A DNA stretch of 64,000 nucleotides from Gammaproteobacteria bacterium (GTDB taxonomy: Bacteria > Pseudomonadota > Gammaproteobacteria > Ga0077536). Every line of letters begins with the position of its first letter. Position 1 is the stretch's first letter. Location of the stretch: positions 65,250 to 129,249 of the forward strand of contig SHZJ01000003.1 in assembly GCA_009692365.1 (NCBI GenBank), written 5' to 3'. The position numbers and the translations under genes are program-made. The notes beneath the pieces were generated by a model, which ran no database searches, was not told where the DNA came from, and was given only the letters and a program-made list of their open reading frames with translations. Shown one piece after another: positions 1 to 64,000 of this stretch.

Positions 1-440
1 CCGTCGCCGGTGATGGCCAGCAGCATCATGATGGTCGAGGATTTTTTCTGCACCGACACGCCTTGCTGGGTAACAGCCTTGGGCAGCTGCGGCATCGCCA
101 AGTCGACCCGGTTCTGGACCTGAACCTGCGCGATGTCGGGGTCGGTATCCAACGAGAAATAGACCACCAGGTTCAACTGGCCCGTGGACGAGCTAGTGGA
201 GGTCATGTAGAGCATGTTGTCGGCGCCGTTGATCTGCGCCTCGATAGGCCCGGCGACGGCATCGGCCAGCGTTTTCGCGTCAGCCCCGGGGTAGTTCGCC
301 GAGACCGTGACCTGCACCGGCGTGATCGAGGGGTACTGCTGCACCGGTAGCAACTTCATCGACACCAGCCCGCCGACCATCAGCAGCAGCGCGAGAACCG
401 TTGCGAAGATAGGGCGCTCGATAAAAAAACGAGAGAACAT
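1..440 (-). CDS. RND multidrug efflux permease, AcrB/MexB family; N-terminal ~146 aa only, the rest lies beyond the window edge
   Basis: Minus-strand translation from the ATG at 440-438 reads MFSRFFIERPIFATVLALLLMVGGL...SITPVQVTVSANYPGADAKTLADAVAGPIE, the canonical AcrB N-terminus. It sits directly downstream of the adaptor gene. Confidence 0.85.
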   Translation of the reverse strand, partial: MFSRFFIERPIFATVLALLLMVGGLVSMKLLPVQQYPSITPVQVTVSANYPGADAKTLADAVAGPIEAQINGADNMLYMTSTSSSTGQLNLVVYFSLDTDPDIAQVQVQNRVDLAMPQLPKAVTQQGVSVQKKSSTIMMLLAITGD

Positions 441-526
441 TTGGGCGTCAGCGCCGCGGTGCTTGGCGGGCCGCAGCGGCTCCCACCGGAATGCAACGGG
501 CCGCAGAACTCAGTCGTTGGGCCATC

Positions 527-1705
527 CTAAGAACCTGCGACCGGGGCCACCAAAGGCTGGGCTGCTGGCGGCACGACGCGCACCTCTGCGCCCTGGAACA
601 GCCGCTGAGCGCCATCGATGACCACCTGCTCGCCCGCTTCCAGGCCCTCGTTGATGAACCAATTCTCGTCTTGCCACTCGCCCACGGTGACGGGCCGCAG
701 CACGGCCTTGCCGGCTTTGTCGATGACCCACACAAAATGTCCTTTCGCGCCCTGTTGTATCGCGCGTTGCGGCACCAGAGTGGCATTGGGCCGCACCCCG
801 CCCAGCAGGCGCACTCGCACGTACTGGTTGGGACGCAACTGTCCCTCTGGGTTGTCCAGCGTGACACGCAGCAGGAAGGTACCCGTTTGCATGTTGTAGG
901 ACGGATTAGCGAAGGTGATTTTGCCCGTATACGGGTAGCGGCTGCCGTCGGAGCTGTCCACTTCAACCGTCATGTTGCGGTCTTTCGGCAGCACCAGGCG
1001 CCCGGACTTGGTTTCTTTTTCAAGCCGTTGCATTTGGTTTTCCGACAAACTGAAGTTGACCCAAATAGGGGTGAGTACTGCCACCGTGGTCAGCTGGTTG
1101 TTTTGCGGGCTGAGGTAGCTGCCATCGGTGATCTCCGCGAAACTGGAAACGCCATTTACCGGCGAGGAGATCGTGGCGTAGGAGAGGTTCAGGCGGGCGC
1201 TCTCGAGATCCGCTTGGGCTTGCAGCACCGCCGCGCTGGTTTGCTCGAATTGGCCCTGCGCATCGTCTAAATCTTTCTGCGACAGCGCGTTTTGTTGCAC
1301 CAAGGGTTTCGTGCGCTTGAGCGTCGCGGTGGCAACCGCCAACGCGGCCTGATTGCGCTGCACGACCGCACTGGCCGCATCGACCTGAACTTGGAAGGGC
1401 TTCGGGTCCATCTGGAAGAGCACTTGGCCCGCCTTGACCACCGCACCCTCGGTGTATATCCGTTTGTCGAGAAAGCCCGACACCCGGGCCTGAATATTCA
1501 CCAACTGGGAACTCTGGGTTTGCGCAACGTACTCCGCACTGACCGGCACGTCGGCTGGCTCGATGGTGAGGAGCGTGACCTCCAAAGGGGCCACTAGGCG
1601 CTTCGGTGGCCCCTTGCCGCAGGCGACCAAGGCGAGCGCGAGCACGAGCACGACCGTTGCGCTGCGCCAAATCTTTGGGCGGGTTGGCGGATGGAAATTC
1701 AGCAT
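527..1705 (-). CDS. RND efflux periplasmic adaptor (membrane fusion protein, AcrA/MexA family), lipoprotein
   Basis: ORF 527..2149, trimmed to the internal Met at 1705-1703, gives MLNFHPP...LVLALALVACGKG, a signal peptide plus lipobox. HlyD-like coiled-coil and beta-barrel motifs match AcrA. The ORF upstream of 1705 is Arg-rich junk. Confidence 0.85.
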   Translation of the reverse strand: MLNFHPPTRPKIWRSATVVLVLALALVACGKGPPKRLVAPLEVTLLTIEPADVPVSAEYVAQTQSSQLVNIQARVSGFLDKRIYTEGAVVKAGQVLFQMDPKPFQVQVDAASAVVQRNQAALAVATATLKRTKPLVQQNALSQKDLDDAQGQFEQTSAAVLQAQADLESARLNLSYATISSPVNGVSSFAEITDGSYLSPQNNQLTTVAVLTPIWVNFSLSENQMQRLEKETKSGRLVLPKDRNMTVEVDSSDGSRYPYTGKITFANPSYNMQTGTFLLRVTLDNPEGQLRPNQYVRVRLLGGVRPNATLVPQRAIQQGAKGHFVWVIDKAGKAVLRPVTVGEWQDENWFINEGLEAGEQVVIDGAQRLFQGAEVRVVPPAAQPLVAPVAGS

Positions 1706-2157
1706 GCAGGCGTCCAGAGTTTGCGCGTCTAGGTCCGAGCGGATACTAGCAACAACTCTCGCCATCGGGAACCCTTTGGGGGCGACAGGCTGCCCCCACA
1801 TCGCGGGCAGCGGCGCGCACGGCGGCGTGCCTCGGCAGGCCGACCGAGCCTCGGGGCGGCGGGGTTGGGCCCGCGCACCGCATCGCCGCCTGGGCTGGTG
1901 CTGGCGCGCGCCGCACCTGCTTTGCGCTGAGGCGCGCCCCTTATACTTCGCGCGGCGCACCCGGGCTATAGTCCCCGCACCAGCGCCCGGCGTGGCCGGT
2001 GGCCACTGCGTTGCTGACGCCAGCGCAAGCTGAGACCACAGCGTCGGCAGCGGCCGCCGACCGCTCCGCACCGACGACGCGAGTCGGCTTAAAAAAACGA
2101 GCAAGTGGAGAGTCGAGAGATGGGAAACAGCCCGCCCGCGCACCCTCATCGTTGGTG

Positions 2158-3306
2158 ATGTCGCCGCTCACTGAGCGGGCGCGCGCGCTCCAGCCGTTGC
2201 TACGCCTGGCGGCCGCTGGGGTCGAGCAGACCCGCCGGCTAAGCCCTACGGTCCTCGACGCACTGCACGCACTGCAGGCGTTCAATCTGCAGGTCGCTCA
2301 GACCTATGGCGGGCCCGCCGCCGACCCTATCACCCATCTCGAAGTCATCGAGGCGCTGTCGCAAGGCGACGCGTCTAGCGGGTGGTGTGCCATGGTGGGC
2401 TCCGAATCGAGCGCCTGCATCAACGCTTTTCTCGAACCCGAGGTGGTGCGCGAGATGCTGATGGCGACGCCGCAGGCGGTGGCCGCACTCACCGTGGTGG
2501 GCGGTGGGCGGGCAGTTGAGTGCCCCGGTGGCTTCCTTGTCAGCGGTCACTGGCGCTTCGCCAGCGGCTGCCGACACGCCACGTGGTTGGGTGGCCTATG
2601 CGCGGTTTTTGCCGGCGATACCCCACGCCTGCGCGCCCACGGCACGCCCCTCACACGGCTAATCTTTGCCCCCGCGAGTAGCGCAAAGTTGCTCGATACC
2701 TGGCACACCAGCGGGCTGCAGGGCACCGCCAGCGACGATTTCACCCTCACCGAAGTTTTCGTCCCGGGCCCGCGCACCGTCGATTTATTTGGCCCGCCGC
2801 GTGACCCGGCCCCTGCCTGGCGGCTGCCGATTAGCCTGCGTTTTGCGATGAGCAAGGCCGCGGCAGCCTGCGGGATCGCCAGAGGCGCCATGGATGCATT
2901 GTTGCCCTTACTCGAGCGCGTGCCGTTTGTCGGTGCCCGCCCCGCCCGCGAAGAGCCCCGCGTGCAGATCATGCTGGCGCAGGCCGAGGCCGCAATCGAG
3001 GGTGGGCGTGCCTATCTGTATCAGAACGTGCAGCAAGCCTGGGACGCCGTCCAGCGCGGCACGGTGCTCGAGGTGGCGGATGTCGCCCGCGTGCGTCTGG
3101 CCATCGTGTTCGCCGCGCGCCGCGCGCAAGAAGCCGTGGGGATGCTGCAGGAACTCGGCGGCACGGCGTCAATTTTTGATCCTGCCCTCGATCGCTGCGC
3201 GCGCGATCTCAATGTGGCGCGACATCACCTGCAGCTGCAGGCGCATGTGGTGGAGGATGTGGGCCGCGTCTTACTGGGCCTCGCGCCCCGCAATCCGTTG
3301 TTCTAA
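2158..3306 (+). CDS. acyl-CoA dehydrogenase-family flavoprotein (type-2 ACAD/flavin monooxygenase-like)
   Basis: ORF 1999..3306; the start is moved to the ATG at 2158 (MSPLTERARALQ) because the upstream part overlaps the adaptor ORF. ACAD-like N-terminal and middle-domain motifs (SGWCAMVGSESSA) and a C-terminal helical domain. Confidence 0.6.
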   Translation: MSPLTERARALQPLLRLAAAGVEQTRRLSPTVLDALHALQAFNLQVAQTYGGPAADPITHLEVIEALSQGDASSGWCAMVGSESSACINAFLEPEVVREMLMATPQAVAALTVVGGGRAVECPGGFLVSGHWRFASGCRHATWLGGLCAVFAGDTPRLRAHGTPLTRLIFAPASSAKLLDTWHTSGLQGTASDDFTLTEVFVPGPRTVDLFGPPRDPAPAWRLPISLRFAMSKAAAACGIARGAMDALLPLLERVPFVGARPAREEPRVQIMLAQAEAAIEGGRAYLYQNVQQAWDAVQRGTVLEVADVARVRLAIVFAARRAQEAVGMLQELGGTASIFDPALDRCARDLNVARHHLQLQAHVVEDVGRVLLGLAPRNPLF

Positions 3307-3321
3307 GCCTTTAACACCGGC

Positions 3322-3663
3322 TTAGACCGGCGCGCTGGGCGCAGCCAAATCTGCCGGTAACTCGCCACGGCTCCAATCCCGGGTGACCTCACCCACCCGG
3401 ATCCGATACCACCGCAACACCGACTCACGACCACGCTGCATCGCGTGCAGATGGTCGGGGTCTTGCGCCCAGCGCGCGAGTGCGGCGGCGTCTCGCCAAT
3501 AGGAAATTTCGTACTGGCGTCCCGGATGGGTCAGGCTGGCGGACGGATAGGCGCCGAGAAAGCCGTCGATCAGCGCCAGTCGCGGCAGCAGCCGGTCGAG
3601 AATTTCCCGAAATTCGCCGGCCACGCCGGCGTTGAGTTCGTATTCAATGATCGCCATGAGCAT
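3322..3663 (-). CDS. small ABM (antibiotic biosynthesis monooxygenase)-like protein
   Basis: ORF 3322..3795; a plausible start is the Met at 3663 (MLMAIIEYELNAG...), giving ~113 aa with an ABM-fold-like pattern. Start and function are tentative. Confidence 0.45.
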   Translation of the reverse strand: MLMAIIEYELNAGVAGEFREILDRLLPRLALIDGFLGAYPSASLTHPGRQYEISYWRDAAALARWAQDPDHLHAMQRGRESVLRWYRIRVGEVTRDWSRGELPADLAAPSAPV

Positions 3664-3830
3664 AGTGCTTACTGCCTGTCCTAGCTGAGGAGCGTCAAAC
3701 GGAGTCGCCCAGCCGGCCCGCAGGTCGGCGCGTGACAACCGCGGCCGGCCCGGCGCCGGGCCGTGCATGTCTTCTGCCGGTGCTGAACCATCCAAGCGCC
3801 GGCTAATTTCAGGAGCTGGCCGGCGCTAGC

Positions 3831-5480
3831 TCACCGCGTCAACCAAGCGAACTGCTGGGGTTTGCGTTGGGTCTGCGGATTGATCATCACGTTGATCAGC
3901 GTGGGCATGGTCTCACCGGCCGCGTCGCGCAGCGCCTGAGTCAGTTCGGCGGGGGTGGTGACGTGGAACCCTCGCCCGCCGAAGGCCTCGATCACCCGGT
4001 CGTAGCGGGCACCGGGCGTAAAGACGTGCGGCGCCACGGGATCGCCCAGCTGCGCTTCGCCGGAGGCGATGCCGTTGTTATTGAGCACGATGAAAGTAAT
4101 CGGCAAGCGGTAACGACAGGCGGTTTCCACTTCCATGCCGCTAAAGCCAAACGCCGAATCCCCTTCCACACAAAAAACCCGCCGTCCGGGATGGACGACC
4201 GCCGCGGCGATCGCGAACCCGGGCCCCACCCCCATGGTGCCAAAAGTCCCTGCATCAAGGCGCTCCCGGGGGTTGTAGTTCAACAAAATACTGCGCCCGA
4301 TATCCATCGTATTGGCGCCTTCGCTGCACACGATGGCGTCACGCGGGAGATAGTCACGCACCTCGCGTAGCACCCGGTAATAGCCCATCGGCACGCTGTC
4401 GTCGTGCATCATCGCGGTAACCTGCTCGGCGTTTTGCGCCATCTTGGCGCGCAGCGTGGTCCACCAGGTGCCCGCCGCGGGGAATTGCCACGGCGCCGCC
4501 GCGTGGGTTGCGTTGATCTGGCCCATCACCGCCCGTGCATCGCCGACCAGTGCCGCAGCGGTTGGAATGTTGGTGCCAATTTCATCCCCGGCAATATCGA
4601 GTTGCACAATCCGCACGTCGGGCGCGAAGCGCGGCGGCAAACCAAAATGCATTATCCAGTTGAGCCGGGCGCCGATGAGGAAAATGACGTCGGCCTCCTG
4701 CAGCGCCTGCGAGCGCGCGGGCGCCACCGACAGGGGATGGTCATCGGGCACCACGCCCTTGCCCATGGGCGAGGCCAGAAAAGGCAGCTGTGAGTTATCG
4801 ATGAAGCGCCGGACTTCGTGCTCGGCGCGCGCGTAGGCCGCACCCTTGCCGAGGATGACCAACGGCCGTTTAGCCCCACGCAGAATGGCCAACGCCGCTT
4901 CGACCGCGGCGGGATCGGCCAGACTACGCGGCGCGGCCGGGCACTGGGGCGGCCAGCGCACGGCGTCCTCGGCGAGGGTGTCGTTGATGATGTCGCTAGG
5001 CAGGTCCAGATAGACCGCGCCCGGTCGACCGTACATGGCCGTGCGCACGCATTTCTCGATGTAGGCCGGCACGCGCGGCAACGCGTCGGGGCGGGTGGAG
5101 AGTTTCACGAACGGGCGGGCGGCTTCCATCTGGGGCGCTTCTTGGAATGCCCCTTGCTCACGCTGGTACGAGTCCGGCGCGCCGCTCAGCAGCAGCATCG
5201 GCCAACAGTTCGCCCACGCGTTAGACAGGCCCGCCACCGCGTGCACCATGCCCGGGCCCGAGACCGTCAGACACACGCCCGGGCGACCGGTCAAGTAGCC
5301 CACCGCGCCGGCGGCATAGCTGGCTGCCTGTTCGTTGCGGAAGCCAAAGTAATTCAGACCTTCGCGCTGCAGCACGTGCGCCAGGTCGACGACGGGGAAG
5401 CCGAGGATGCCAAAGACGTGTTCCACGCCTTGCGCTTTGAGCGAACGCGCGATGATGGTCGAGCCGTCGAGTTGTGCCAT
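3831..5480 (-). CDS. oxc: ThDP-dependent oxalyl-CoA decarboxylase / 2-hydroxyacyl-CoA lyase family
   Basis: 549 aa, alignable over its full length to O. formigenes Oxc as recalled (GVCLTVSGPGMVHA, GARLNW, VEGDSAFGFSGMEVETACRYRLPITFIVLNNNGI). GGAG lies 10-13 nt before the ATG. Confidence 0.8.
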   Translation of the reverse strand: MAQLDGSTIIARSLKAQGVEHVFGILGFPVVDLAHVLQREGLNYFGFRNEQAASYAAGAVGYLTGRPGVCLTVSGPGMVHAVAGLSNAWANCWPMLLLSGAPDSYQREQGAFQEAPQMEAARPFVKLSTRPDALPRVPAYIEKCVRTAMYGRPGAVYLDLPSDIINDTLAEDAVRWPPQCPAAPRSLADPAAVEAALAILRGAKRPLVILGKGAAYARAEHEVRRFIDNSQLPFLASPMGKGVVPDDHPLSVAPARSQALQEADVIFLIGARLNWIMHFGLPPRFAPDVRIVQLDIAGDEIGTNIPTAAALVGDARAVMGQINATHAAAPWQFPAAGTWWTTLRAKMAQNAEQVTAMMHDDSVPMGYYRVLREVRDYLPRDAIVCSEGANTMDIGRSILLNYNPRERLDAGTFGTMGVGPGFAIAAAVVHPGRRVFCVEGDSAFGFSGMEVETACRYRLPITFIVLNNNGIASGEAQLGDPVAPHVFTPGARYDRVIEAFGGRGFHVTTPAELTQALRDAAGETMPTLINVMINPQTQRKPQQFAWLTR

Positions 5481-5642
5481 GAACCGTTACTCCGGATTAC
5501 TGTCAACGTTAATTGAGCATGTCCTTGGAATGCGCTCGGGAGCGCTGGTCAGAATTAGTCGCGCGCGCCAGACCTGCCAGGGCGAGCGAACCCACGCCAA
5601 GCCGCGCCGCAAGCCGGTGCCGGGCCGCCCACTTGCGGCGGG

Positions 5643-6752
5643 CTAGTGCGCCTGCAGTTCCACCAAAAAGCCGTCGGGTAGTTCGCGCTTACCCGCGATG
5701 AAGTCACCGTTGATGTCGCTCACCCACAGCCGTCCGTTAAAAAAACGCACGCCAATTGGATTGTGGAAACCGGAGGCCACCAGCACCGCTGCGCCGGCGG
5801 CGGTCAGCCGGTATATCTTGCCGTCAGCCTGCAGCGCTTGCGTCATGGGCACGGGCACTTGCCACAGTCCCACCTCCGCAAAAAACAGTTCGCCCCCGTA
5901 AGTCCCAAAACCGGGTGGCGCGAAGTCCATGCCCATGGGTCGTCCCACCCCACTGAACAACGGCGCCTCGGCGATTTTGCCAGCCGGCGAAACGCGCACG
6001 ATGGCGCCGCGCTGCAAGCGGGTGCTGGTGATATCGAACTCACCCTCGCTGACCGACACCAGCATGCTCTGACCGTCGGCCGCGAACGTCAGCAGGGTTG
6101 GGGCGCTGTAACGCTTGCCGTCGAACACCACGAACGGCGTGCATTGGCCATCGGGCGTCACTTGATAGATGGCGTCGTTGTAGATGGTAATCACAAACAG
6201 ACGGTTCGCGAAGGGGCTGCCCGGCGGCCCGAAGCGGGCGTCGAGTCCGAAGCCGGCGATCTTTTTGGGACCCGCAGCCGGCAGGGTACAAAACACGCTG
6301 GTGGCGTAATCCCGCGCCGGCTCGATGCGCTGAATGATGTGATTGAGCAGCGCCCCTTCCATCGCAACCTTGGGTTGTGCCAGGGAGAAGATTTGGCCGC
6401 CGTAAGCGCCAAACCCAGCCGGGGCGATGTCGTAGCCAACGGTCGGCAACAATTTACCGATATCCGCGAGCACGCCAATGCCCCCGTTGGCATCCACCCG
6501 CAGCAGGCGACTGCCTTTCTCATCTTCCTCGCCACCATCGTCGTTCAACCACATGAACTGACCCACCGGCAGCATCACCAAGGGGTCGTAGAGTTGTCCC
6601 GGGGGGACGAGTAAGCGGGCGGCAAACCCCGCTTGCGCGGTCACTACTGGGGGCGCCGTCAATCGGCCCACCACCGACTCCAAAGGCTCGGCCGCGCAGC
6701 TGGTGATGCTGGCCAGCAGCCAGCACAATCTCAGGCAGGCGCGATGAGTCAT
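5643..6752 (-). CDS. secreted hypothetical protein with an internal duplicated GFGxYGG motif
   Basis: 369 aa with an N-terminal signal peptide (LLASITSCAAEP). Repeats IAPAGFGAYGGQIF and FAPPGFGTYGGELFF sit ~165 aa apart. GGAG lies 10 nt upstream of the ATG at 6752. Confidence 0.7.
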   Translation of the reverse strand: MTHRACLRLCWLLASITSCAAEPLESVVGRLTAPPVVTAQAGFAARLLVPPGQLYDPLVMLPVGQFMWLNDDGGEEDEKGSRLLRVDANGGIGVLADIGKLLPTVGYDIAPAGFGAYGGQIFSLAQPKVAMEGALLNHIIQRIEPARDYATSVFCTLPAAGPKKIAGFGLDARFGPPGSPFANRLFVITIYNDAIYQVTPDGQCTPFVVFDGKRYSAPTLLTFAADGQSMLVSVSEGEFDITSTRLQRGAIVRVSPAGKIAEAPLFSGVGRPMGMDFAPPGFGTYGGELFFAEVGLWQVPVPMTQALQADGKIYRLTAAGAAVLVASGFHNPIGVRFFNGRLWVSDINGDFIAGKRELPDGFLVELQAH

Positions 6753-6935
6753 AGGTAGCTCCGCGATTGAGGACGGTCAGTGTGCGCTCGTGGCCCGCTC
6801 CATGGCACTGTCCGTGACGGCCCAAAGCCTGTCAACTGCGGAGCGCAGGGCGGGTATTTTGCCGCAATGCAAAATTCTGCTGCGGGCGGGCCAAATCGTT
6901 TGGCCTGCGTTCGGGCCGTCAGCTGGCCGCAGTTT

Positions 6936-6954
6936 TAGGGTAGGGTAGGGGTAG
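6936..6954. repeat. TAGGG-TAGGG-TAGGGG-TAG G-tract microrepeat in a divergent intergenic region
   Basis: Seen directly in sequence: tagggtagggtaggggtag. Confidence 0.5.
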
Positions 6955-7006
6955 ATCCGAGCGTTGCTGAGCCCCGAAAAATCTACCCCCAGAGGAGACC
7001 TCGAGC

Positions 7007-8161
7007 ATGCATAGCCCTGTTGAAACCGCTGGCGCCATCGATGCCGATGGCCACATTCTAGAGCCGCCCGATCTGTGGGAGAAATACTTAGAAGCCAAAT
7101 ATCGCGACCGCGCGATCCGCATCAAAACCAACGCCGAGGGGCTGGAATACTTCGAGTACGACGGCAAACCCTCGAAACTCATGCCGGCGGGTTTTCCCGG
7201 CACTCTGGGTGGCATGGGTTCGCCAGACATCCTGCCTTCACGCGAACGCAGTTATGTGCGCAGCGCACCGTTTGGGTCGATGGACCCCAAAGAGCGCATG
7301 GCCCGACTCGACACCGAAGGTCTGGCCAAAGCGGTGCTGTATCCCACCCTCGGCATCTTGTGGGAGCCCGAGGTCAGTGAGCCAGAAATTGCGACCGCCT
7401 ACACCCGCGCGTACAACCGTTGGATCATGGATTTCTGTGCCGACTCGGGTGGTCGCCTAGTCCCCATTGCGCATATTTCTTTATCCGACCCGGCGCTGGC
7501 GGCCGCGGAGACCGAACGCGCCTTGAGCGCAGGCGCCAAAGGCATTTTCTTCCATCCCTTCACGTGGACCCGCAAGTCGCCGGGACATCCGGACTACGCG
7601 CGGGTGTGGGCCATCGCCCAAGAGCACGATGCGCCAGTGGCAATGCACCCAACCGTCGACCCGCCCTCGCTAGACGTGCATCGGCGCTTCGATGAACTCG
7701 CGCAAAAGGAAACCTTCGAATTCACTTGGTACTTCGATGTGTTGGTTGCCCAAGGCATGCAACAAGCTTTTGCCTCATTGTTTCACTACCAGATTTTTGA
7801 ACGTTTCCCAAAGGTCAAAGCGGTGGTGCTGGAAAGCCAGGCGGGCTGGATTGGGCAACTGATCGACCGCATGGACGCCGTGTCCAAAGGCCCGCTCATG
7901 CCCAAGAGCGGGCTGAAAGAGTTACCCAGCGTGTATTTCAAACGGCAATGCTATGTGTCGATCGATCCGGACGAACGCGCAGTGGCGGGCATCATTCCTT
8001 TCGTTGGCGATGACCGCTTTTTCTGGGCCTCGGATTTCCCGCATCCCGACCACACGGCAGAGTACATGCACGAGCTAAAAGAAATGCTGGCGCCGCTGCC
8101 GGAAGTCTCCCGACGCAGGATCCTGAGCGAAAATGTCACGCGGGCGTTTAATCTCGATTAA
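7007..8161 (+). CDS. amidohydrolase-2 family metal-dependent hydrolase (ACMSD-like)
   Basis: 384 aa. The N-terminal IDADGHILEPPDLW, internal His/Asp metal-ligand pattern and C-terminal SDFPHPDHT are typical of PF04909. A strong GAGGAG RBS lies 8 nt upstream. Confidence 0.8.
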   Translation: MHSPVETAGAIDADGHILEPPDLWEKYLEAKYRDRAIRIKTNAEGLEYFEYDGKPSKLMPAGFPGTLGGMGSPDILPSRERSYVRSAPFGSMDPKERMARLDTEGLAKAVLYPTLGILWEPEVSEPEIATAYTRAYNRWIMDFCADSGGRLVPIAHISLSDPALAAAETERALSAGAKGIFFHPFTWTRKSPGHPDYARVWAIAQEHDAPVAMHPTVDPPSLDVHRRFDELAQKETFEFTWYFDVLVAQGMQQAFASLFHYQIFERFPKVKAVVLESQAGWIGQLIDRMDAVSKGPLMPKSGLKELPSVYFKRQCYVSIDPDERAVAGIIPFVGDDRFFWASDFPHPDHTAEYMHELKEMLAPLPEVSRRRILSENVTRAFNLD

Positions 8162-8178
8162 AGGTGCGAGGCCACGGC

Positions 8179-8210
8179 GGACACTCCCGTTGGCTAAGTA
8201 GGGAGTGCCC
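8179..8210 (+). terminator. stem-loop immediately after the amidohydrolase stop (7-bp perfect stem cactccc/gggagtg, 12-nt loop, no U-tract)
   Basis: Inverted repeat seen in sequence at 8182-8188 and 8201-8207. There is no T-run, so intrinsic-terminator function is uncertain. Confidence 0.3.
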
Positions 8211-8440
8211 GGCGCGGGCCCCGGCGCGTCGGCATGCCTAGCGCCCGGCCGTGCCGGCCTTGCGCACGTGCTCGAGACCACTCGGTGGGCGGCGCGAAGT
8301 GGTGGTTGTGGTCGGCTGCAGGTCCGTGACAAAACAGGTTGCCGCGCCGCGCGACCGGCGCTGGGCTGGGGGTGCAAGGCCCGCAAAAACGGCTAAGGAA
8401 ATCAAGCAGGACGCTGCCGCAAGCGTGAGAAAGCACCGCG

Positions 8441-9192
8441 ATGTCTGGCCTGTCCGCCGCCGCTAAGCAACCGCTCTATGCGCTCGGCGAGAACGATATC
8501 GCCCTGTGGGTAGTGCATCTGGCCGCAGTCCAACCCGCGATGATCGCCGGCACGCAGACGCTTTCAGCGACTGAACTCGCCGCGGCCAGCCGCTACCGGT
8601 CAGCAGCCCAGCAAGCGGCATTCCTCCAGCGCCGGGTGGCGCTGCGCGCGCTCCTCGCGGGGTACCTCGGTGCGCCAGCAGAGGAACTCCAGTTCACAGA
8701 AAACGAATTCGGAAAACCCGCGCTGCACACCCCCCCGGCGCTAGGGGGCTGGCATTTAACGCCTCACATTGCGCCTCGCTGGCCGTGATCGCGGTCGCCC
8801 GGTCGGGCCGGATCGGGATAGACGTCGAAGCATTGCGAACCGTCGTGGACGCCGAGAGAATCGCAACCCGATTTTTTTCACCGCAGGAATCCGCCGCACG
8901 GGCAGCGCTCGATCCCGCCGAGCAGGGGACGGGATTCTTGAACTGTTGGACCCGCAAGGAAGCCGTCGTGAAGGCGCTGGGGGGCGGCCTGTCGATTCCC
9001 CTGCATACCTTTGCGGTTACTCTCCAACCCCGCCAGCCCGCCGCCATTCTGACCTGGGCCATTCCAGATGCCCCGGCTGCAGCTTGGCAGCTTCATCAGC
9101 TGGAACCGGCCGCAGGGTATGTCGGCGCGCTCGTGGTCGAGCGGGCAGCCACCCTGCGCGCGTGGCGGCAGTGGCCCGGCCCAAGGGCGTAG
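8441..9192 (+). pseudogene. Sfp/EntD-type 4'-phosphopantetheinyl transferase, reading frame interrupted by an apparent 1-nt deletion
   Basis: ORF 8441..8788 ends GKPALHTPPALGGWHLTPHIAPRWP*. ORF 8785..9192 continues in the -1 frame as FNASHCASLAVIAVARSGRIGIDVE...WTRKEAVVKALGGG. Both halves carry canonical PPTase motifs (GKP, FN-SHS, GIDVE, WT-KEA-KA). The shift maps between a C7 run (8730-8736) and a G5 run (8744-8748). Confidence 0.75.
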
Positions 9193-9435
9193 ATTGCTAA
9201 CCCCGGGGGGTAGCTGGGCGCACCGCTGGCGAGGACCTAGCGCCGCCCGACCTCGCGACCACCGCGCGCACGCAGCGCGGTTTCGCCCCCACGCCCCCCG
9301 GCGCAAGACCCTTCGCGCTAAAGTCGGAATAGCCTCGCGCTGCCCGCGGAGTCGCCCGTGCTGCGGGGCGCTACTCATTGGCTGGCAGGCCGGCATGAGC
9401 CGCGAGCAAGGGCCGCCGCAAGCCGCTGCGGCGCC

Positions 9436-10266
9436 TCAGTCGGCCTTACTGGCGTCGACCAGCCAAAGCGCACCACCGAGCGCCACGCCGCCGTCTTTCT
9501 CGTGGGCGGCGAACGCCTGTTTGAGCCGCTGCGCGGCCGTCGCCCGCACCTCTTTGCTGCTTTCGGCGAGCGCCAAGGCCGCCGGGCCAATCTGCAGGAG
9601 CAGACGCACCGCCGCCTCCACCCCGCCCTCGCGGGTGAGACAGAGGGGGAAATCCAACGCCCTGAACACCACCTTGGTAAAGCCCGCTCGCGCCAGAATG
9701 CCCTCAAGCCGCCCTGGGTCGGCCAAGGCAAAAGGGCCGGGGGCCGTTGCCGCCGGGGGTGGGGCGGCGGGCAGCAATTCGCGAATAGCGTCCATCGGGA
9801 GGGTCGCCCACTGGTTGTCGGCCGCCGCGCGCCAGCAACTGAACACGAGGCGGCCAGCGGGGCGGAGGTTGTCCGCGAGCGTGGCAAAGGCGAGGTCCGG
9901 ATCGGCAAAGAACATCAGACCAAACTGCGACACCACCAGATCAAACGGCGTCTCGCTGCGCCAGAGCGCGGCATCAGCTTGCACCAACTGCGCCCGGCCA
10001 GCCGTGCGCTGGGCCGCGACGGCAAGCATCGGCGCGGACACATCTAAGCCCGTCACCTGCGCCCCATCCGCCAGCCACAGGGTACAGGTCTCCCCTGTCC
10101 CGCAGCCCACGTCGAGCACGCGCTGGCCGGCCACCGGCCCCACCTGCGCGTGCAATGCCGCCGAGGCGTGGGCGAACATGAGATCGAGGCTAGCCTGCAG
10201 CGTGACGAATTTTTCGCCCACGCGACCGTTCCAAAGATCGATCTGGGCCTGGTTTGCGCTGCTCAT
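9436..10266 (-). CDS. class I SAM-dependent methyltransferase
   Basis: 276 aa with motif I VLDVGCGTGE and downstream motifs of the Rossmann-fold MTase family. Confidence 0.75.
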   Translation of the reverse strand: MSSANQAQIDLWNGRVGEKFVTLQASLDLMFAHASAALHAQVGPVAGQRVLDVGCGTGETCTLWLADGAQVTGLDVSAPMLAVAAQRTAGRAQLVQADAALWRSETPFDLVVSQFGLMFFADPDLAFATLADNLRPAGRLVFSCWRAAADNQWATLPMDAIRELLPAAPPPAATAPGPFALADPGRLEGILARAGFTKVVFRALDFPLCLTREGGVEAAVRLLLQIGPAALALAESSKEVRATAAQRLKQAFAAHEKDGGVALGGALWLVDASKAD

Positions 10267-10622
10267 CGATACACTGCCGGTTGTCGTGAGAGGAGGCTGG
10301 CAAGGCGGCGCGCGGCGCGCAACTCAGCCACAGTTCAAGCACGCGCCAGCGCGGCGCACCGCCCGTGAAGCCGCAGAATATCGAAAGCTCGCGAGCGCCG
10401 ATACCCCGGGTGGTAACGCGCCAGCGGTGGCTGGCGGCAGTGGCAGCGCGGGCGAAAATGGCCGCCCGGGTGGGGGCCGCGGGACGCCGGGTGCCGCAGG
10501 TTCGTCGCCAGCGGGTGGCCAAACGCGGCTGGTCCGCGCAGCCAAGCGCGGCGCTTGGCAATCCGCCGAGCGCACGCTGGCCAGCTGGATTCGCACCCGC
10601 CATCCAGCAAGTCTGGCCCGCC

Positions 10623-10649
10623 GCCGCCACCTCGCCGCCACCTCGCCGA
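10623..10649. repeat. 11-bp tandem repeat (gccgccacctc x2.4) inside a ~650-bp gene-free GC-rich spacer
   Basis: Seen directly in sequence. Confidence 0.5.
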
Positions 10650-10920
10650 CAATCAGCCCGCGACTTGAGCTTGGGGCGCCGACGGCGCGGTGCAGCGGCC
10701 CTGTCAGCGACAGCATCGCCTGCTAACGAACAATCCCACGCCATCCTGTAGACTGATGCCCGCTGTGGACGCCGGCGCGCTGGCGCGCCCGCACCACCGT
10801 TCGCCAGCGCAGCGAGTGGCAGCCCACGGGTCCCGCCCAGTCGCCAAAACCCCGAGGCGCTAACGGCGCGCCGACCGACTGCGCCGCCCGGGCGCCGCGA
10901 CCCATTTCAGGAGTGAAACA

Positions 10921-11769
10921 GTGCCCGTTCCTTTGCATTGGATCGGCGTTTCCGCAGTCGCCGCGGTGTTCGTCGTGATGTTCGCACTGGGCCTCACGCT
11001 GGGGCGCGAACAGATCGCCGCGGCGCTGGCGCGGCGCGTCGTGCTGACGGTGGTGGTGTTCGCAGTCCTCGTCCCCATTCCCGTGTTGGCGGTACTGGCC
11101 GTCAAACTTCTTGACCCGCCGCTGCCGGTGGCGGTCGGGATCCTGCTGATGGCGGTTTCGCCCGGCGCGCCGGTAGCACTGCGGCGGGCGATCGATGCGG
11201 GCGGCGACCACCATTTCGCGCCGGCCCTGCATCTGGCCATCGTGTTGCTCGCGGTGGTGAGCGTGCCGTTGAGCGTGGCGGTGATCGATAAAATCATCGG
11301 CACCGATTTCACCGTCTCCCCGCTAGCCATCGGCCGTCAGGTCTTCTTTGCGCAACTTTTCCCGCTGGCGCTAGGTGCCACGGTTCGCGCGCGGCGACCG
11401 GCACTCGCGGCGCGTTGGTCGCCCCCACTGGCGCGGATAGGCAACGTACTCATCCTCGGCATGGGCGCACTGGCACTGATCGACCTGCCGGCGGTCTTGG
11501 ACCGAATCGGCTGGCTGCCGAGCCTCACTGGCTTCGGGCTGACGGTGCTTTCGCTGGCGGTAGGCGCGGCTTTGGGCCACCGCGATGCGCAGGTCTGGCC
11601 CGCTGCGGCAGTTGCCACGGCAATGCGTAATCCGGGTCTGGCACTCCTGATTGCCACCGTCAATCACGCCTCACCGTTGGTGGTCACGGGTATCATCGGC
11701 TACGCCATTGGACTCGCGCTGGCGATGATGGCCTTCCTCCAGTGGCGCCGGCGGGCTACCGCGCACTAG
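10921..11769 (+). CDS. bile acid:sodium symporter (BASS/SBF)-like membrane transporter
   Basis: 282 aa, about 8-9 hydrophobic helices. GTG start preceded by AGGAGTG. Family assignment is from overall pattern only. Confidence 0.6.
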   Translation: MPVPLHWIGVSAVAAVFVVMFALGLTLGREQIAAALARRVVLTVVVFAVLVPIPVLAVLAVKLLDPPLPVAVGILLMAVSPGAPVALRRAIDAGGDHHFAPALHLAIVLLAVVSVPLSVAVIDKIIGTDFTVSPLAIGRQVFFAQLFPLALGATVRARRPALAARWSPPLARIGNVLILGMGALALIDLPAVLDRIGWLPSLTGFGLTVLSLAVGAALGHRDAQVWPAAAVATAMRNPGLALLIATVNHASPLVVTGIIGYAIGLALAMMAFLQWRRRATAH

Positions 11770-11983
11770 CGCGACCCATCGGCGAGCCGCGGCGCGGCGG
11801 GTGCGCCCGGAGTGCGCCGCAACCACGGTTAAGTTCGGCCGCGCGGCGCGCCACGACCGGACACCTCGTTGGACCGCCGTCCGGCAGAACCCAAGTCTTA
11901 GGGCCTTAAGCTAGCCAAAACCTACCGAACAGGTTACACGTAGCGGATAACTTGCCTGTCAAACTTAAGGCTCGCCGATACCC

Positions 11984-14812
11984 ATGAGCGAATACGATCC
12001 AACGGAACTCCCTGCACCAACACCCCGCAGCCGGCTACGCATCTGGATCTTGCTCACTCTCCTCCTCGGCGCCTGTGGTGGCAGTGGCTGGCTGGCATGG
12101 CGCTACGTCCGCGCCGGGGATAGCGCCGGCTGGTTAAAAACCGCCGAGGAGGCGCGGCTCGCGGGGCGTCTCAATGAAGCTGTGCTGCAATACAAAAACG
12201 TGCTGCAAATAGACCCCCAGCAAACGCTCGCGCGTTGGCGGCTGGGGCAAATATATCTAGAACTCAAACAAGCGGCCCCCGCGATCGCCGAACTGGAGCG
12301 CGCCCGCCCGCTACTGGCGACCCATCCTGAACTCGCTTTGGACTTGGCGCGCGCGTGGTTGGGTAACGGCGAGCCCAAAAAGGCCTTGGCCGCGCTCAAT
12401 ACGTGGACCGGCGAGCGTACCGCGGAAGTCCTCGCGCTCGACGCGCAGACGCAACAGGCCTTGGGGGACACCGCACGGGCAAAAGAAATGCTGGCCAAGG
12501 CCACGCAGCAGCACCCGCAGGCACCCAGCCTGCTGCTGGCCACCGCACGTCTGGCGCTCTCGCAAGGAGATTTGGCGGGTGCCGCAGGGTCGCTCAACGC
12601 CGCGTTGCAGGCCGCGCCCACCGACCCGGAAGCCCTCTTCCTCAGTGGCCAAACTGCCCTGATGCAGAATAATTTCCCCGCCGCCGAGGTGGCGTTCCGC
12701 GGCAATCTAAACCGGGCGGCGCGCAAAGAAGAGGGCTACGCCGGACTAATCCAAAGCTTATTAGCCCAAAATAAACTCAAAGAAGCCCACCTGGTCTTAG
12801 ACGAATTGGTGAAAGTGGCCCCCAAGAGCCCTGGCACTCGCTTCGCGCAAGGCGCGCTTGCCTATGCGGAGGGCAACTGGGGTGCGGCGGAGACAGCCCT
12901 TCTCGACATCCTCAATCTCATGCCAACCAACCCGCGAGCACTGCTCATGCTGGCGGACGCGGAATTGCACCAAAAGAAGTTCAACCAGGCCGGAGCCCAC
13001 CTAAAAACCTTCCGCACCAGCTACCCAGAACAGCTGGCTGGCGCGCGACTGTACGCTAACCTGATGCTGGCACAAGGCCGCCCCCAGGAAGCGGCGGCCG
13101 CGCTCAGGCCCCTCATCGGCGAGACGAGCAAGGATCCGGAGCTGCTGGCGCTGTTGAGCTACGCACAGTTTGCGGCCGGCGATGTCAAGAATGGCGCCAC
13201 CACGCTGGCGCGCGCGCAAATACTGGCGCCAGATGCGCCGAGCCTTAAGGCCCAGAAGGCGTGGGGCGAGGTGCTAGCGGGCGATACCGTCGGTGGCTTG
13301 AGCGAGCTGGAAGGCCTGGTCGCGGCCGCACCAGACAATGCGAGCCCCCGCCAATTGCTAGCCTATCTTCAGGTGCTGACGGGTCACTCGGAGGCGGCGG
13401 TAGAAACGGCGCAGGCGTTGGTCAAACTGCGGCCCAAGGACGCCCTGGCGTTCAACCTGTTGGGGATCGCTCAGGGGCAAGCCAAACGGCCTGACGACGC
13501 CGCGCGCAGTTTCGCGCAAGCGATCGCCATCGACCCCAATTTTGCGCCGGCGCTCACCAACGCTGGCGTGCTCGCGCTCGAGCGCAAAGACGTGAAGCAA
13601 GGGCGCGCCCAACTCGAAGCGGCCTTGGCGCACGACCCTGCCTACACCTCGGCCTCGCTGGCGTTGGCGTTACTCGCCGAGCGCGAAGGGCGCGCAGCGG
13701 ACGCCCGGCGGCTGGTTGAAACCGCGGCCAGCGCGCAGCCCCGCGCCGCGCAACCCCGCTGGATGCTGGCGCTGCGTAGCCTGCGGGAAGGCGACACCGC
13801 GACGGCCTTGCGCTACGGGCAGGAAGCCTTCGAGATTGCGCCCACCACGCTGCAGAGCCGGCTGCTCTGGGCGCAGATTTTGCTCGACGCACGCGCGCCC
13901 GAAAAAGCGCGCGAACTGCTGGTCGCACTCCATCAAGAAGACCCCACCCTCGCGCCCGCCGCGTTGCTGCTGGCCGCAGCCTACCGCCAATCAGGGAACC
14001 TCGAGGCTGCGCGTGAGACTTATCAAGCGCTCTTAAAGATCCAGCCCGACGACCTTCAAACGCTGTGGGGCTTATTCCAGTTGGAAGCTGGCAGCAAGCA
14101 CCTAGACGCTGCTCGAGTGGTGGTGGCCCGTCTGCAAAAAGCCCACCCCGCGCGCGCGCTGGGTGATCTGGCCAGTGGCCAGCTGGCCGCTGCCAACGGC
14201 GATTACGCCGCCGCCGTGCAGGCCTTCGCGGTCGCCTTCGACAAACAACCCTCGACCGCGATCCTCATCCAACTGGTGAGCGCGCTCCACGCGGCGGGTG
14301 ATTTATCGGGGGCGCAGCAGCGCCTCACGCACTGGCTAAGTACCCACCCGGACGATGTCACCGTGCGCGGCAATTTGGGTGGACTCGCCTTGGAGGGGGG
14401 GCAATTTGCGCTGGCTCAAACCCAGTTCGAGGCCTTGCTGAAGACCACCCCCGACAACCCGATAGCGCTCAACAATCTCGCTTGGTTGTACCAGCGCGCG
14501 GGCGACCCACGCGCGCTCAGTCTCGCCGAGCGGGCGCACACGGCCTTGCCCGACAGCGCGGAGGCCGCCGATACACTGGGCTGGATTTTAGTCCAAGCGC
14601 GCCAGCTCCAGCGCGGGCTGAAGCTGCTTGAACGCGCTCATCGTGACGCCAGCGCCCAGCCGAGCATTGCCTACCACTACGCCTACGCGCTGGTAGAAGC
14701 CGGCGACCTAGCGCCGGCCCGGGAAATTCTGCAGCGCTTGCTGGCAACGCCTGACAAGTTCGACGAGCGCGAAAAAGCCGAATTGCTGCAGCAGAAAGTC
14801 GGCGCCGGCTAA
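11984..14812 (+). CDS. 942-aa TPR-repeat lipoprotein, PEP-CTERM-system-associated PrsT-like
   Basis: N-terminal signal peptide with lipobox (LLLGACGGSG), followed by more than 20 TPR units along the whole length. Size and architecture match the PrsT family as I recall it. Confidence 0.65.
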   Translation: MSEYDPTELPAPTPRSRLRIWILLTLLLGACGGSGWLAWRYVRAGDSAGWLKTAEEARLAGRLNEAVLQYKNVLQIDPQQTLARWRLGQIYLELKQAAPAIAELERARPLLATHPELALDLARAWLGNGEPKKALAALNTWTGERTAEVLALDAQTQQALGDTARAKEMLAKATQQHPQAPSLLLATARLALSQGDLAGAAGSLNAALQAAPTDPEALFLSGQTALMQNNFPAAEVAFRGNLNRAARKEEGYAGLIQSLLAQNKLKEAHLVLDELVKVAPKSPGTRFAQGALAYAEGNWGAAETALLDILNLMPTNPRALLMLADAELHQKKFNQAGAHLKTFRTSYPEQLAGARLYANLMLAQGRPQEAAAALRPLIGETSKDPELLALLSYAQFAAGDVKNGATTLARAQILAPDAPSLKAQKAWGEVLAGDTVGGLSELEGLVAAAPDNASPRQLLAYLQVLTGHSEAAVETAQALVKLRPKDALAFNLLGIAQGQAKRPDDAARSFAQAIAIDPNFAPALTNAGVLALERKDVKQGRAQLEAALAHDPAYTSASLALALLAEREGRAADARRLVETAASAQPRAAQPRWMLALRSLREGDTATALRYGQEAFEIAPTTLQSRLLWAQILLDARAPEKARELLVALHQEDPTLAPAALLLAAAYRQSGNLEAARETYQALLKIQPDDLQTLWGLFQLEAGSKHLDAARVVVARLQKAHPARALGDLASGQLAAANGDYAAAVQAFAVAFDKQPSTAILIQLVSALHAAGDLSGAQQRLTHWLSTHPDDVTVRGNLGGLALEGGQFALAQTQFEALLKTTPDNPIALNNLAWLYQRAGDPRALSLAERAHTALPDSAEAADTLGWILVQARQLQRGLKLLERAHRDASAQPSIAYHYAYALVEAGDLAPAREILQRLLATPDKFDEREKAELLQQKVGAG

Positions 14813-14843
14813 GCCGCCAGGCCCGCGGCGCGAGCGACTCCAG

Positions 14844-15242
14844 CTAGCCCGGTAGGTAGGCGTTGACCTGAATCTCCACGACCTGCCCGGGAAAGCTCAG
14901 CGCCGCCACGCCTAAGCCAGTCCACGTGGGGGGCGGGTTTTGGCGCAGCACGTAGCGGTCTTTGATGACGATAAACGGCTCGAGTTGGGCGTGGATGTCG
15001 ACATGGTAGGTCGTCATCGCGTAGACGTGTTCGAAGCCCGCGCCCGCCTCGCTCAGCACCGCGCGCACGTTCTCGAAGGCCTGCACGATCTGCGCTTCTA
15101 AACCTTCGATTACCCGCATATTAGCGTCCCGCCCCACCTGCCCCGCACAATAAATCCACGGGCCAATGCGCACGGCAGGCGCGTAATGAAAACGCTCGAC
15201 GATGTGCCGCATGGTCGGCGGCACAATGGTGTGTCTGTCCAT
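14844..15242 (-). CDS. RidA/YjgF family reactive-intermediate deaminase
   Basis: 132 aa, YjgF/chorismate-mutase-like fold motifs. GGAG lies 13 nt upstream. Confidence 0.8.
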   Translation of the reverse strand: MDRHTIVPPTMRHIVERFHYAPAVRIGPWIYCAGQVGRDANMRVIEGLEAQIVQAFENVRAVLSEAGAGFEHVYAMTTYHVDIHAQLEPFIVIKDRYVLRQNPPPTWTGLGVAALSFPGQVVEIQVNAYLPG

Positions 15243-15619
15243 CGCTGATATCTCCGTTACTGGCTATGAGTTATTTCCTGGTGACCCGCCGGGCTAGCGG
15301 GGCGTTGCCGACCATCCATTCAGCGCCCGAGGATTTGCCGCTGGCGGCTGCCGCTAGGCGGGCGCGAGGCGGTGCGCGACAGCGCCCGCTCGGGCCCAGC
15401 CTACGCGCCAGACTGGGTGCAATTATGCGCGGTTTTAGGTGAGCGCGGCGGCGCCCAACGCGGTTTGCGACCCCTGCCTGAAAACCCGCGAGGCGGGCAG
15501 GAAATGCCGCCTCACAAGACCGTTTTTCGGGCGCCTTTTAGGCTCTCGCGGGCGGCGCTTCCCAGCGCAGCTAGAACGGTGCGAGACTCAGGCCATCTCA
15601 AGCGCAGAAGGATTTGACG

Positions 15620-16492
15620 ATGGATATTGGCTTTCTGATGATTGCGACCAACCAGTCAGGAAATCTGGCCCAGATCGCGCAGCGCGCCGAAGCAATCGGC
15701 TGCGACTCGCTGTGGATCCCCGAACACCCCATCATTCCGCGCGGCGACCATACGCCTTATCCCTTTGGCGGCCCCTTACCCGAACACTACGGCCGGTGGA
15801 GTGACCCCTTCATTGCGCTGATGGTGGCGGGCGCCGCGACCACGCGCATCAAACTCGCGACCGGCATCTGCCTGCTGCCCGAGCGGGAAACGCTGGTCAC
15901 CGCCAAAACCATTGCCAGCCTCGACTACTACACCGGCGGGCGGGTTTTGCTGGGGATCGGCGCGGGCTGGTTGCGGGAGGAAACCGAAATAATGGGCGCG
16001 AATTTTGGCACCCGCTGGCAACGGATGCGCGAGATGACGGAGGCCATGCGTAAACTTTGGACGGAAGACCATCCCAGTTATGCGGGTCGGCACGTCAACT
16101 TTCCGCCGGTACGCAGCGAGCCTAAGCCGCTGCAAGCCGGTGGCCCGCCGCTGCTGTTGGGTGGTCACGGCGAGAAAGCTTTGCGCCGAATCGCGCGCAG
16201 CTATGACGGCTGGTGCCCGTTGGCCAACGACCCCGTGGCCTTCGCGCGCGAGGCGGCCGAACTGAAAGAAATGTTCCGCGCGGCGGGTCGAGACCCCGCA
16301 ACGCTCAGCCTCAGCCCGTTCGTGGACCCGGAAAATGGCAAGCTGCCGGACAGCGCGCTGCGGGCTTTTCGCGCCGCCGGCGCGCAACGCTTGGTCATGT
16401 TCTACGCCACCCAAACGCAAGAACTCGCCGAAGGTGCGGCCCCGTATCTCGAGCAAATTGCCAACATCGTGACGCGCGCACGCGACCTCTAA
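15620..16492 (+). CDS. luciferase-like (LLM) flavin/F420-dependent oxidoreductase
   Basis: The ORF begins at a TTG at 15614; the ATG at 15620 (MDIGFLMIA...) has a GAAGGA RBS 8 nt upstream. LLM TIM-barrel motifs throughout. Confidence 0.75.
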   Translation: MDIGFLMIATNQSGNLAQIAQRAEAIGCDSLWIPEHPIIPRGDHTPYPFGGPLPEHYGRWSDPFIALMVAGAATTRIKLATGICLLPERETLVTAKTIASLDYYTGGRVLLGIGAGWLREETEIMGANFGTRWQRMREMTEAMRKLWTEDHPSYAGRHVNFPPVRSEPKPLQAGGPPLLLGGHGEKALRRIARSYDGWCPLANDPVAFAREAAELKEMFRAAGRDPATLSLSPFVDPENGKLPDSALRAFRAAGAQRLVMFYATQTQELAEGAAPYLEQIANIVTRARDL

Positions 16493-16543
16493 AAAAGCCG
16501 CCGGACAGGGGTGGTCGATGGGCAGCCATGGCCGCGCCGGCGC

Positions 16544-17011
16544 TTAGAGAAAACGCTCCAGCGTGCGCCGGCTGCGCGGGTCGAGCGCGGCCTGATCCTC
16601 CACCATGAATTGCAAACCGTGGTTGTCGGTGATGAGCAAGCGCCCCCCCGGCAGACGGCGGATGTCTTCCTCCGCTTTGAGCGTCAACTGCGTCGGTCCA
16701 CGGTCGGTTTGCAGCGTCCACACGCTGGGCGTCGAGAAGGTGGAGACTTTCTCGATGCCGAGAATGCGCGGCACAAATTCCCGCGGGGCCAGAGCCTCCA
16801 GCAGGAGTTGCTGGGTGGCGGCAGGCAGTTCGTCCAGCCGGTCGATGCTCACCAATTCTTGGCCTAGCGCCGATACCAGCGCCACAAACTCGTCGGGCGC
16901 GGTGAGCGGGAAAGCGCGCACCGGCAGCACGTCGTGATGGCAGGAGCCGTCCGCCAAGGTCAGGATCAGGCGCCCACGTGGCGAGCGTTCCAGCGTGAAT
17001 TGCGCGTTCAT
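16544..17011 (-). CDS. DUF1854-family protein (the cyanophycin-metabolism-associated family)
   Basis: 155 aa. Its ATG overlaps the stop of the upstream ABC gene as ATGA. I recall this family from cphA neighbourhoods; the recognition is by memory, not by search. Confidence 0.65.
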   Translation of the reverse strand: MNAQFTLERSPRGRLILTLADGSCHHDVLPVRAFPLTAPDEFVALVSALGQELVSIDRLDELPAATQQLLLEALAPREFVPRILGIEKVSTFSTPSVWTLQTDRGPTQLTLKAEEDIRRLPGGRLLITDNHGLQFMVEDQAALDPRSRRTLERFL

Positions 17012-19257
17012 GGATGGACTCCGGCCAGCTCACCTTCCTCGTGCTGGCGTAATTGCGCCTGATACAGCCGGGCGTAAATGCCCTCCCGCGCGAGCAAGTC
17101 GGTGTGGCTGCCGATTTCCGCCACGCGGCCACGGTCCAAGACCACTAGGCGGTCGGCCTTGCGCAACGTCGAGAGGCGGTGAGCCACGGCAATGGTCGTG
17201 CGGCCGCGGACTAAATTTTCTAGCGCACGCTGGATTTCTTTCTCGGTTTCGGTATCCACCGAAGAAGTCGCTTCGTCGAGAATGAGGATGCGCGGATTGA
17301 TTAACAACGCCCGCGCGATCGAAACGCGTTGGCGCTCACCACCCGACAGACCCTGCCCGCGTTCTCCCACCAGCGAATCGTAGCCCTGCGGCAGGCGCAG
17401 GATGAAATCGTGCGCGTGCGCTGCGCGCGCCGCGGCCACAATCTCGGCCCGGTTGGCGCCAGGCTTGCCGTAGGCGATGTTGTCCGCCACGGTGCCGAAA
17501 AAAAGAAAGGGTTCTTGGAGCACCAAACCGATATGCGAGCGGAAGGACGCCAGCGAGAGGTTTCGGATGTCGACCCCATCGAGCAGAATTTCTCCTGCGG
17601 CCACATCGTAGAAACGACACATCAGGTTAACCAGCGTGCTTTTGCCAGAGCCGCTTTGCCCCACCAGACCGATCATCTCGCCGGGCGCAATCTCCAGACT
17701 GATCCCCCGCAGCACTTGGCGGCTGCCATACCGAAAACCCACCTCACGCAACTCAATGCGGCCGCGCACGACCGGTATAGTCAGCGGCTGGCGGGGTTCG
17801 GGAACACTGGAGACATGGTCGAGAATATCGAAAATACGCTTCGCCGCAGCCGCCGCCTTTTGGGTATTGGAGACGATGCGGCTCATGGAATCGAGGCGCG
17901 CGTAGAAGCGCCCGATGTAAGCTAGAAAGGCCGTTAGAACGCCCACCGTGATCTCGTGCTGGGAAATTTGAAAAATCCCGAAACCCCACACCACTAACAG
18001 CCCCACCTCGGTCAGCAGGCTGACCGTCGGCGCGAACAGCGCCCAGGTTTTGTTGAGGCGGTCGTTGAGGGCCAGATTGTATTGGTTGGCGACCAGAAAC
18101 CGTTTGCTCTCGCGTTCTTCTTGGGCAAAGGCTTTGACGACGCGGATGCCGGGGATGGTATCCGACAGGACATTGGCGACCTCCGACCACACCCGCATCA
18201 GCTTCTCGAAACCGGTACGCAAACGATCGCGCACGGCATGGATCATCCAGCCGATAAACGGCAGCGGCAGCAGGGTAGTGAGCGCGAGCCAAGGGTCAAT
18301 CGAGAACAGAATGGCTGCCGTCATGAGTATCACCAACACGTCGGTCGCAAAATCGAGCGCATGCAACGACAGAAACACGCAGATGCGGTCGCTCTCCGAG
18401 CCCAATCGGCTGATGAGGTCCCCGGTGCGTTTCCCGCCGAAATATTCTAGCGATAAGCCCAGCAAATGATTAAACGTGGTCGTGCGTAAATCCGCTCCGA
18501 TCCGCTCCGATACGAGTGCTAGCAGATAGGTTCTAGCCCAACCCAGCACCCACGCAAATAGGGCTGCACACAACAACCCGCCGAGGTATAGAATCAGGCG
18601 CGATTGGTCGATCGGCGTGCCGTTCTGGAACGGAATAAGCACCTTGTCCATCAACGGCATGGTGAGATAGGGTGGAATCAAGGTCGCAAAAGTTGACCCC
18701 AGCGTGAACAGAAAACCAAAAAAGAGCTGGGTGCGGTAGGGTCTGGCGAAGCGCCAGAGCCGGAATAAGGTCCAGGTTGAGGGCGGGGCATCGAGCTCGC
18801 GGATACAGGCCGCGCACACGCCGGACGCCGGGTCCACGGGGCCACGGCATTCTGGGCACGGGCTGGGCGGCACGCCCGCTAGCCCACCATCCAAGCGCAG
18901 ACGAGCGAACTCGGCGACCACATGGGTGGCGCCTGTGCTGTGGGCCAAACTGAACCTCACGACGGCGAGCCTGGTGGCGCCCCGGGTAACTTCCACTAGC
19001 CCCACGCCCGCGTAGTCGGACTGGCGCAGGGCCAAGTCCGCCCCGATGGGCCACTCGTGTTCAGGCTCAGCGCCTGCCAGATGCAAAAGACGCTGCGTGG
19101 TAAGCACCAGTACGCCGGTGGCGTAGCGCAGGTCGGGAGTCAGGTCAGTTTCACAGCAAGCGCGCACCGATTCGTCGGGCGCCAAACGGGCTGCGATAAG
19201 CGCCCGCCAATCTGGCGGCAACAGGTTTAGCGAAGGAGCATGCAAATTTTCGATCAT
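17008..19257 (-). CDS. fused ABC transporter (N-terminal Cys4 zinc-ribbon-like cytoplasmic domain, 6-TM permease, C-terminal ATPase), cyanophycin-locus associated
   Basis: 749 aa. Walker A GQSGSGKST, signature LSGGERQRVSIARAL, Walker B ILILDEATS. The N-terminal ~170 aa contain CPECRG...CAAC. Confidence 0.85.
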   Translation of the reverse strand: MIENLHAPSLNLLPPDWRALIAARLAPDESVRACCETDLTPDLRYATGVLVLTTQRLLHLAGAEPEHEWPIGADLALRQSDYAGVGLVEVTRGATRLAVVRFSLAHSTGATHVVAEFARLRLDGGLAGVPPSPCPECRGPVDPASGVCAACIRELDAPPSTWTLFRLWRFARPYRTQLFFGFLFTLGSTFATLIPPYLTMPLMDKVLIPFQNGTPIDQSRLILYLGGLLCAALFAWVLGWARTYLLALVSERIGADLRTTTFNHLLGLSLEYFGGKRTGDLISRLGSESDRICVFLSLHALDFATDVLVILMTAAILFSIDPWLALTTLLPLPFIGWMIHAVRDRLRTGFEKLMRVWSEVANVLSDTIPGIRVVKAFAQEERESKRFLVANQYNLALNDRLNKTWALFAPTVSLLTEVGLLVVWGFGIFQISQHEITVGVLTAFLAYIGRFYARLDSMSRIVSNTQKAAAAAKRIFDILDHVSSVPEPRQPLTIPVVRGRIELREVGFRYGSRQVLRGISLEIAPGEMIGLVGQSGSGKSTLVNLMCRFYDVAAGEILLDGVDIRNLSLASFRSHIGLVLQEPFLFFGTVADNIAYGKPGANRAEIVAAARAAHAHDFILRLPQGYDSLVGERGQGLSGGERQRVSIARALLINPRILILDEATSSVDTETEKEIQRALENLVRGRTTIAVAHRLSTLRKADRLVVLDRGRVAEIGSHTDLLAREGIYARLYQAQLRQHEEGELAGVHP

Positions 19258-19349
19258 GGCCTATCTTATCGTGTGACCGGCGTGGGCGTAGCGTTCTGGC
19301 CGCAAGGCCGAGGCTGGCCGTTAATTTACCAGCGCGGAACCCCTACGTA

Positions 19350-21491
19350 ATGACCCGCCACGACCTCAAAATTCTCGAACTGGTCATCCTGCGTGGCCCC
19401 AACCGCTGGTCCTATAAACCTGCGCTCGAGGCACTGGTGGACATCGGCACGCTGGAAGAGTGTCCCTCTAACAGCTTGCCCGGCTTCGTGGCGCGGCTCC
19501 TTGACTGGTTGCCGGGATTGCACCAGCACGAATGCAGCTACGAGGTGCCCGGCGGCTTCGTGCGGCGCCTGCAAGAAGGCACCTGGGTGGGACATATCCT
19601 CGAGCACGTTACGCTGGAACTCCAGTCACGCATTGGCCACCCGGCGGGCTTTGGCCGTGCCCGCGGCGCGGGGGCCACGGGCGTCTATCACGTGGTGGTG
19701 CGCATTACCCAAGAAGACCTCACAAGAGCCTGCCTGCTCAAGGCCCGCGAGCTCATTTTAGCCGCCATCCACGCCGAACCTTTTGACGTCGACGGCGCTC
19801 TGCGCGGGCTGCGGAAGCTGGCGCAGAGCAAAGCACTGGGGCCGAGCACCGCCTGCATTGTAGAGGCCGCGCGCACGGCCCGGATCCCCGTGGCGCCGCT
19901 AGCACACGGCAACCTGGTGCTGCTAGGACAAAGTGCTCGCCAGCGCCGCATCTGGACTGCAGAAACAGACAGCACCTCGGCCATCGCCGAAAGCATCGCG
20001 AAAGACAAAGATCTGGCAAAAGAACTGCTGGGCTACTGCGGCCTGCCGGTTCCCGAGGGCCAGATCGTGCGAACGCTGGCCGAGGCGTGGCGTGCCGCCG
20101 AAGAACTGGGCCTGCCGGTCGTGCTAAAACCGGCCGAAGGCAGTCGGGGCGAGGGGGTGTCGCTGGCGCTGCTCAGCCAGCCGGAAATTGCCGCCGCCTT
20201 CGAACGGGCGCAGCAGGTGCAATCGGCCGTGATCATTGAACGCTACGTCGAAGGCATCGAGCATCGGCTACTCGTGGTAGGCGAGCGCGTGGTGGCGGTC
20301 ACCCGGGCGATAGAATTCACCGTGACCGGCAACGGCCACGACGCGGTTGGCGCGCTGGTCACCCGCACGTTGGGTGGTCGGGAAAGCGATCGCTGGGCGG
20401 CCGAAGCCCTGCTCGACTACCCCACCGTGCGCCGCGCGCTGAACTCGCAAACACTGGACGCCAACAGCGTACCGGCTGCGGGGCGCGTGGTCGGCTTGCA
20501 CCGCCACGCCAAACTGGGGGAAGACGTCCTAGCGCACGTCCATCCCGACACGCTGGCGCTGGCGCTGCTGGCAGCCCGCATCGTGGGACTCGACATCGCC
20601 GGCATCGATATCGTTGCCCGTGACATTGGACAGCCGTTGGCGGCCCAACAGGGCGCGATTATCGAAGTCAACGCAGGCCCCTCGCTGCCCACCCATCTGC
20701 GGCAGAACGGCGGCACCGGCAATACGGCGGGGGACGCCGTGGTGCGGCACCTCTTCCCGGCCGGCGAAGATGGCCGCATCCCGCTGGTCGGGATCACGGG
20801 CTGCGCGGATACCACCAGCGTTGCGCAATTGCTGGGCTATCTGCTCTACCTCCATGGCCGCTCGGTCGGGGTTGCCTGCGCCGCCGGGATCTTTCTCGGA
20901 CAGCGCTGCATCCAGCAAGGCGATGGCGCTAACTGGTCGGCCGGACAGCGGGTGTTGATCAATCGCACGGTCGATGCGGCCGTCATCGAGACCTCGCCCA
21001 CCAGCTTGCTGCGGGAAGGTTTACCTTACGACCGCTGTCTCGTGGGGGTCTTGACCTCCATCGAAGCGCCCACCGAGGTGATCCCCTTTGGGGTGCAGGA
21101 CGCCGGCCAGATGGCCCACGTGCTGCGCACCCAGATCGACGTCGTCCTAGCCCACGGGGTGGCGGTGTTGAATGCCGATGACGCGGCCGTGCTCGCACTG
21201 GCACCGTATTCGGAGGGTGAAGTGTTGTTGTATAGCCGCAGCCAAGCGACTAGCGCTATTCAGGCGGCGCTGCTCAAAGGCGCGCGCGCGGTTTATGTCG
21301 ATGGCGATGCGCTGGTGTTCGCACAGCACAACAACGCCGAGCGCCGCCTGCTCGCACCCTGCGTTAACGCCGCAGACTGCCTGCCGGCCGCCGCCGCCGC
21401 GTGGGCGCTAGGCATCCCTTTCGATCTCATCATCGGCGCCATCGTGGGATACCCGGTAGCGTTGCTCGACCAGAGGACAGCCACATTTTGA
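19350..21491 (+). CDS. cphA: cyanophycin synthetase paralog 1 (CphA-like, 713 aa, degenerate Mur-ligase P-loop)
   Basis: N-terminus LKILELVILRGPNRWSYKPALEALVDIG...HECSYEVPGGFVRRLQEGTWVGHILEHV is the CphA signature, followed by an ATP-grasp core. The position of the Mur-ligase GTNGKTT reads GITGCADTTS instead. Confidence 0.85.
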   Translation: MTRHDLKILELVILRGPNRWSYKPALEALVDIGTLEECPSNSLPGFVARLLDWLPGLHQHECSYEVPGGFVRRLQEGTWVGHILEHVTLELQSRIGHPAGFGRARGAGATGVYHVVVRITQEDLTRACLLKARELILAAIHAEPFDVDGALRGLRKLAQSKALGPSTACIVEAARTARIPVAPLAHGNLVLLGQSARQRRIWTAETDSTSAIAESIAKDKDLAKELLGYCGLPVPEGQIVRTLAEAWRAAEELGLPVVLKPAEGSRGEGVSLALLSQPEIAAAFERAQQVQSAVIIERYVEGIEHRLLVVGERVVAVTRAIEFTVTGNGHDAVGALVTRTLGGRESDRWAAEALLDYPTVRRALNSQTLDANSVPAAGRVVGLHRHAKLGEDVLAHVHPDTLALALLAARIVGLDIAGIDIVARDIGQPLAAQQGAIIEVNAGPSLPTHLRQNGGTGNTAGDAVVRHLFPAGEDGRIPLVGITGCADTTSVAQLLGYLLYLHGRSVGVACAAGIFLGQRCIQQGDGANWSAGQRVLINRTVDAAVIETSPTSLLREGLPYDRCLVGVLTSIEAPTEVIPFGVQDAGQMAHVLRTQIDVVLAHGVAVLNADDAAVLALAPYSEGEVLLYSRSQATSAIQAALLKGARAVYVDGDALVFAQHNNAERRLLAPCVNAADCLPAAAAAWALGIPFDLIIGAIVGYPVALLDQRTATF

Positions 21492-21536
21492 CCGCCATCT
21501 GCGCCCCATCGCCGGCCGAAAAAGAGCTTAACGCCG

Positions 21537-24122
21537 ATGCAGGTTGAGCGTGTCCGGGCGCTCCGCGGCCCCAATCTGTGGACCCGCCGCTGCGCTATCC
21601 AAGCGCTCGTTACCTGCGAGGAAGCCGAACGCGACCTCCGCCAAATGGGCGGCTTCGTCGAGCGCCTGCGGGCGCTTTATCCGCAACTGCCCCCACTCGC
21701 GCCGGCGGCGGCCGGCAGCACCCTCAGCCTTGCCAACGTGCTGGAAGTCGCGGCCTTGGGTCTGCAGACTCTGCTCGGCTGCCCGGTGTCCTTCGCGCAC
21801 ACGGCGGCGGCACCGGATGTTGGGGTCTCGCAGGTGGTGGTGGAATATGTCGAAGAAGCCATAGGGCTGGGCGCCTTTGCGCTCGCGCAGCGGCTGATCG
21901 AGGCCGCACTTGACGCGCTCGCTTTCGATCTGGACCCCGAACTCAACGCGCTGGGTGAACTCTACGAAACGGTGCGCTTAGGCCCCTCCACGGGTGCCAT
22001 CGTGACGGCGGCCGTGGAGCGCGGCATCCCATTTCGCCGTCTCACCAGCGGCAGTCTGGTGCAATTTGGCTGGGGTAGCCGGCAACGGCGGATTCAGGCC
22101 GCGGAAATGGATCGCACCAGCGCCATCGCCCAGTCCATCGCCCAGGATAAACAACTCACTAAGGAACTACTGCGCGCCGCGGGCGTGCCGGTCCCCGAGG
22201 GGCAAACCGTGCTGGACGCCGCGCAAGCCTGGTCCGTCGCCTGCGCCTTGGGCTTACCCGTCGTCGTGAAGCCACAGGACGGCAATCAAGGTCGCGGCGT
22301 GACGGTGAACATTGAAACCCGCGAACATCTGGAACAGGCATTCCAGGCGGCGGCTGAAGCGGGCACGCAGGTGCTGGTGGAACGCTACATCGCGGGCAGC
22401 GATTACCGCCTGCTGGTGATAGGCGACAAACTCATCGCCGCGGCGCGGCGCGAACCGCCGCAGGTCATTGGCGATGGCGTGCGCAGCGTGCAGGAACTGG
22501 TGGAGGAGGTGAACCGCGACCCACGGCGCGGCGAAGGCCACGCCACTTCGCTGACCCGTATTCGGTTGGACGACATCGCGCGGGCGTGTCTGCAGTTGCA
22601 AAACTGTAGCCCCGAGACCATTCCCGCACTCGGCCAACGGGTGATCATGCGCAACAACGCCAATCTTTCCACCGGCGGCACCGCGACCGATGTCACCGAT
22701 GAAGTCCACCCGGAACTCGCCGCGCGCGCGGTAACCGCCGCCCAAATGGTGGGTCTGGAAATTTGCGGTGTAGACATCGTGTGTCAATCGGTGCGCTTAC
22801 CGCTAGAAGAACAGGCCGGCGGGGTGGTGGAGGTGAACGCCGCACCCGGACTGCGGATGCACCTGGCGCCATCTTTTGGCACGGGACGGCGCGTTGGCGA
22901 GGCCATCGTGGCCGAGATGTTTGCACCGGGCGACGATGCGCGCATTCCGGTCGTGGCGGTCACCGGGACCAACGGCAAAACGACCACCGTGCGCCTGATC
23001 GCCCACCTGCTAGCCAGGTCCGGCCTGCGGGTGGGCATGACCACGACCGACGGCGTGTTCGTGGATGGCCGGCAAATGGACGCCGGCGACTGCAGCGGGC
23101 CGCGCAGCGCGCGCAGTGTGTTGATGCATCCCGAGGTCGATGCGGCGGTGTTTGAGACCGCCCGTGGCGGCATTCTGCGCGCGGGGCTGGCCTTCGACCG
23201 CTGTCGGGTGGCAGTGGTCACCAATATCGGTCGCGGCGACCATCTAGGCCTGAACTTCATCACCACGGTCGAAGATTTAGCGGTGCTCAAGCGCGTCATC
23301 GTCCAAAACGTCGCGCCCACCGGACACGCCGTCTTAAACGCTGACGACCCTATCACGGCGCGGCTGGGCGCGGCCTGCCCCGGCAGCGTCATTTTCTTCT
23401 CCCGTGACCACCTTAATCCCATTATCCTCACCCACCGCGCGCAAGGTCGGCCGATCGTTTTGGCCGCAAAGGACGCCATTAGCTGCGCCATTGACGGCGA
23501 GGAAATCTGCCGCCTAGCGCTGGCTGCAATACCGCTGACGATGGGCGGGCGCATCGGCTTTCAGATTGCGAACGTCATGGCCGCGATCGGAGCGGTGTGG
23601 GCGCTGGGCCTCGAGTGGTCCGTGATCAAAGACGGGCTGGCGACGTTTATCTCGGATGCTGCCAGCACCCCGGGGCGCTTCAACTTGATGGCTTATCGCG
23701 GCGCTACCGTCATCGCCGACTATGGCCACAACCCCGATGCCATGACGGCCTTGGTCGACGCCGTCGTCGCGCTGCCAGCCGCCCGTCGCAGCGTGGTGAT
23801 CAGCGGTGCGGGCGACCGCCGCGACGAGGACATTACCAATCAGACGCGCATACTCGGCGAGGTGTTCGACAGCGTTGTGCTCTATCAAGATGCCTGTCAG
23901 CGCGGACGTGCCGATGGCGAAGTGCTCGCGCTCTTGCGCACCGGACTGGCCAACGCCAGCCGCACGCGCGAGATAACCGAAATCCGGGGCGAATTTATCG
24001 CCATCGACGCCGCACTGGCCGCTTTACGACCCGGCGATTTGTGCCTGATCCTCATCGACCAAGTGGACGAGGCGCTGGCGCATTTAGCGCAACGGGTCGC
24101 CGAGGCTGCCACCGTCTCTTAA
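21537..24122 (+). CDS. cphA: cyanophycin synthetase paralog 2 (CphA, 861 aa, intact Mur-ligase domain)
   Basis: CphA N-domain and ATP-grasp, then an intact VAVTGTNGKTTTVRLIAHLL P-loop and Mur-ligase C-terminal domain. Confidence 0.85.
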   Translation: MQVERVRALRGPNLWTRRCAIQALVTCEEAERDLRQMGGFVERLRALYPQLPPLAPAAAGSTLSLANVLEVAALGLQTLLGCPVSFAHTAAAPDVGVSQVVVEYVEEAIGLGAFALAQRLIEAALDALAFDLDPELNALGELYETVRLGPSTGAIVTAAVERGIPFRRLTSGSLVQFGWGSRQRRIQAAEMDRTSAIAQSIAQDKQLTKELLRAAGVPVPEGQTVLDAAQAWSVACALGLPVVVKPQDGNQGRGVTVNIETREHLEQAFQAAAEAGTQVLVERYIAGSDYRLLVIGDKLIAAARREPPQVIGDGVRSVQELVEEVNRDPRRGEGHATSLTRIRLDDIARACLQLQNCSPETIPALGQRVIMRNNANLSTGGTATDVTDEVHPELAARAVTAAQMVGLEICGVDIVCQSVRLPLEEQAGGVVEVNAAPGLRMHLAPSFGTGRRVGEAIVAEMFAPGDDARIPVVAVTGTNGKTTTVRLIAHLLARSGLRVGMTTTDGVFVDGRQMDAGDCSGPRSARSVLMHPEVDAAVFETARGGILRAGLAFDRCRVAVVTNIGRGDHLGLNFITTVEDLAVLKRVIVQNVAPTGHAVLNADDPITARLGAACPGSVIFFSRDHLNPIILTHRAQGRPIVLAAKDAISCAIDGEEICRLALAAIPLTMGGRIGFQIANVMAAIGAVWALGLEWSVIKDGLATFISDAASTPGRFNLMAYRGATVIADYGHNPDAMTALVDAVVALPAARRSVVISGAGDRRDEDITNQTRILGEVFDSVVLYQDACQRGRADGEVLALLRTGLANASRTREITEIRGEFIAIDAALAALRPGDLCLILIDQVDEALAHLAQRVAEAATVS

Positions 24123-24162
24123 CTCGCTGCCAACAGCGGCACCACTGTGTGAGGAATCCCCG

Positions 24163-24960
24163 ATGAGCGTTTTGCAATACGAGGTGCTAGACCACACCGC
24201 CGTCATCACCCTCGACCGGCCACAGGCGCGCAACGCGCTCAACCCGGAATTGGCGGTGAAACTGGCTGAGGCCTGGCTACGGGTGCGCGAGGATGACCAA
24301 GTGCGTGTCGCTATTCTCACCGGCACGGGCAGCGCTTTTTGCGCGGGGGCCGATTTGGGACAACTCATCCCACTGTATTCCGGCGCCCGCCAACCCGCCA
24401 ACGAATGGGATGAACGCGTCATGGCCGACCGCACCATCACGCAGCGCGCGCTGCTGCGGAATTTCGATCCTGAAAAACCGATCATTGCGGCCATCAATGG
24501 TCACGCTATCGCGGGGGGGATGGAACTCGTGCAGGGCACGGATTTGCGCGTGAGCGTAGCCGAAGCCAAATTTGGGGTTCAGGAAGTCAAGTGGGCTATC
24601 TTCCCGGCCGGCGGTTCCACCGTGCGCTTACCCGCCCAAATGCCTTATGCAAAGGCCATGGAACTCCTGCTGACCGGCGACCTCATCACCGCCGAAGCAG
24701 CCTTAGCGCTGGGTTTTCTCAACTATATTGAGGCAGATCCGCTCGCCAAAGCCCACGCCCTGGCGCGCCGGATTGCCGCTAATGGGCCGCTTGCGGTGAG
24801 GGCGATTCGCCGCTCCGTGAAGGCCTGTCTCGGCCAACCCGAGCACGCCGCGATGGCGCTGGAATTGGCGATTGCGGCGCCGGTATTCCAGACCGAGGAT
24901 GCCCAAGAAGGACCGCGGGCCTTTATGGAGAAACGCGCGCCAAGCTACCGCGGTCGCTAA
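24163..24960 (+). CDS. enoyl-CoA hydratase/isomerase (crotonase fold)
   Basis: 265 aa, ITLDRPQARNALN...AILTGTGSAFCAGADL...GHAIAGGMELV. GAGGAA RBS. Confidence 0.8.
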   Translation: MSVLQYEVLDHTAVITLDRPQARNALNPELAVKLAEAWLRVREDDQVRVAILTGTGSAFCAGADLGQLIPLYSGARQPANEWDERVMADRTITQRALLRNFDPEKPIIAAINGHAIAGGMELVQGTDLRVSVAEAKFGVQEVKWAIFPAGGSTVRLPAQMPYAKAMELLLTGDLITAEAALALGFLNYIEADPLAKAHALARRIAANGPLAVRAIRRSVKACLGQPEHAAMALELAIAAPVFQTEDAQEGPRAFMEKRAPSYRGR

Positions 24961-24979
24961 CCGCGCGCCCCGCGCCGGC

Positions 24980-27900
24980 TCAGGCCGTACCAGCTTGGGC
25001 TAGCGCCGCCACCGCGCTTAAGAGCACTGTTGGGCTAACCGGCTTGCGAAAAAAGTGCTCAATGCCGGCTTCTTGCGCCGTTTTTACGTTGACGGTGGGG
25101 CTATAGCCCGAGCAGAGCACAATGGGGAGACGGGGGTAAGAGCGCCGTACTTCGTGGGCAAGTTCTAGCCCCGTCATCCGGGGCATGGTTTGATCGGTCA
25201 GTAACACACAGTAATCCGCGGGGCGTGCTTGCAATAGCGCCAGCGCGTCGACACCGTCCGTGGCGCTGTCTACCGCATAACCTTGGCGCCGGAACAACTC
25301 CACCAAATACTTAAGCACCAGTGGTTCGTCGTCCACCACGAGAATGCGCCGTCCGCCGCTGCCGTGCAGCGTGGGGGGCCGACCGGTCTGCTCAGCGAAC
25401 ACTGGCGATTCGGCGCTCAGCGCCGGCGGGAACAGCAGACGAACGCGTGTGCCCGTGCCAGGTGTAGAGGTCACCACGAGGTGTCCAGAACCCCGATGCA
25501 TAATCCCGTGGACCACCGACAAACCCATCCCGGTCCCTTTACCGGGGCCCTTAGTCGTGAAAAACGGGTCGAAAATCTGGGGCAGCACGCTGGGGGCAAT
25601 ACCCTCCCCGTCGTCTGTCACATCAATCACCAGATAGCTTGCGTCGATCGGACTGTGGCAGCCCGAGCACACCGCCTGAACACGCTGGAGCGGCAATAAA
25701 CTGACCAGAATTAGCCCATGCCCGGGCAAGGCGTCGCGGGCGTTGAGGACCAAATTCACCAGCAGTTGGTGCAAATCGGAGGGGTCTAGCAAAGCGACGC
25801 CGCCGCCGGCGGTCTTATTTTCCACCCGCAGTTGGATGCTAGAGGGAATAATGGTCGCCAGCATGCACAACACTTCGTCGAGCAGGGGTGCCGGGTCGAC
25901 GGGATGTAAATCCTCGCGGGGTGCGTTGCGACTGAATTCCAGCATTTTTACCACCAGTTCACGCGCCCGCTCGCCGGCGGCCATCACGGCGTCCAAGTAC
26001 TCATCAACGCGCTCGCTGTGGTCTGGCCAAAGCGAGCGCGCCAGCGAGGTATAACCCAAAATGCTGGCTAGCACATTGTTAAAATCGTGGGCGATACCCC
26101 CCGTTAACTGCCCCAACGCATCCATTCTTTGCGCCTGCAGGAGCTGCCGCTGCAATTGCGTGTGTTCGGCCGCCGCGTTTATCTCGTCGGTGATGTCATC
26201 GACCGTACCCACAAAGCCCCAGAGCACGCCATCCGAGCGCACCGGCCGCGCGCGCGCCCGCACTCTGATCGTCCGTAAGTCGGGTCTGATTAGGGAAAAC
26301 TCCTCTGAGAAAGAGCCGTTTGCCTCCGCTACACACCGCGACCACTGCAACTGCACACGGACACGGTCGTCCGCGGCCACGGACACGCTCCAATCCCAGG
26401 TTAAATCCCAGCTGTTTGACCATCCCAGCATGTCGCGCAGTAAGGGGTTCACGAACAACAGCTCGCCCAGCGGGTTAGTCAGAAACATGCCCACCGGGGA
26501 ATTCTCAACCACCGCACGCAAGCGCTCCTCGCTGGCCTGTTGCGCGGCGTCGGCTTTTTTGCTGGACGTAATATCGTGCAACACGCCGAACACGTGGAGC
26601 GGCCGGCCGAGCTCGTCGCGGGCCCGGACGGCACCCGAACTTAACATCCAGACCCAACTGCCGTCGGCGGCGAGCAGGCGTAATTCCGTCACGAAGTGAG
26701 CCGTTTCACCGGCGCAATGCGCTGCCAGCCGGGCCTCGACGCGCGGCAGGTCGTCCGGATGAATAAATTTGGCCCAGTCGCCGCGTTCCAGGATGGGGGG
26801 CTCGCGCGAGTCGCCCACCAGCCCCAGCACCATCTGATTGACAATCGTGCGTCCGGATACCAGTTCGAAATCCCACAGCCCAAGATGCGCTGAGGAAACC
26901 ACCATCCGGAGCCGCTCCTCCTCGCGCTGAAGACGCTCTTCGATGGCGCGTTTTTCGCTGATATCAACTTGGATCCCGACCATGCGCAGAGCCCGGCCCT
27001 GGGCGCTGCGCTCGGTCACCCGTCCCCGACTCATAATCGTTTTCCGGCTGCCGTCCGCCGCTTGTACCTTCAACTCTACCTGCAACAGACCGTCGCCGCC
27101 TTCACGGAGCACGCGACATATCGCTTGCGCATAACTGGGATACTCATCGTTGCTTAGCCAATTTGCCATCGAGCCGGCCGGGAATCTCAGAGGAGGAGGT
27201 ACTTCGCCGAGTGTTCGTTCCATCCACTGGTTGGTCCGGAGCTCGTCGATGGAGATATCCCAATCCCAGACGCCCAGCCCGGCTGCCTCGACGATCGACT
27301 GCAGGCGCTGTTGGCTGAATTGTGCGCTGGCCTCAGCGGCACGCAATTGCGTGACATCGATATGGGTGCCGACCAACCGCACTGCGCGACCATCGGCGGC
27401 GCGTTCCACCACTTGGCCGCAGACCAGTTGCCAGCGCCAGTCATCGTGTCCACGAAAGCGTGCTTCCACGCTGAAAATGGCCGTCGTGCCCTTGAGGTGT
27501 GCGGTCCCGGCAGCAAGGAAACGGGAGTAGTCGTCCGGGTGAATCAGCTTCAACCACGCCTGAACGTTTTGGACCTCACCCGGCGAGACGGCCAGATAAT
27601 CTAACGCCGGCGATTGGATCTCGGTATGGTCGGCCACCAGATCCCATTCCCAAAAACCGAGGTTACCCGCCCGAATGACCATCTGAATGCGTGCACGCTC
27701 GTGCTCGAGGGCGAGTTCGATGTGTTTTCGTTGCGTGATGTCTAGCGCCACGCCGGCCATGCAGAGTGCTTGACCAGCAGCGTCGCGCTGCGAGATCTGG
27801 CCCCGACTGTGGAGCCACAGCCACGTTCCATCCTGCCGGCGCAAGCGGTATTCACCCACGTATTCCGCGCTTCGGCCCCTGCATAGTGCGGTGACCGCGG

Positions 27901-29773
27901 CCAACTCGCGGTCAATGTCCGCGGGGTGAATACGCGCCTGCCAGTCCGCGAACGTGGTTGGTAGGTCAGCCGGTTGGCAGCCCAGAAGTTCGGCGAGATT
28001 CCCAACCAAACAATGGCACTGCCCGGTGGCGATATTCCATTCCCAGATGCCTAACCGGCCGGCCTGAACGATGACGCTTAGGTGTTGCTGCTGTGCCTGC
28101 AAAGTGTCCTGTGCGGCCACCCGCTGGCGCTCCGCCGCGACGCGGCGCGCTACGAGGGCTAGCAACAGTTCGGCGTCTGGCTCCGCCACATAGGGTTTGT
28201 CGTCGATCGCCCACACCACCCCCGTGACACCGCCCTCGCTGTCCCTGACCGACTGTCCGAGATAACACTCAGCACCCCGCTGGGCGAAGTCACCGGGTAA
28301 GTTAAAACGGCGCGAAAGTTCCATGGGAACGCAGGAAATTTGGTCGGACTGGATGGTCATGGCCCACGGAGAGTCCAGCACCTCCAGGCTGAAAGGCGCC
28401 GCCCGCTTGCCAGAATCCCGGAACGCCATCACCTCGAGGGTGGCCGGCGTGGTCCCAAAAAACGCAACACCGGCCCAGCGTACGTTGAGTCCGACGCCAA
28501 TGACGGCCGCCATTTGATCCCAAAAGCCGTCGCCGATCTCTGCGCGCACCAGCAGTTCTAACCCCTGCCGGTGACATTCGCGCGCGGTCACGTTGGTGCG
28601 GATCGAGATGAACTGCGTCAGGTTACCGCTCTCGTCCTGCGTCGGGGTAATAGTCGTTTGGGCCCAATAAAACGCGCCGGAGCGGTGGCAGTTTCGAATC
28701 AGGCCGTGCCATGTTTTACCCGCGCGAATGGTTCGCCATAAATCCGCAAAAAAGGCCGCCGGATGCGCACCGGAATTCAGTAAGGCGTGGTCTTGGCCCA
28801 CTAATTCCTCCGCAGAATAGCCGCTGGCCTCGCAGAATCGCTGATTCGCGAAAACAATCTTGCCAGCAAGATTAGTCACTGAAACAATCGCATGCGCATC
28901 GAGCGCGCTCCGCAAGGAACTCAGCGACAAATTCCTCTCGCGCAGTTCTTGCTCCCGCTGCAACACCCGTGCGCGGTCTTGCTCAACGCCAGTCATCGTG
29001 GTGTTCAAGGCCCGCGCGAGGTCGCTCAATTCGTCCGCACCCCCCACGCGCAGCGTGACCCCAGTCTCACCTGCGCTAGCCCGCTGGAGGCCCACTTTGA
29101 GGGCCTCCAGCCGCTGCCGAAATGTGCGTTCAAACCAGGCCCACAGCAATAACGTCAGCAACGCTGCGGAACAGGCGGCAAGCGCGACCCGCCACCACCA
29201 CCCAGAGGCGGCCCGCGCGTTCGACCACGCCGAACCTCGTTGGATCAGCAGCCAGCCCCGCTGAGCGGGGGGCTGCGCCGTGGGCAAGGGCACGGTTTCC
29301 AGCATGGTTTGGCTGTCGCCTAGGCCCACCATTTTGGGCGGGTTCGCCGAAAAATGGCTCCGCGTCAAACCCGGCCAATCAGCAAGTACTAAGCTGCTGC
29401 CCACCGCCGTTTGATCGTTGGTTGCGAGCGTGCGCAGTTCCTCATCCAGCAGCATCACGGACTTGACAAAGGGCTCTTTACCTAGCACGCGCAGAGTTTC
29501 TGCCAAGCCACGCAGGTCGCCGGCGGCATAGTGCTGTGCCACATCGGCGGCAGAGGAGCGCGCGGCGGTACTTTGCGCGTTTTGTATAGCTTCGAGCAGC
29601 GCCTGAGTTTGCAGTCGCTGCTGGATCCCGAAACCCAACGCGCCGACCAGTAAGCTGGTCCCCAGAATGGCCACAGGCACCGCGTGCCGCAGAGGCCAGC
29701 GGGACAGCCCATTCGTCAGGGTGGTCACGGGGACAACCGCGGGCCGTGTTGGAGCGGCCGGTGGAGGGGTCAC
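24980..29773 (-). CDS. 1597-aa hybrid sensor histidine kinase: TM/periplasmic sensor, HAMP-like region, at least 5 PAS/PAC modules, HisKA, HATPase and a C-terminal receiver
   Basis: H-box GGIAHDFNNVLASILGY, N/G boxes LVNLVLNARDALPGHG...DDGEGIAPSVLPQIFDPFFTTK...GTGMGLSVV, and receiver ILVVDDEPLV...LLTDQTMPRMTGLEL. Repeated PAS cores carry the WxWD/W pattern. Confidence 0.85.
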   Translation of the reverse strand: MTPPPAAPTRPAVVPVTTLTNGLSRWPLRHAVPVAILGTSLLVGALGFGIQQRLQTQALLEAIQNAQSTAARSSAADVAQHYAAGDLRGLAETLRVLGKEPFVKSVMLLDEELRTLATNDQTAVGSSLVLADWPGLTRSHFSANPPKMVGLGDSQTMLETVPLPTAQPPAQRGWLLIQRGSAWSNARAASGWWWRVALAACSAALLTLLLWAWFERTFRQRLEALKVGLQRASAGETGVTLRVGGADELSDLARALNTTMTGVEQDRARVLQREQELRERNLSLSSLRSALDAHAIVSVTNLAGKIVFANQRFCEASGYSAEELVGQDHALLNSGAHPAAFFADLWRTIRAGKTWHGLIRNCHRSGAFYWAQTTITPTQDESGNLTQFISIRTNVTARECHRQGLELLVRAEIGDGFWDQMAAVIGVGLNVRWAGVAFFGTTPATLEVMAFRDSGKRAAPFSLEVLDSPWAMTIQSDQISCVPMELSRRFNLPGDFAQRGAECYLGQSVRDSEGGVTGVVWAIDDKPYVAEPDAELLLALVARRVAAERQRVAAQDTLQAQQQHLSVIVQAGRLGIWEWNIATGQCHCLVGNLAELLGCQPADLPTTFADWQARIHPADIDRELAAVTALCRGRSAEYVGEYRLRRQDGTWLWLHSRGQISQRDAAGQALCMAGVALDITQRKHIELALEHERARIQMVIRAGNLGFWEWDLVADHTEIQSPALDYLAVSPGEVQNVQAWLKLIHPDDYSRFLAAGTAHLKGTTAIFSVEARFRGHDDWRWQLVCGQVVERAADGRAVRLVGTHIDVTQLRAAEASAQFSQQRLQSIVEAAGLGVWDWDISIDELRTNQWMERTLGEVPPPLRFPAGSMANWLSNDEYPSYAQAICRVLREGGDGLLQVELKVQAADGSRKTIMSRGRVTERSAQGRALRMVGIQVDISEKRAIEERLQREEERLRMVVSSAHLGLWDFELVSGRTIVNQMVLGLVGDSREPPILERGDWAKFIHPDDLPRVEARLAAHCAGETAHFVTELRLLAADGSWVWMLSSGAVRARDELGRPLHVFGVLHDITSSKKADAAQQASEERLRAVVENSPVGMFLTNPLGELLFVNPLLRDMLGWSNSWDLTWDWSVSVAADDRVRVQLQWSRCVAEANGSFSEEFSLIRPDLRTIRVRARARPVRSDGVLWGFVGTVDDITDEINAAAEHTQLQRQLLQAQRMDALGQLTGGIAHDFNNVLASILGYTSLARSLWPDHSERVDEYLDAVMAAGERARELVVKMLEFSRNAPREDLHPVDPAPLLDEVLCMLATIIPSSIQLRVENKTAGGGVALLDPSDLHQLLVNLVLNARDALPGHGLILVSLLPLQRVQAVCSGCHSPIDASYLVIDVTDDGEGIAPSVLPQIFDPFFTTKGPGKGTGMGLSVVHGIMHRGSGHLVVTSTPGTGTRVRLLFPPALSAESPVFAEQTGRPPTLHGSGGRRILVVDDEPLVLKYLVELFRRQGYAVDSATDGVDALALLQARPADYCVLLTDQTMPRMTGLELAHEVRRSYPRLPIVLCSGYSPTVNVKTAQEAGIEHFFRKPVSPTVLLSAVAALAQAGTA

Positions 29774-30876
29774 GTATTGGGCTCACGCAACGGCGAGGGC
29801 AGGTTAGTCTGCTCGGCCGCGCGCTGAATGTCCTCAAACAGGGCGAGGCCCAAGTCTTCGCCGATTTGCTCACGCACCATGAAAGCCTCGGGTTCGCGCT
29901 CTATCAGGTTTAGGAACACCTCGACCAGTGCCGGGTCACGCCAGCCTCGGGCGGTTTCCTCACGCAAGATGCGCAAGACCTCGGAGGTGGGCAGCGCCGG
30001 CTTATAAGGACGTGCGAAGGTGAGCGCATCGTAGATATCGCAAATCTGAAACACCCGGGCTAGCAACGAAATATCCTCCCCCTGCAAGCCGTCGGGATAA
30101 CCACTACCGTCCCAGCGCTCGTGATGGGCGCGGATAATCTGCACCGTGAGGCGAAAACTCTTGAGGCCGCCACACAGGCGTTCTCCGATCACCGGATGGG
30201 TCTTCATGACGCCCCATTCAACGGGCGTGAAGCTGCCGGGTTTCAGTAAGATGGCCTCGGGGATACCCAGCTTGCCGATGTCGTGGAGTACCCCACCCCG
30301 CCGCAGCGCAAGCAGTTCCTCGCCGCTCAGCCCCAGCGCTTGCCCGAAACGCACCGAGTACTGCGCCAGACGCGTGCAGTGGTCGCCCGTGTTGCCGTCT
30401 TTCGCTTCCACCATTCGCGCCAGCGCGAACAGCACGGACTCGGCGCTTTCGAGCTGGTCGGTGAGCCGCTTGCGATAGATGGCGCCATCGACGCGCGCTG
30501 AGAATTCTTGGGCGCTGTAGGGCTTATGAATGAAGTCGGACGCCCCGGCGCGCAGCGCGGCAGACAGCACACTGGTGCTGCCGCCGCCGCCCGTCACCAT
30601 CACGATGGGCAGCAACAGGTTGCCCATTTCTTGCCGGATGGTGCGGCACACCGCCTCCCCGTCTAAGCCTGGCAGATGCTTGTCCAGCACCATGACGTCG
30701 AAGTCCTGTTCGCCGAGCAAGGCGAGCGCCTGCTGTCCGTCTGACGCCTCCGACACGTCGTACTTCGGCGCCTGAAGGATGGCTCGACACAGCGCCCGTT
30801 GATCGGGCTCGTCGTCCACAACCAGCACCTTGAACGGGGACTGGTTCTGGCTCAGGTAGTCGGTTACGTTATTCAT
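29770..30876 (-). CDS. response regulator with HD-GYP domain (RpfG-type c-di-GMP phosphodiesterase)
   Basis: Receiver VLVVDDEPDQ...DVMVLDKHLPGLDG, then HD-GYP motifs HDIGKLGIP...HHERWDGSGYP. 4-bp overlap with the upstream kinase gene. Confidence 0.85.
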   Translation of the reverse strand: MNNVTDYLSQNQSPFKVLVVDDEPDQRALCRAILQAPKYDVSEASDGQQALALLGEQDFDVMVLDKHLPGLDGEAVCRTIRQEMGNLLLPIVMVTGGGGSTSVLSAALRAGASDFIHKPYSAQEFSARVDGAIYRKRLTDQLESAESVLFALARMVEAKDGNTGDHCTRLAQYSVRFGQALGLSGEELLALRRGGVLHDIGKLGIPEAILLKPGSFTPVEWGVMKTHPVIGERLCGGLKSFRLTVQIIRAHHERWDGSGYPDGLQGEDISLLARVFQICDIYDALTFARPYKPALPTSEVLRILREETARGWRDPALVEVFLNLIEREPEAFMVREQIGEDLGLALFEDIQRAAEQTNLPSPLREPNT

Positions 30877-31044
30877 GCTTCGGCTTTGCTGTTTCGCTCA
30901 GATTGAGGGCTATTCGCCCAAACCCCACAGCCCGTAGGCTACTGTGAACGCGGGATAAAAAACTAGTAGCGCGGGCACGCCGCGGGCGGATTCAAGACCC
31001 AAGCGGTTCCAGCTGGGTTCAAAAACCCCCGCCTGGCCGGTAGC

Positions 31045-31899
31045 ATGGCCCCCATGAAAATGACCGCCGACCAATTTTTGCGCTGGGACGCAAAATGCAT
31101 CACTCTGCTCGGCATGTCGGGGGTGGGCAAAACCCATCTCTCCAGCCGTTTACGGCTCGCGAACTGGTTCCACTATTCGGCCGATTACCGCATTGGCACA
31201 CGTTATTTAAACGAACCCATCCTCGACAACATCAAGCAGCAGGCCGTGCAAGTGCCCTTCCTGCACGAACTGCTCCGCAGCGACGCCATTTACATCTCGA
31301 ACAACATCACGGTCGATAACCTCGCCGCGGTGCTCAGTTTTCTTGGCAAACTGGGCGGCTCCGCACAAGCAGGTTTACCGCTGGCAGAATTCAAGCGCCG
31401 CCAGCAGCTTTATCGCGACGCCGAGGTGGCCGCGATGCTCGACTTGCCAGAATTCATCACCAAATCGCATGAAATTTATGGTTATCAGCACTTTATAAAC
31501 GATTCGGCCGGCAGCTTGTGTGAACTCGACGAGCCTCGGGTGCTGGAAATCTTGGCGCAACACAGTCTTATCGTGTACCTCGAGGCGACCGCTGACAACG
31601 GCCTCGAACTGGTGCGCCGCGCGGAGGCGGACCCCAAGCCACTGTACTATCCGCCTGCATTTCTCGATCAGCAGCTAGCTTACTTTATGCTAGAGCGTGG
31701 TTTGTCCGAAGTAGGCGCCATCCAACCAGACGACTTTGTGGTGTGGATGTTTCCGCGCCTGTTCGCCGCCCGGGTCCCGCGCTACGAGCGCATCGCGCGC
31801 GAATATGGCTATACCCTGCCCGCCGAGCGCTTGGCGCAAGTCCACACCGAGGCCGATTTCATCCGCTGCATCCAGCAGGTACTGGCAGGCGCTGGCTAG
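31045..31899 (+). CDS. P-loop NTPase (nucleotide/small-molecule kinase-like), uncharacterized
   Basis: Walker A LLGMSGVGKTHLS. Three in-frame ATGs within the first 7 codons, so the start is ambiguous. Confidence 0.55.
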   Translation: MAPMKMTADQFLRWDAKCITLLGMSGVGKTHLSSRLRLANWFHYSADYRIGTRYLNEPILDNIKQQAVQVPFLHELLRSDAIYISNNITVDNLAAVLSFLGKLGGSAQAGLPLAEFKRRQQLYRDAEVAAMLDLPEFITKSHEIYGYQHFINDSAGSLCELDEPRVLEILAQHSLIVYLEATADNGLELVRRAEADPKPLYYPPAFLDQQLAYFMLERGLSEVGAIQPDDFVVWMFPRLFAARVPRYERIAREYGYTLPAERLAQVHTEADFIRCIQQVLAGAG

Positions 31900-31954
31900 C
31901 CTTGCAGCAACCCTGGGCGCGTCCGCCCTTTAAACCGAGGTAGTCCACTAGCCT

Positions 31955-33025
31955 ATGAACCATCCCCGCAAGCCACTCCAGTTGGGGCTGTTCATGCCCA
32001 ACTGCAGCAATATGTCGGCCATCAGCACCTATCGCACCGTCCCTGACGAATGGCCCTACGAATCCAACAAGCGCATCGCGCTGGCGGCCGAAGCGGCGGG
32101 TTTCGATTTTCTCTTTCCAGTCAGCCGGTGGCGCGGCTTCGGCGGTCCCACGGATTATTTAGGTACCTCCCTGGAGACCCTCACGTGGGCGTCGGCGTTG
32201 CTGGCCGTTACCTCGCGCATTCGGGTGTTCTCCACGGTGCACGTGCCGGTGTTCCATCCCGTGGTAGTGGCCAAAATGGGCGCCACGCTAGACCACATCG
32301 GGCAAGGTCGCTGGGGCATCAACTTGGTCAGCGGCTGGAGCCGCGAGGAATTTGAAATGATGGGGGTCGAACTGCTGCCCCACGCGGAACGCTATCAGCG
32401 CACCGCCGCATTCGTGGAAATCCTGCAAGGGCTGTGGACCCAACCGCCGGGGACCTTCAATTACGACAGCCCCTGGTATCAGGTGCGCGGCGGCTATTCG
32501 CTGCCGCAACCCGCCACGCTACCGCCTATCGCCAACGCGGGGGGCTCGCCCGACGCCAAAGCGATGGTGGCGCGGCTATGCGATTGGGCGTTCGTCAGCA
32601 CGCCCAGCATTGCCGCCACCGCCGACATCACCGCCGACATCCGCACCCGAGCGGCGGCTTTCGGGCGCACGGTGCAGTGCGCGGGTTTTCCGTTTGTACT
32701 GTGGCGCGATTCAGAAGACGAAGCGCTGGCCGAAGTCGCGCGGATCATTGCCCACAAAGACGGCGTGGCGGCCGGCAACTGGCTAGACGGTCTGGGTTTG
32801 GGCAGCGGCTCGTTCGACCAGTTCACGCTAGACATGATGGTGCTCGGAGCCGGTGCGCTGCCCGTGATTGGAACCGCTGAACAAGTGGCCAGCAAACTGG
32901 CCGCGCTGTACGCCGGGGGTCTGGACGGCTTGCTGATGGTGTTTCAGGCCTACCACGACGACACCGTGCGCTTTGAACGCGACCTCAGCCCGTTGTTGCG
33001 GGAGATGGGGGTATTGGCGCACTGA
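31955..33025 (+). CDS. LLM-class flavin-dependent monooxygenase (luciferase-like)
   Basis: 356 aa, LLM family pattern (GINLVSGW, FPFVLWRDSEDEA). Confidence 0.75.
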   Translation: MNHPRKPLQLGLFMPNCSNMSAISTYRTVPDEWPYESNKRIALAAEAAGFDFLFPVSRWRGFGGPTDYLGTSLETLTWASALLAVTSRIRVFSTVHVPVFHPVVVAKMGATLDHIGQGRWGINLVSGWSREEFEMMGVELLPHAERYQRTAAFVEILQGLWTQPPGTFNYDSPWYQVRGGYSLPQPATLPPIANAGGSPDAKAMVARLCDWAFVSTPSIAATADITADIRTRAAAFGRTVQCAGFPFVLWRDSEDEALAEVARIIAHKDGVAAGNWLDGLGLGSGSFDQFTLDMMVLGAGALPVIGTAEQVASKLAALYAGGLDGLLMVFQAYHDDTVRFERDLSPLLREMGVLAH

Positions 33026-33116
33026 GTGGGCAACGGGCGCGCGGGGCGGGCGCGCGGGGGCCAACGCAAGCCGCTGAGTCCCGGGCAAACCGCGGCTAAG
33101 GTCAGCCCCCTGCCGG

Positions 33117-35522
33117 CTATTGCCCGGCCGCGAACAGTGCCGGGTCCACGCCCTCGCCCACCAGCAAATCGCGCCGTTGCACAAAGCGCGGTTTCACTAA
33201 CCACACCAACAGCGGGAGCACCACCAGCGAGAGCACCATGTTGATGGCCATGATGACAATCAACAGCAGGCCCATGTCGGCCACAAACTTAAGTCCCGAC
33301 CAAATCCACGGCGCGATACCCAGCGCCATGATGGTGGCAGTGAACAGAATGGCCTTGCCGGTGGTGCGCAGCGCGCCGGTTATCGCAACTTCCCAGTCGC
33401 CGCTCGCGTGGTATTCCTCACAGATGCGCGACAGCAGATAAATGCCGTAGTCGATGCCAACGCCCAAGCCGATGGCCGCGACGATGAGGGAATTGGTGTC
33501 CAAGCCCACGCCCAGCAAATGCATGGCCGCGTAGAGCACCTCATTGGCCAGATTGACCGGAACCAGTAACAACAATCCCGCGACCGATGAGCGATAGGCC
33601 AGGCTGCAGGTGATTAGGATGAAGACATTAAGTACCAGTACCACCACCCAGTGGTAGCGCTCTACCACATGATTGACGGCCTGTTGGAGCGGGATCGTGC
33701 CGGTGCCCAGTCGGACGGTAAACGTTTTGTGATCCCTGCCCACGGCTTGCACCGCCACTGCCGCCGCCGCCAGTGCGGCGTCCACAGTTTCTTGCTTGTT
33801 GTCGCGATACCACAGCGAGACCGTGCCATCCAGCCATTTCTCATCCACCACGTGACCGAAATTTTTGGCACTCGTGCCCATAGTCACCGCAAATGAGGCT
33901 GCGCTAGCGGCCTGATCGCTGGGGTCCAGAACGATCCATTTGGGATTGCCGCCGTTGAACAGCCGATTGCCTTCGCTGACGTAATCACCAAAAGACAGCG
34001 TGGCACGGGGTGGATCATCACCCTGCTCCATCAGCACCTGCAGGCGGCGCATGGTGGCTAGCATGTCGTACTTCTGCACGAGCAAATCCGTGCTCTGGCG
34101 GTCTTTCGCCTCCAAGACGATTTCTAAAGTGTTAACGCCCGGAAAATGCGCGTTGATCTGCCGCACCGCCGTGTTGAATTCGGAGTCGTGCCAAAACAAA
34201 CCCGACCCTTCCACCGGGTTACCAATGCGAATCTGCGCCGCCGTGTAAACGGCAAGCCCGCCGGCGACCAGCACGACCAGCGCGGTGTAACGCGCGCGCC
34301 GGCCCACCGTGATCCCCGCAATCGACCCCAGCAGGTTCTGCAAACGCCGGTGAAATCCGGGGGTCTGACCGCGCCCTATCAGGCGCGCGGCATTGCGCGG
34401 GGCGGGCAACGTCGCCAATAACAAAGAGATCAAAACCACCCCCGTGGGGATTAGCCAAACCGCCCACATGCCGCAGAAAATAGCGTGGCGAACCATCGCC
34501 GGGATCGGCGCGAAGACGACGATAAAAATGCCCAGAATGTCGGTGATGATGCCCAAAATACTGGGCGCCATCATCACCCCCATGGTGAGCTCCGCCGCCC
34601 GGCTACGATCACCCACCTGCGCGTAAATCTCATAGAACCGCTCCGTAAACTGCACGCAATGTGAAAACGAGCGGGCGGTGAGCAGCAGCGGTACGACCAT
34701 CAGCAAGGGTTCGATAGAAATGTCCAACCAGCCCACCAAACCAAACGCCCAGACGCCCGCGGTGGCACTGGTAATGATGGGCGTGATGACCCCCACCAGA
34801 TTGCGCATATACAACACCAAGGCGCCGATGAGCGCACACAGCGTGACGGCGAAAATCATGACCATCTGCCATTCGTATTGATACACCCAGCCGATGAGCA
34901 CCGGTTGCCCGGCGAGATAAACCTCGTGGTGCTCATCGCGCGCGGCCTGTACCAGTTTTTGCAGATGCTCGAACGCCAGCCCGTAATCGAGCCGGTGTTC
35001 GATAAAAGTGGCCGTGATCAAGGTGGCCGTATCGTCGCGTGAAATCAGAAACACCCGCGCGTTCGGGGCTTTGTCCACCAGCAGATGAAAACGCGTAAGC
35101 TCCTCGGCGCTGCGGGGCGCACGGTCGGTCATCAGCGGGCGCATGTCGATGCCGTTGGCGGTGGATTCGCTGTAGCGCGCTTTGCTGCTGGCGAGCGAGA
35201 GGATCATGTCGTGGTCGACCCCCGGCACCAGGTCGATATCACGGGTGAACTGCCAAACCTTGGCCAGGGTATCGGCGTTATAGATATCGCCGTCGCGGCG
35301 CTTGATCATCACCGCGACGGTCAGCGGATTGCCAAATCCGGGGTGATCTTTATAGACCTGCACGTAGGGATCGTCGGTGGGCAGGAGGTCTGAAAAAATC
35401 GTCCGCAGATGGACGCGCGGCAAGCCTGCGGCAAAGAAAGCGGTCACCACGATAAAAAACAGCCAGGCTGCAGGGCGGTGCGCCAATACCCAATGGGCCA
35501 GCCGGTAACGAAGTGCGTACAT
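33117..35522 (-). CDS. MMPL/RND-superfamily exporter (two 6-TM bundles with large periplasmic loops; HpnN/MmpL-like)
   Basis: 801 aa, duplicated 12-TM RND architecture, no AcrB-type docking motifs. Confidence 0.8.
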   Translation of the reverse strand: MYALRYRLAHWVLAHRPAAWLFFIVVTAFFAAGLPRVHLRTIFSDLLPTDDPYVQVYKDHPGFGNPLTVAVMIKRRDGDIYNADTLAKVWQFTRDIDLVPGVDHDMILSLASSKARYSESTANGIDMRPLMTDRAPRSAEELTRFHLLVDKAPNARVFLISRDDTATLITATFIEHRLDYGLAFEHLQKLVQAARDEHHEVYLAGQPVLIGWVYQYEWQMVMIFAVTLCALIGALVLYMRNLVGVITPIITSATAGVWAFGLVGWLDISIEPLLMVVPLLLTARSFSHCVQFTERFYEIYAQVGDRSRAAELTMGVMMAPSILGIITDILGIFIVVFAPIPAMVRHAIFCGMWAVWLIPTGVVLISLLLATLPAPRNAARLIGRGQTPGFHRRLQNLLGSIAGITVGRRARYTALVVLVAGGLAVYTAAQIRIGNPVEGSGLFWHDSEFNTAVRQINAHFPGVNTLEIVLEAKDRQSTDLLVQKYDMLATMRRLQVLMEQGDDPPRATLSFGDYVSEGNRLFNGGNPKWIVLDPSDQAASAASFAVTMGTSAKNFGHVVDEKWLDGTVSLWYRDNKQETVDAALAAAAVAVQAVGRDHKTFTVRLGTGTIPLQQAVNHVVERYHWVVVLVLNVFILITCSLAYRSSVAGLLLLVPVNLANEVLYAAMHLLGVGLDTNSLIVAAIGLGVGIDYGIYLLSRICEEYHASGDWEVAITGALRTTGKAILFTATIMALGIAPWIWSGLKFVADMGLLLIVIMAINMVLSLVVLPLLVWLVKPRFVQRRDLLVGEGVDPALFAAGQ

Positions 35523-35738
35523 GGTGAGCTAATCCAATTTGGAGAAAATGCAGGAAGGGCCTGCAAGACGCAGGGAAATTACCCCATTCGAGGGGGGGAA
35601 AACAAATTAAAAACGAGCGTCCTGTCCACCAGCGGAGTCGTCCCGTACACTCTCGCCGCCGCCCCTCAGATCCCCCCCGACGACCACCCACTTGAATCGA
35701 CCTTTCATTGCCGCAGCCGTAGTGTCTGGTGACTACGC

Positions 35739-36670
35739 TTGAAACAGTCTTTTGCGGCAGGTTTAGTAGCCTGTTTCGCCGCCGTGTTGTTGTGGGGGGC
35801 GCAGTTGCCAATCGCGAAGGATACTTTCTCGACGCTGGATCCCTACACCACGACCGTGCTTCGCTATGCCATTGCCACGCTTTTGCTGGTGCCGGTCTTA
35901 GTGGTCCGCGAGGGCTGGTCCGCCCTGCGCTACGGCAACCGGCTGGGGCTGGTTAGCACGCTGGGCATTTTTGGCATGAGCGCCTCCCCGCTGTGGGTCT
36001 TTGTGGGGATGTCTTGGTCGCGCGCGGAGCACACCGTGGTGATCGTCGCGCTGCAACCCTCCCTGACGGCCCTCCCGCAGTGGCTGATTTATGGGACCAA
36101 GCCGGCCCGTTTTACCCTGGGTTGTATCGGCTTGGCGCTGCTGGGTGTCGTGCTCGTGGTCACGAAAGGCCAACCGACTTTTGCCGGGGCCGATGCCGAA
36201 CTCGCCGGCAGCGCTTTGGTATTATTGGGTGGGCTATGTTGGGTCGTGTACACCCTCGGCACGCCGCGCCTCGATGGCTGGTCAGTGTGGCGGGTTACCG
36301 TTCTGACGATGATCCCGGGTGGGCTGGCCAGCCTCCTCGTCACCGTCTGGTTGGTGGACCATGGCCTGCTGGCCCGCCGGATCCCGCAGCCGTTTGGAGC
36401 GTCCGCTGGGAGTTGTCGTATCTGAGCGTCGCCGGCGTGTTGGTGGGGATGCTGGCTTGGAATTTTGGCACTCGCCGCGTTGGGCCCCTGAACGCCACTT
36501 TGTTTATCAACTTTATGCCGGTAATGACGTTCGCTTTTCGTGGGCTACAGGGCTATCGCTTTGCGGCCATCGAACTGCTGGGGGCCACGTTGGTGGTGGC
36601 GGCGCTGGTGGCGAACAACCTCTATTTGCGGGCGAAGTACCTCCGGCGCCTGGCCGCTCCCAGCGTTTAG
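35739..36670 (+). pseudogene. DMT-family (EamA) transporter, TTG start and frame interrupted by an apparent 1-nt deletion near 36365-36395
   Basis: ORF 35739..36425 (first EamA domain) and ORF 35993..36670 (second EamA domain ...LFINFMPVMTFAF...LGATLVVAALVANN) lie in frames 0 and 2. The junction lies in ggcccgccggatcccgcagccg. Confidence 0.6.
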
Positions 36671-36691
36671 CCGCGCCACTGGCTGGGCAAA

Positions 36692-37573
36692 TCACGCCGC
36701 GACGGGCACCGTCCGGGTAAGGAAATCGATCACGTAGCGACCAAAAATATCGTTGCGGTCGCCGGCCACCATGTGGCCCGCATCCGTGATGTTGACGTAT
36801 TCGCTGCGGGGGCACAAAGCCAGAAACTCCGCCGCGCCGGCTTCACTCAGGACATCCGACAAACCACCGCGCACCAGCAGGGTGGGTAGATCCAGCGCCA
36901 CCGCGCAGGCCTCTAGGCGCACTAGGCGCTTGTCCATTTCGCGCCGCATGCTCATAAAACGGGGGTCCCAGTGCCAGCGAAATTTACCGACCGGCGTGCG
37001 CCGCAGATTTTTGGCGAGCCCCGCGAGGTCTTTGGGCGCCTGCCGGTGTGGCTGATAGGCGGCGATCGCGAGCGCGACTTCTTCCAGCGTATCGAAACCC
37101 TCGGGTCGCTGGTCCATGAACTGCTGAATCTTCAAAACCCCTGCCGGCTCGACGCGCGGCGCAATATCGACCAGCACCAACGCCGCGGCCTGCACCCGAC
37201 CTTCACCGGTGGCCACGAGACTGGTCACCCCGCCCATCGAGGCGCCCACCAACACCGGCCGGCGACCGCCCAGCGCCTTGAGTACGCAGCTCAGGTCCTC
37301 CACCATGAGGTCTTGGCCGTACAGACCATCGGGCGCCCAATCGGAGTCGCCGTGGCCACGCGCGTCGATGGCGACCGCGTAATAGCCCACGGCGCCCAGA
37401 GTCTCCCCCACATTTTTCCACGCGTGGCGGGTTTGTCCGCCGCCGTGCTGGAGCACGACCAAAGGTCCGCTTGCGGTGCCCCAACTGTCCCCGGCGATCA
37501 TCACGCCTTGCGCACCCGGCCAGCGGTGCATGGGATCGGGGGTGCCTGGAAGTCTCTCGTCTGCGCTAATCAT
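36692..37573 (-). CDS. alpha/beta-fold hydrolase
   Basis: ORF 36692..37696, trimmed to the Met at 37573 (MISADERLPG...). Nucleophile elbow GASMGG. Confidence 0.7.
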   Translation of the reverse strand: MISADERLPGTPDPMHRWPGAQGVMIAGDSWGTASGPLVVLQHGGGQTRHAWKNVGETLGAVGYYAVAIDARGHGDSDWAPDGLYGQDLMVEDLSCVLKALGGRRPVLVGASMGGVTSLVATGEGRVQAAALVLVDIAPRVEPAGVLKIQQFMDQRPEGFDTLEEVALAIAAYQPHRQAPKDLAGLAKNLRRTPVGKFRWHWDPRFMSMRREMDKRLVRLEACAVALDLPTLLVRGGLSDVLSEAGAAEFLALCPRSEYVNITDAGHMVAGDRNDIFGRYVIDFLTRTVPVAA

Positions 37574-37619
37574 TGGGTGCTCGATTCTGTGTGAAGGGTG
37601 TCGACATTGTCGGACGATT

Positions 37620-37653
37620 ACGCCGGGCGTCAAGCTGCGCGCGAAAGCGCAGC
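37620..37653. promoter_or_regulatory. two adjacent perfect inverted repeats (acgcc-g-ggcgt, and gctgcgc-N6-gcgcagc) 50-80 bp upstream of the hydrolase start: candidate operator
   Basis: Seen directly in sequence. Confidence 0.3.
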
Positions 37654-37748
37654 CACCGCGCAGTGCATTGGTGGAATAATCTGTGGCTTCAAGCACACCT
37701 GACTAATATCGCTCACCGGGAAGCAGCACCTGGGCACTGTCACGCAAG

Positions 37749-38327
37749 TTGTTGAAGATGGGCTCGCAACCGGTACATTTACGAATTCACCTAAGGGGTT
37801 TTTTTCGAGTGACAGGATGGCCCAACTGGGTCGCAGCATGGCTGCGTTACAGCGCGACCCCCGGCGTGCGGGCGATTATTTTCACCGGCGGCCGGCCGGA
37901 TGTTCTCATCCGGCACTGTTCGGTGGAAGAAACCAGCGGGAGATCGGCGGCGCTGCAAGAGCGTCGCGCGAGCGGTCTGCCAGACACCCGTTTAGCCCGC
38001 CCGGTAGGCACCGGCAAGGCGCTAGCATGGGTGCTGCGCGGGCGTACTTGCCATCCCGAAGCAGCGTCGCGCGAAGGTCTGGTGCCTCACCATGAGGCGG
38101 GCGATGTGCTGGTCGCGGCGGGCGCCATGGCCCGGCAATTTCGCGCCCAGCCGGCGACCGCTTTAACCGATATCCAGCAGGTCTTACGCGCCAGCCACCG
38201 GCGGCCCACGGCCGCGGGCGTGGATGAGGACAGCGATTTGTTCGCTAATCTCATGGCCCAAAACGAATGCGGCGTCGACATGATGCGGCAATACGTTGCG
38301 GGCGACCATCAACTCAAAAAATACTGA
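37749..38327 (+). CDS. hypothetical ORF with crotonase-like C-terminal segment, possibly a degraded enoyl-CoA hydratase remnant
   Basis: Segments RAIIFTGG, RPVGTGKALAWVL, and LVAAGAMARQFRAQPATALTDIQQVLRAS resemble crotonase helices, but the conserved core is not intact in any single frame. Confidence 0.25.
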   Translation: MLKMGSQPVHLRIHLRGFFRVTGWPNWVAAWLRYSATPGVRAIIFTGGRPDVLIRHCSVEETSGRSAALQERRASGLPDTRLARPVGTGKALAWVLRGRTCHPEAASREGLVPHHEAGDVLVAAGAMARQFRAQPATALTDIQQVLRASHRRPTAAGVDEDSDLFANLMAQNECGVDMMRQYVAGDHQLKKY

Positions 38328-38331
38328 GCGC

Positions 38332-38895
38332 TTAACGGCGCAGGAGACGGCCCAGCGCAAGGCGGGTGGATTCGAAAGCAATCCGCGAAGGATCCACCGC
38401 CGAGGGCGCCAGCCACTCCAGAGCGGTCGCCTCGTCGTTAGGCACAAAGGGCACACGGTGGGGCACGCTACAGCTAAAAAACACATCCACCGTGCTGTAG
38501 CGCACGCCATGAAAAAGATAGCGATTGGGAATTGAAAAAAGATAACCGAGCCCCTGTGGCTCAAAACCCACCTCCTCCCGGGTTTCGCGCACTAGCGCTG
38601 CTTCGAGCGATTCATCGCGCTCGACAAATCCGCCCGGCAGGTCGAGCAGACCCGCGCCGGGCTCTTGGGCGCGGGTAATCCATGCCACGGCACCGGCGTG
38701 TTCAATCACCGCCGAAACCGCGACAGCCGTGTTGTGGAAATAGGTATGCCCACATTCAGAACAGCCGTAGAGCTTGTGGTCCAGGGTTTCCAAGGCGGCG
38801 TTGCCGCAGCTCGGGCAGTAGTAGCGGCGCGCCAACGCCCGCGCTACCGCGCCTGGGTCGGATGAGGGTCCTTCAGGCACGGGCGGTCGACCCAC
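38332..38895 (-). CDS. NUDIX hydrolase with N-terminal zinc ribbon
   Basis: CPSCG...CSECGH then Nudix box GGFVERDESLEAALVRETREEVG. 23-nt overlap with the upstream SDR gene, so the start is uncertain. Confidence 0.7.
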   Translation of the reverse strand: MGRPPVPEGPSSDPGAVARALARRYYCPSCGNAALETLDHKLYGCSECGHTYFHNTAVAVSAVIEHAGAVAWITRAQEPGAGLLDLPGGFVERDESLEAALVRETREEVGFEPQGLGYLFSIPNRYLFHGVRYSTVDVFFSCSVPHRVPFVPNDEATALEWLAPSAVDPSRIAFESTRLALGRLLRR

Positions 38896-39655
38896 CGTCT
38901 ACCGTGAGGATGGTACCCGTGCAGTAAGAAGCCTCGTCTGAAGCCAGATAAAGGCAGGCATACGCCACTTCTTCAGGGGTTGCGGGGCGTCCCATGGGGG
39001 CAATGAGCTTGGGATTCTCAGGCGAGAACAACATGCCCAACACGCTTTCTACCATCTGCGTTTGGACAAAACCCGGCGCCACCACGTTACAGCGGATGTT
39101 GTCATCCACATACGCCACCGACATCGAGCGCGTGAGGTTGATAATGGCGCCCTTGGTCGCGGTATAGGTGTGTGCGTCGGGCGCGCCCCCCATGCCAAAA
39201 ATGCTGGCCACGTTGACTATCGAGCCTTTGCCCTGAGCCTTCATCTGGCGCAGCACCAGCCGCGAAACGTAAAAAACGCTGTCGAGGTTCAGCGCCATCA
39301 CCTCGCGCCATTTGTCGATGGGCGTGCTGTGGACAGGGTCCATAGAGCCAATGCTGGTTTCCCGCAGGTTGTAACCGACCCCCGCCGCGTTGAGCAGGAT
39401 ATCGATGCGCCCGTATTGCGCCACGCAGGCACCGATCGCCGCCTCTACCTGTTCTGGCTGCGAGAGGTCGGCGCTGAACATCCTGCCGCGACCGCCGGCG
39501 GTGGTGATAATCCCGAGCGTAGCCTCGAGGTTAGCCTGCGTGCGCGAGATCCCGAACACCGTCGCGCCCTCTTTCGCAAACATCACCGCGCAGGCGCGGC
39601 CGATGCCCGTGCCTGCCCCGGTGACCAACGCGATCTTGCCGTCCAAACGTCCCAT
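38873..39655 (-). CDS. SDR-family short-chain dehydrogenase/reductase
   Basis: TGAGTGIG cofactor motif and the YxxxK catalytic region. Confidence 0.85.
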   Translation of the reverse strand: MGRLDGKIALVTGAGTGIGRACAVMFAKEGATVFGISRTQANLEATLGIITTAGGRGRMFSADLSQPEQVEAAIGACVAQYGRIDILLNAAGVGYNLRETSIGSMDPVHSTPIDKWREVMALNLDSVFYVSRLVLRQMKAQGKGSIVNVASIFGMGGAPDAHTYTATKGAIINLTRSMSVAYVDDNIRCNVVAPGFVQTQMVESVLGMLFSPENPKLIAPMGRPATPEEVAYACLYLASDEASYCTGTILTVDGGSTARA

Positions 39656-39727
39656 GCTGGTTCCTCTTAATCTCTATTTTGGTTAGCTACTGCAGCCGGC
39701 CGAGGTCGGCCCGCCGCGGTGCACGGT

Positions 39728-40375
39728 TTATTCCTCGCGCTGCCTCCCGCCTAGGCGCAGCAAGTCTTCATGCAATTCGAACCACACCGTGTGATAACTA
39801 TCCGAGCGCGCGTCACTGACTGCGGCCGTCGCGCCGGCTTCGGCTTTCTCCAGCGCCGCGTCGAGCTTTTGCTGATACACACACAGCCGTGGCTCGCCGG
39901 CGATGAGCGCGAGCAAGATGGGCTCAAAACGCTCGTGTAGGGCGCCCAAGCGGTCGATGATGCGGCGGTCGTACTCAACGTCCGAATGGTCATTGGGAAC
40001 CCGCCGTCCGCCAATTGCCAGCGTCTGCCAATCGGTAATGAGCTGTTTTAAATCCACGTTAATGCGTTCAAAACGCTTGCAGGCTGCAGTAAACGCCGCA
40101 TTAGCTCGCAGCCTGACGTAAAAGCGCGAATATTCGCTGGCCAGAATGAGCTGGCCGGCGGGCGAAAGCAGAAAGCGGCCGTTGGTATTGACGATGCGTC
40201 CGTGCGTCACGCCGCTCGCCAAGACCTGCTCAACCCGGGCGCTGGGCAGGCCACACACGCTGGCAATATCCGCCGCGTTACCGTGTTTTCGAATAGCCAC
40301 ACCGTGCATGACGAGATGTAAATCTGGCTTCACTGCGAGGCCCTCCGTTGGAGTTGCAAGGAGTAGGTTAGTCAT
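39728..40375 (-). CDS. hypothetical protein, N-terminal winged-helix-like segment plus ~150-aa helical domain
   Basis: ORF 39728..40474, trimmed to the ATG at 40375 (MTNLLLATPTEGL...). That ATG overlaps the stop of the upstream 516-aa gene (ATGACTAA), which implies translational coupling. Confidence 0.5.
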   Translation of the reverse strand: MTNLLLATPTEGLAVKPDLHLVMHGVAIRKHGNAADIASVCGLPSARVEQVLASGVTHGRIVNTNGRFLLSPAGQLILASEYSRFYVRLRANAAFTAACKRFERINVDLKQLITDWQTLAIGGRRVPNDHSDVEYDRRIIDRLGALHERFEPILLALIAGEPRLCVYQQKLDAALEKAEAGATAAVSDARSDSYHTVWFELHEDLLRLGGRQREE

Positions 40376-41918
40376 TCGCGCGCAGCGACTCGATGTCGTC
40401 GCGCCGCAAACCGGCACCGGCGTCTTTAAGCAGGCGCGAGTGCTTCTGTTCGAGCTTAAAAAGTTCATCCGCACGCGAGGTCTGGGCGTGATATTTCACC
40501 CAATCCGCGCAGAGGTATCGGTATTGCGCCTGGCACACGGTGGGCACCAGTGCGCGCGCGCGACGCATAAATTCTGCCAGCGACAGCACGCCCTGCGTGG
40601 TGCGGTAGCGATCATTCTTGCGCGGCAAAGTGCTGTCTCCGGGTCGCAACGGCCCGACGGACGCCGTGTAGTCGCCGTCTTCGAGAATAGAGTAGGGAAT
40701 GTAGGACAGGGCACGCGTGGGGGCATCGTTGTGCTGCATCATCGTATAGTCGTGCAGGCGCTGGCTGGGGGTGCTGATATAGCCCACCAACTCGCCCAGA
40801 AAAAGATTGCCGTACTCGTCGTTCAGCAGTGGACGAAAGCGCTCAGCCCGCTCGTCGATTAGCATCCAGTCTTCCATTTCATAACAGCCCGCGATGACGG
40901 CAAATTCTTTGATCACCGCATAGTAGGTCAGCGCGCCCGCATCGAGTTGCTGATCGCGCGTCCAGCCGGTCATTTCCCGCCACAGCTTGGCGGTGGCGGT
41001 TTTGATGCGACCGGTGAGGTCGACAAACGCTGCGGTGAGCGCTGCGGCGCTCTCCATGCCGACTGGCAGCGGCCCATCCGAGAGGGTATCGGCGGTATAC
41101 AGCCCCACCCCGACCATGTGCTCCCCACGCATTTCGGGCGCGGATTCAAAAGACCCCCAATCATCCAGCAGACTGATATGACAGCCTTCGAGGATCATCG
41201 TCACCGTCAGATTGTTGTAGGGAATGTCCGCACCCACGCCATCCAGCCAAGGCGGGCCAGATTCCGCGAGTTCCAAAAAATCGCGAACCAACATCTGGCG
41301 TTGATCAGACACCCGGTAGGGCCCGTGACTGTGCAGCGTGAGGCGACTTTCACAGGAGACGAGAAACCCGTACTGCGCGGTAGTGGCCAGAAAAGCCTGC
41401 GCCGCTTGGTGCAGCGGGTCGCCTTCGCGGCACTCAAAAGCATCCGCGTGAAAAACCTGCAACCGCTGTTCGGGCAGCACCTGGGCACGATGACCGGCCT
41501 GTCGGTTGGTAAGATTGCCGTTGTTACGATGCCAAGACAGCTGGAAGCGCTTCCAAAAATCTAGCGTGTACATGACATCGAGGGCAGCATCGGTCGGCTT
41601 GATGACCCCCCAATTGATCAGCATCTCGCGCCCCAGCAGGTAGAAGCAGGGCATGCACCACGCCACAATTTTGATCCCTTGATGACGCGCCCGGTCGCCA
41701 ATTTCCTCTGCCGAGAGGTGCTCCTCAATTTTGCGCAATAGCGCCGGGTAGCGATAAAAGCAATTTAAATAAGAGAACAGGATGTAGGCGGAAACCGGGA
41801 AAATTTTGGACTCCTGAACGGTGCGCGTGGCACACAGCCAGTAGGTCTCATCGGCGTTCTGTTGGATGAGATTATTGGTCTCGAGCAGTTGAGCGTAGGT
41901 GAGTGATGGCGTCGGCAT
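40368..41918 (-). CDS. 516-aa protein of unrecognized family
   Basis: Long uninterrupted ORF with protein-like composition. I found no motifs of PPDK_N/ATP-grasp, kinases or other families. Confidence 0.65.
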   Translation of the reverse strand: MPTPSLTYAQLLETNNLIQQNADETYWLCATRTVQESKIFPVSAYILFSYLNCFYRYPALLRKIEEHLSAEEIGDRARHQGIKIVAWCMPCFYLLGREMLINWGVIKPTDAALDVMYTLDFWKRFQLSWHRNNGNLTNRQAGHRAQVLPEQRLQVFHADAFECREGDPLHQAAQAFLATTAQYGFLVSCESRLTLHSHGPYRVSDQRQMLVRDFLELAESGPPWLDGVGADIPYNNLTVTMILEGCHISLLDDWGSFESAPEMRGEHMVGVGLYTADTLSDGPLPVGMESAAALTAAFVDLTGRIKTATAKLWREMTGWTRDQQLDAGALTYYAVIKEFAVIAGCYEMEDWMLIDERAERFRPLLNDEYGNLFLGELVGYISTPSQRLHDYTMMQHNDAPTRALSYIPYSILEDGDYTASVGPLRPGDSTLPRKNDRYRTTQGVLSLAEFMRRARALVPTVCQAQYRYLCADWVKYHAQTSRADELFKLEQKHSRLLKDAGAGLRRDDIESLRAND

Positions 41919-41948
41919 AGCAGCGATTCCTGTAGTGGGACGGTGGCC

Positions 41949-42686
41949 TCAGGCCTGAAGCAGTCGAAAAACACGGGCGCTGACATCAGTCCCGGCCTGA
42001 TAGTCGTCGCCGGTTTTTGCGCGCGCGGTGACCTCTAATTCCAGCCGGTCGCCATCTTTAATGCCCGCCAGACGGGCGTTCATGAGACAGGGAATGCCGT
42101 ACTCGCGGGTGAGGATCGCCAGATGGGAGCGGGTGGTGCCACCGGCGCACAACACACCCTTAAATTGCTCCAGCACCGGGGCCGTGAGCGTGCCCCCCGA
42201 ATCTTCCACCAGCGCGATGATGTTGGCAGGCACCCCGTGGGTGAGATAGTCCAGCACCTTGTCGCTGGTGCGCACGTAATGGGCAATTCCGATGAGATTC
42301 TCGCGCCGCGACACGACATTGTCGCCCGCGCCACACAGCTCACGGCCATCGGCCGCCGCCGGCGCGGTGGGCGCTTCGGGGTGTTCAAAACTGAAATCCG
42401 CGCGCGCCAAACCGGCGTCTTTATAGGCTTCGGGCCGCTCTCTGGCGGAGGACATCGCCGAGGGCTCGAAGCGGTATCCGTTCGACAACAACTGCGCTTC
42501 GATGTGTGCGAGGTCCGCTTTGGTAATGACCTCATAGCCCCTACCCGCCACAAAATCTTGCCAATCGCCGCCGACTTCTGCGGCGCGTCGCCGCACTAAA
42601 TCTTTCACTGCAGCGTTGTAGGCCTCGACGATCGCAAAGGTCGATTGCCAAGCGTATTTGTCGTTATCCGCGTAGAGCATTGCCAT
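41949..42686 (-). CDS. PEP-utilising-enzyme mobile (phosphohistidine swivel) domain protein, 245 aa with a ~120-aa unknown N-terminal region
   Basis: C-terminal GVPANIIALVEDSGGTLTAPVLEQFKGVLCAGGTTRSHLAILTREYGIPCLMNARLAGIKDGDRLELEV matches the PEP synthase/PPDK swivel His domain (GGxTSHAAIxAREyGIPxVxN). Confidence 0.7.
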   Translation of the reverse strand: MAMLYADNDKYAWQSTFAIVEAYNAAVKDLVRRRAAEVGGDWQDFVAGRGYEVITKADLAHIEAQLLSNGYRFEPSAMSSARERPEAYKDAGLARADFSFEHPEAPTAPAAADGRELCGAGDNVVSRRENLIGIAHYVRTSDKVLDYLTHGVPANIIALVEDSGGTLTAPVLEQFKGVLCAGGTTRSHLAILTREYGIPCLMNARLAGIKDGDRLELEVTARAKTGDDYQAGTDVSARVFRLLQA

Positions 42687-42704
42687 GCGTTCTCCCCGTG
42701 TAGT

Positions 42705-43730
42705 TCATTGTGTGAAGGACTGCTGCAGGCGGGCCCGCTCTAGCGGCCCGACCCCCAGCGCCTGCTGGAGAAAGTCCGCCTCGCTCCCGTAGCGCGCGTC
42801 GATGACCGCAAAGACGCACTCCAAATAAGACTCGCGCGTGACCAGCAACGGATCCATCAAGGCGTTAACATCGCGGCCGGGCCTAGGTGCTACTGCGTAT
42901 TTAGCCAGCGCACGCGGCAATTCTAACGCCGCAGGATAATACCGCCGAGACAGACAAAAATCGTACAGGACCGTCGCGCGCGACACCCCTAGCGCCAGAA
43001 GCACCAGCGCCGCCCCCACGCCCGTGCGCTCCTTCCCCGCCGAACAGTTCATCAAGATGCTGCCGGACGGTGCGGCCAGCAGCACGTCGAATAGTTGCGC
43101 GTAACGGCCAATGGCGTCCTCGACCATGGAGCGCATGACCTCGTGGACCGCCTCGATTATGACGGCTGGGTCATCGGTTTGCGCAAATAGTCGGTGAAAG
43201 AAAAAGCGATCCTTCAAGCCCGGCGCAATGCCGAGGGTGACGACCGTCGGGGCGCAGTCCAGCGCGCCCTCTTCGTTGAGGCGCTCCTCGGCCATCCTGA
43301 AATCGCAGACCGTGCGGATATCGAGCGTGTTGAGCAACGCTTGGTCGGCGGGCGTGAGGCGCGACAAATGGCCCGAGCGAAACAGCCGCCCCCAGCTGAC
43401 CCGACGACCAGCGGCGGCCAGATAACCGCCGAGGTCTCTGAAATTGACCCCGCCCTCCAACAACACCTCGCGCGGGCCCACTATCAGCGGCGGACCCGCA
43501 GCGGGTACCAGTTCGAAATAGGGTCTGGGCAGATGTCCTAGGCCACCGATTTCAATTGCACCCAGGGCGGGCGGTGCGCAGGGCTGGCGCCGATCGATAG
43601 CCGCGGGGGCGGCCCCAGCATAGACCATCACGGGGGTCTGGCTGAAAGCGCTATCCCAGCTCAGCCGCCAGCGCCCCTCGCCCACCCGTGCTACCTCGAT
43701 ACCTTGAAAAATATCCATGCTGAGCCTCAT
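42705..43730 (-). CDS. CX5R protein tyrosine/Ser-Thr phosphatase-like enzyme (Y_phosphatase3-like)
   Basis: NFRDLGG near the N-terminus and P-loop CSAGKERTG. The ORF runs to 43811 but its first 27 codons are Arg-rich, so the Met at 43730 or 43718 is the preferred start. Confidence 0.7.
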   Translation of the reverse strand: MRLSMDIFQGIEVARVGEGRWRLSWDSAFSQTPVMVYAGAAPAAIDRRQPCAPPALGAIEIGGLGHLPRPYFELVPAAGPPLIVGPREVLLEGGVNFRDLGGYLAAAGRRVSWGRLFRSGHLSRLTPADQALLNTLDIRTVCDFRMAEERLNEEGALDCAPTVVTLGIAPGLKDRFFFHRLFAQTDDPAVIIEAVHEVMRSMVEDAIGRYAQLFDVLLAAPSGSILMNCSAGKERTGVGAALVLLALGVSRATVLYDFCLSRRYYPAALELPRALAKYAVAPRPGRDVNALMDPLLVTRESYLECVFAVIDARYGSEADFLQQALGVGPLERARLQQSFTQ

Positions 43731-43938
43731 TTTTTGTTGTGATACCGGGCGGCCCCGCCGGGGCGACACTGCCCGCGGCGGCCTACGGTCGCGCATTTGG
43801 CCCCGCCACACCAGAGCACCTTTTGCGCACGAGGTAGGTCGGCCGATCTAGGCAGCGGCGGTGCAATCTCCTATTGTGCAGGGCCATGAATTTCCCGCAC
43901 CGTTTCAGCCTCGTCCCAGCGCAGCGCACCTAGCCGCT

Positions 43939-44751
43939 ATGCGGAACCCTGACCCGCCCATCGTTTGTATCCGAGACCTGCGTTTCCAACGCGGCGCACG
44001 CCTGATTTTCGATGGCATCGACCTCGACATCCAGCGCGGCAAGGTCACGGCGATCTTGGGGCCTAGCGGCACCGGCAAAACTACCCTGTTGCGGCTGATT
44101 GGTGGCCAACTCGCCCCCAGCGGCGGCTCGGTGCTGGTGGAAGGCCAAGATGTGCAACAACTTGGCCAAAGCGCGCTGTACACATTACGCAAGCGGATGG
44201 GCATGTTGTTCCAGAGCGGCGCCCTGTTGACCGACCTGACGGTCTTCGAGAATGTGGCGTTCCCCTTGCGGGAGCACACCAATCTGACGCCGGCGCTGCT
44301 GCGCTCGTTGGTCTTGATGAAACTAGAAATGGTGGGCCTGCGGGGCGCGCGCGACCTCTACCCGCGAGAGCTGTCGGGTGGCATGGCGCGGCGGGTGGCG
44401 CTCGCACGGGCCATCGCCCTCGACCCCAACATGATCTTGTACGACGAGCCTTTCTCCGGGCAGGACCCCATCTCCATGGGCATTCTGGTGCGCCTCATTC
44501 GCGAACTCAGCGACGCGCTGGGCCTCACCAGCGTGCTGGTCTCGCATGATGTTGCCGAAACTAATTCCATCGCTGACTATATTTATGTGCTGGCCGGGGC
44601 AAAAATCGTGGGGGTCGGCACGCCCGCGCAGCTGCAGGCATCTAGCTCCCCCATGGTGCGGCAATTCATGGGTGGGCTGGCGGACGGGCCGGTGCCGTTT
44701 CATTTTCCGGCGCGCGGCTACCTCGAGGATTTGCTGGCTCCAACCCCATGA
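43939..44751 (+). CDS. mlaF: phospholipid ABC transporter ATP-binding protein MlaF
   Basis: Near full-length identity pattern to E. coli MlaF as recalled ([35 protein letters not shown]-terminal GPVPFHFPA). Confidence 0.85.
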
Positions 44752-45527
44752 CCGGCCTCCTGGCAGACCTGGGTCGAGCCAGCCTTGGCGTGTGCGAGCG
44801 GTTAGGGCGTGGGCACCTGTTTTTGCTGCAGATTTTCTTAGGACTGCCGTCGCTGGCCCGGCGTCCACGTTTGCTGATGGTCCAAGTTTGGTCGGTCGGC
44901 GTGCAATCGCTGTTGATTATCGTGGTTGCCGGCACTTTCGTCGGCATGGTTCTCGCGCTGCAGGGCTACAATACGCTGGTGACTTTTGGAGCGGAGCAAT
45001 CCCTCGGCGTGGTGGTGGCTAAATCGCTGCTGCGCGAACTCGGCCCGGTGATTGCCGCGCTATTATTCGCCGGGCGTGCTGGCTCCGCGCTCACCGCGGA
45101 AATTGGCTTCATGAAGGCGACCGAACAGCTCAGCGCGATGGAAATGATGGCGGTGAACCCGGTGCATCGAATCGTCGTGCCCCGTTTTGTCGCCGGCGTC
45201 ACCGCCATGCCATTGCTGGCCACAATTTTTACCGCCGTGGGGATCTTGGGTGGTCATTTCTGCGGCGTTGGCCTGCTCGGGGTGGATGACGGCGCGTTTT
45301 GGTCACAGATGCAGGCCAAAGTCATGCTGGTCGACGATGTGCTGAATGGCGTGCTGATCAAGAGCCTCGTGTTCGGCTTCGTGGTGAGCTGGATCGCGGT
45401 CTTCGAGGGCTACGACGCCGTGCCGACCTCCGAGGGCGTCAGCGCGGCCACCACGCGCACGGTGGTGCACTCTTCGTTGGCGATATTGGCGTTAGATTTT
45501 ATCTTGACCGGACTGATGTTTAACTGA
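44748..45527 (+). CDS. mlaE: MlaE permease
   Basis: 259 aa, 5-TM MlaE pattern. 4-bp overlap with mlaF. Confidence 0.85.
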
Positions 45528-45534
45528 GAGTGCG

Positions 45535-46014
45535 ATGAAAGATCCCCGATTAATGGAAATCTCCGTGGGCGCCTTCGTGGCAATAGGTCTAGCTGCCCTG
45601 CTGCTGCTCGCTCTCAAGGTCGCTAATCTCACCCAATTCTCACCGCCTCCGGGCTACGAGGTGACGGCCTATTTCGACAATATCGGCGGCCTGCAGGTGC
45701 GTTCGCCCGTCAAGATGGGCGGCGTTTTGATTGGGCGCATCACCCACATTGGATTTGACTCGAAACGATTTCAGGCGGTGGTTACGCTGCGTATCAACCA
45801 GATCTACGATGGGATCCCAAGCGACACCGCCGCGAATGTCTACACGGCGGGCCTGCTCGGAGAACAGTACGTGGGTTTGGAAGCCGGCGGCGACGACACG
45901 AGTCTGGTTGCTGGCGACGAAATCACGATAACGCAGTCCGCCGTGGTGCTCGAGAAAGCTCTCCAAGAATTCCTCTATAACAAAACTGCTAAATCTTCGA
46001 GCCCAGGGTCCTAA
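45535..46014 (+). CDS. mlaD: MlaD (MCE-domain periplasmic substrate-binding component)
   Basis: N-terminal TM helix plus MCE domain. Confidence 0.8.
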   Translation: MKDPRLMEISVGAFVAIGLAALLLLALKVANLTQFSPPPGYEVTAYFDNIGGLQVRSPVKMGGVLIGRITHIGFDSKRFQAVVTLRINQIYDGIPSDTAANVYTAGLLGEQYVGLEAGGDDTSLVAGDEITITQSAVVLEKALQEFLYNKTAKSSSPGS

Positions 46015-46016
46015 TC

Positions 46017-46709
46017 ATGCCGCCTCGACTCTCCACACGCCACTGCGGCGGACGGTTGCCCGCCGCGCTGCGGGCCAGCCCCCCAGGATCCAGATGGCTC
46101 TTCAATGTGCTGTTGGCGCTGCTGCTGGCCACGGGTGCACCCCGCCTGTGGGCAGATGACGAATCCCCCGCCCGAGTACTCGTGCTCACCACCGCGATCA
46201 CCGTGCTGGAGCGGCTGCGCGCAGAGAGCGACGTCATTGCCGCCAATCCGGCGCGCTTGGACGAAATCGCCCGCGAAACAGTGCTGCCTCACTTCGATTT
46301 TCCGCGCATGTCGCAGCGCGTGCTGGGCATTCACTGGCGTAACGCCACGGCCGACCAACGGGCACGCTTTTTGTCCGAGTTCACCACCTTACTGGTTCGC
46401 ACCTACGCCAAGGCCATCTACGAATACCGTGAATCAGCCGTCAACGTGCTGCCAGCCCGCGAACTGGGGCCCGCGACCCAGCGGGTGCGCACGGAAGTTT
46501 CCCGCGGCGGTGGCGTGCGTCCGCTGCAGGTAGATTACGATGTGTATCACGCCGAAAACGACTGGAAAGTGGTGGACGTCGCCATCAGCGGCATCAGCCT
46601 GGTGGTCAGCTATCGGGCCGGGTTTAACGCCGATATAGGGAAGCTCGGCATGGATGGACTGATTGCCCAGATTGCCGAACACAACGCCCAGAAAGGCGCG
46701 AGCGGCTAG
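46017..46709 (+). CDS. mlaC: MlaC/Ttg2D periplasmic lipid-binding protein
   Basis: Tgt2/MlaC-like sequence with signal peptide. The true start may be internal. Confidence 0.7.
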   Translation: MPPRLSTRHCGGRLPAALRASPPGSRWLFNVLLALLLATGAPRLWADDESPARVLVLTTAITVLERLRAESDVIAANPARLDEIARETVLPHFDFPRMSQRVLGIHWRNATADQRARFLSEFTTLLVRTYAKAIYEYRESAVNVLPARELGPATQRVRTEVSRGGGVRPLQVDYDVYHAENDWKVVDVAISGISLVVSYRAGFNADIGKLGMDGLIAQIAEHNAQKGASG

Positions 46710-46719
46710 ACCTGAGCCC

Positions 46720-47034
46720 ATGACTGCTAGTCGCAACGTACTGACCGTAACGAGCGAGCCAGACGGCACGCTCAGCTTAAACGGCCCGCTGAACTTCACC
46801 ACCGTGCGCGCCGCGCTGGCCCAAACCACAGCCCTTCTAGGCGTAGGGTCGCCGCCCTGCATCGACCTTACGGGGGTTACTCGAACCGATAGCGCAGGTC
46901 TGGCGTTGTTGGTGGAGTGGGTAAAGTTCGCGCAGGCGACAAACCGCCAACTGGTCCTGCGCGGGGTCCCGCCGCAGTTAACCGCGCTCGCCGCCGCCTG
47001 CGGTATCACGCCACTCTTAGACGCCGGTGCCTAA
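46720..47034 (+). CDS. mlaB: MlaB STAS-domain protein
   Basis: ORF 46663..47034, trimmed to the ATG at 46720 (MTASRNVLTV...). STAS/anti-sigma-antagonist-like fold motifs. Confidence 0.65.
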   Translation: MTASRNVLTVTSEPDGTLSLNGPLNFTTVRAALAQTTALLGVGSPPCIDLTGVTRTDSAGLALLVEWVKFAQATNRQLVLRGVPPQLTALAAACGITPLLDAGA

Positions 47035-47035
47035 C

Positions 47036-47053
47036 ACCGGGTCGTCACCCGGT
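47036..47053. terminator. perfect 7-bp stem (accgggt-cgtc-acccggt) between convergent mlaB and opgH; candidate bidirectional terminator
   Basis: Seen directly in sequence. It overlaps the opgH stop codon. No long T-run. Confidence 0.35.
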
Positions 47054-49527
47054 TAAACCCGGTAACCGCCGATACGGCGCCGCAAATATTGGAGCGCCGG
47101 TCGATCGGCCAGCGCGGCGGCCTGCAGACGGCGATCGAACCGGCTGGGCAATTCTTCGCTGTGCCGAATGGTTTGCGCCCGATAGCGTGCCAAGGTCATC
47201 GCTTCCGTGGGCTCTGCAGGGGGGTGCTGCACGAGCAGCGCGAAATGCAGGCTGCCGACGGTGAGTTCGCGGGTAACCCGCTCTAGCCCACTGCCTGGGG
47301 CGATGTTCGCCCCCGCAGGCGACTCGGCCAACAAGGCCAGCGGCGTGGTCTCTTCCGGAATAACAAACAGGCCGCGTCTGCGTGCGGCCAGTCCCAGCGC
47401 CAAACGTGCGCCGACCCAAGACATCGGGGCGGCCATGATCATGCCCAGTAAGGCCGGGAGCATCCACCCCAGCAACGCCGGATACACGGCCCACGCCGTC
47501 GCGCCCAACAGCAGCCCGACCACCATGTGACCCCGATGATGCTGCCAACAATCCGCCAAGGGCATGCCGCGATCGTCGCGCGTCTGGGTTTTCCAGCCGC
47601 TGTCCCGGCCCAGCAAAACATCGCAGACGAACCGGCTTTGCAACAACATTTGCACGGGCGCAATGAGCGCTGAAAACAAGGTTTCGGCTAACACGCTGCG
47701 CAGCGCCGGGCCGCGGCCACCGAACCCTCGTGCCGCCTCTGGCCCTAGCGCCACACCCACCCAACCCAGAAATTTGGGCAGTAGCAGCACTATCATTGTG
47801 GCGCCGAACAACCGCGCCGCAAGTTCCGAATCAATGACTTGCCATACCGGGTAGGGCGTGCGATCGGGGAAGAAATAAACCGGCAGATGGAAACTACCCT
47901 GCAGCGCGGCCCCAATACCAACCAACAGAAAGAGCAACCACAGCGGCGAGGCCAAATACGACATGATGCCGGACCACAAATGGAAGCGGCTCAGGGGGTG
48001 CAGACCGGCGGTGCCCAGCAGCGCCATATGTTGCAGATTACCCTGACACCAACGTCGATCCCGCATCGCGTGGTCGAGCAAGGACGGGGGCGACTCTTCG
48101 TAACTTCCGCCCAGTTCGGTGAGGAGGTGCGAACGCCAGCCGGCGCGCCGCATCAACGCCGCTTCCACGAAGTCGTGGCTCAGAATGTGCCCGCCAAACG
48201 GCGCCTTGCCCGGCAGCACCGGCATGCCAGCGTGGGCGGCAAAGGCGCGCACGCGGATCATGGCGTTGTGGCCCCAATAGTTGCTGTCGCCGCCGTACCA
48301 CCAGGCGAAACCGCGGGCGAGCACGGGGCCATACATCGCGGCAGCGAATTGCTGGGCGCGCGCGAACAGGGTGTTGCGATTTACCAGCCTGGGCACGGTC
48401 TGCAAAATACCCACGGTGGGATTGCTGGCCATCAAACGCGCCAGCATCAGCACCGTCTCCCCGCTCATGACGCTGTCGGCGTCCAGCACCAGCATGTTTT
48501 CGTAACGAGCGCCCCAACGCTCGCAAAAATCAGCGATGTTGCCCGACTTCCGCGCGGTGTTCTCAAAACGACGCCGATAAAATAGCCGCCCGGTCGCGCC
48601 CAAGCGGCGGCGCGCGGCGTCCCACTCGATTTCCTCTGCGACCCAACTGTCCGGGTCGGTTGAATCGCTTAGAACAAAGAAGTCGAAACTCGCCAGAACA
48701 TCTTGCTCACGCAGCGAGCGGTAAATTTTCTCGACCGCCGCCAGCACCCGCTTCGGTTCTTCGTTGTAAGTGGGCATGAGCACGGCCGTGCGCGCGGGGA
48801 GCGGTACTCCCAACGCTAAAGGGGGCGCCAAGCCCAGCGGGGCACGGGGCCTTAAGCCACTCCAAAGCCCCGCCAAGGCGCTGCAAAAAGTCAGCGCAAT
48901 CCACACAAAATTGGCGACGAAAAGCCCCATGAGCACTATTTCAATCGCGCTGATGCCGCCGGGCGAAAATACCCGACCCAGCTCCAGCGTCGCGCGCACG
49001 GTGAGCAGCAGCGTGCCACCAAACACCGCGACTCGCCGCCACCACAGGCGCTTTGGGGTTAGGCAATGGACCGCGGCGGGCGGCGCAATGTGCAGAGATT
49101 GCACCGGCATCGCGAGGGGTTCGTCGGGCGGAAGTGACAGGGGCAGCGCATCACGCAGCGCCTCGTGCAGCGCCGGCGGCGCGCTGGGGGCGAGCAATGC
49201 GCGCGGCCAGTGGCGGCCAATCTGCAGACTCAGCAGGGCGGCACGGCGCGCGTAGACGTCGATGGGCTGGCCAAGTTTGAGGGCATTCGTGGCCGTCAAG
49301 GTCCAGCGGTCCAGCCGGCGGCGCGCATAGCGCAGCGCCAGTTCGGCCTCCGCCAGCGCGGGCATGTCGGCAGAAAGCACGGCGAGGAGTTCGCCCAGAA
49401 CCTCGTCGTCTGCGTAGCCCAACGGGAGGAAAAAATTTCTGAGGACTTTCTCAACCGCGGGGCGTTGGCGCGGTTGCACGCTCTCGGGAGCAGTAACGGA
49501 CGCCGAACGTCGGACTTCCCCGTTCAA
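47053..49527 (-). CDS. opgH: osmoregulated periplasmic glucan glucosyltransferase OpgH (MdoH)
   Basis: 824 aa, GT2 core with MdoH-specific segments (LMPTYNEEP, VLDADSVM, RRWCQGNLQH). Confidence 0.9.
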   Translation of the reverse strand: MNGEVRRSASVTAPESVQPRQRPAVEKVLRNFFLPLGYADDEVLGELLAVLSADMPALAEAELALRYARRRLDRWTLTATNALKLGQPIDVYARRAALLSLQIGRHWPRALLAPSAPPALHEALRDALPLSLPPDEPLAMPVQSLHIAPPAAVHCLTPKRLWWRRVAVFGGTLLLTVRATLELGRVFSPGGISAIEIVLMGLFVANFVWIALTFCSALAGLWSGLRPRAPLGLAPPLALGVPLPARTAVLMPTYNEEPKRVLAAVEKIYRSLREQDVLASFDFFVLSDSTDPDSWVAEEIEWDAARRRLGATGRLFYRRRFENTARKSGNIADFCERWGARYENMLVLDADSVMSGETVLMLARLMASNPTVGILQTVPRLVNRNTLFARAQQFAAAMYGPVLARGFAWWYGGDSNYWGHNAMIRVRAFAAHAGMPVLPGKAPFGGHILSHDFVEAALMRRAGWRSHLLTELGGSYEESPPSLLDHAMRDRRWCQGNLQHMALLGTAGLHPLSRFHLWSGIMSYLASPLWLLFLLVGIGAALQGSFHLPVYFFPDRTPYPVWQVIDSELAARLFGATMIVLLLPKFLGWVGVALGPEAARGFGGRGPALRSVLAETLFSALIAPVQMLLQSRFVCDVLLGRDSGWKTQTRDDRGMPLADCWQHHRGHMVVGLLLGATAWAVYPALLGWMLPALLGMIMAAPMSWVGARLALGLAARRRGLFVIPEETTPLALLAESPAGANIAPGSGLERVTRELTVGSLHFALLVQHPPAEPTEAMTLARYRAQTIRHSEELPSRFDRRLQAAALADRPALQYLRRRIGGYRV

Positions 49528-49528
49528 C

Positions 49529-51076
49529 TCAAAGCGTCCACTGATAGCACCAAGACTCCGTAATGGCCTGCTCGCTGGCCATCAGGACACAACGCAGTTC
49601 GATGGGATCCTCGCCCTCGGGCACGAGTTCGAAGGTAGTTCGCCAGATGCCACGTGCCTCAACCCAGCGTGTCGAAGGCGTCGAGAGTTGCCCGCGGGAC
49701 GCGAACAGCTGCGTTTTGACAGGGGCGTTGAGACCATGCAAGGCGTCACCACCAAAATCCACGATAAACAGCCGGGACTGCTCCTGGCTACCACGACCGA
49801 CCCGTGTGCTGACCACACTGCCCAGACGGGCACCGGCCACCGGCACGTCCCGGCACCAGTGCAGCCGATAGGTTGCCTGCCATTCGCTCCTCGCCGCCAG
49901 TGGTTCCTTAGGCCGCCAAAAAGCGACGATGTTGTCGTTACTCTCCCGGTCACTGGGGATTTCGACGAGCGTCACCGCGCCAGCGCCCCAATCGCCAACG
50001 GGTTCTACCCACGCGCTGGGACGGTTCTCGTAGTGAGAGTCGGCGTCTTCGTAGCTTTCAAACCGGCGGTTACGCTGGAGCAGTCCGAAGCCTTTCGGGT
50101 TGTGGTCGACAAAATAACTCACCCGCAAACGCTGGGGATTCACCAACGGGCGCCACAACCACTCGCCGCCGCCGTTGCACACGAGTAGCCCATCGGAGTC
50201 GTGAACTTGCTCGCGATAGTCATCAACGCCCTGGCGGTCGTTGGCGGCAAAGAAAAACATGCTCGTCAACGGGGCAATGCCGACCGTGTCCATCGCCAGG
50301 CGGGTGTACAGGGTGAGGTTCACGTCCACGATCGTCGACTCACCCGGCCGCACGGTGAAGGTATAAACCCCAGTACAACTGCGGCTATCGAGCAATGCGT
50401 GCAGCACCAGCGAATTCGCGTCCACTGGGCGCTCGAGGTAGAACTCGGAGAAAAAAGGAAATTCCTCGCCCTGCTCGGAGGCCGTGCCGATGGCCAGGCC
50501 CCGGGCCGACAGGCCGTAACCCATATTGCGCCCCAGCGCCCGGAAATAGCTGCCGCCCAGAAAGGAAATCAGTTCGTCCAGATAACTGGCGGTATTGAGC
50601 GCGTAGTGAATCCGCACACCCGCGAAACCATCGGTTTTTTCCAAGGCGCCGGGGCCCAGTGTGTTACCACCAAAATCGAATAAAGCTGGGGCGTAGCGCA
50701 CTTCGCGCGCCTGGTCGTCAGTCACATCGAAAACGCGCACCGCCGTTTTGTAGTAGTAGCCCGGGTGAAAAAATTGGGCCGTGAAGGCGGCGTCGCCCAG
50801 CCATAAGGCCTCCTGCGGGCGGTAACGGATATCGTGATATTGCTGGCCGCTGAGGTCCCGCAACGCCTTGGAAACGCTGGAGGATGGCGCCTGCAAAGGC
50901 TTTTCAGCCAGGGTCTTAGCCCGCTTACGGAGGAGGTCGAGCGTAAATGGCTTGGGGTCCGAAAACAGCGGCGTAGCATCTGCCTGCAGGGCCGGCAGTA
51001 GACCTGCCAGTGCCGCAAGACGGCTCAAAAAAGTGCGCCGGGAAACAGTCGGGGCGGCGGCAGAAAAAGTAGGCAT
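49529..51076 (-). CDS. opgG: glucan biosynthesis periplasmic protein OpgG (MdoG), Tat signal
   Basis: SRRTFLSRLAALAG twin-arginine leader, MdoG family body. Located immediately upstream of opgH. Confidence 0.85.
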   Translation of the reverse strand: MPTFSAAAPTVSRRTFLSRLAALAGLLPALQADATPLFSDPKPFTLDLLRKRAKTLAEKPLQAPSSSVSKALRDLSGQQYHDIRYRPQEALWLGDAAFTAQFFHPGYYYKTAVRVFDVTDDQAREVRYAPALFDFGGNTLGPGALEKTDGFAGVRIHYALNTASYLDELISFLGGSYFRALGRNMGYGLSARGLAIGTASEQGEEFPFFSEFYLERPVDANSLVLHALLDSRSCTGVYTFTVRPGESTIVDVNLTLYTRLAMDTVGIAPLTSMFFFAANDRQGVDDYREQVHDSDGLLVCNGGGEWLWRPLVNPQRLRVSYFVDHNPKGFGLLQRNRRFESYEDADSHYENRPSAWVEPVGDWGAGAVTLVEIPSDRESNDNIVAFWRPKEPLAARSEWQATYRLHWCRDVPVAGARLGSVVSTRVGRGSQEQSRLFIVDFGGDALHGLNAPVKTQLFASRGQLSTPSTRWVEARGIWRTTFELVPEGEDPIELRCVLMASEQAITESWCYQWTL

Positions 51077-51244
51077 GTCGGTCTAGAAAGTGCTCTTGGG
51101 GGCTCGGCAAACTATATAGGTAAATTTGCTGCGCTGCCGAAATTTACGCGCCCCGCCATCCTCGACTGTGGCGAATGAATCGCCGCTGAACTCGCCCCAA
51201 AACTGGCCTGCAGACGGCCTAGCTGCCCGTCCGCAGGCCTCCTG

Positions 51245-52690
51245 TCACCCGAGTTTGACGGGCACGAAGATCTCGGCGTCGTCGCGATGCACCAGCAATG
51301 CGATCTGGTCCCCAGAGCCCGCAATCAAGCGCTTAAGGTCTGCCGGGTTGGTCACCGGCGCCGAATTGACCGCGAGGATCACATCGCCCGGCCGGATCCC
51401 GGCGCGCTCCGCCGCGCCCTCTACCTCCGTCACCATCACGCCTCGTCCATCGCCCAGTGCGCGGCGGGCTTCTTCGTTGAGTTGTTGCACTACCGCGCCC
51501 AAGCGCCCCGCCTTTACCGCGTCGGCATCCCCTTTGTCGGTCGTGGCCAGCAACCCGCGTTCCATCGACCCCAGCGCCACCGGCACCTGCTTAGACTGCC
51601 CGTCGCGCAGCAGGTTAATGGCCACCGTCTCGCCGGGCTTCTTGCCGGCGATTAACCTGGAGAGCGAGGCCGAATCTTCAATGGCATCCCCATCAACCTT
51701 CAGAATGACGTCGCCGGCCTTGATGCCAGCCTTCGCCGCCGGCATGTCCTCCTGCACTTGGCTGACCAAAGCCCCCTGCGGGGTGGTCATACCAAAAGAG
51801 CGCGCGAGGTCCTGATCGAGCGACTGCACGGACACCCCTAGGCGACCTCGCTGAATCTTTCCGCCTTGCGCAAGCTGGGTCTCGACTTCCATCGCCACAT
51901 CCATGGGGATTGCAAAGGAGAGCCCCATATAACCACCACTCTGGCTGTAGATTTGCGAGTTGATCCCCACCACTTCGCCTTTCAGATTGAGCAGCGGACC
52001 GCCCGAATTGCCGGGGTTAATGGCCACGTCGGTCTGGATAAAGGGCACATAATTGCCGTTAGGCAGGGAGCGCGTCTTCGCGCTCACCACGCCCGCGCTC
52101 ACGGTGTTGTCGAAACCAAAGGGCGAACCGATGGCAATCACCCACTCCCCGACCTTGAGCGCGGAGGAGTCTCCAATCTTCAAAACGGGCAGCTTGCTCC
52201 CCTCAATTTTGATCAGCGCGACATCTGTGACCTCGTCCACCCCGATGACTTTGGCTTTGAACTCACGCTTATCGCTCAGCTTCACGTTCAACTCCTCCGC
52301 GCCGTCCACCACATGGGCGTTGGTGAGTATCAAGCCATCAGCAGAAATGATGAAACCCGATCCGCCACTGCGCCGCATCGGTCCTTCGCGGTCAGGCGTG
52401 GGCATGCCGTAGTGACGGAAAGACTCCGGCGCGTCTTCCTCTTGCGGCGAGCGCGATGGACCTTCGCGACGCTTGGTGAGCTTCAGACGGGTCGCGCTGA
52501 TATTCACGACCGCAGGTCCAGTGAGGTTCACCAGTTCGGTAAAGTCCGGTAGTCCAACCACCCGGGGCTCAGCGGCCGCGGTTTCGGCCGTCGCGGTTGG
52601 CACCAGCGTGGCTAAAAAGTCGTGTCCCGCAAACGTCGCGGTGACGAAAGCGGCGGCCACGGCCGATGCTAGAATTTTTTTGCGGTTCAT
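51245..52690 (-). CDS. Do-family periplasmic serine endoprotease (DegP/DegQ/MucD), two PDZ domains
   Basis: Catalytic triad context TNAHVV, DVALIK, GNSGGPL; two PDZ domains; signal peptide. Confidence 0.9.
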   Translation of the reverse strand: MNRKKILASAVAAAFVTATFAGHDFLATLVPTATAETAAAEPRVVGLPDFTELVNLTGPAVVNISATRLKLTKRREGPSRSPQEEDAPESFRHYGMPTPDREGPMRRSGGSGFIISADGLILTNAHVVDGAEELNVKLSDKREFKAKVIGVDEVTDVALIKIEGSKLPVLKIGDSSALKVGEWVIAIGSPFGFDNTVSAGVVSAKTRSLPNGNYVPFIQTDVAINPGNSGGPLLNLKGEVVGINSQIYSQSGGYMGLSFAIPMDVAMEVETQLAQGGKIQRGRLGVSVQSLDQDLARSFGMTTPQGALVSQVQEDMPAAKAGIKAGDVILKVDGDAIEDSASLSRLIAGKKPGETVAINLLRDGQSKQVPVALGSMERGLLATTDKGDADAVKAGRLGAVVQQLNEEARRALGDGRGVMVTEVEGAAERAGIRPGDVILAVNSAPVTNPADLKRLIAGSGDQIALLVHRDDAEIFVPVKLG

Positions 52691-52773
52691 TTGCGCTCCT
52701 CTTCGAGTTTTTCGAGGCGGCCCTTTGCCCCCCTCATGGGTCGGTAATGTGCCCGACCAAACTTAAGTGCACC

Positions 52774-54090
52774 TTAAGGGTGGCGCGCGCTGGCGGGCGG
52801 TGGAAAATCGACCCGCACCTGCGCGCCGCCGCCCGGAGCATCATCGATCGTGACCGAGCCACCGTGCAATTCGGCTACCCGCTTGACGATAGCAAGGCCA
52901 AGGCCGCTGCCGGCCGGCACCGTGCCGGGAACCCGATAAAAACGCTCAAAAACACGCGCACGCTCGGCCTGCGGAATGCCCGGTCCGTTGTCAGTCACGC
53001 TCAGACACACCCCCTGTGAGGTGGTCGTGGCGCTGGCCACCACGCGCCCACCCTCGGGCGTATAGCGCAGCGCATTCTCCAGCAAGTTCACGCATAAACC
53101 AGCGAGACTGCGCGCCTCGCCATCGATGACGACGCCGGCTGCGACGGCAATCACCAAGTCGATTTGGCGCGCGGCGGCTAGGGCGGCAACTTCTTGTCGC
53201 GACCGGGCCAATAAGGGGGCGAGTTCGAGCGGGGTAAACGCGGCGTGGGCATCAGCGCTATCGAGCCGCGCAACCGCCATTAAACGCTCGAGCAAGGTCG
53301 TGGAGCGAGCGATGCCGAGTCTGAGTTCTTCGAGCACCTCCCCGCGCTCGGCTGCGGTCGGGACCCGTGTGAGCAATTGCGCCTGCAACGCGATCGCCAT
53401 CAGCGGGGTGCGCAGTTCGTGCGCCGCATCAGCCATAAATTCCTGTTGGCGGGCGAGGACCTCTCGTTGACGCGCGATGAGGTCGTTGAGCGCCTCGGCC
53501 ATCAGTCCCACTTCCTGCGGTAAGTCCTGGTGCGGCAGTGGCTCGAGTGCGGCTGGATCGCGGCGCGAAATGGCGCTCGCGAGCGCAGAAATTGGGGCTA
53601 GCACTCGGCCCACGGCCCACCCGATCAACAGCGCCAACAACGGCAGCACCGCGAGCGTTGGGTAGAGCATATGGAGTGCTGCGTTGGTCGCGATATTGCG
53701 TCGGATCGACAGCGGCTGCGCCAGTTGCACAATCCACGGCCCTAACTGCATCGCGTACACCCGCCATTGCGAGGGATCGCCGGGCGCGCTGCTGTAACCC
53801 AACTGGGAGGGCAGCGACAACACGACCCCAGGGTGGGACTGGTAGCGCAGTACCCCACGCCGGTCCCACAGTTGGGTCACGATCTGTTGTTCCGGATCCG
53901 GATCAACCACCGCCACCGAACCCAAAAGGTAGGCTTTATCCTCCAGCGACAGCGCCTGTTGGCGCAGTTGATAGTCCAGCAGTTGGTCAACTTCGTGGCG
54001 AGCCCAATACCAAGTGGCGGTCGTCGCGGTGAGCGTGGTGACCAGCGCCGCCAAGAGCAGCACCACCAGCAGCCGACGCTGCAGCGACAT
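52774..54090 (-). CDS. two-component sensor histidine kinase (periplasmic sensor, HAMP, HisKA, HATPase)
   Basis: H-box AHELRTPL, N/G boxes NLLENALRYT, DNGPGIP, GSGLGLAIV. Confidence 0.85.
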   Translation of the reverse strand: MSLQRRLLVVLLLAALVTTLTATTATWYWARHEVDQLLDYQLRQQALSLEDKAYLLGSVAVVDPDPEQQIVTQLWDRRGVLRYQSHPGVVLSLPSQLGYSSAPGDPSQWRVYAMQLGPWIVQLAQPLSIRRNIATNAALHMLYPTLAVLPLLALLIGWAVGRVLAPISALASAISRRDPAALEPLPHQDLPQEVGLMAEALNDLIARQREVLARQQEFMADAAHELRTPLMAIALQAQLLTRVPTAAERGEVLEELRLGIARSTTLLERLMAVARLDSADAHAAFTPLELAPLLARSRQEVAALAAARQIDLVIAVAAGVVIDGEARSLAGLCVNLLENALRYTPEGGRVVASATTTSQGVCLSVTDNGPGIPQAERARVFERFYRVPGTVPAGSGLGLAIVKRVAELHGGSVTIDDAPGGGAQVRVDFPPPASARHP

Positions 54091-54749
54091 TAGCGTTCAC
54101 CACCCAATCGATAGCCCACGCCCCGCACGGTCACGATGCGCTGGTCGCCCAGTTTCCGGCGCAGGTTATGCACGTGAACCTCCACCGCGTTGCTGCCGAT
54201 TTCTTCGTCCCATCCGTACAGGCGCTCCTCGAGCTTGGTGCGTGAGATGACCGCCGAAGGGCGTTCCATCAGCGTTTGTAGAATGGCAAACTCCTTGGCC
54301 GATAGCGTCACCGCGACGTCCTCGAGCCAAACCTCGTGGGTGGCTGGATCGAGCGCCAAGACGCCGTGTTCCAGACGACCGCTGGCATGTCCCGCCCGCC
54401 GCCGCACCACGGCCCGAATGCGCGCCGCCAGCTCATCGAAATCGAAGGGTTTGACGAGATAGTCGTCGGCGCCGAGGTCCAGACCACGCACGCGGTCGGC
54501 GAGCGCGTCGCGCGCAGTGGAGATAATGACGGGGACGGCGTTTTTTGCCCGCCGCAGTGCGGCCAAAAAGACCAGGCCGTCTTGCCCGGGCAAGCCGAGA
54601 TCCAGCAGCACGAGTTCGTAGGGCGCGCCGGCCAAGGCGGCCTGGGCGGTGCTTGCATCGCGCGTCCAATCCACGCTGTGCCCTGCGTGTTGTAGGCCGC
54701 GGCGCAAGGCGCTGCCGATCATTTCGTCGTCCTCTACCAACAGGAGTCG
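54090..54749 (-). CDS. OmpR-family response regulator
   Basis: Receiver plus winged-helix (VTVRGVGYRL). Start trimmed to MRLLLVEDDE. Confidence 0.85.
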   Translation of the reverse strand, partial: RLLLVEDDEMIGSALRRGLQHAGHSVDWTRDASTAQAALAGAPYELVLLDLGLPGQDGLVFLAALRRAKNAVPVIISTARDALADRVRGLDLGADDYLVKPFDFDELAARIRAVVRRRAGHASGRLEHGVLALDPATHEVWLEDVAVTLSAKEFAILQTLMERPSAVISRTKLEERLYGWDEEIGSNAVEVHVHNLRRKLGDQRIVTVRGVGYRLGGER

Positions 54750-54911
54750 CATCAACAACCTCATCCAGCTATGGTTCTACAGCCCAGTGCACGCACCCCG
54801 GCCCCGTCGCGCGGCGCCGGTCATCGTGAATTGGCCGCGCGGTGATAGCCCGCCTCAGGGTAGGATTGCGCCTGAACCTGTGCTGCGTCCACTGCCCGGA
54901 GGAATCTGCTG

Positions 54912-56258
54912 ATGAACGACGCTTTATCACCGCATCTCTTGCCCAGCACCGCCGCGGGGTTGGAATCGCTGTGGATGCCCTTCACCCATAACCGGCTGTT
55001 CAAGAAAAACCCGCGCATCGTCGTCGCCGGCGAGGGCATGTATTACACCACGCAAGACGGCCGCCAGATTCTGGACGGCCTCTCGGGACTATGGTGCTGT
55101 AACGCCGGTCATCGTCACCCGCGCATCGTCGAGGCAGTCAAACAGCAGTTAGACCGGCTGGACTACTCCCCGCCCTTCCAGACCCAACACGACCGCGCGT
55201 TCGAGCTGGCCACCGCGTTAGCGGACATTGCGCCGGCTGGCCTAGACCACGTTTTTTTTGCCAACTCCGGCTCAGAAGCCGTAGATACCTCGCTAAAAAT
55301 TGCGTTGGCCTATCACCGGGCGCGCGGCGAAGCCTCACGCTTTCGCTTCATTGGCCGGGCCCGTGGCTATCACGGCGTGGGGTTTGGTGGCATCTCGGTG
55401 GGCGGCATGGTCGCCAATCGCAAAGCCTTTGCGGCGGCGATGCTGCCAGGCGTGGACCATCTTCCGCATACCCACGATCTCGCCCACATGGCGTTCAGTC
55501 GCGGCATGCCCACGTGGGGTGGCCACCTCGCCGAAGAACTCGAGAAAATGGTCCAGCTGCACGACCCATCAACCATCGCGGCGGTTATCGTGGAGCCCAT
55601 GCAGGGCTCGGCCGGGGTGCTGGTACCACCGCTGGGATATCTCGAGCGCCTGCGCGAAATTTGCACGCGCCACGGCATTCTGCTTATTTTTGACGAAGTG
55701 ATTACGGGCTTTGGCCGCCTCGGACATTTTTTTGCCGCCGAACGATTTGGCGTGACCCCCGACATCATCACTTTCGCGAAGGGCGTCAACAGCGGCATGG
55801 TGCCGTTGGGTGGGGCCATCGTGCGGCGGGAAATCTACGAGGCCTTCATGACCGGCCCTGAGCACCTGATAGAGTTCTTCCATGGCTACACCTACTCCGG
55901 CCACCCACTCGCCTGTGCCGCCGGCTTGGCGGCCCTGCAGGTTTACGCAGATGAGGGCCTGCTGGCGCGGGCCCGGGCCTTAGAGCCGATTCTAGAAACC
56001 TTAATGCACAGCCTGCGCGATGAGCCTAACGTGATTGATGTGCGCAATCTGGGCCTAGCCGCAGCGGTGGAGCTGGCACCGCGCGCTGGCGAAGTCAGCA
56101 AGCGCGCCATGGAGGTGTTTCATTATTGCTTCGACCACGGTGCCATGGTGCGCTACGTCAGCGACATCATCGCCATTGGCCCCGCCCTGACCGCCACCGA
56201 AAGCGAGCTCGAGCAAATCGTGGCGCTAATTCGCACGGGGATCCGACGGGCAGCCTGA
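54912..56258 (+). CDS. class III (omega) aminotransferase, beta-alanine/omega-amino acid-pyruvate type
   Basis: 448 aa, PLP-lysine region FDEVITGFGRLGHFFAAERFGVTPDIITFAKGV. Confidence 0.85.
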   Translation: MNDALSPHLLPSTAAGLESLWMPFTHNRLFKKNPRIVVAGEGMYYTTQDGRQILDGLSGLWCCNAGHRHPRIVEAVKQQLDRLDYSPPFQTQHDRAFELATALADIAPAGLDHVFFANSGSEAVDTSLKIALAYHRARGEASRFRFIGRARGYHGVGFGGISVGGMVANRKAFAAAMLPGVDHLPHTHDLAHMAFSRGMPTWGGHLAEELEKMVQLHDPSTIAAVIVEPMQGSAGVLVPPLGYLERLREICTRHGILLIFDEVITGFGRLGHFFAAERFGVTPDIITFAKGVNSGMVPLGGAIVRREIYEAFMTGPEHLIEFFHGYTYSGHPLACAAGLAALQVYADEGLLARARALEPILETLMHSLRDEPNVIDVRNLGLAAAVELAPRAGEVSKRAMEVFHYCFDHGAMVRYVSDIIAIGPALTATESELEQIVALIRTGIRRAA

Positions 56259-56334
56259 GAGGGTAGACCGAGACTTGACCCGCAACCGCTGCGGGTGAAA
56301 CAAAGCGGGCTCAAAAATCTTCTAAAGGGACGCG

Positions 56335-56856
56335 ATGAACTATTGTCCGCACTGCGCCACGCCGATGGTTAAGCGCAATTCTGGTGGTCGTGAGCGCGCG
56401 AGTTGTCCGCAGCGTCAATGCGGCTTCGTGCATTGGGATAACCCCGTGCCGGTGGTCGGCGGCATCGTGGAATGGAATAACCAGATCGTGCTGGTGCGCA
56501 ATGTGGGCTGGCCAACGAGTTGGTATGGGCTGGTGACGGGCTTCCTAGAAGCCGGCGAAATGCCCGAAGAGGCGATACTGCGAGAGGTTAAAGAAGAAAT
56601 CGGCCTGGATGCCACGCTCGAGTCGCACGTTGGAATGTACGAGTTCTATCGCAAAAATCAGCTCCTCATCATCTACCATTTGCGCGCGCACTCCGGGGAT
56701 GTCGTCGTGCAAGCCGATGAAATCGCCGACTACAAATGGGTGGCGGTGGAAAAAGTTCAGCCGTGGACCGCCGGCACCGGGCGGGCGCTGCAGGACTGGT
56801 TGCGCTCACGCGGGCTTGAACGCGAGATGCTGGATTTTAGCGAGGCGAATAACTAA
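56335..56856 (+). CDS. NUDIX hydrolase with N-terminal zinc ribbon
   Basis: CPHCATP...CPQRQCG, then Nudix box GFLEAGEMPEEAILREVKEEIG. Confidence 0.75.
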   Translation: MNYCPHCATPMVKRNSGGRERASCPQRQCGFVHWDNPVPVVGGIVEWNNQIVLVRNVGWPTSWYGLVTGFLEAGEMPEEAILREVKEEIGLDATLESHVGMYEFYRKNQLLIIYHLRAHSGDVVVQADEIADYKWVAVEKVQPWTAGTGRALQDWLRSRGLEREMLDFSEANN

Positions 56857-56863
56857 CGCGGGT

Positions 56864-57109
56864 TCAAGGCACGGGGTCGTGACCCGCGCCGCCCCACGGA
56901 TGGCAGCGCGCCAGCCGTTTGACCGACAGCCACAGACCCTGCCAAGGCCCGTAGCGGGCCAACGCCTCCAAACAGTAGGCAGAGCAGGTCGGCAGATAGC
57001 GACAACGGGGCCCCAGCAGGGGCGAGAGAGTGTAGCGGTAGCACCATACCCCACCCACGAGTAGCGCCAGCAGGAGCCGACGTACACCGTTGCGAAGTCT
57101 CAGCAGCAT
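56864..57109 (-). CDS. yidD: membrane protein insertion efficiency factor YidD
   Basis: [31 protein letters not shown]...[17 protein letters not shown] is the YidD signature. Confidence 0.8.
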
Positions 57110-57156
57110 GTCCAGTTCCGAGCGCGGCCACGGGTTAGCCCAGCGTGGATTTGGCT

Positions 57157-57369
57157 TCAGACCGGGGCTTGCTGGGTGTCGCTAAAATACGCGGGCTTTG
57201 CGTAGCGTTGCCCACAGTAGTAGCAGTCCACCCGGGTTTTGCCGTCGAAACTCAGGTAGATCAAGGGATGGCCCAGCGCACCGCCGCCACCGTCGCACTC
57301 CGCGACTTCTTCGTCCTCGTCAATTTTGAGAATTTCTCGCGCTTCCATCGTGCTGTAACTCCGAGGCAA
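57157..57369 (-). CDS. small zinc-finger (zf-CHCC-like) protein
   Basis: [25 protein letters not shown]. The start may be the internal Met at 57348. Confidence 0.55.
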
Positions 57370-57464
57370 CTGGTTTTCCAGCGCGCCCTCATGACCAACT
57401 TGAAGATGTGCCTTATAGTAGCAAACTCAACCCCCGACACGGGTGCCGCAATCAAGGAACTACC

Positions 57465-57880
57465 GTGGCAAAAGCCAGCCTGCAGTCCGTGTACAACATT
57501 TCTCCGGACGAAATCTGGCAGCCCATCGGGAAATTCAACGCACTGCCGATTGGCATCCCGCGGTTCAAGGCAGCCGGCTGGAAGACCACGGCCAGGGGCG
57601 CCGCTTATCGCTACTGGGTGGTGGCGAAGTAGTGGCACGCTTGGAAATCATCGCTGAAAAAGAACGGCTCTATCGCTACAGCAGCCTTAGCAGCCAACTG
57701 CCGGCGGCCAACTACACGGCTACCCTTCGGGCCCGCGATGATGGCGCGGGCCGGGCCTTAGTAGAATGGTCGAGCGAATTTGAGCCCACCGCGGGCGCGC
57801 CGGGAAACGACCCACTGAAGGCCGTTCACGACTGCGCTCAGGCAGGCCTCGACAACCGCAAAAAAACATCCGGCTTGTAA
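57465..57880 (+). pseudogene. SRPBCC (Bet v1-like) protein, frame interrupted by an apparent 1-nt deletion near 57543-57546
   Basis: GTG at 57465 with an AAGGA RBS 6 nt upstream. Frame 0 gives VAKASLQSVYNISPDEIWQPIGKFNAL. Frame 2 continues ADWHPAVQGSRLEDHGQGRRLSLLGGGEVVARLEII...YTATLRARDDGAGRALVEWSSEFEP. Inserting one G after ctg at ~57544 restores NALADWHPAV. Confidence 0.6.
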
Positions 57881-57913
57881 CTCAAATCAACCAGCAATTA
57901 ACGAGAAAAACCC

Positions 57914-58294
57914 ATGATTGAAGCCCGTTTTACGGAAGAGCACGCCTGGGTCAGGATCGACGAGGATGGCATTGCCATTATCGGAATCTCCGACCATGCC
58001 CAGGAACAACTGGGCGATATCGTGTTTGTGCAACTGCCAGACCTTGGGCGCGACCTCCTGCAAGGCGAGGACTGCGCCCTGATCGAATCCGTAAAAACCA
58101 CCAGCGACGTCAAATGTCCACTCAGCGGCCGGGTTATTGAGGTCAACGAGATGCTCCTTGATGAGCCGGACAAACTCAATGAAGCGGCACTGGACGAGGG
58201 CTGGCTGTTTAAAGTTGAACCCTCCGACGAAGCCGAGTACGAAGACCTTATGGATGCCGAAGACTACGAGGACTTCGTCGATAGCCTGGGTTAG
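57914..58294 (+). CDS. gcvH: glycine cleavage system H protein (lipoyl carrier)
   Basis: 126 aa; GISDHAQEQLGDIVFVQLP...ESVKTTSDVKCPLSGRV with the lipoyl-lysine in SVKT. Confidence 0.85.
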   Translation: MIEARFTEEHAWVRIDEDGIAIIGISDHAQEQLGDIVFVQLPDLGRDLLQGEDCALIESVKTTSDVKCPLSGRVIEVNEMLLDEPDKLNEAALDEGWLFKVEPSDEAEYEDLMDAEDYEDFVDSLG

Positions 58295-58301
58295 TGGCCA
58301 G

Positions 58302-59747
58302 TTAGTCCGGCGGCCGACTTGCCGCGCGCCAACGCGCTAATTGCCCGGCGATCTGGCTGCCCACGGCTATTTGCGGCTGAGAAGATTCCTTGCCCTCGCG
58401 CTTCTCGCGCTCCCCGATAGCCTTTTTAGCCGCCTCGAATGCACCGATAAAATCCTGCTCCACGCCCAGCGCATCCCGGAAAAAAGCCCGACCGAAATAG
58501 GTCCATCGCCGCGCGTGCGCACAGCCAAAAGACGCCCGATTCGACGCCGAAGAAGTGATCACTAGGCTCTGAGGATTAGCGAGCACGGGCAGGAAAGCTC
58601 CCGAATAGCACGCATTGACCACCAGCACCCGCCACTGAATACCGGCGCGATCGAGCATCTGGGAGAGCTCGGCCGGGGTCAAGTTGTGGAGCCCAAGGGA
58701 CGGGAAATCGATCACCAAATTGCCCTTCGACGTGCCATGAGAGGTTAAAAATAAAAAAAGTATGTCTTCGCGAACGTCCATTTTTTGGGCGACCGACTGC
58801 AGCGCCGAACCGAGATTGGAACCGCTGGCCAGAGGCAATTCAGTGAGCGTGCGGCGGGAGTTGACCAAGCGCACAGAACGTCTCGCAGTCCCCGCCGTGC
58901 GCGCCATGAGGTCGCTAACTTGGCCGACCTCACGGCGAAACACACCTTCTTCCGCCACCCCGGCAAACCCCAAAAAGAATAGATCAGGATGATTGGGTAG
59001 ACCGGGGCTCACTGCCAGAAGTTGGCGCTCGAGGAGCCCGGCTTGCGCGGCGTAGACCGCTTCGATGTCGAGAGGATCTTCCGCCGCCACTGCGGGCGCG
59101 GTGAACAGCGGCTCCGCGGGCAGAAACTCGTGCGTCAGGCTAAGCATTGACCCATACGCGACGCCCAAAGCCAGCAACGACCAGCCGAATCGCAGGCCGT
59201 CCAAATGGAGCGCCCGCATCATAATCAGGCTTTGCCAAACCAGCATGGCCCACCAAAGGACCTGCTCAAGCGGTATCGCGGCCGGATCTGCCACCCCAGC
59301 AAGGCTGGTAGACGCTGCCATCCAAACCAACCACATGCTCGCATCGGCCGCGCAGCAGGCCGTGGCGAGCCCCAGAAATCCGCCTGGGCGGCGCGCCGTC
59401 ACCGCGACCAGGGCCAATAGCCCTAGGCCGACGTAGCTGCGCCCAGCGGCGAGAGCGAAGCCGAAAAGCGAGGCCTGCACGGCGCCTTCCTCAACGCGCC
59501 AATCGTCTAGGTACACGAAAATCCAACCCACGAGAATCAGCGCCATGAGCTGTCCTAGCGAGGGTACAAACGAGGGGCGAGGGATACCCAGTGCCAATTT
59601 GGCACCCGCCCCCAGATTATGTAACAGCCGGGCGAACGCCCGCCACGCCAGGTGGTCCAAACGTGACGAACGGGCGACCTCGACGGTTGATGGCGTAAGC
59701 ATGCGTGCAGCGTTGGCGATTGCGGCATGCCGCGATTTGGGGCTCAA
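58302..59747 (-). CDS. membrane-anchored C13 (legumain-like) peptidase-family protein
   Basis: N-terminal ~250 aa hold several predicted TM helices. The C-terminal domain has the His-Gly and Cys dyad context (LFLTSHGTSKG ... VVNACYSGAF) of clan CD C13 peptidases. Confidence 0.6.
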   Translation of the reverse strand: MSPKSRHAAIANAARMLTPSTVEVARSSRLDHLAWRAFARLLHNLGAGAKLALGIPRPSFVPSLGQLMALILVGWIFVYLDDWRVEEGAVQASLFGFALAAGRSYVGLGLLALVAVTARRPGGFLGLATACCAADASMWLVWMAASTSLAGVADPAAIPLEQVLWWAMLVWQSLIMMRALHLDGLRFGWSLLALGVAYGSMLSLTHEFLPAEPLFTAPAVAAEDPLDIEAVYAAQAGLLERQLLAVSPGLPNHPDLFFLGFAGVAEEGVFRREVGQVSDLMARTAGTARRSVRLVNSRRTLTELPLASGSNLGSALQSVAQKMDVREDILFLFLTSHGTSKGNLVIDFPSLGLHNLTPAELSQMLDRAGIQWRVLVVNACYSGAFLPVLANPQSLVITSSASNRASFGCAHARRWTYFGRAFFRDALGVEQDFIGAFEAAKKAIGEREKREGKESSQPQIAVGSQIAGQLARWRAASRPPD

Positions 59748-59790
59748 TATTGCCCCGAGCTCTCATCAATCGTAAAGGACAACGCAAACC

Positions 59791-60072
59791 GTGCTGAATT
59801 CTGGCGTAAAACGCGAACTCAAGGCCCGCGCGCACTCACTCAAACCGGTCGTCATCATCGGACAAAAAGGCGTTACCACCGCGGTAATTGCCTCGATCGG
59901 CGAAGCGCTGGATATTCATGAACTGATCAAGATCAGGTTGCCCGTGAGCGAGAAAGTGGCGCAAGTCGCGCGGATTGCGCAGCTCGCGAGCGAACTTGCC
60001 GCAGAGGTGGTAGGGAGCATCGGTCGGGTGCTGATTTTGTATCGTCGACACCCCGAGTTGAGCACACGCTGA
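59791..60072 (+). CDS. yhbY: ribosome assembly RNA-binding protein YhbY (CRS1/YhbY domain)
   Basis: LKPVVIIGQKGVT...ELIKIR pattern; GTG start. Confidence 0.8.
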   Translation: MLNSGVKRELKARAHSLKPVVIIGQKGVTTAVIASIGEALDIHELIKIRLPVSEKVAQVARIAQLASELAAEVVGSIGRVLILYRRHPELSTR

Positions 60073-60570
60073 GCGATGGCCGCGCGGGGCCAGCCCGGTC
60101 GCACACTGTCAACGCCGGTGCAACGTGCCGCGCGATTACATCCTTTAAGAACCCGGCATTTGGCCCGCGGGCTGATGCTTGGGCACAGAAGCCACGCGGT
60201 GTGGCGGGAGCCACGCGACGCTCGTTAAGCCAACGAGCGCCGGGACGAGTTTAAAGGCGAGCGGATAGCGTGCGAGGACGCCCGGCCGCGCGCCGAGAAA
60301 ATCCCAACCGGGTGCGGGTTCGCCGTGACCGGCGGTGTTACTCAGTGAGTGTCATCAGCGCTGCGGGAGCGGCCTGCCAGGCGCCTAGCGCCGTTGACGC
60401 CACCCGGACGTGGCCGAGTTGCCGCTCGGGAGCACTGGGAGAACAGTGGCCCAGTGGCATTGAAAACCATCGGCAAAGCCTCGCCGGAGGCGGGTTTTAC
60501 GCCAGGCACGGCCCGCCAAGACTCAGCCCGCTCGCTTATCGCCCCTTCTCAGCCAAGCTCAACTGTCGTC

Positions 60571-63147
60571 TTAGGACAGCGGCGCGTTAAGAGCAACGAC
60601 CAGTCGCTGCTCGACGGTTTGCTGCACCGCGCGCAGCTCGGTCATCAAATCATCGGCAAAGTTACGGCGATCAAAATGCTTTGCAGGACCCTCCGCGTAT
60701 TCGACCCGGCGTGCGATCGCGGCGAGCCGGAATGCGCCGATAGTGCGGGCCGAGCCGCACAGGGCGTGCATCTCTTCGCGTACCCGTCCTTCACCGATGC
60801 CGCCCTCCATCGCGTTGCGGACCGTTTGGATATAGCCCTCAGCGTCTTCGCCAAACTCTGCAAAAAATTCCCGCGCCTCGGGCACCGACATATAGCTCAG
60901 CAGCTCCTGAAATATGACGTCGTCCATCTCGGGGGCGAGTTCCTCTTCGCGCGCCGGCTTAACCGCTGCGTCCGTGCCCGCGTCCTCTAGTTCGTGGGCC
61001 TGCCGTTGCAGCAATATGTCCTGCACAATCTGAATGAGCAGTGAGGGCCGCAACGGTTTAATCGCGAAGCGCGCCACCCCGGCCAAGTCTGCGTCGGCCA
61101 CGAGGTCCGGACGGTTGTCGGCGGTAACCATAATAATCGGCGTGCGCCGCGGGTCTGAGAACGCGCCGAAATTGTAGAGCTTGGCCACCTCCATACCGTC
61201 CATGGACGGCATGTGCATATCAATGATGGCGAGGTCGTACGCCCCAGTTTTTAACTCATCCAACGCCCGTTCGCCGTCGGACACGATATGACAGCGATAA
61301 CCGGCCCGCTCGAGCGCCATTCGCGCAATTACTTGGTTGGTGGCACTGTCCTCCGCAACCAGAATCAGGCTGGCGGTCTCGGCCCGGACCACGGCCGGCG
61401 GCGCCCAATCATTGGGTGGCATTAAGTTGCTCGCCAAGTCCAGCACCCGACGCAGGTCGGCGCGCGTACAATCTGGTGCTAAGTAACTCAACAATCCTGA
61501 CGCTATCGCAGCCGGCCGGTCGCCATCTTCGCCCATGCCGATAACCACCGGTGCCGCTAGTCGGCCCTGACGATGGAGATCCTCGCGTAGCAAAGCCACG
61601 ACCGTATCAGCAATCGAATAATGCAAAAAAAAGCAGGTCCGAGGCGGCACCAGGTGCAAATTTCGGTGAAGCTCGCCAATGCCATACTCAGTGACCGCGC
61701 ACAATCCCTCTTCGGAGAGTTGCTGCCGAAACCTATCTGCGGTTGCTCCCAAGCCCACCAAAACGATGAGTTCCGGCGCATCTAGCGGCACACGGTCGAG
61801 CGAGGTTTGCAGTTCCAAGGCGAGTTCGATATCAATTCGAGTGCCCACACCAGGGGCGGTCTTGATCGCAATGCGCCCCCGCATCAGCTTGATTAAATCG
61901 CGCGCGATGGTAGTCCCCAGGCCCGATCCGCCATGTTGTCGGGTGGCCGTGTCATCGCTTTGTGAGAAAGGGTCGAACACTCTCGCGAGATACTCTTGCG
62001 TCATACCGGGACCGGTATCCGAGATGCTCAGCACAAAAGTGTCGTCGTTCAACTTCGAGGACTTCTTGATGATGGCGATGCGCACCGACCCGCTGTCGGT
62101 GAATTTGATGGAATTGCCGGCAAGATTAATGATGACTTCTTGCAACTGGCGCGGCGAACCAACCAGCCTGTTTTTAACGGTGGCGTCCACAAACACGCTT
62201 AAGACCAGACGTTTTAAGCTGGCTTGTGGCAACAGGATATCCAAGGTCTGAGCGACTACCTGATGTAAGTCCATCGGCTCGTGCTGCAACGCAAACGTCC
62301 CCGATTCGTATTTGCTGAGGTCTAAAACGCGATTGATGAGGTCCAAAAGAGTGTTCGCGGAGTTCGCGATCAGGCGCACCATTTCAGACCGCTGGACCTC
62401 AGACATCTCCGCGCTGAAGAGTTCTGAAAGCGCGATGACCCCGTGGAGGGGGGTGCGTAATTCATGGCTCATTTTCGCCAGGAAATCGCCCTTCGCGCGG
62501 GTCGCTGCTTCGGCGTGCGCGACCGCCGCGTAGAGGCGCTTAATCAAAAAGCCAGAATATAAAGGCACCACGATCAAGCCAAACCCTAGGCCGATAGACA
62601 GCGCGGGTAGGCTACGCAGAAACGGCGAAAGTGACGCCACAGTAATGAAGCAGGCAAGGGAGACGGCGAGATTCCCATAAAGATAGGTGGTGCCGTAGCG
62701 AATCCCATAACCAATCGTTATCCATAGATAAATGACGTACACGCCGGCCAAGATCTGACCGCCGAAATACAGGACCCAGCTGATGCATAAGTTGTCGAGA
62801 ATAATGCTGGCGACCCGTTGGCCTAAACGCCAGCCGTCAACAGTGGATTGGTTGGGCAAGAGCTTCGCCCAAGACCATAATGCCAGCGCAGAGAGCGAGG
62901 TAAAGAGAAAGGTATACCAGACGGTAACGAGTTGCAGAGTAGATTGCGCTGAATAAGCCAGCAGCGTTAGGGCCATTAAAACCAGATTTAAAACGCAGCG
63001 AATCTGCGCCTGGGCCAGCTCGCCCAAGGCTTGTGCCGGCGTCGCGCCGTCGCTCGGGCGTTGGCGCGACGCCGGCGTGGACCAGGTGGCTAGGGAGTCG
63101 GTCTTCGCCGCGAGGAGGCTAGGGTCCGCTCGGGACGGAAGCTTCAT
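60571..63147 (-). CDS. hybrid sensor histidine kinase with polytopic membrane N-terminus, HisKA/HATPase, receiver domain(s) and C-terminal HPt (BarA/GacS/LadS-like)
   Basis: H-box SHELRTPLHGV, G-boxes DTGPGM, GGSGLGTTIA, receiver ILVAEDSATN...DLAIIDMHMPSMDG, and a C-terminal HPt-like helix bundle. Confidence 0.85.
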   Translation of the reverse strand: MKLPSRADPSLLAAKTDSLATWSTPASRQRPSDGATPAQALGELAQAQIRCVLNLVLMALTLLAYSAQSTLQLVTVWYTFLFTSLSALALWSWAKLLPNQSTVDGWRLGQRVASIILDNLCISWVLYFGGQILAGVYVIYLWITIGYGIRYGTTYLYGNLAVSLACFITVASLSPFLRSLPALSIGLGFGLIVVPLYSGFLIKRLYAAVAHAEAATRAKGDFLAKMSHELRTPLHGVIALSELFSAEMSEVQRSEMVRLIANSANTLLDLINRVLDLSKYESGTFALQHEPMDLHQVVAQTLDILLPQASLKRLVLSVFVDATVKNRLVGSPRQLQEVIINLAGNSIKFTDSGSVRIAIIKKSSKLNDDTFVLSISDTGPGMTQEYLARVFDPFSQSDDTATRQHGGSGLGTTIARDLIKLMRGRIAIKTAPGVGTRIDIELALELQTSLDRVPLDAPELIVLVGLGATADRFRQQLSEEGLCAVTEYGIGELHRNLHLVPPRTCFFLHYSIADTVVALLREDLHRQGRLAAPVVIGMGEDGDRPAAIASGLLSYLAPDCTRADLRRVLDLASNLMPPNDWAPPAVVRAETASLILVAEDSATNQVIARMALERAGYRCHIVSDGERALDELKTGAYDLAIIDMHMPSMDGMEVAKLYNFGAFSDPRRTPIIMVTADNRPDLVADADLAGVARFAIKPLRPSLLIQIVQDILLQRQAHELEDAGTDAAVKPAREEELAPEMDDVIFQELLSYMSVPEAREFFAEFGEDAEGYIQTVRNAMEGGIGEGRVREEMHALCGSARTIGAFRLAAIARRVEYAEGPAKHFDRRNFADDLMTELRAVQQTVEQRLVVALNAPLS

Positions 63148-63226
63148 CGGCAGAATTGACGCTTAAAGTGGGAGGCTGAATAAGCAGCGGAATATGACCA
63201 AGGGGTTGGTTTTAGCGACCGCGACA

Positions 63227-64000
63227 TTAGAGGGGTTCAGCCCGGCGGAGCACGAGGGCGGCATTGTGACCACCAAAGCCAAAATTCTGCGTCAAGGCGG
63301 TCTGCAGAGTCGCCGCCCCGCCAGCGATGCTAAAATTCAAATCGGTGATTGGGTTTTCTAGGTTGAGGCAGGGATGCACAGCTTGGCGTTGGAGGCTGAG
63401 GGCGGCGACGATAAATTCAAATGCGCCGGCAGCGCCAACGGTGTGGCCTAGGATCGACTTGGTGCTGTTGATTAGGGGCCGGGCGCCGAACATACGTTCA
63501 AGGATCCGCGCCTCTATCTGGTCGTTGAGCTGGGTTCCCGTGCCGTGGGCATTGATGTAATCAATGTCTGAAGCTTCTAAATTCGCATCGAGGAGCGCTT
63601 TCCGAAGCATCGGCGTGATGGCGTTCTGGTCTTCGGAAATTGCCGCAATTGAATGGGCATCGTGACTTTCCGCATAGCCAATAATCTCCGCGATCGCTCG
63701 TTGGCCGCGGTTCTTGAGCGAGGTCTCTGACTCCAAAAAGGCGATGGCGGAACCCCCTTCACTGAACAGAAATCCGCTTCTGTCAGCGTCAAAAGGGCGA
63801 TTTTCCGAGCCTATCTCGCGATACGGTTTGGCGAGCGCGCCGAGACGATCAAAGCCCATAAAGACGCCCCCTGCGCGGTCACCCAAATGTTCGATGCCGC
63901 CGGCAAGTGCGACGTCCAACTCGCCTCGTTGGATTGCCCTGAATGCCTTGCCGAGCGCGATGGTGCCCGAGGTACAGGCAGCACACGTGGTATCGACGGA
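63227..64000 (-). CDS. beta-ketoacyl-ACP synthase (FabF/FabB-like KAS I/II), 5' end beyond the window
   Basis: C-terminal half: INAHGTGTQLND, STKSILGHTVGAAGAFE, GFGGHNAALVL. The upstream part reaches the window edge with the Cys-nucleophile region CAACTSGT. Confidence 0.8.
   Translation of the reverse strand, partial: SVDTTCAACTSGTIALGKAFRAIQRGELDVALAGGIEHLGDRAGGVFMGFDRLGALAKPYREIGSENRPFDADRSGFLFSEGGSAIAFLESETSLKNRGQRAIAEIIGYAESHDAHSIAAISEDQNAITPMLRKALLDANLEASDIDYINAHGTGTQLNDQIEARILERMFGARPLINSTKSILGHTVGAAGAFEFIVAALSLQRQAVHPCLNLENPITDLNFSIAGGAATLQTALTQNFGFGGHNAALVLRRAEPL

Follow-up and report, generated by a model that had tools for sequence, protein, structure and literature searches.

Two cyanophycin synthetase genes that lie side by side, facing the genes of an ABC half-transporter and a DUF1854 protein, raise the question of how work is divided between the two synthetases and what a transporter does beside them. 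We addressed this in a window of 64,000 nucleotides (the whole stretch of DNA that was analysed) from an uncultured freshwater-type metagenome-assembled genome. A first-pass annotation, made from the letters alone, had described the open reading frames, the strings 'GITGCADTTS' in a 713-aa protein (here CphA') and 'VTGTNGKTTTV' in an 861-aa protein (here CphA), a 92-bp gap, and an overlap of the ABC stop with the DUF1854 start as ATGA. All of these features are present where it placed them. The four-gene cluster itself is already known; what is new here is that the active sites are divided reciprocally between the two synthetase copies.

The locus is an ordinary copy of a known module of Burkholderiales-type proteobacteria, cphA'-cphA / ABC-DUF1854. 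Clusters in Acidovorax sp. 3H11, Cupriavidus basilensis 4G11 and C. necator H16 have the same four genes, from the same families and in the same layout, with no cyanophycinase (Price et al. 2016; Adames et al. 2013, as cited there; the 'Group 1' cluster of PMC10687191), and nothing material sets the window copy apart from them. All four genes show cofitness in two species and have motility and stress mutant phenotypes in common, and export of the polymer has been proposed (Price et al. 2016, bioRxiv 10.1101/072470). Cyanophycin was not seen in wild-type C. necator, which bears both synthetase homologs. In Accumulibacter, both cphA copies are evenly expressed, and the cluster is without cphB. 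Both transporter genes are covered by curated NCBI models labelled "cyanophycin metabolism-associated" (NF052233/NF052234). The first-pass description of the ABC/DUF1854 pair as uncharacterised therefore stands as far as biochemistry is concerned, but not for its association with cyanophycin genes, which is curated, nor for its cofitness and the export hypothesis, which are published.

Conservation was assessed in two sets of related loci. The genome set consists of 53 loci found through DUF1854; the metagenome set consists of 80 loci found through cphA' and ascertained partly via the HxxEH pattern itself, and only for the 47 genome cphA' orthologs, which were reached by way of DUF1854, is a count of that motif free of bias. 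The module layout is kept in every genome locus long enough to be assessed, and the ABC gene is present in 68/68 metagenome loci with more than 1 kb upstream of cphA'. Because 62 of these gene pairs are divergent and 6 co-directional, the linkage of cphA' to the ABC gene outlasts rearrangement. Synteny holds in both directions across 133 related loci wherever it can be assessed, and the conserved placement of ABC/DUF1854 beside cphA, on which the first-pass annotation had made its reading depend, is thus found throughout. The flanks contain no fifth conserved gene (the commonest other family occurs in 26/134 loci), no conserved membrane-fusion or outer-membrane partner and no conserved cyanophycinase. 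An HlyD-family gene (527-2149) lies 14 kb off, outside the conserved flank. When about 50 ORFs from the whole window were scanned with Pfam, neither a Peptidase_S51 cyanophycinase nor an isoaspartyl dipeptidase turned up, in line with the earlier statement that the window has no cyanophycinase. In the 92-bp intergenic region, promoter- and terminator-like signals are not above shuffled expectation.

Table 1. Coordinates of the module and of the motifs discussed in the text (positions in the window).
Feature	Position	Strand	Basis or remark
DUF1854 protein gene, 155 aa	16544-17011	-	ORF list; putative cytoplasmic ABC partner
ABC half-transporter gene, 749 aa	17008-19257	-	N-terminal accessory domain, 6-TM exporter domain and NBD
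CxxC-x10-CxxC putative zinc ribbon before TM1, aa 134-151	18805-18858	-	sequence ('CPECRG...CAAC')
PH-like domain of ABC protein, aa ~25-125	18883-19185	-	AF2 model and Foldseek
ABC/cphA' divergent intergenic gap, 92 bp	19258-19349	.	ORF coordinates
cphA' (short paralog), 713 aa	19350-21491	+	predicted ligase-deficient; N-domain zinc endopeptidase site intact
Cx19HxxEH motif of cphA' (C62 ... H82 ILE H86)	19533-19607	+	sequence; motif per PMC9262961
Remodelled G-omega 'large loop' of cphA' (HRHAKLGEDV replaces RATANLSTGG)	20499-20528	+	alignment
Degenerate M-domain P-loop of cphA' (GCADTTS), aa 484-490	20799-20819	+	sequence and alignment
cphA (long paralog), 861 aa	21537-24122	+	complete three-domain synthetase without N-domain zinc site
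Intact M-domain P-loop of cphA (GTNGKTT), aa 477-483	22965-22985	+	sequence; motif in 102/102 long orthologs

The long paralog (deposited as MSQ66903.1) scores above both curated synthetase cut-offs (961.9 bits against TIGR02068, cut-off 850; 1187.9 bits against NF010623, cut-off 877), and Pfam assigns it Cyanophycin_syn, ATP-grasp, Mur_ligase_M and Mur_ligase_C. Its PDB matches are TeCphA1 (7wac, E 2.3e-185) and SuCphA1 (7lg5, E 7.6e-179), with which it shares the N-G-M architecture and the ATP, Mg, Asp and M-domain catalytic residues. We aligned the residue tables of both paralogs against these two enzymes. The G-domain residues K220, K261, R309, R323, N394, D431, E450, G456 and R458 are kept in 42/42 long orthologs, as are the M-domain GTNGKTT, E558, the DH dyad and the lid residues R731 and H748; the NLSTGG loop is present in 102/102. 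As far as aligned residues go, CphA holds all that would be needed for both Asp addition (by the ATP-grasp G domain) and Arg addition (by the Mur-ligase-like M domain). Unlike SuCphA1 and TeCphA1, it lacks the Cx19HxxEH motif (0/42 long cphA by regex search): 'NVLEV' replaces HxxEH, and the C59/F67/R70 loop is deleted. The first-pass annotation had assigned the CphA N-terminal signature to both paralogs, which is right for the short one but applies only loosely to the long one, which Cyanophycin_syn matches weakly (35.7 bits, confined to residues 63-124) and without the catalytic motif. CphA also differs in its G domain, with Q at H267 (39/42 long orthologs) and S at E215 (S or A among orthologs); both positions have been functionally tested, and both differ from all four structurally characterised CphA1s. 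CphA may accordingly be a poor or altered synthetase, and its polymer is perhaps not standard cyanophycin.

In the short paralog (MSQ66902.1) the pattern is inverted. It falls under the curated synthetase cut-offs (785.8 against 877; 596.5 against 850), and Pfam finds Cyanophycin_syn and ATP-grasp but neither Mur_ligase_M nor Mur_ligase_C, which the long paralog alone has. The equivalents of H57, C59, F67, R70, H79, E82, H83 and E87, which make up the zinc site and its second shell, are all conserved in 47/47 true cphA' orthologs (one deviant row, from locus L027, is an extraction artefact, and a regex check gives 47/47). The ATP/Mg ligands K220, K261, D431, E450 and N452 are retained in all true orthologs together with R309. 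The aspartate pocket, in contrast, is remodelled in every one of them: R323 has become G or A, R458 has become L or P, and the STGG that follows N394 is gone (47/47 each), while a motif search for NLSTGG found it in 0/123 cphA'. The replacements are consistent (G323 in 40/47, L458 in 40/47, a uniform 5-residue loop deletion), and N394 is retained in 39/47 and H267 in 35/47 orthologs. Compared with the known clusters, the window's cphA' belongs to a sub-clade whose pocket has decayed further (H267R, N394K, G456S, R458P, R323A).

The M domain of CphA' is degenerate as well. The K499 equivalent is Lys in merely 5/47 orthologs, TE stands in the place of the DH dyad, and the lid is absent. This P-loop change is not a sequence artefact, since an independent Logan assembly contributes another 713-aa protein to the 90%-identity cluster of CphA', and the Lys is missing in 42/47 orthologs from other genomes. 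The comparison with characterised CphA that the first-pass annotation had proposed thus finds the M-domain ATP site degenerate in the short paralog and intact in the long one, and its view of sub-functionalised paralogs, with arginine added by the long one only, agrees with an M site that all 42 long orthologs (42/42) keep whole and that the short ones have lost or let degenerate. It was unsupported or incomplete, however, in three respects. The Arg step is lost but is not all that is lost (R323, R458 and the STGG loop are gone too). Loss of the P-loop does not define cphA': GxxGKT is retained in some orthologs, and the M domain is fully intact in five metagenome loci. The remodelled G pocket is universal. 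Lastly, it overlooked that the short paralog alone keeps the zinc site. Conservation along cphA' is high in the N domain (0.61) and the G core (0.67-0.69) and relaxed in G-omega (0.51) and the M core (0.52), and residues that contact the polymer in SuCphA1 are partly lost (E90 to N/S/T, S603 to R). Overall, CphA' is the faster-evolving copy (43-50% identity to the window protein, against 60-67% for CphA).

A truncated, apparently inactive M domain without P-loop or lid is also found in CphA2 (7ta5, 8fxh), and we considered CphA' as a CphA2. Only this feature fits, and the assignment was rejected. CphA2 is without the N-domain motif and retains the G large loop (N393, S395), on which its activity depends, whereas CphA' has Cx19HxxEH and has lost the large loop; by PDB match CphA' lies far nearer CphA1 (E 1e-108) than CphA2 (E 1e-36).

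At the residue level, then, CphA keeps both ligase sites and has lost the N-domain zinc endopeptidase site, and CphA' is its mirror image. The latter shares the zinc site with SuCphA1 and TeCphA1 and retains the G-domain ATP/Mg ligands and core, but has lost the residues of its ligase pockets (aspartate pocket, P-loop lysine, DH dyad and the entire lid). In CphA1, the Cx19HxxEH site is an endo-cyanophycinase that cuts polymer into primers, with a low catalytic rate in SuCphA1 (PMC9262961). The aspartate binders of TeCphA1 are N394, R323 and R458, as backed by mutagenesis, and the G core forms the CphA1 dimer interface (PMC9427784). A precedent for such a split exists in a mixture of enzymes: when supplied in trans, SuCphA1 with a dead G and/or M domain, or its isolated N domain, makes the primer-dependent TmCphA1 primer-independent (PMC9262961). 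The division of labour suggested by the residues of cphA and cphA' is the same. The difference is that the TmCphA1/SuCphA1 system is a laboratory mixture from two species, while cphA and cphA' are adjacent paralogs in one operon, known by sequence.

The ABC protein, encoded divergently next to cphA', scores 1284.9 bits against NF052233 (cut-off 880). Pfam places ABC_membrane at 178-449 and ABC_tran at 516-665, the closest solved relatives are ABCB1, TM287/288, Sav1866 and MsbA, and the NBD motifs are canonical (Walker A GQSGSGKST, signature LSGGERQR, Walker B ILILDEATS, H-loop VAHRL). We infer a catalytically competent exporter-type half-transporter. In the model, its N-terminus begins with a PH-like domain, after which comes a 4-Cys putative zinc ribbon. 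Pfam gave no match to the PH-like region, but the AF2 model (pLDDT 87.6) has seven strands (31-103) and then a long helix (104-122), as in the best Foldseek match in the PDB, the bacterial DUF1696 PH domain 3dcx (E 2.9e-3, prob 1.0, TMt 0.63). Identity to 3dcx is only about 9%, and in the present protein the domain forms part of an ABC exporter; further leading matches are the Lam6 PH-like domain, talin F3 and PTB folds. Sequence change in the domain is far more rapid than in the TMD and NBD. All of the nearest database homologs (120/120) carry the four ribbon Cys, as do 40/51 orthologs from genome loci and 52/57 from metagenome loci; 11/51 genome orthologs lack them. Over the ribbon the AF2 model is less confident (means over blocks of 10 residues, 68-80). 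Models and homolog counts therefore agree with the initial description of the protein as an exporter-type half-transporter whose N-terminal domain is cytoplasmic and bears a conserved 4-Cys ribbon.

The DUF1854 protein matches Pfam PF08909 (1.4e-45, 154.8 bits, cut-off 26.8) and NF052234, 'cyanophycin metabolism-associated DUF1854 family protein' (205 bits, cut-off 150). Its AF2 model (pLDDT 90.6) consists of two beta-rich halves, each closed by a helix, and no fold relative was found in the PDB by sequence or by Foldseek. In one locus (L048) DUF1854 is fused in frame to the ABC C-terminus, which places it on the cytoplasmic side beside the NBD. It is most simply read as a translationally coupled, cytoplasmic partner of the transporter.

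Accessory domains of this kind have parallels. C39 and C39-like N-domains recognise cargo on the cytoplasmic side of PCAT/HlyB-type exporters, and in the Wzt O-antigen transporter a C-terminal carbohydrate-binding domain does so. The present transporter resembles these systems in being an exporter-type ABC protein with an extra cytoplasmic domain, encoded beside a polymer- or peptide-making system. It is unlike them in its PH-like N-domain with a Cys ribbon, its separate DUF1854 subunit and its lack of conserved envelope partners. An identity as a type I secretion or PCAT system was rejected: scores to the HlyB-type and bacteriocin-exporter models are under their cut-offs, the N-domain is PH-like and not C39, and there is no conserved fifth gene.

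The model that we favour, with a confidence slightly better than even, is that CphA polymerises, CphA' cuts the chains and the product leaves through the transporter; export and the identity of the product are the inferred parts. The two synthetases would form a split enzyme in which CphA polymerises and, on its own, depends on a primer, while CphA' would cleave chains to provide primers and/or set fragment size, probably in a hetero-oligomer with CphA through the well-conserved G core. The accessory parts of the transporter would all be cytoplasmic (the PH-like domain and 4-Cys ribbon before TM1, and the coupled DUF1854). They would most likely recognise the product, either polymer or oligomers cut by CphA', and pass it to the transporter, which would move it out of the cytoplasm. 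Export would explain the absent cyanophycinase, the lack of stored cyanophycin in the tested strain and the mutant phenotypes common to all four genes. Several observations count against this model. The changes at H267 and E215 make CphA a possibly poor or altered synthetase, the N-domain peptidase of SuCphA1 is slow, and cphA' has lost several of the residues that contact the polymer in SuCphA1. A type-IV ABC homodimer without a conserved envelope partner reaches the periplasm at most, and some exporter-fold ABC proteins are importers. Moreover, the consistent G323 and L458, with H267 and R309 in most cphA', look more like a new ligase specificity than like a dead site.

This last observation leads to an alternative that we consider unlikely, in which CphA' is a re-specified ligase whose ATP-grasp pocket activates the polymer C-terminus and joins it to something other than aspartate (a capping residue or amine, an acceptor or another oligomer), the modified end being recognised for export by the PH-like domain and DUF1854. 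O-antigen ABC transporters, where end caps are recognised, offer an analogy. The G-pocket replacements are consistent and not random, and the loss of two arginines would make the pocket larger and less cationic. The five loci that pair an intact M domain with the same remodelled G pocket imply that the G change came earlier and looks selected. Yet there is no candidate nucleophile and no extra conserved gene in the flanks, and the pocket decay in the window's clade speaks against CphA' being an essential ligase in this organism.

Ordinary intracellular nitrogen storage as cyanophycin granules, with ABC/DUF1854 otherwise employed (efflux or uptake of arginine, beta-Asp-Arg dipeptide or oligomers, or granule tethering), is assumed in several papers, but seems to us a doubtful account of this module. 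CphA does keep the Asp-, ATP- and M-domain residues of bona fide CphA1, apart from H267Q and E215S/A, and import by an exporter-fold protein would suit such a role. Against it stand the wild-type C. necator result, the absence of a cyanophycinase from the window and conserved flanks, and the shared motility and stress phenotypes; the strict two-way linkage to a transporter is also hard to square with a purely cytoplasmic store.

Less probable still is that CphA' is a catalytically inert pseudoenzyme acting as a scaffold or regulator of CphA. Its faster evolution, the stepwise decay of its M domain and its scores under the curated cut-offs would fit, but eight zinc-site and second-shell residues are kept in 47/47 orthologs while being eroded in every long CphA, and the N domain is among its best-conserved parts. 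Finally, the heteromeric synthetase raised in the first-pass annotation, if taken to mean that each subunit can still lengthen the aspartate backbone while the long one alone adds arginine, is very unlikely: the ATP/Mg ligands, R309 and the dimer-forming G core of CphA' speak for it, but the three aspartate binders shown by mutagenesis are largely gone, and H267, N394 and G456 are also altered in the window's own clade.

The split-enzyme model with export can be taken further, with tentative confidence that stays well short of even: the module would be a secretion system for a cyanophycin-like product and not a nitrogen store, in which CphA polymerises, CphA', as a dedicated zinc endopeptidase and possibly also a re-specified ATP-grasp ligase, trims or caps the chains into a form fit for export, and the ABC exporter recognises this form and delivers it to the envelope. 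If true, this would give cyanophycin chemistry a non-storage role, the three-site CphA1 machine would be divided in nature between two proteins, and the PH-like domain, ribbon and DUF1854 would be substrate-recognition accessories of a kind new among ABC exporters. From the active-site split follows a hypothesis on the working of the cluster that can be put to the test.

The four genes at the centre of this locus form two divergent pairs separated by a gap of 92 bp. In one pair, the stop codon of the ABC transporter gene and the start codon of the DUF1854 gene share an ATGA overlap. The other pair encodes two synthetases, deposited as MSQ66902.1 and MSQ66903.1 and each named 'cyanophycin synthetase', which we call CphA' (the short paralog) and CphA (the long one). 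When both paralogs were scanned against Pfam, Mur_ligase_M and Mur_ligase_C were matched by the long protein only. The open reading frames are as the first-pass annotation gave them, and the motifs it had read (GITGCADTTS, VTGTNGKTTTV and CPECRG...CAAC) are present in the translations. Overall, its observation is confirmed and its interpretation is right in part.

Features of the locus and of the surrounding window
Feature	Position	Strand	Description
ORF	2894-3325	+	143 aa, no Pfam match
ORF	5643-6752	-	369 aa, no Pfam match
ORF	9068-10726	+	552 aa, no Pfam match
TPR protein gene	11984-14812		942 aa
RidA-family gene	14844-15242		
Monooxygenase gene	15614-16492	+	luciferase-like
DUF1854 gene	16544-17011	-	155 aa, Pfam DUF1854
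ABC transporter gene	17008-19257	-	749 aa, Pfam ABC_membrane + ABC_tran
Short cphA (cphA')	19350-21491	+	713 aa, Pfam Cyanophycin_syn + ATP-grasp
Long cphA (cphA)	21537-24122	+	861 aa, Pfam Cyanophycin_syn + ATP-grasp + Mur_ligase_M + Mur_ligase_C
Enoyl-CoA hydratase gene	24163-24960		265 aa
Kinase/regulator pair	24980-30876	-	hybrid histidine kinase (1597 aa, five or more PAS domains); 4-bp overlap with HD_5 (HD-GYP-like) response regulator
Monooxygenase gene	31955-33025	+	luciferase-like
ORF	40368-41918	-	516 aa, no Pfam match
Mla-type system	43861-46709	+	ABC ATPase, MlaE permease, MlaC
Glucan synthesis genes	47053-51076	-	MdoH-like family-2 glycosyltransferase (824 aa), then MdoG (515 aa, 1.6e-182)
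Peptidase_C13 gene	58302-59747	-	481 aa, legumain-like domain

The locus itself is ordinary: it belongs to a curated four-gene module and had already been annotated. The transporter genes belong to two NCBIfam equivalog models: the ABC protein scores 1284.9 bits against NF052233 ('cyanophycin metabolism-associated ABC transporter'; cut-off 880), and the DUF1854 protein 205 bits against NF052234 ('cyanophycin metabolism-associated DUF1854 family protein'; cut-off 150). Price et al. (bioRxiv 10.1101/072470) reported cofitness of all four genes, noted that many beta-proteobacteria lack cphB, cited work in which the C. necator enzymes form no cyanophycin, and proposed the export of an amino-acid polymer. 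A review describes wild-type C. necator as devoid of cyanophycin although two homologs are present. A metagenomic study from 2023 found the same cluster (two cphA and an ABC transporter, no cphB) in activated-sludge taxa, with even expression of both cphA copies in Accumulibacter. Elsewhere in the literature searched, DUF1854 is not mentioned.

Searching species-representative genomes with DUF1854 returned 53 loci, in Comamonas, Castellaniella, Giesbergeria, Simplicispira, Limnohabitans, Herbaspirillum, Rhodocyclaceae and several MAGs; every sufficiently long contig has the layout cphA <- cphA' <- / -> ABC -> DUF1854. A reverse search from the alignment of cphA' orthologs returned 80 metagenome loci. 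The ABC gene is present in all 68 of those with more than 1 kb upstream, and so is DUF1854 where the contig extends far enough. The pairs are divergent in 62 of the 68 and co-directional (ABC-DUF1854-cphA'-cphA) in six (L060, L064, L070, L099, L100 and L113), so the linkage outlasts rearrangement. Loss of this synteny had been named beforehand as grounds for refuting the first reading; since it is kept in both search directions, the association between the transporter pair and cphA is real. When flanking ORFs were clustered, the module genes alone recurred (in 120, 109 and 88 of 134 loci), with no other family in more than 26. The frequent flanking families that we checked (5'-nucleotidase, PilC and CreA) are unrelated to cyanophycin. 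No conserved fifth gene emerged from the flanks of the 134 loci, be it a membrane-fusion protein, an outer-membrane protein or a peptidase.

Some 50 ORFs spread over the 64 kb were scanned with Pfam, which revealed neither a cyanophycinase nor an isoaspartyl dipeptidase, in line with the earlier remark that the window holds no cyanophycinase; the cyanophycinase-sized ORF directly downstream of cphA is an enoyl-CoA hydratase by Pfam. Promoter and terminator scans of the locus gave nothing exceeding shuffled expectation, and anti-phage defence models matched it through generic ABC ATPase similarity only. The DUF1854 gene is flanked by one of two luciferase-like monooxygenase genes, a RidA-family gene and a TPR protein gene, neighbours that recur in independent assemblies of this organism and not in other genera. 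The kinase/regulator pair, encoded on the opposite strand, immediately follows the cphA operon. Further away, the window encodes the synthesis of osmoregulated periplasmic glucans, a lipid-trafficking ABC system of the Mla type and a protein with a Peptidase_C13 domain, which is uncommon in bacteria. Four well-supported ORFs with high GC3 have no Pfam match at E <= 1e-5.

To compare the synthetases, the TeCphA1 and SuCphA1 sequences were rebuilt from PDB alignments and aligned with 42 long and 47 true short orthologs from the genome loci; residue numbers follow these references, and residue roles follow Miyakawa et al. (PMC9427784) and Sharon et al. (PMC9262961). The short set comprised 48 rows minus L027, whose apparent 'full-length cphA'' arose as an artefact of extraction (the gene is frameshifted and its best HSP lies on cphA). 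At the level of residues, the novel point is that the three active sites of CphA1 (in the N, G and M domains) are reciprocally partitioned between the two paralogs. All 42 long proteins keep the G-domain residues K220, K261, R309, R323, N394, S396, G398, G399, D431, E450, G456 and R458, together with the M-domain P-loop GTNGKTT, E558, F692, R731, H748 and the DH dyad. Their N-domain zinc site is lost: P stands in place of C59, the loop with F67 and R70 is missing, H83 becomes V, A, I or S, and the Cx19HxxEH motif occurs in 0 of 42. Among the CphA1 criteria tested, the long protein departs at H267 alone. This residue is Q in 39 of the 42 orthologs, and E215 is replaced by S or A. Mutation of H267 or E215 impairs activity (PMC9427784), and H and E occupy these positions in all four structurally characterised CphA1. 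Q267 and S/A215 may bear on the reported inability of the C. necator enzymes to produce cyanophycin.

CphA' is the mirror image. Its zinc-site residues H57, C59, F67, R70, H79, E82, H83 and E87 are retained in 47 of 47 true genome orthologs, the only set unbiased for this motif (the metagenome set was partly ascertained by an HxxEH-containing pattern), and so are the ATP/Mg ligands K220, K261, R309, D431, E450 and N452 (47/47). The G pocket is altered: R323 becomes G or A, R458 becomes L or P, and the large loop has lost its STGG segment (NLSTGG in 0 of 123 short vs 102 of 102 long orthologs). The lid is absent, the M-domain lysine is kept in 5 of 47 orthologs, and the DH dyad survives as D in three and H in one of the 47. 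Conservation is 0.61 in the N domain, 0.67-0.69 in the G core, 0.51 in G-omega and 0.52 in the M core. The degenerate P-loop was correctly described by the first-pass annotation, but none of the other losses is less universal: GxxGKT persists in a few orthologs. Nor is it a sequence artefact, because the orthologs share this degeneracy; independent assemblies also contain a 713-aa protein from the same 90%-identity cluster as the short protein, and an identical DUF1854 protein.

The short protein falls below the CphA1 cut-offs and departs from the ligase-site criteria. It is not a CphA2 either: in CphA2 the N motif is missing and the G loop intact, whereas CphA' has the N motif and a partly deleted G loop, and its sequence is nearer to CphA1. 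Five metagenome loci (L062, L065, L066, L067 and L135; e.g. L062:5232-~7850) encode a full-length CphA' of 871-874 aa, in which both the M domain (GTNGKT, E558, DH dyad, F692, D745/H748/N749) and the N zinc site are intact and the G pocket is remodelled in the same way (R323G, STGG deletion, R458L). These forms are probably evolutionary intermediates. An intact M domain beside a remodelled G pocket argues that the G-pocket change came first, and stepwise decay of the M domain likely followed. In most CphA', G323 and L458 recur consistently in a pocket that still has H267 and R309, which may reflect a new ligase specificity and not a dead site; the sub-clade of the window shows further decay of this pocket (H267R, N394K, G456S, R458P).

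A biochemical precedent comes from Sharon et al. (PMC9262961). The N-domain site of SuCphA1 acts as a zinc endo-cyanophycinase and generates primers, synthetases without this site (e.g. TmCphA1) are primer-dependent, and SuCphA1 with a dead G and/or M domain, or its isolated N domain, supplied in trans with TmCphA1 leads to primer-independent synthesis. Natural two-gene pairs are nowhere mentioned in that text. At residue level, the cphA'/cphA pair has the same division of labour as this mixture. From the reciprocal split and the in-trans precedent, we infer that CphA would be the sole polymerase and that CphA' would cut the chains. The G core, which forms the dimer interface in CphA1 (PMC9427784), is conserved, and this would be compatible with a CphA-CphA' hetero-oligomer.

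In the ABC protein the Walker A, signature, Walker B and H-loop motifs are all canonical, and its closest solved structures are ABCB-type exporters, TM287/288, Sav1866 and MsbA. For the first ~170 residues there is neither a Pfam match nor a sequence relative in the PDB. An AlphaFold model of this region built with 30 homologs (pLDDT 87.6) consists of seven strands and, after them, a long helix. PH-like folds lead its Foldseek matches with modest E-values (the top one being the bacterial DUF1696 PH domain 3dcx), and the domain is PH-like as modelled. Between it and TM1 sits CxxC-x10-CxxC, a plausible zinc ribbon by sequence, present in 120 of 120 nearest homologs, 40 of 51 genome orthologs and 52 of 57 metagenome orthologs. 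Its absence from 11 of 51 genome orthologs (about one fifth) makes the ribbon common yet dispensable. In the Castellaniella-type ABC genes (L009, L010, L012-L014, L017, L024 and L025), the N-terminal match ends near residue 121. A representative-library search with the N-domain profile gave 1217 clusters; the matches listed lie mostly in short proteins and start near residue 1, so that these are probably contig-end fragments, and no other architectures came to light among them.

DUF1854 was modelled as two beta-rich halves (pLDDT 90.6), with no PDB sequence relative and no credible PDB match for the model; homology to the ABC N-terminal domain was rejected (hhalign probability 1.6%). The co-evolution check suggested at the outset gave a mirror-tree partial correlation of 0.29 between the PH-like domain and DUF1854 (65 dereplicated loci), not above those of the fast pairs DUF1854-cphA' M domain (0.49) and PH-cphA' M domain (0.38). 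In Alcaligenaceae bacterium CAII-56 (L048:7649-10421), ABC and DUF1854 form one 924-aa in-frame ORF in which DUF1854 is joined C-terminally to the NBD; this is either a genuine fusion or reflects a lost stop codon. Exporter-type ABC proteins have a cytoplasmic N-terminus. Given this topology, the lack of a signal sequence in DUF1854, its translational coupling to the ABC gene and the single frame in CAII-56, the accessory parts all face the cytoplasm, where the synthetases work.

Some exporters bear cytoplasmic domains for cargo recognition. By analogy, the PH-like/ribbon domain and DUF1854 most likely recognise a product for export. Type I secretion and PCAT exporters are ruled out, as there is no C39 domain and there are no conserved partners. 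Product export is a reasonable hypothesis because of the linkage, the cofitness, the lack of a cyanophycinase in the window and the conserved flanks, and the lack of a stored polymer in C. necator.

The role of the cphA/cphA' pair in beta-proteobacteria has been a standing question since such pairs were first noticed: they come without cyanophycinase, and the single strain tested yields no detectable cyanophycin. The split of sites, together with the published in-trans precedent, opens the mechanism to direct experimental test, and the pair might guide engineering toward primer-independent cyanophycin production. If export is true, DUF1854 and the PH-like/zinc-ribbon domain would represent a new cargo-recognition class for ABC exporters, and cyanophycin chemistry would have an envelope or extracellular role.

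Follow-up and report, generated by a model that had tools for sequence, protein, structure and literature searches.

A five-gene locus around a phosphohistidine swivel protein as a candidate catabolic phosphate-tagging cassette in Gammaproteobacteria

Introduction

What reaction is carried out by a group of genes that joins a phosphohistidine swivel protein to a CX5R phosphatase, a 516-aa protein without an assignable family and a small winged-helix-like protein? We address this question for a gammaproteobacterial locus in a window of 64 kb, by which we mean the whole stretch of DNA that was analysed. The original prediction saw in it a four-gene operon for a split PEP-dependent phosphotransferase.

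Results

The locus is a unit of five genes

Four intact ORFs, here called A to D, occupy positions 39728-43730 of the window on the minus strand, and the gaps of 18 bp between A and B and 30 bp between B and C agree with the tight packing originally described. The features of the region are as follows.

42705..43730, minus strand: A, CX5R phosphatase of the Y_phosphatase3 family, 341 aa
41949..42686, minus strand: B, phosphohistidine swivel protein, 245 aa
40368..41918, minus strand: C, undescribed family, proposed acceptor (substrate) module, 516 aa
39728..40375, minus strand: D, winged-helix and four-helix-bundle protein, 215 aa from the ATG at 40375
38873..39655, minus strand: SDR, the fifth gene, 260 aa, with generic SDR matches
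38332..38895, minus strand: NUDIX hydrolase with NUDIX-type NCBIfam matches; its start overlaps the SDR stop
43731..43860, no strand: divergent intergenic region between A and mlaF, 130 bp, the presumed promoter region of the cassette

Our survey covered 80 related genome loci, termed type-1 if like the window's locus and type-2 if paralogous to it. The SDR gene begins 72 bp 3' of D with its own ribosome-binding site (AAGAGGA), and no terminator-like site was found between the two. Since the SDR follows D in 39/40 testable type-1 loci (70-95% identity, a conservation that exceeds that of A or D in these loci), the four predicted genes are real but the unit comprises five (A-B-C-D-SDR). The NUDIX gene follows the SDR only in loci L001-L005 and L023; it may be a passenger that was retained in no clade but that of the window. 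A simple sigma-70 scan of the A-mlaF intergenic region yielded nothing convincing.

The predicted overlap of C and D, ATGACTAA, is present as a string but probably does not mark the start of D. In the closest relative (L001, syntenic, 82% nucleotide identity) the site reads AACGACTGA and contains no ATG, the D homologues among the matches listed, of 2278 found, are mostly 201 aa long, GGAGGG lies upstream of a GTG at 40333, and residues 1-10 of the long form are modelled as disordered. A start at GTG 40333 (201 aa) thus appears more likely than one at ATG 40375 (215 aa). In other loci (L015, L034 and L036) C and D do overlap in a true ATGA stop/start.

B, C and D belong together

In each of the 80 loci, B, C and D are found together as far as the contig permits, and A lies directly upstream of B in 50/51 testable type-1 loci, so that the four families co-occur in the predicted order. 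Order and orientation are kept throughout the 80 loci, in varied genomic contexts and also in other phyla. In addition, natural fusions were found of the swivel with the core of C (P0175, P0225, P0253 and L085:7478-9106), of C with D (722 aa) and of swivel, C and D (about 770 aa), the last forming a large family that is common in Actinobacteria. This gene arrangement is far beyond chance. The window is flanked by housekeeping genes and not by a catabolic island, which counts against the explanation favoured below and is the one observation that would suit a fortuitous adjacency of unrelated genes; conserved order and orientation, occurrence in other phyla and gene fusions already refute that reading, and we leave it practically no chance. 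Linkage and fusions support the original view of one functional unit around a phosphohistidine swivel, and the fusions show C to be the new swivel partner that had been postulated.

Properties of the four proteins

B matches the PEP-utilizers mobile domain (PF00391; 33.1 bits, cut-off 23.1) over residues 169-217, and its NCBIfam matches are confined to swivel regions. Its histidine lies within GTTRSHLAI; the motif G-T-x-R-S-H is kept in 78/78 B homologues, and the histidine is kept in the fusions too. The canonical swivel motif is GGxT(S/C)H with a regulatory Thr (PMC12167813), from which B departs by a Thr in place of the second Gly and an Arg in place of the Thr at position -2. Judged by its sequence, B is a divergent subfamily of the PF00391 swivel domain. 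The stand-alone PEP-utilising histidine domain first described is thus recognisable, but B is more than a bare swivel, as an N-terminal extension of about 110 aa and then a Pro/Ala-rich linker precede the mobile domain.

C gave no match in Pfam, NCBIfam, PADLOC or PDB sequences, even at E <= 1-10, in line with its description as a protein of no assignable family. Its confident structure model, helical with an antiparallel sheet and not a TIM barrel, found no fold match in the PDB. The core spans approximately residues 13-380, the C-terminal ~140 aa being present only in split forms, and four near-invariant arginines and several aromatic residues are shared across three major lineages. We considered the HpeH/rifampin-phosphotransferase substrate domain as a candidate relative and rejected it because the fold is unrelated; C is not homologous to the rifampin-binding domain of RPH, nor is it any known dikinase domain. 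Neither outcome that would have refuted the original prediction, a known dikinase domain in C or a lack of co-occurrence of the four families, was observed. We propose by elimination that C is the acceptor site; that it has neither a recognisable nucleotide- or phosphate-binding motif nor a fold relative counts against this role.

The modelled fold of D includes a MarR-like winged helix-turn-helix, consistent with the winged-helix-like protein of the original prediction, while D has no MarR match in Pfam or NCBIfam. It ends in an invariant C-terminal motif, S-x-H-T-V-W-x-E-x-H-E, and many lineages have it as a fusion with enzyme domains. The MarR-like winged helix could bind DNA, a point that counts against the explanation favoured below. 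If the module were regulatory, D would serve as a MarR-like transcription factor and B-C as a phosphorylation-dependent sensor that controls neighbouring catabolic genes, a reading that we regard as highly unlikely.

A matches Y_phosphatase3 (PF13350) with 185.8 bits (cut-off 22.2) and contains the C-x5-R active-site loop, read as C-S-A-G-K-E-R, which confirms it as the predicted CX5R phosphatase. About 90 aa at its N terminus lie outside the Pfam domain, and a second ATG at 43718, located after GAGG, may be the true start. Homologues of A (30% identity, PF13350) lie within Rhodococcus B-C-D operons. A fills the slot of HpeD, AcvF and CreD in Hpe-like and Cre-like clusters, and by this analogy its substrate is more likely the phosphate of a small-molecule intermediate than a phosphorylated enzyme, contrary to the proposed resetting of a cycle. 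Y_phosphatase3 enzymes could also target proteins instead of small molecules, which counts against a metabolite as substrate.

A truncated PPDK accompanies B-C-D at paralogous loci

The type-2 locus, usually found in the same genomes, combines B-C-D with a truncated PPDK (tPPDK), made up of an ATP-grasp and a swivel, and with genes for biotin carboxylase, CoA ligase and thiolase, and 22/25 assemblies that bear it also have a type-1 locus. The tPPDK, which reaches 707 bits against NCBIfam PRK05878, consists of PPDK_N and a swivel and ends after the swivel, without a TIM barrel. It adjoins B-C-D in 17/17 testable type-2 loci and in 7/8 actinobacterial and alphaproteobacterial loci; the suggested search for a PPDK_N/ATP-grasp partner elsewhere thus led to a gene beside paralogous B-C-D. 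A separate ATP-grasp component stands next to the swivel at type-2 and actinobacterial loci and not at type-1 loci. No ATP-grasp gene was found in the 64-kb window, nor around any type-1 locus up to a distance of 8 kb, which counts against the explanation favoured below; we therefore assume that the donor for the window's copy is encoded elsewhere. In Gammaproteobacteria the two loci are complementary, type-1 having A without tPPDK and type-2 having tPPDK without A. The Rhodococcus plasmids pRB98 and pA carry a single operon (B-C-ligase-D-tPPDK-BCCP-BC-CT-DUF35-thiolase-A homologue), and pROB02 of R. opacus B4 groups a P450, ALDH, ADH, fused B-C-D, an A homologue, tPPDK and ferredoxin/reductase.

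No PEP/pyruvate TIM-barrel domain was detected in any locus examined, and A-D have no Pfam or NCBIfam match to one. As tPPDK stands beside B-C-D elsewhere and the TIM barrel is missing from every locus, ATP would more likely be the phosphoryl donor than PEP. The opposite case, in which B receives its phosphate from PEP, C provides the acceptor or catalytic function and A returns the phosphorylated enzyme to its starting state, could draw on the swivel domain common to PEP-using enzymes, on the window's lack of an ATP-grasp gene and on the tightly linked CX5R phosphatase. It is contradicted not only by the absent TIM barrel, which the model of C does not supply, but also by the recurrent ATP-grasp partner and by analogous characterised pathways, whose phosphatase acts on a metabolite (PMC9618137; bioRxiv 10.1101/2022.04.28.489975). 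We consider PEP-dependent phosphotransfer distinctly improbable and retain from the original prediction the split swivel system, but not the donor.

Type-1 B-C-D might also work without any donor and without an ATP-grasp partner, by moving phosphate from a phosphorylated product onto a new substrate molecule or from one pathway intermediate to another; A would then be the final outlet. Indeed, HpeH alone moves phosphate from 4-phosphoacetophenone to acetovanillone (PMC12167813), tPPDK never occurs in type-1 loci, and the complete type-2 set is present in the same genomes. However, this argument is one of analogy and absence, and Rhodococcus makes do with one copy of B-C-D, in the same operon as tPPDK and A; such transphosphorylation is very unlikely.

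A different substrate has to be weighed as well. B-C-D and tPPDK could act on a methyl ketone instead of a hydroxyl, yielding an enol phosphate that feeds the linked carboxylases, while A clears stray enol or acyl phosphates. The partner is of PPDK type, and PPDK turns the methyl ketone pyruvate into PEP; the linked carboxyltransferase is PycB/OadA-like, a family acting on pyruvate enolate; and SDR, CoA ligase and thiolases suit a route from secondary alcohol via ketone to beta-keto acid. About 14 type-1 loci adjoin hydantoinase A/B pairs, a family that we take to include acetone and acetophenone carboxylases. Yet B-C-D and A also lie in P450/ALDH/ADH clusters without a carboxylase, where it is hard to see what purpose an enol phosphate would serve. 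If the phosphate were lost during carboxylation, there would be little reason for a dedicated phosphatase that is always linked, and the substrate of the homologous carboxylase HpeCBA keeps its phenol phosphate through that step (PMC9618137). We judge enol phosphate formation to be unlikely.

Discussion

We propose that A-B-C-D-SDR is a catabolic phosphate-tagging cassette, which would combine the acceptor half of an ATP-dependent small-molecule dikinase of new architecture with a phosphatase, and we assign this reading a probability of about 0.5. It builds on gene linkage, fusions, the conserved histidine and the folds, and, by analogy, on pathway slots; from these we infer that the cassette acts as a kinase, that ATP is the donor, what kind of substrate is used, in which order the steps occur and that a dikinase partner from another locus takes part.

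In this cassette, B, C and D would together make up a single enzyme that serves as the acceptor half of a phosphohistidine (swivel) dikinase of several components, and the ATP-grasp partner would be the tPPDK from the paralogous locus of the same genome. The tPPDK would load phosphate from ATP onto a swivel histidine, and the phosphate would be passed by the histidine of B onto a hydroxyl, probably phenolic, of a small hydrophobic substrate held by C, to which the four-helix bundle of D would add conserved His, Glu, Arg and Lys residues. The tagged compound would then be processed, here by the SDR oxidising a side-chain alcohol, and at the paralogous locus by biotin carboxylase, CoA ligase and thiolase. 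A would act last and hydrolyse the aryl phosphate, which is chemically phosphotyrosine-like. The system contains two swivel domains, that of tPPDK and that of B, a doubling that nothing here explains and that counts against the proposal.

The Hpe pathway of Rhodococcus rhodochrous GD02 comprises the HpeHI kinase, the HpeCBA biotin carboxylase, the HpeD phosphatase and HpeE/F (PMC9618137), with homologues in the Acv pathway of Sphingobium SYK-6 and the Xcc cluster of Aromatoleum EbN1. The type-2 locus and the Rhodococcus operons resemble Hpe/Acv in their gene set: a dikinase with a swivel histidine, BCCP/BC together with a carboxyltransferase of PycB type, a dedicated phosphatase, a CoA ligase and an enzyme that cleaves a C-C bond (PMC9618137; bioRxiv 10.1101/2022.04.28.489975). 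The logic of the pRB98/pA operon equals that of HpeHI/HpeCBA/HpeD/HpeE/HpeF (PMC9618137). The full set lies in one cluster on pRB98 and pA and is split over type-1 and type-2 loci in Gammaproteobacteria; the window holds only the kinase part, phosphatase and SDR and, unlike Hpe, lacks carboxylase, ligase and thiolase. The components differ as well: the kinase is not HpeHI, its ATP-grasp is of PPDK type and brings a swivel of its own, B+C+D take the place of the acceptor module and do not share the fold of the HpeH/RPH substrate domain (PMC12167813), and the phosphatase is a CX5R enzyme of PF13350 and not HAD (NagD-like).

The Cre pathway of Corynebacterium glutamicum consists of the CreHI kinase, CreJEF P450, CreG, CreC and the CreD phosphohydrolase, and likewise phosphorylates its substrate, oxidises the side chain and removes the phosphate. 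Its layout (gene table in PMC7764795) is matched by R. opacus B4 pROB02; there and in Paraconexibacter loci, fused B-C-D and tPPDK lie among P450, ALDH and ADH/SDR genes, with an A homologue in B4. The window keeps the core of kinase part, dehydrogenase and phosphatase, but its kinase components are non-homologous to those of Cre and it has no P450 or aldehyde dehydrogenase.

PpsAB, CreHI, HpeHI and RPH resemble the proposed system in placing a swivel phosphohistidine between an ATP-grasp and a separate acceptor site, with split polypeptides (PMC12167813). Their acceptor is RPH-like and carries the swivel at its C terminus, whereas here the fold is different and the swivel is separate, or N-terminal in fusions. 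The present system also needs an additional winged-helix/four-helix-bundle subunit, and a second swivel is found in its ATP-grasp protein. B has the swivel domain of PPDK and PEP synthase, and partner loci contribute a PPDK-type ATP-grasp, but the system has no TIM-barrel domain and B reads GTTRSH, not GGxTSH. MarK (UPF0261), the aromatic kinase of Novosphingobium aromaticivorans, fills the kinase slot of an Acv/Hpe-type pathway non-homologously and is a precedent for kinase swapping (PMC12624787), although it is a kinase of one protein that uses ATP, has no phosphohistidine swivel and is unrelated in sequence.

By analogy, the cassette would represent a non-homologous swap of kinase and phosphatase in Hpe/Acv/Cre-type pathways (PMC9618137, PMC12167813, PMC12624787), so that the combination, predicted to be undescribed, has new parts but a pathway logic with precedent. 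If true, it would be a new form of the recently discovered degradation pathways that follow the scheme "phosphorylate, modify, dephosphorylate".

Gene content and boundaries of the cassette

The cassette lies on the minus strand, where four intact ORFs are followed by a short-chain dehydrogenase gene (SDR).

39728-43730, minus strand: A, B, C and D, four intact ORFs
A, 341 aa, minus strand: CX5R phosphatase (Y_phosphatase3/PF13350, 185.8 bits) with the loop C-S-A-G-K-E-R
B, 245 aa, minus strand: phosphohistidine swivel protein; PEP-utilizers mobile domain at residues 169-217 only (33.1 bits versus a cut-off of 23.1)
C, 516 aa, minus strand: protein without a family
D, minus strand: winged-helix/four-helix-bundle protein
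38873-39655, minus strand: SDR, after D

A and B are separated by 18 bp and B and C by 30 bp. ORF and Pfam analyses show that the original prediction was essentially right about this minus-strand arrangement, its gaps and the identities of the phosphatase and the swivel protein. The operon does not consist of four genes, however, but of five, as the SDR follows D in 39/40 testable loci and is better conserved than A or D. Downstream, the start of a NUDIX hydrolase gene (38332-38895, minus strand) overlaps the stop of the SDR, and an alpha/beta hydrolase gene (36692-37696, minus strand) lies farther on; both follow the cassette solely in the window's clade (L001-L005, L023).

The last two of the four ORFs had been described as translationally coupled by an overlap. 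ATGACTAA is indeed present at the junction of C and D, but its ATG is probably not the start of D, which is rather the GTG at 40333 (201 aa). In L001, the closest relative and fully syntenic at 82% nucleotide identity, the same spot reads AACGACTGA and lacks the ATG, whereas the GTG is retained. GGAGGG precedes this GTG, 201 aa is the length of most D homologues among the matches listed (2278 found), and the additional N-terminal residues of the long form are disordered in the structural model. Coupling of C and D is nevertheless a family trait, though perhaps not at this codon, because true ATGA stop/start overlaps occur in L015, L034 and L036.

In NCBIfam, B matches only the swivel parts of PEP synthases, PTS enzyme I, rifampin-phosphotransferase-like proteins and the PRK08296 group. 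C and D have no match in Pfam, NCBIfam, PADLOC or PDB sequences; for C, a sequence search of the PDB gave zero matches at E <= 10. A role in anti-phage defence was rejected, the sole PADLOC match being MkoB on D at chance level (E 0.022).

Homologous loci fall into two complementary types

C has 862 close homologues, every one of them unnamed; of the species genomes scanned, at least 424 encode a relative. Mapping the window's proteins and their recurrent neighbours onto the best 80 loci yielded two locus types.

Locus types among the best 80 loci (tPPDK, truncated PPDK with ATP-grasp and swivel domains; brackets, genes not always present)
Type 1: 55 loci including the window; C identity 69-95%; A-B-C-D-[carboxyltransferase-like gene in 6]-SDR
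Type 2: 25 loci; C identity 61-65%; [SCP-x-type thiolase]-B-C-[AMP-ligase]-D-tPPDK-BCCP-biotin carboxylase-carboxyltransferase-thiolase-[SDR], on a single strand

Co-occurrence of the cassette genes extends well beyond the window, with A immediately 5' of B in 50/51 testable type-1 loci. In the window, the cassette is bordered by housekeeping genes (mla, opgGH, a DegP-like protease, two-component systems). Other type-1 loci have different surroundings, and the cassette thus moves as a unit. A check for an ATP-grasp partner elsewhere in the genome had also been proposed. The 64-kb window contains no gene for tPPDK, carboxylase or hydantoinase, but tPPDK is present in 17/17 type-2 loci with sufficient downstream DNA. 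Within 8 kb, every type-2 locus lacks an A homologue, and inspection of the unnamed neighbours revealed no other phosphatase. A type-1 locus is also present in 22/25 assemblies with a type-2 locus.

About 14 type-1 cassettes (L020, L028, L034, L038, L045-L049 and others; e.g. L028:2105-5991) adjoin a hydantoinase A/B pair, of a family that includes acetone and acetophenone carboxylases. The carboxyltransferase-like gene between D and the SDR in six type-1 loci is PycB-like, and L028 has a BCCP-like gene as well. Both the hydantoinase pair and the PycB-like gene were lost from, or never present in, the window's own clade. Seven of the loci (L001, L004, L017, L040, L055, L064, L065) come from freshwater metagenome-assembled genomes titled 'Klebsiella pneumoniae' or 'Hydrogenophaga intermedia'; these labels look wrong, because a G+C content of about 62% and the gene content are those of uncultured Gammaproteobacteria akin to the window's organism.

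Fusions join B, C and D into one unit

Fusions of C and D (722 aa) occur among the C homologues, and an exhaustive profile search returned 516 representatives. Some are shorter C cores of about 370-445 aa that span C residues ~13-380, and others carry a swivel domain N-terminal to C. Representative P0253 is a triple fusion, swivel-C-core-D, which heads a large actinobacterial family of about 770 aa annotated as 'PEP-utilizing enzymes' and found, for example, in Conexibacter, Paraconexibacter, Pseudonocardia and Actinomycetospora. All 78 of 78 B homologues retain the swivel histidine (G-T-x-R-S-H), as do the fusions. D aligns with the C-terminal part of the ~770-aa fusions and shares the invariant motif S-x-H-T-V-W-x-E-x-H-E. 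A rival and less likely reading is a MarR-like regulator. We regard it as fairly likely (about 0.7) that B, C and D act as one phosphohistidine-dependent enzyme in small-molecule catabolism, functionally paired with A.

The C-terminal ~140 aa of C (residues ~380-516; window 40368-40800) are present in the split proteobacterial and the Rhodococcus forms and missing from the short C-core proteins and the swivel-C-D fusions. Cluster names of distant C relatives are uninformative save for a Gordonia otitidis 'PEP-utilizing enzyme'.

Loci in cultured and actinobacterial hosts

Searching plasmids with C by tblastn revealed loci in cultured strains. Plasmids pRB98 of Rhodococcus oxybenzonivorans S2-17 and pA of R. 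pyridinivorans P23 encode one operon, B-C-AMP-ligase-D-'pyruvate, phosphate dikinase'-BCCP-BC-carboxyltransferase-OB-fold protein-thiolase-'tyrosine-protein phosphatase'-SRPBCC, in which the phosphatase is a homologue of A (PF13350, 30% identity). On R. opacus B4 pROB02, ferredoxin, reductase and tPPDK genes lie on one side, and on the other P450, aldehyde dehydrogenase, Zn-ADH, CoA-ligase-family and phosphotransferase genes together with a 793-aa B-C-D fusion and a homologue of A. Novosphingobium resinovorum pSA1 carries C-BCCP-BC-CT-ligase-thiolase, with B-D-tPPDK nearby. In Paraconexibacter, Pseudonocardia and Conexibacter, tPPDK directly follows the B-C-D fusion, among genes for P450, ALDH, SDR, HAD-hydrolase, phenol-hydroxylase-like, extradiol-dioxygenase-like and FAA-hydrolase proteins. 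One locus, L084, lacks an adjoining tPPDK.

DUF7064/DUF7065 proteins and APH/EcKL-type (ecdysteroid-kinase-like) phosphotransferases recur beside the actinobacterial swivel-C-D fusions, which suggests more uncharacterised phospho-chemistry in these clusters.

DUF7064/DUF7065 and APH/EcKL-type genes beside actinobacterial fusions
L082:14971-16941
L083:13924-14847
L084:12325-13254
L085:9130-10275
L088:8240-9262 and 12524-13588

Just 5' of the main operon, Rhodococcus plasmids carry a second, shorter gene set (L085:5905-10275, L087:5311-8882). Its members are a bare swivel protein of 125-148 aa, a 398-aa C-core protein and a swivel-C-core fusion, which is 542 aa long in L085 and longer in L087; the set contains neither D nor a carboxylase.

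The predicted fold of C has no match in the PDB

The AlphaFold2 model of C is confident (pLDDT 85.4, pTM 0.87), with a low-confidence patch near residues 370-400 (pLDDT 51-67). Foldseek returned nothing at E <= 1e-3, the top TM being about 0.15. The model has no fold match in the PDB, and C belongs to no described family, as had been supposed. HpeH, the acceptor/swivel subunit of a characterised phenolic dikinase, aligns with rifampin phosphotransferase (RPH) over 473 residues (PMC12167813). No RPH chain is among the Foldseek matches of C, so C is not an HpeH/RPH-type domain.

In 40 members, split or fused, that represent Gammaproteobacteria, Alphaproteobacteria and Actinobacteria, the residues of C that are invariant or nearly so include Arg97, Arg124, Arg192, Arg212 and Asp253 as well as the aromatics Tyr45, Trp87, Phe185, Tyr201, Trp224 and Tyr332. 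This pattern is compatible with, but does not prove, a putative phosphate-plus-aromatic binding site.

A proposed phosphorylation cycle

The tPPDK consists of PPDK_N and PEP-utilizers domains and is devoid of the TIM barrel. It scores 707 bits against the NCBIfam model PRK05878, named 'pyruvate, phosphate dikinase'; the type-2 protein (e.g. L074:10172-11911) passes the curated cut-off without having a PEP/pyruvate domain, and the name probably misstates the function of the entire family. This family presumably includes M. tuberculosis Rv1127c, a truncated PPDK that may adjoin C- or D-like genes (Rv1125, Rv1126c).

In our working model, tPPDK, which has no substrate domain, would activate a phosphate of ATP and pass it to the swivel histidine of B, from which it would be transferred to a probably phenolic hydroxyl group on the substrate that C and D bind. 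The tagged compound would then be processed by the SDR at the window locus, or by carboxylase, ligase and thiolase at the paralogous locus, before A removes the tag. A CX5R phosphatase would suit an aryl phosphate, which is chemically close to phosphotyrosine. We hold this specific mechanism at even odds. It requires that the ATP-grasp partner of the window's B-C-D be encoded elsewhere, which is supported, though not proven, because type 1 (A, no tPPDK) complements type 2 (tPPDK, no A) in the same genomes.

The original prediction of a split PEP-dependent phosphotransferase, with the phosphatase resetting the cycle, is a rival that was half right: the fusions bear out B-C-D as one swivel-based unit, but ATP and tPPDK are preferred over PEP, and A would act on the metabolite. 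A donor-free transphosphorylase is another rival, and phosphate exchange by HpeH alone is possible (PMC12167813). Relative to these, we favour the ATP-dependent cycle.

Comparison with known phosphorylation-initiated pathways

Swivel-histidine dikinases plus phosphatases in phosphorylation-initiated catabolism are a kind of system already known. The Hpe pathway, described in R. rhodochrous GD02, begins with phosphorylation of the phenol by the HpeHI dikinase. HpeCBA accepts only the phosphorylated ketone for carboxylation, HpeD takes the phosphate off again, and the CoA ester is made and cleaved by HpeE/F (PMC9618137). Sphingobium SYK-6 has a homologous route, the Acv pathway (bioRxiv 10.1101/2022.04.28.489975). 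The carboxylase-type B-C-D clusters reproduce the Hpe layout; a further rival reading is an enol-phosphate synthase serving ketone carboxylation. The P450-type clusters reproduce the Cre layout as given in a published gene table, namely CreHI kinase, CreJEF P450, CreG, CreC and CreD phosphohydrolase (PMC7764795). Set against both templates, B-C-D plus tPPDK takes the kinase slot and the A family the phosphatase slot. MarK is a precedent for a non-homologous enzyme in the kinase slot (PMC12624787).

Compared with the known systems, the architecture, acceptor fold, extra subunit and phosphatase type are all new. Full-text literature searches revealed no description of the C or D families or their clusters, only the Hpe, Acv, MarK and Cre papers being relevant, and database names of the homologues are solely 'hypothetical protein' or 'PEP-utilizing enzyme'. 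B, C, D and the 'truncated PPDK' may constitute an unrecognised class of multi-component small-molecule dikinase, with an acceptor module whose fold is not represented in the PDB, a proposal that we regard as evenly balanced; the class would reach at least 424 species genomes among those scanned and, in fused form, many Actinobacteria.

Other observations in the window

Two cyanophycin-synthetase-like genes lie side by side at 19350-24122 (plus strand). The product of the first gene (713 aa) combines the Cyanophycin_syn N-domain with an ATP-grasp, and that of the second (861 aa) has Mur-ligase domains as well; they look like a pair of CphA and a CphA-like protein. At 24980-30876 (minus strand), a hybrid histidine kinase (1597 aa) with many PAS domains is followed by a response-regulator/HD-GYP-type (HD_5) protein.

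Implications

Phosphorylation-initiated catabolism of phenolics (Pps, Cre, Hpe/Acv, MarK) has become a research topic only recently and is relevant to lignin valorisation and pollutant degradation. The idea is directly testable, because the genes sit on plasmids pRB98, pA and pROB02 of tractable Rhodococcus hosts. If correct, it would add a third, structurally unrelated and non-homologous way of building the kinase step in phosphorylation-initiated aromatic catabolism, and a tyrosine-phosphatase-type enzyme could act as the pathway's metabolite phosphatase. It would also give roles to C and D, two widespread proteins without a family, suggest a function for the orphan truncated-PPDK family (PRK05878), which has no substrate domain, and place such pathways in abundant uncultured freshwater Gammaproteobacteria.
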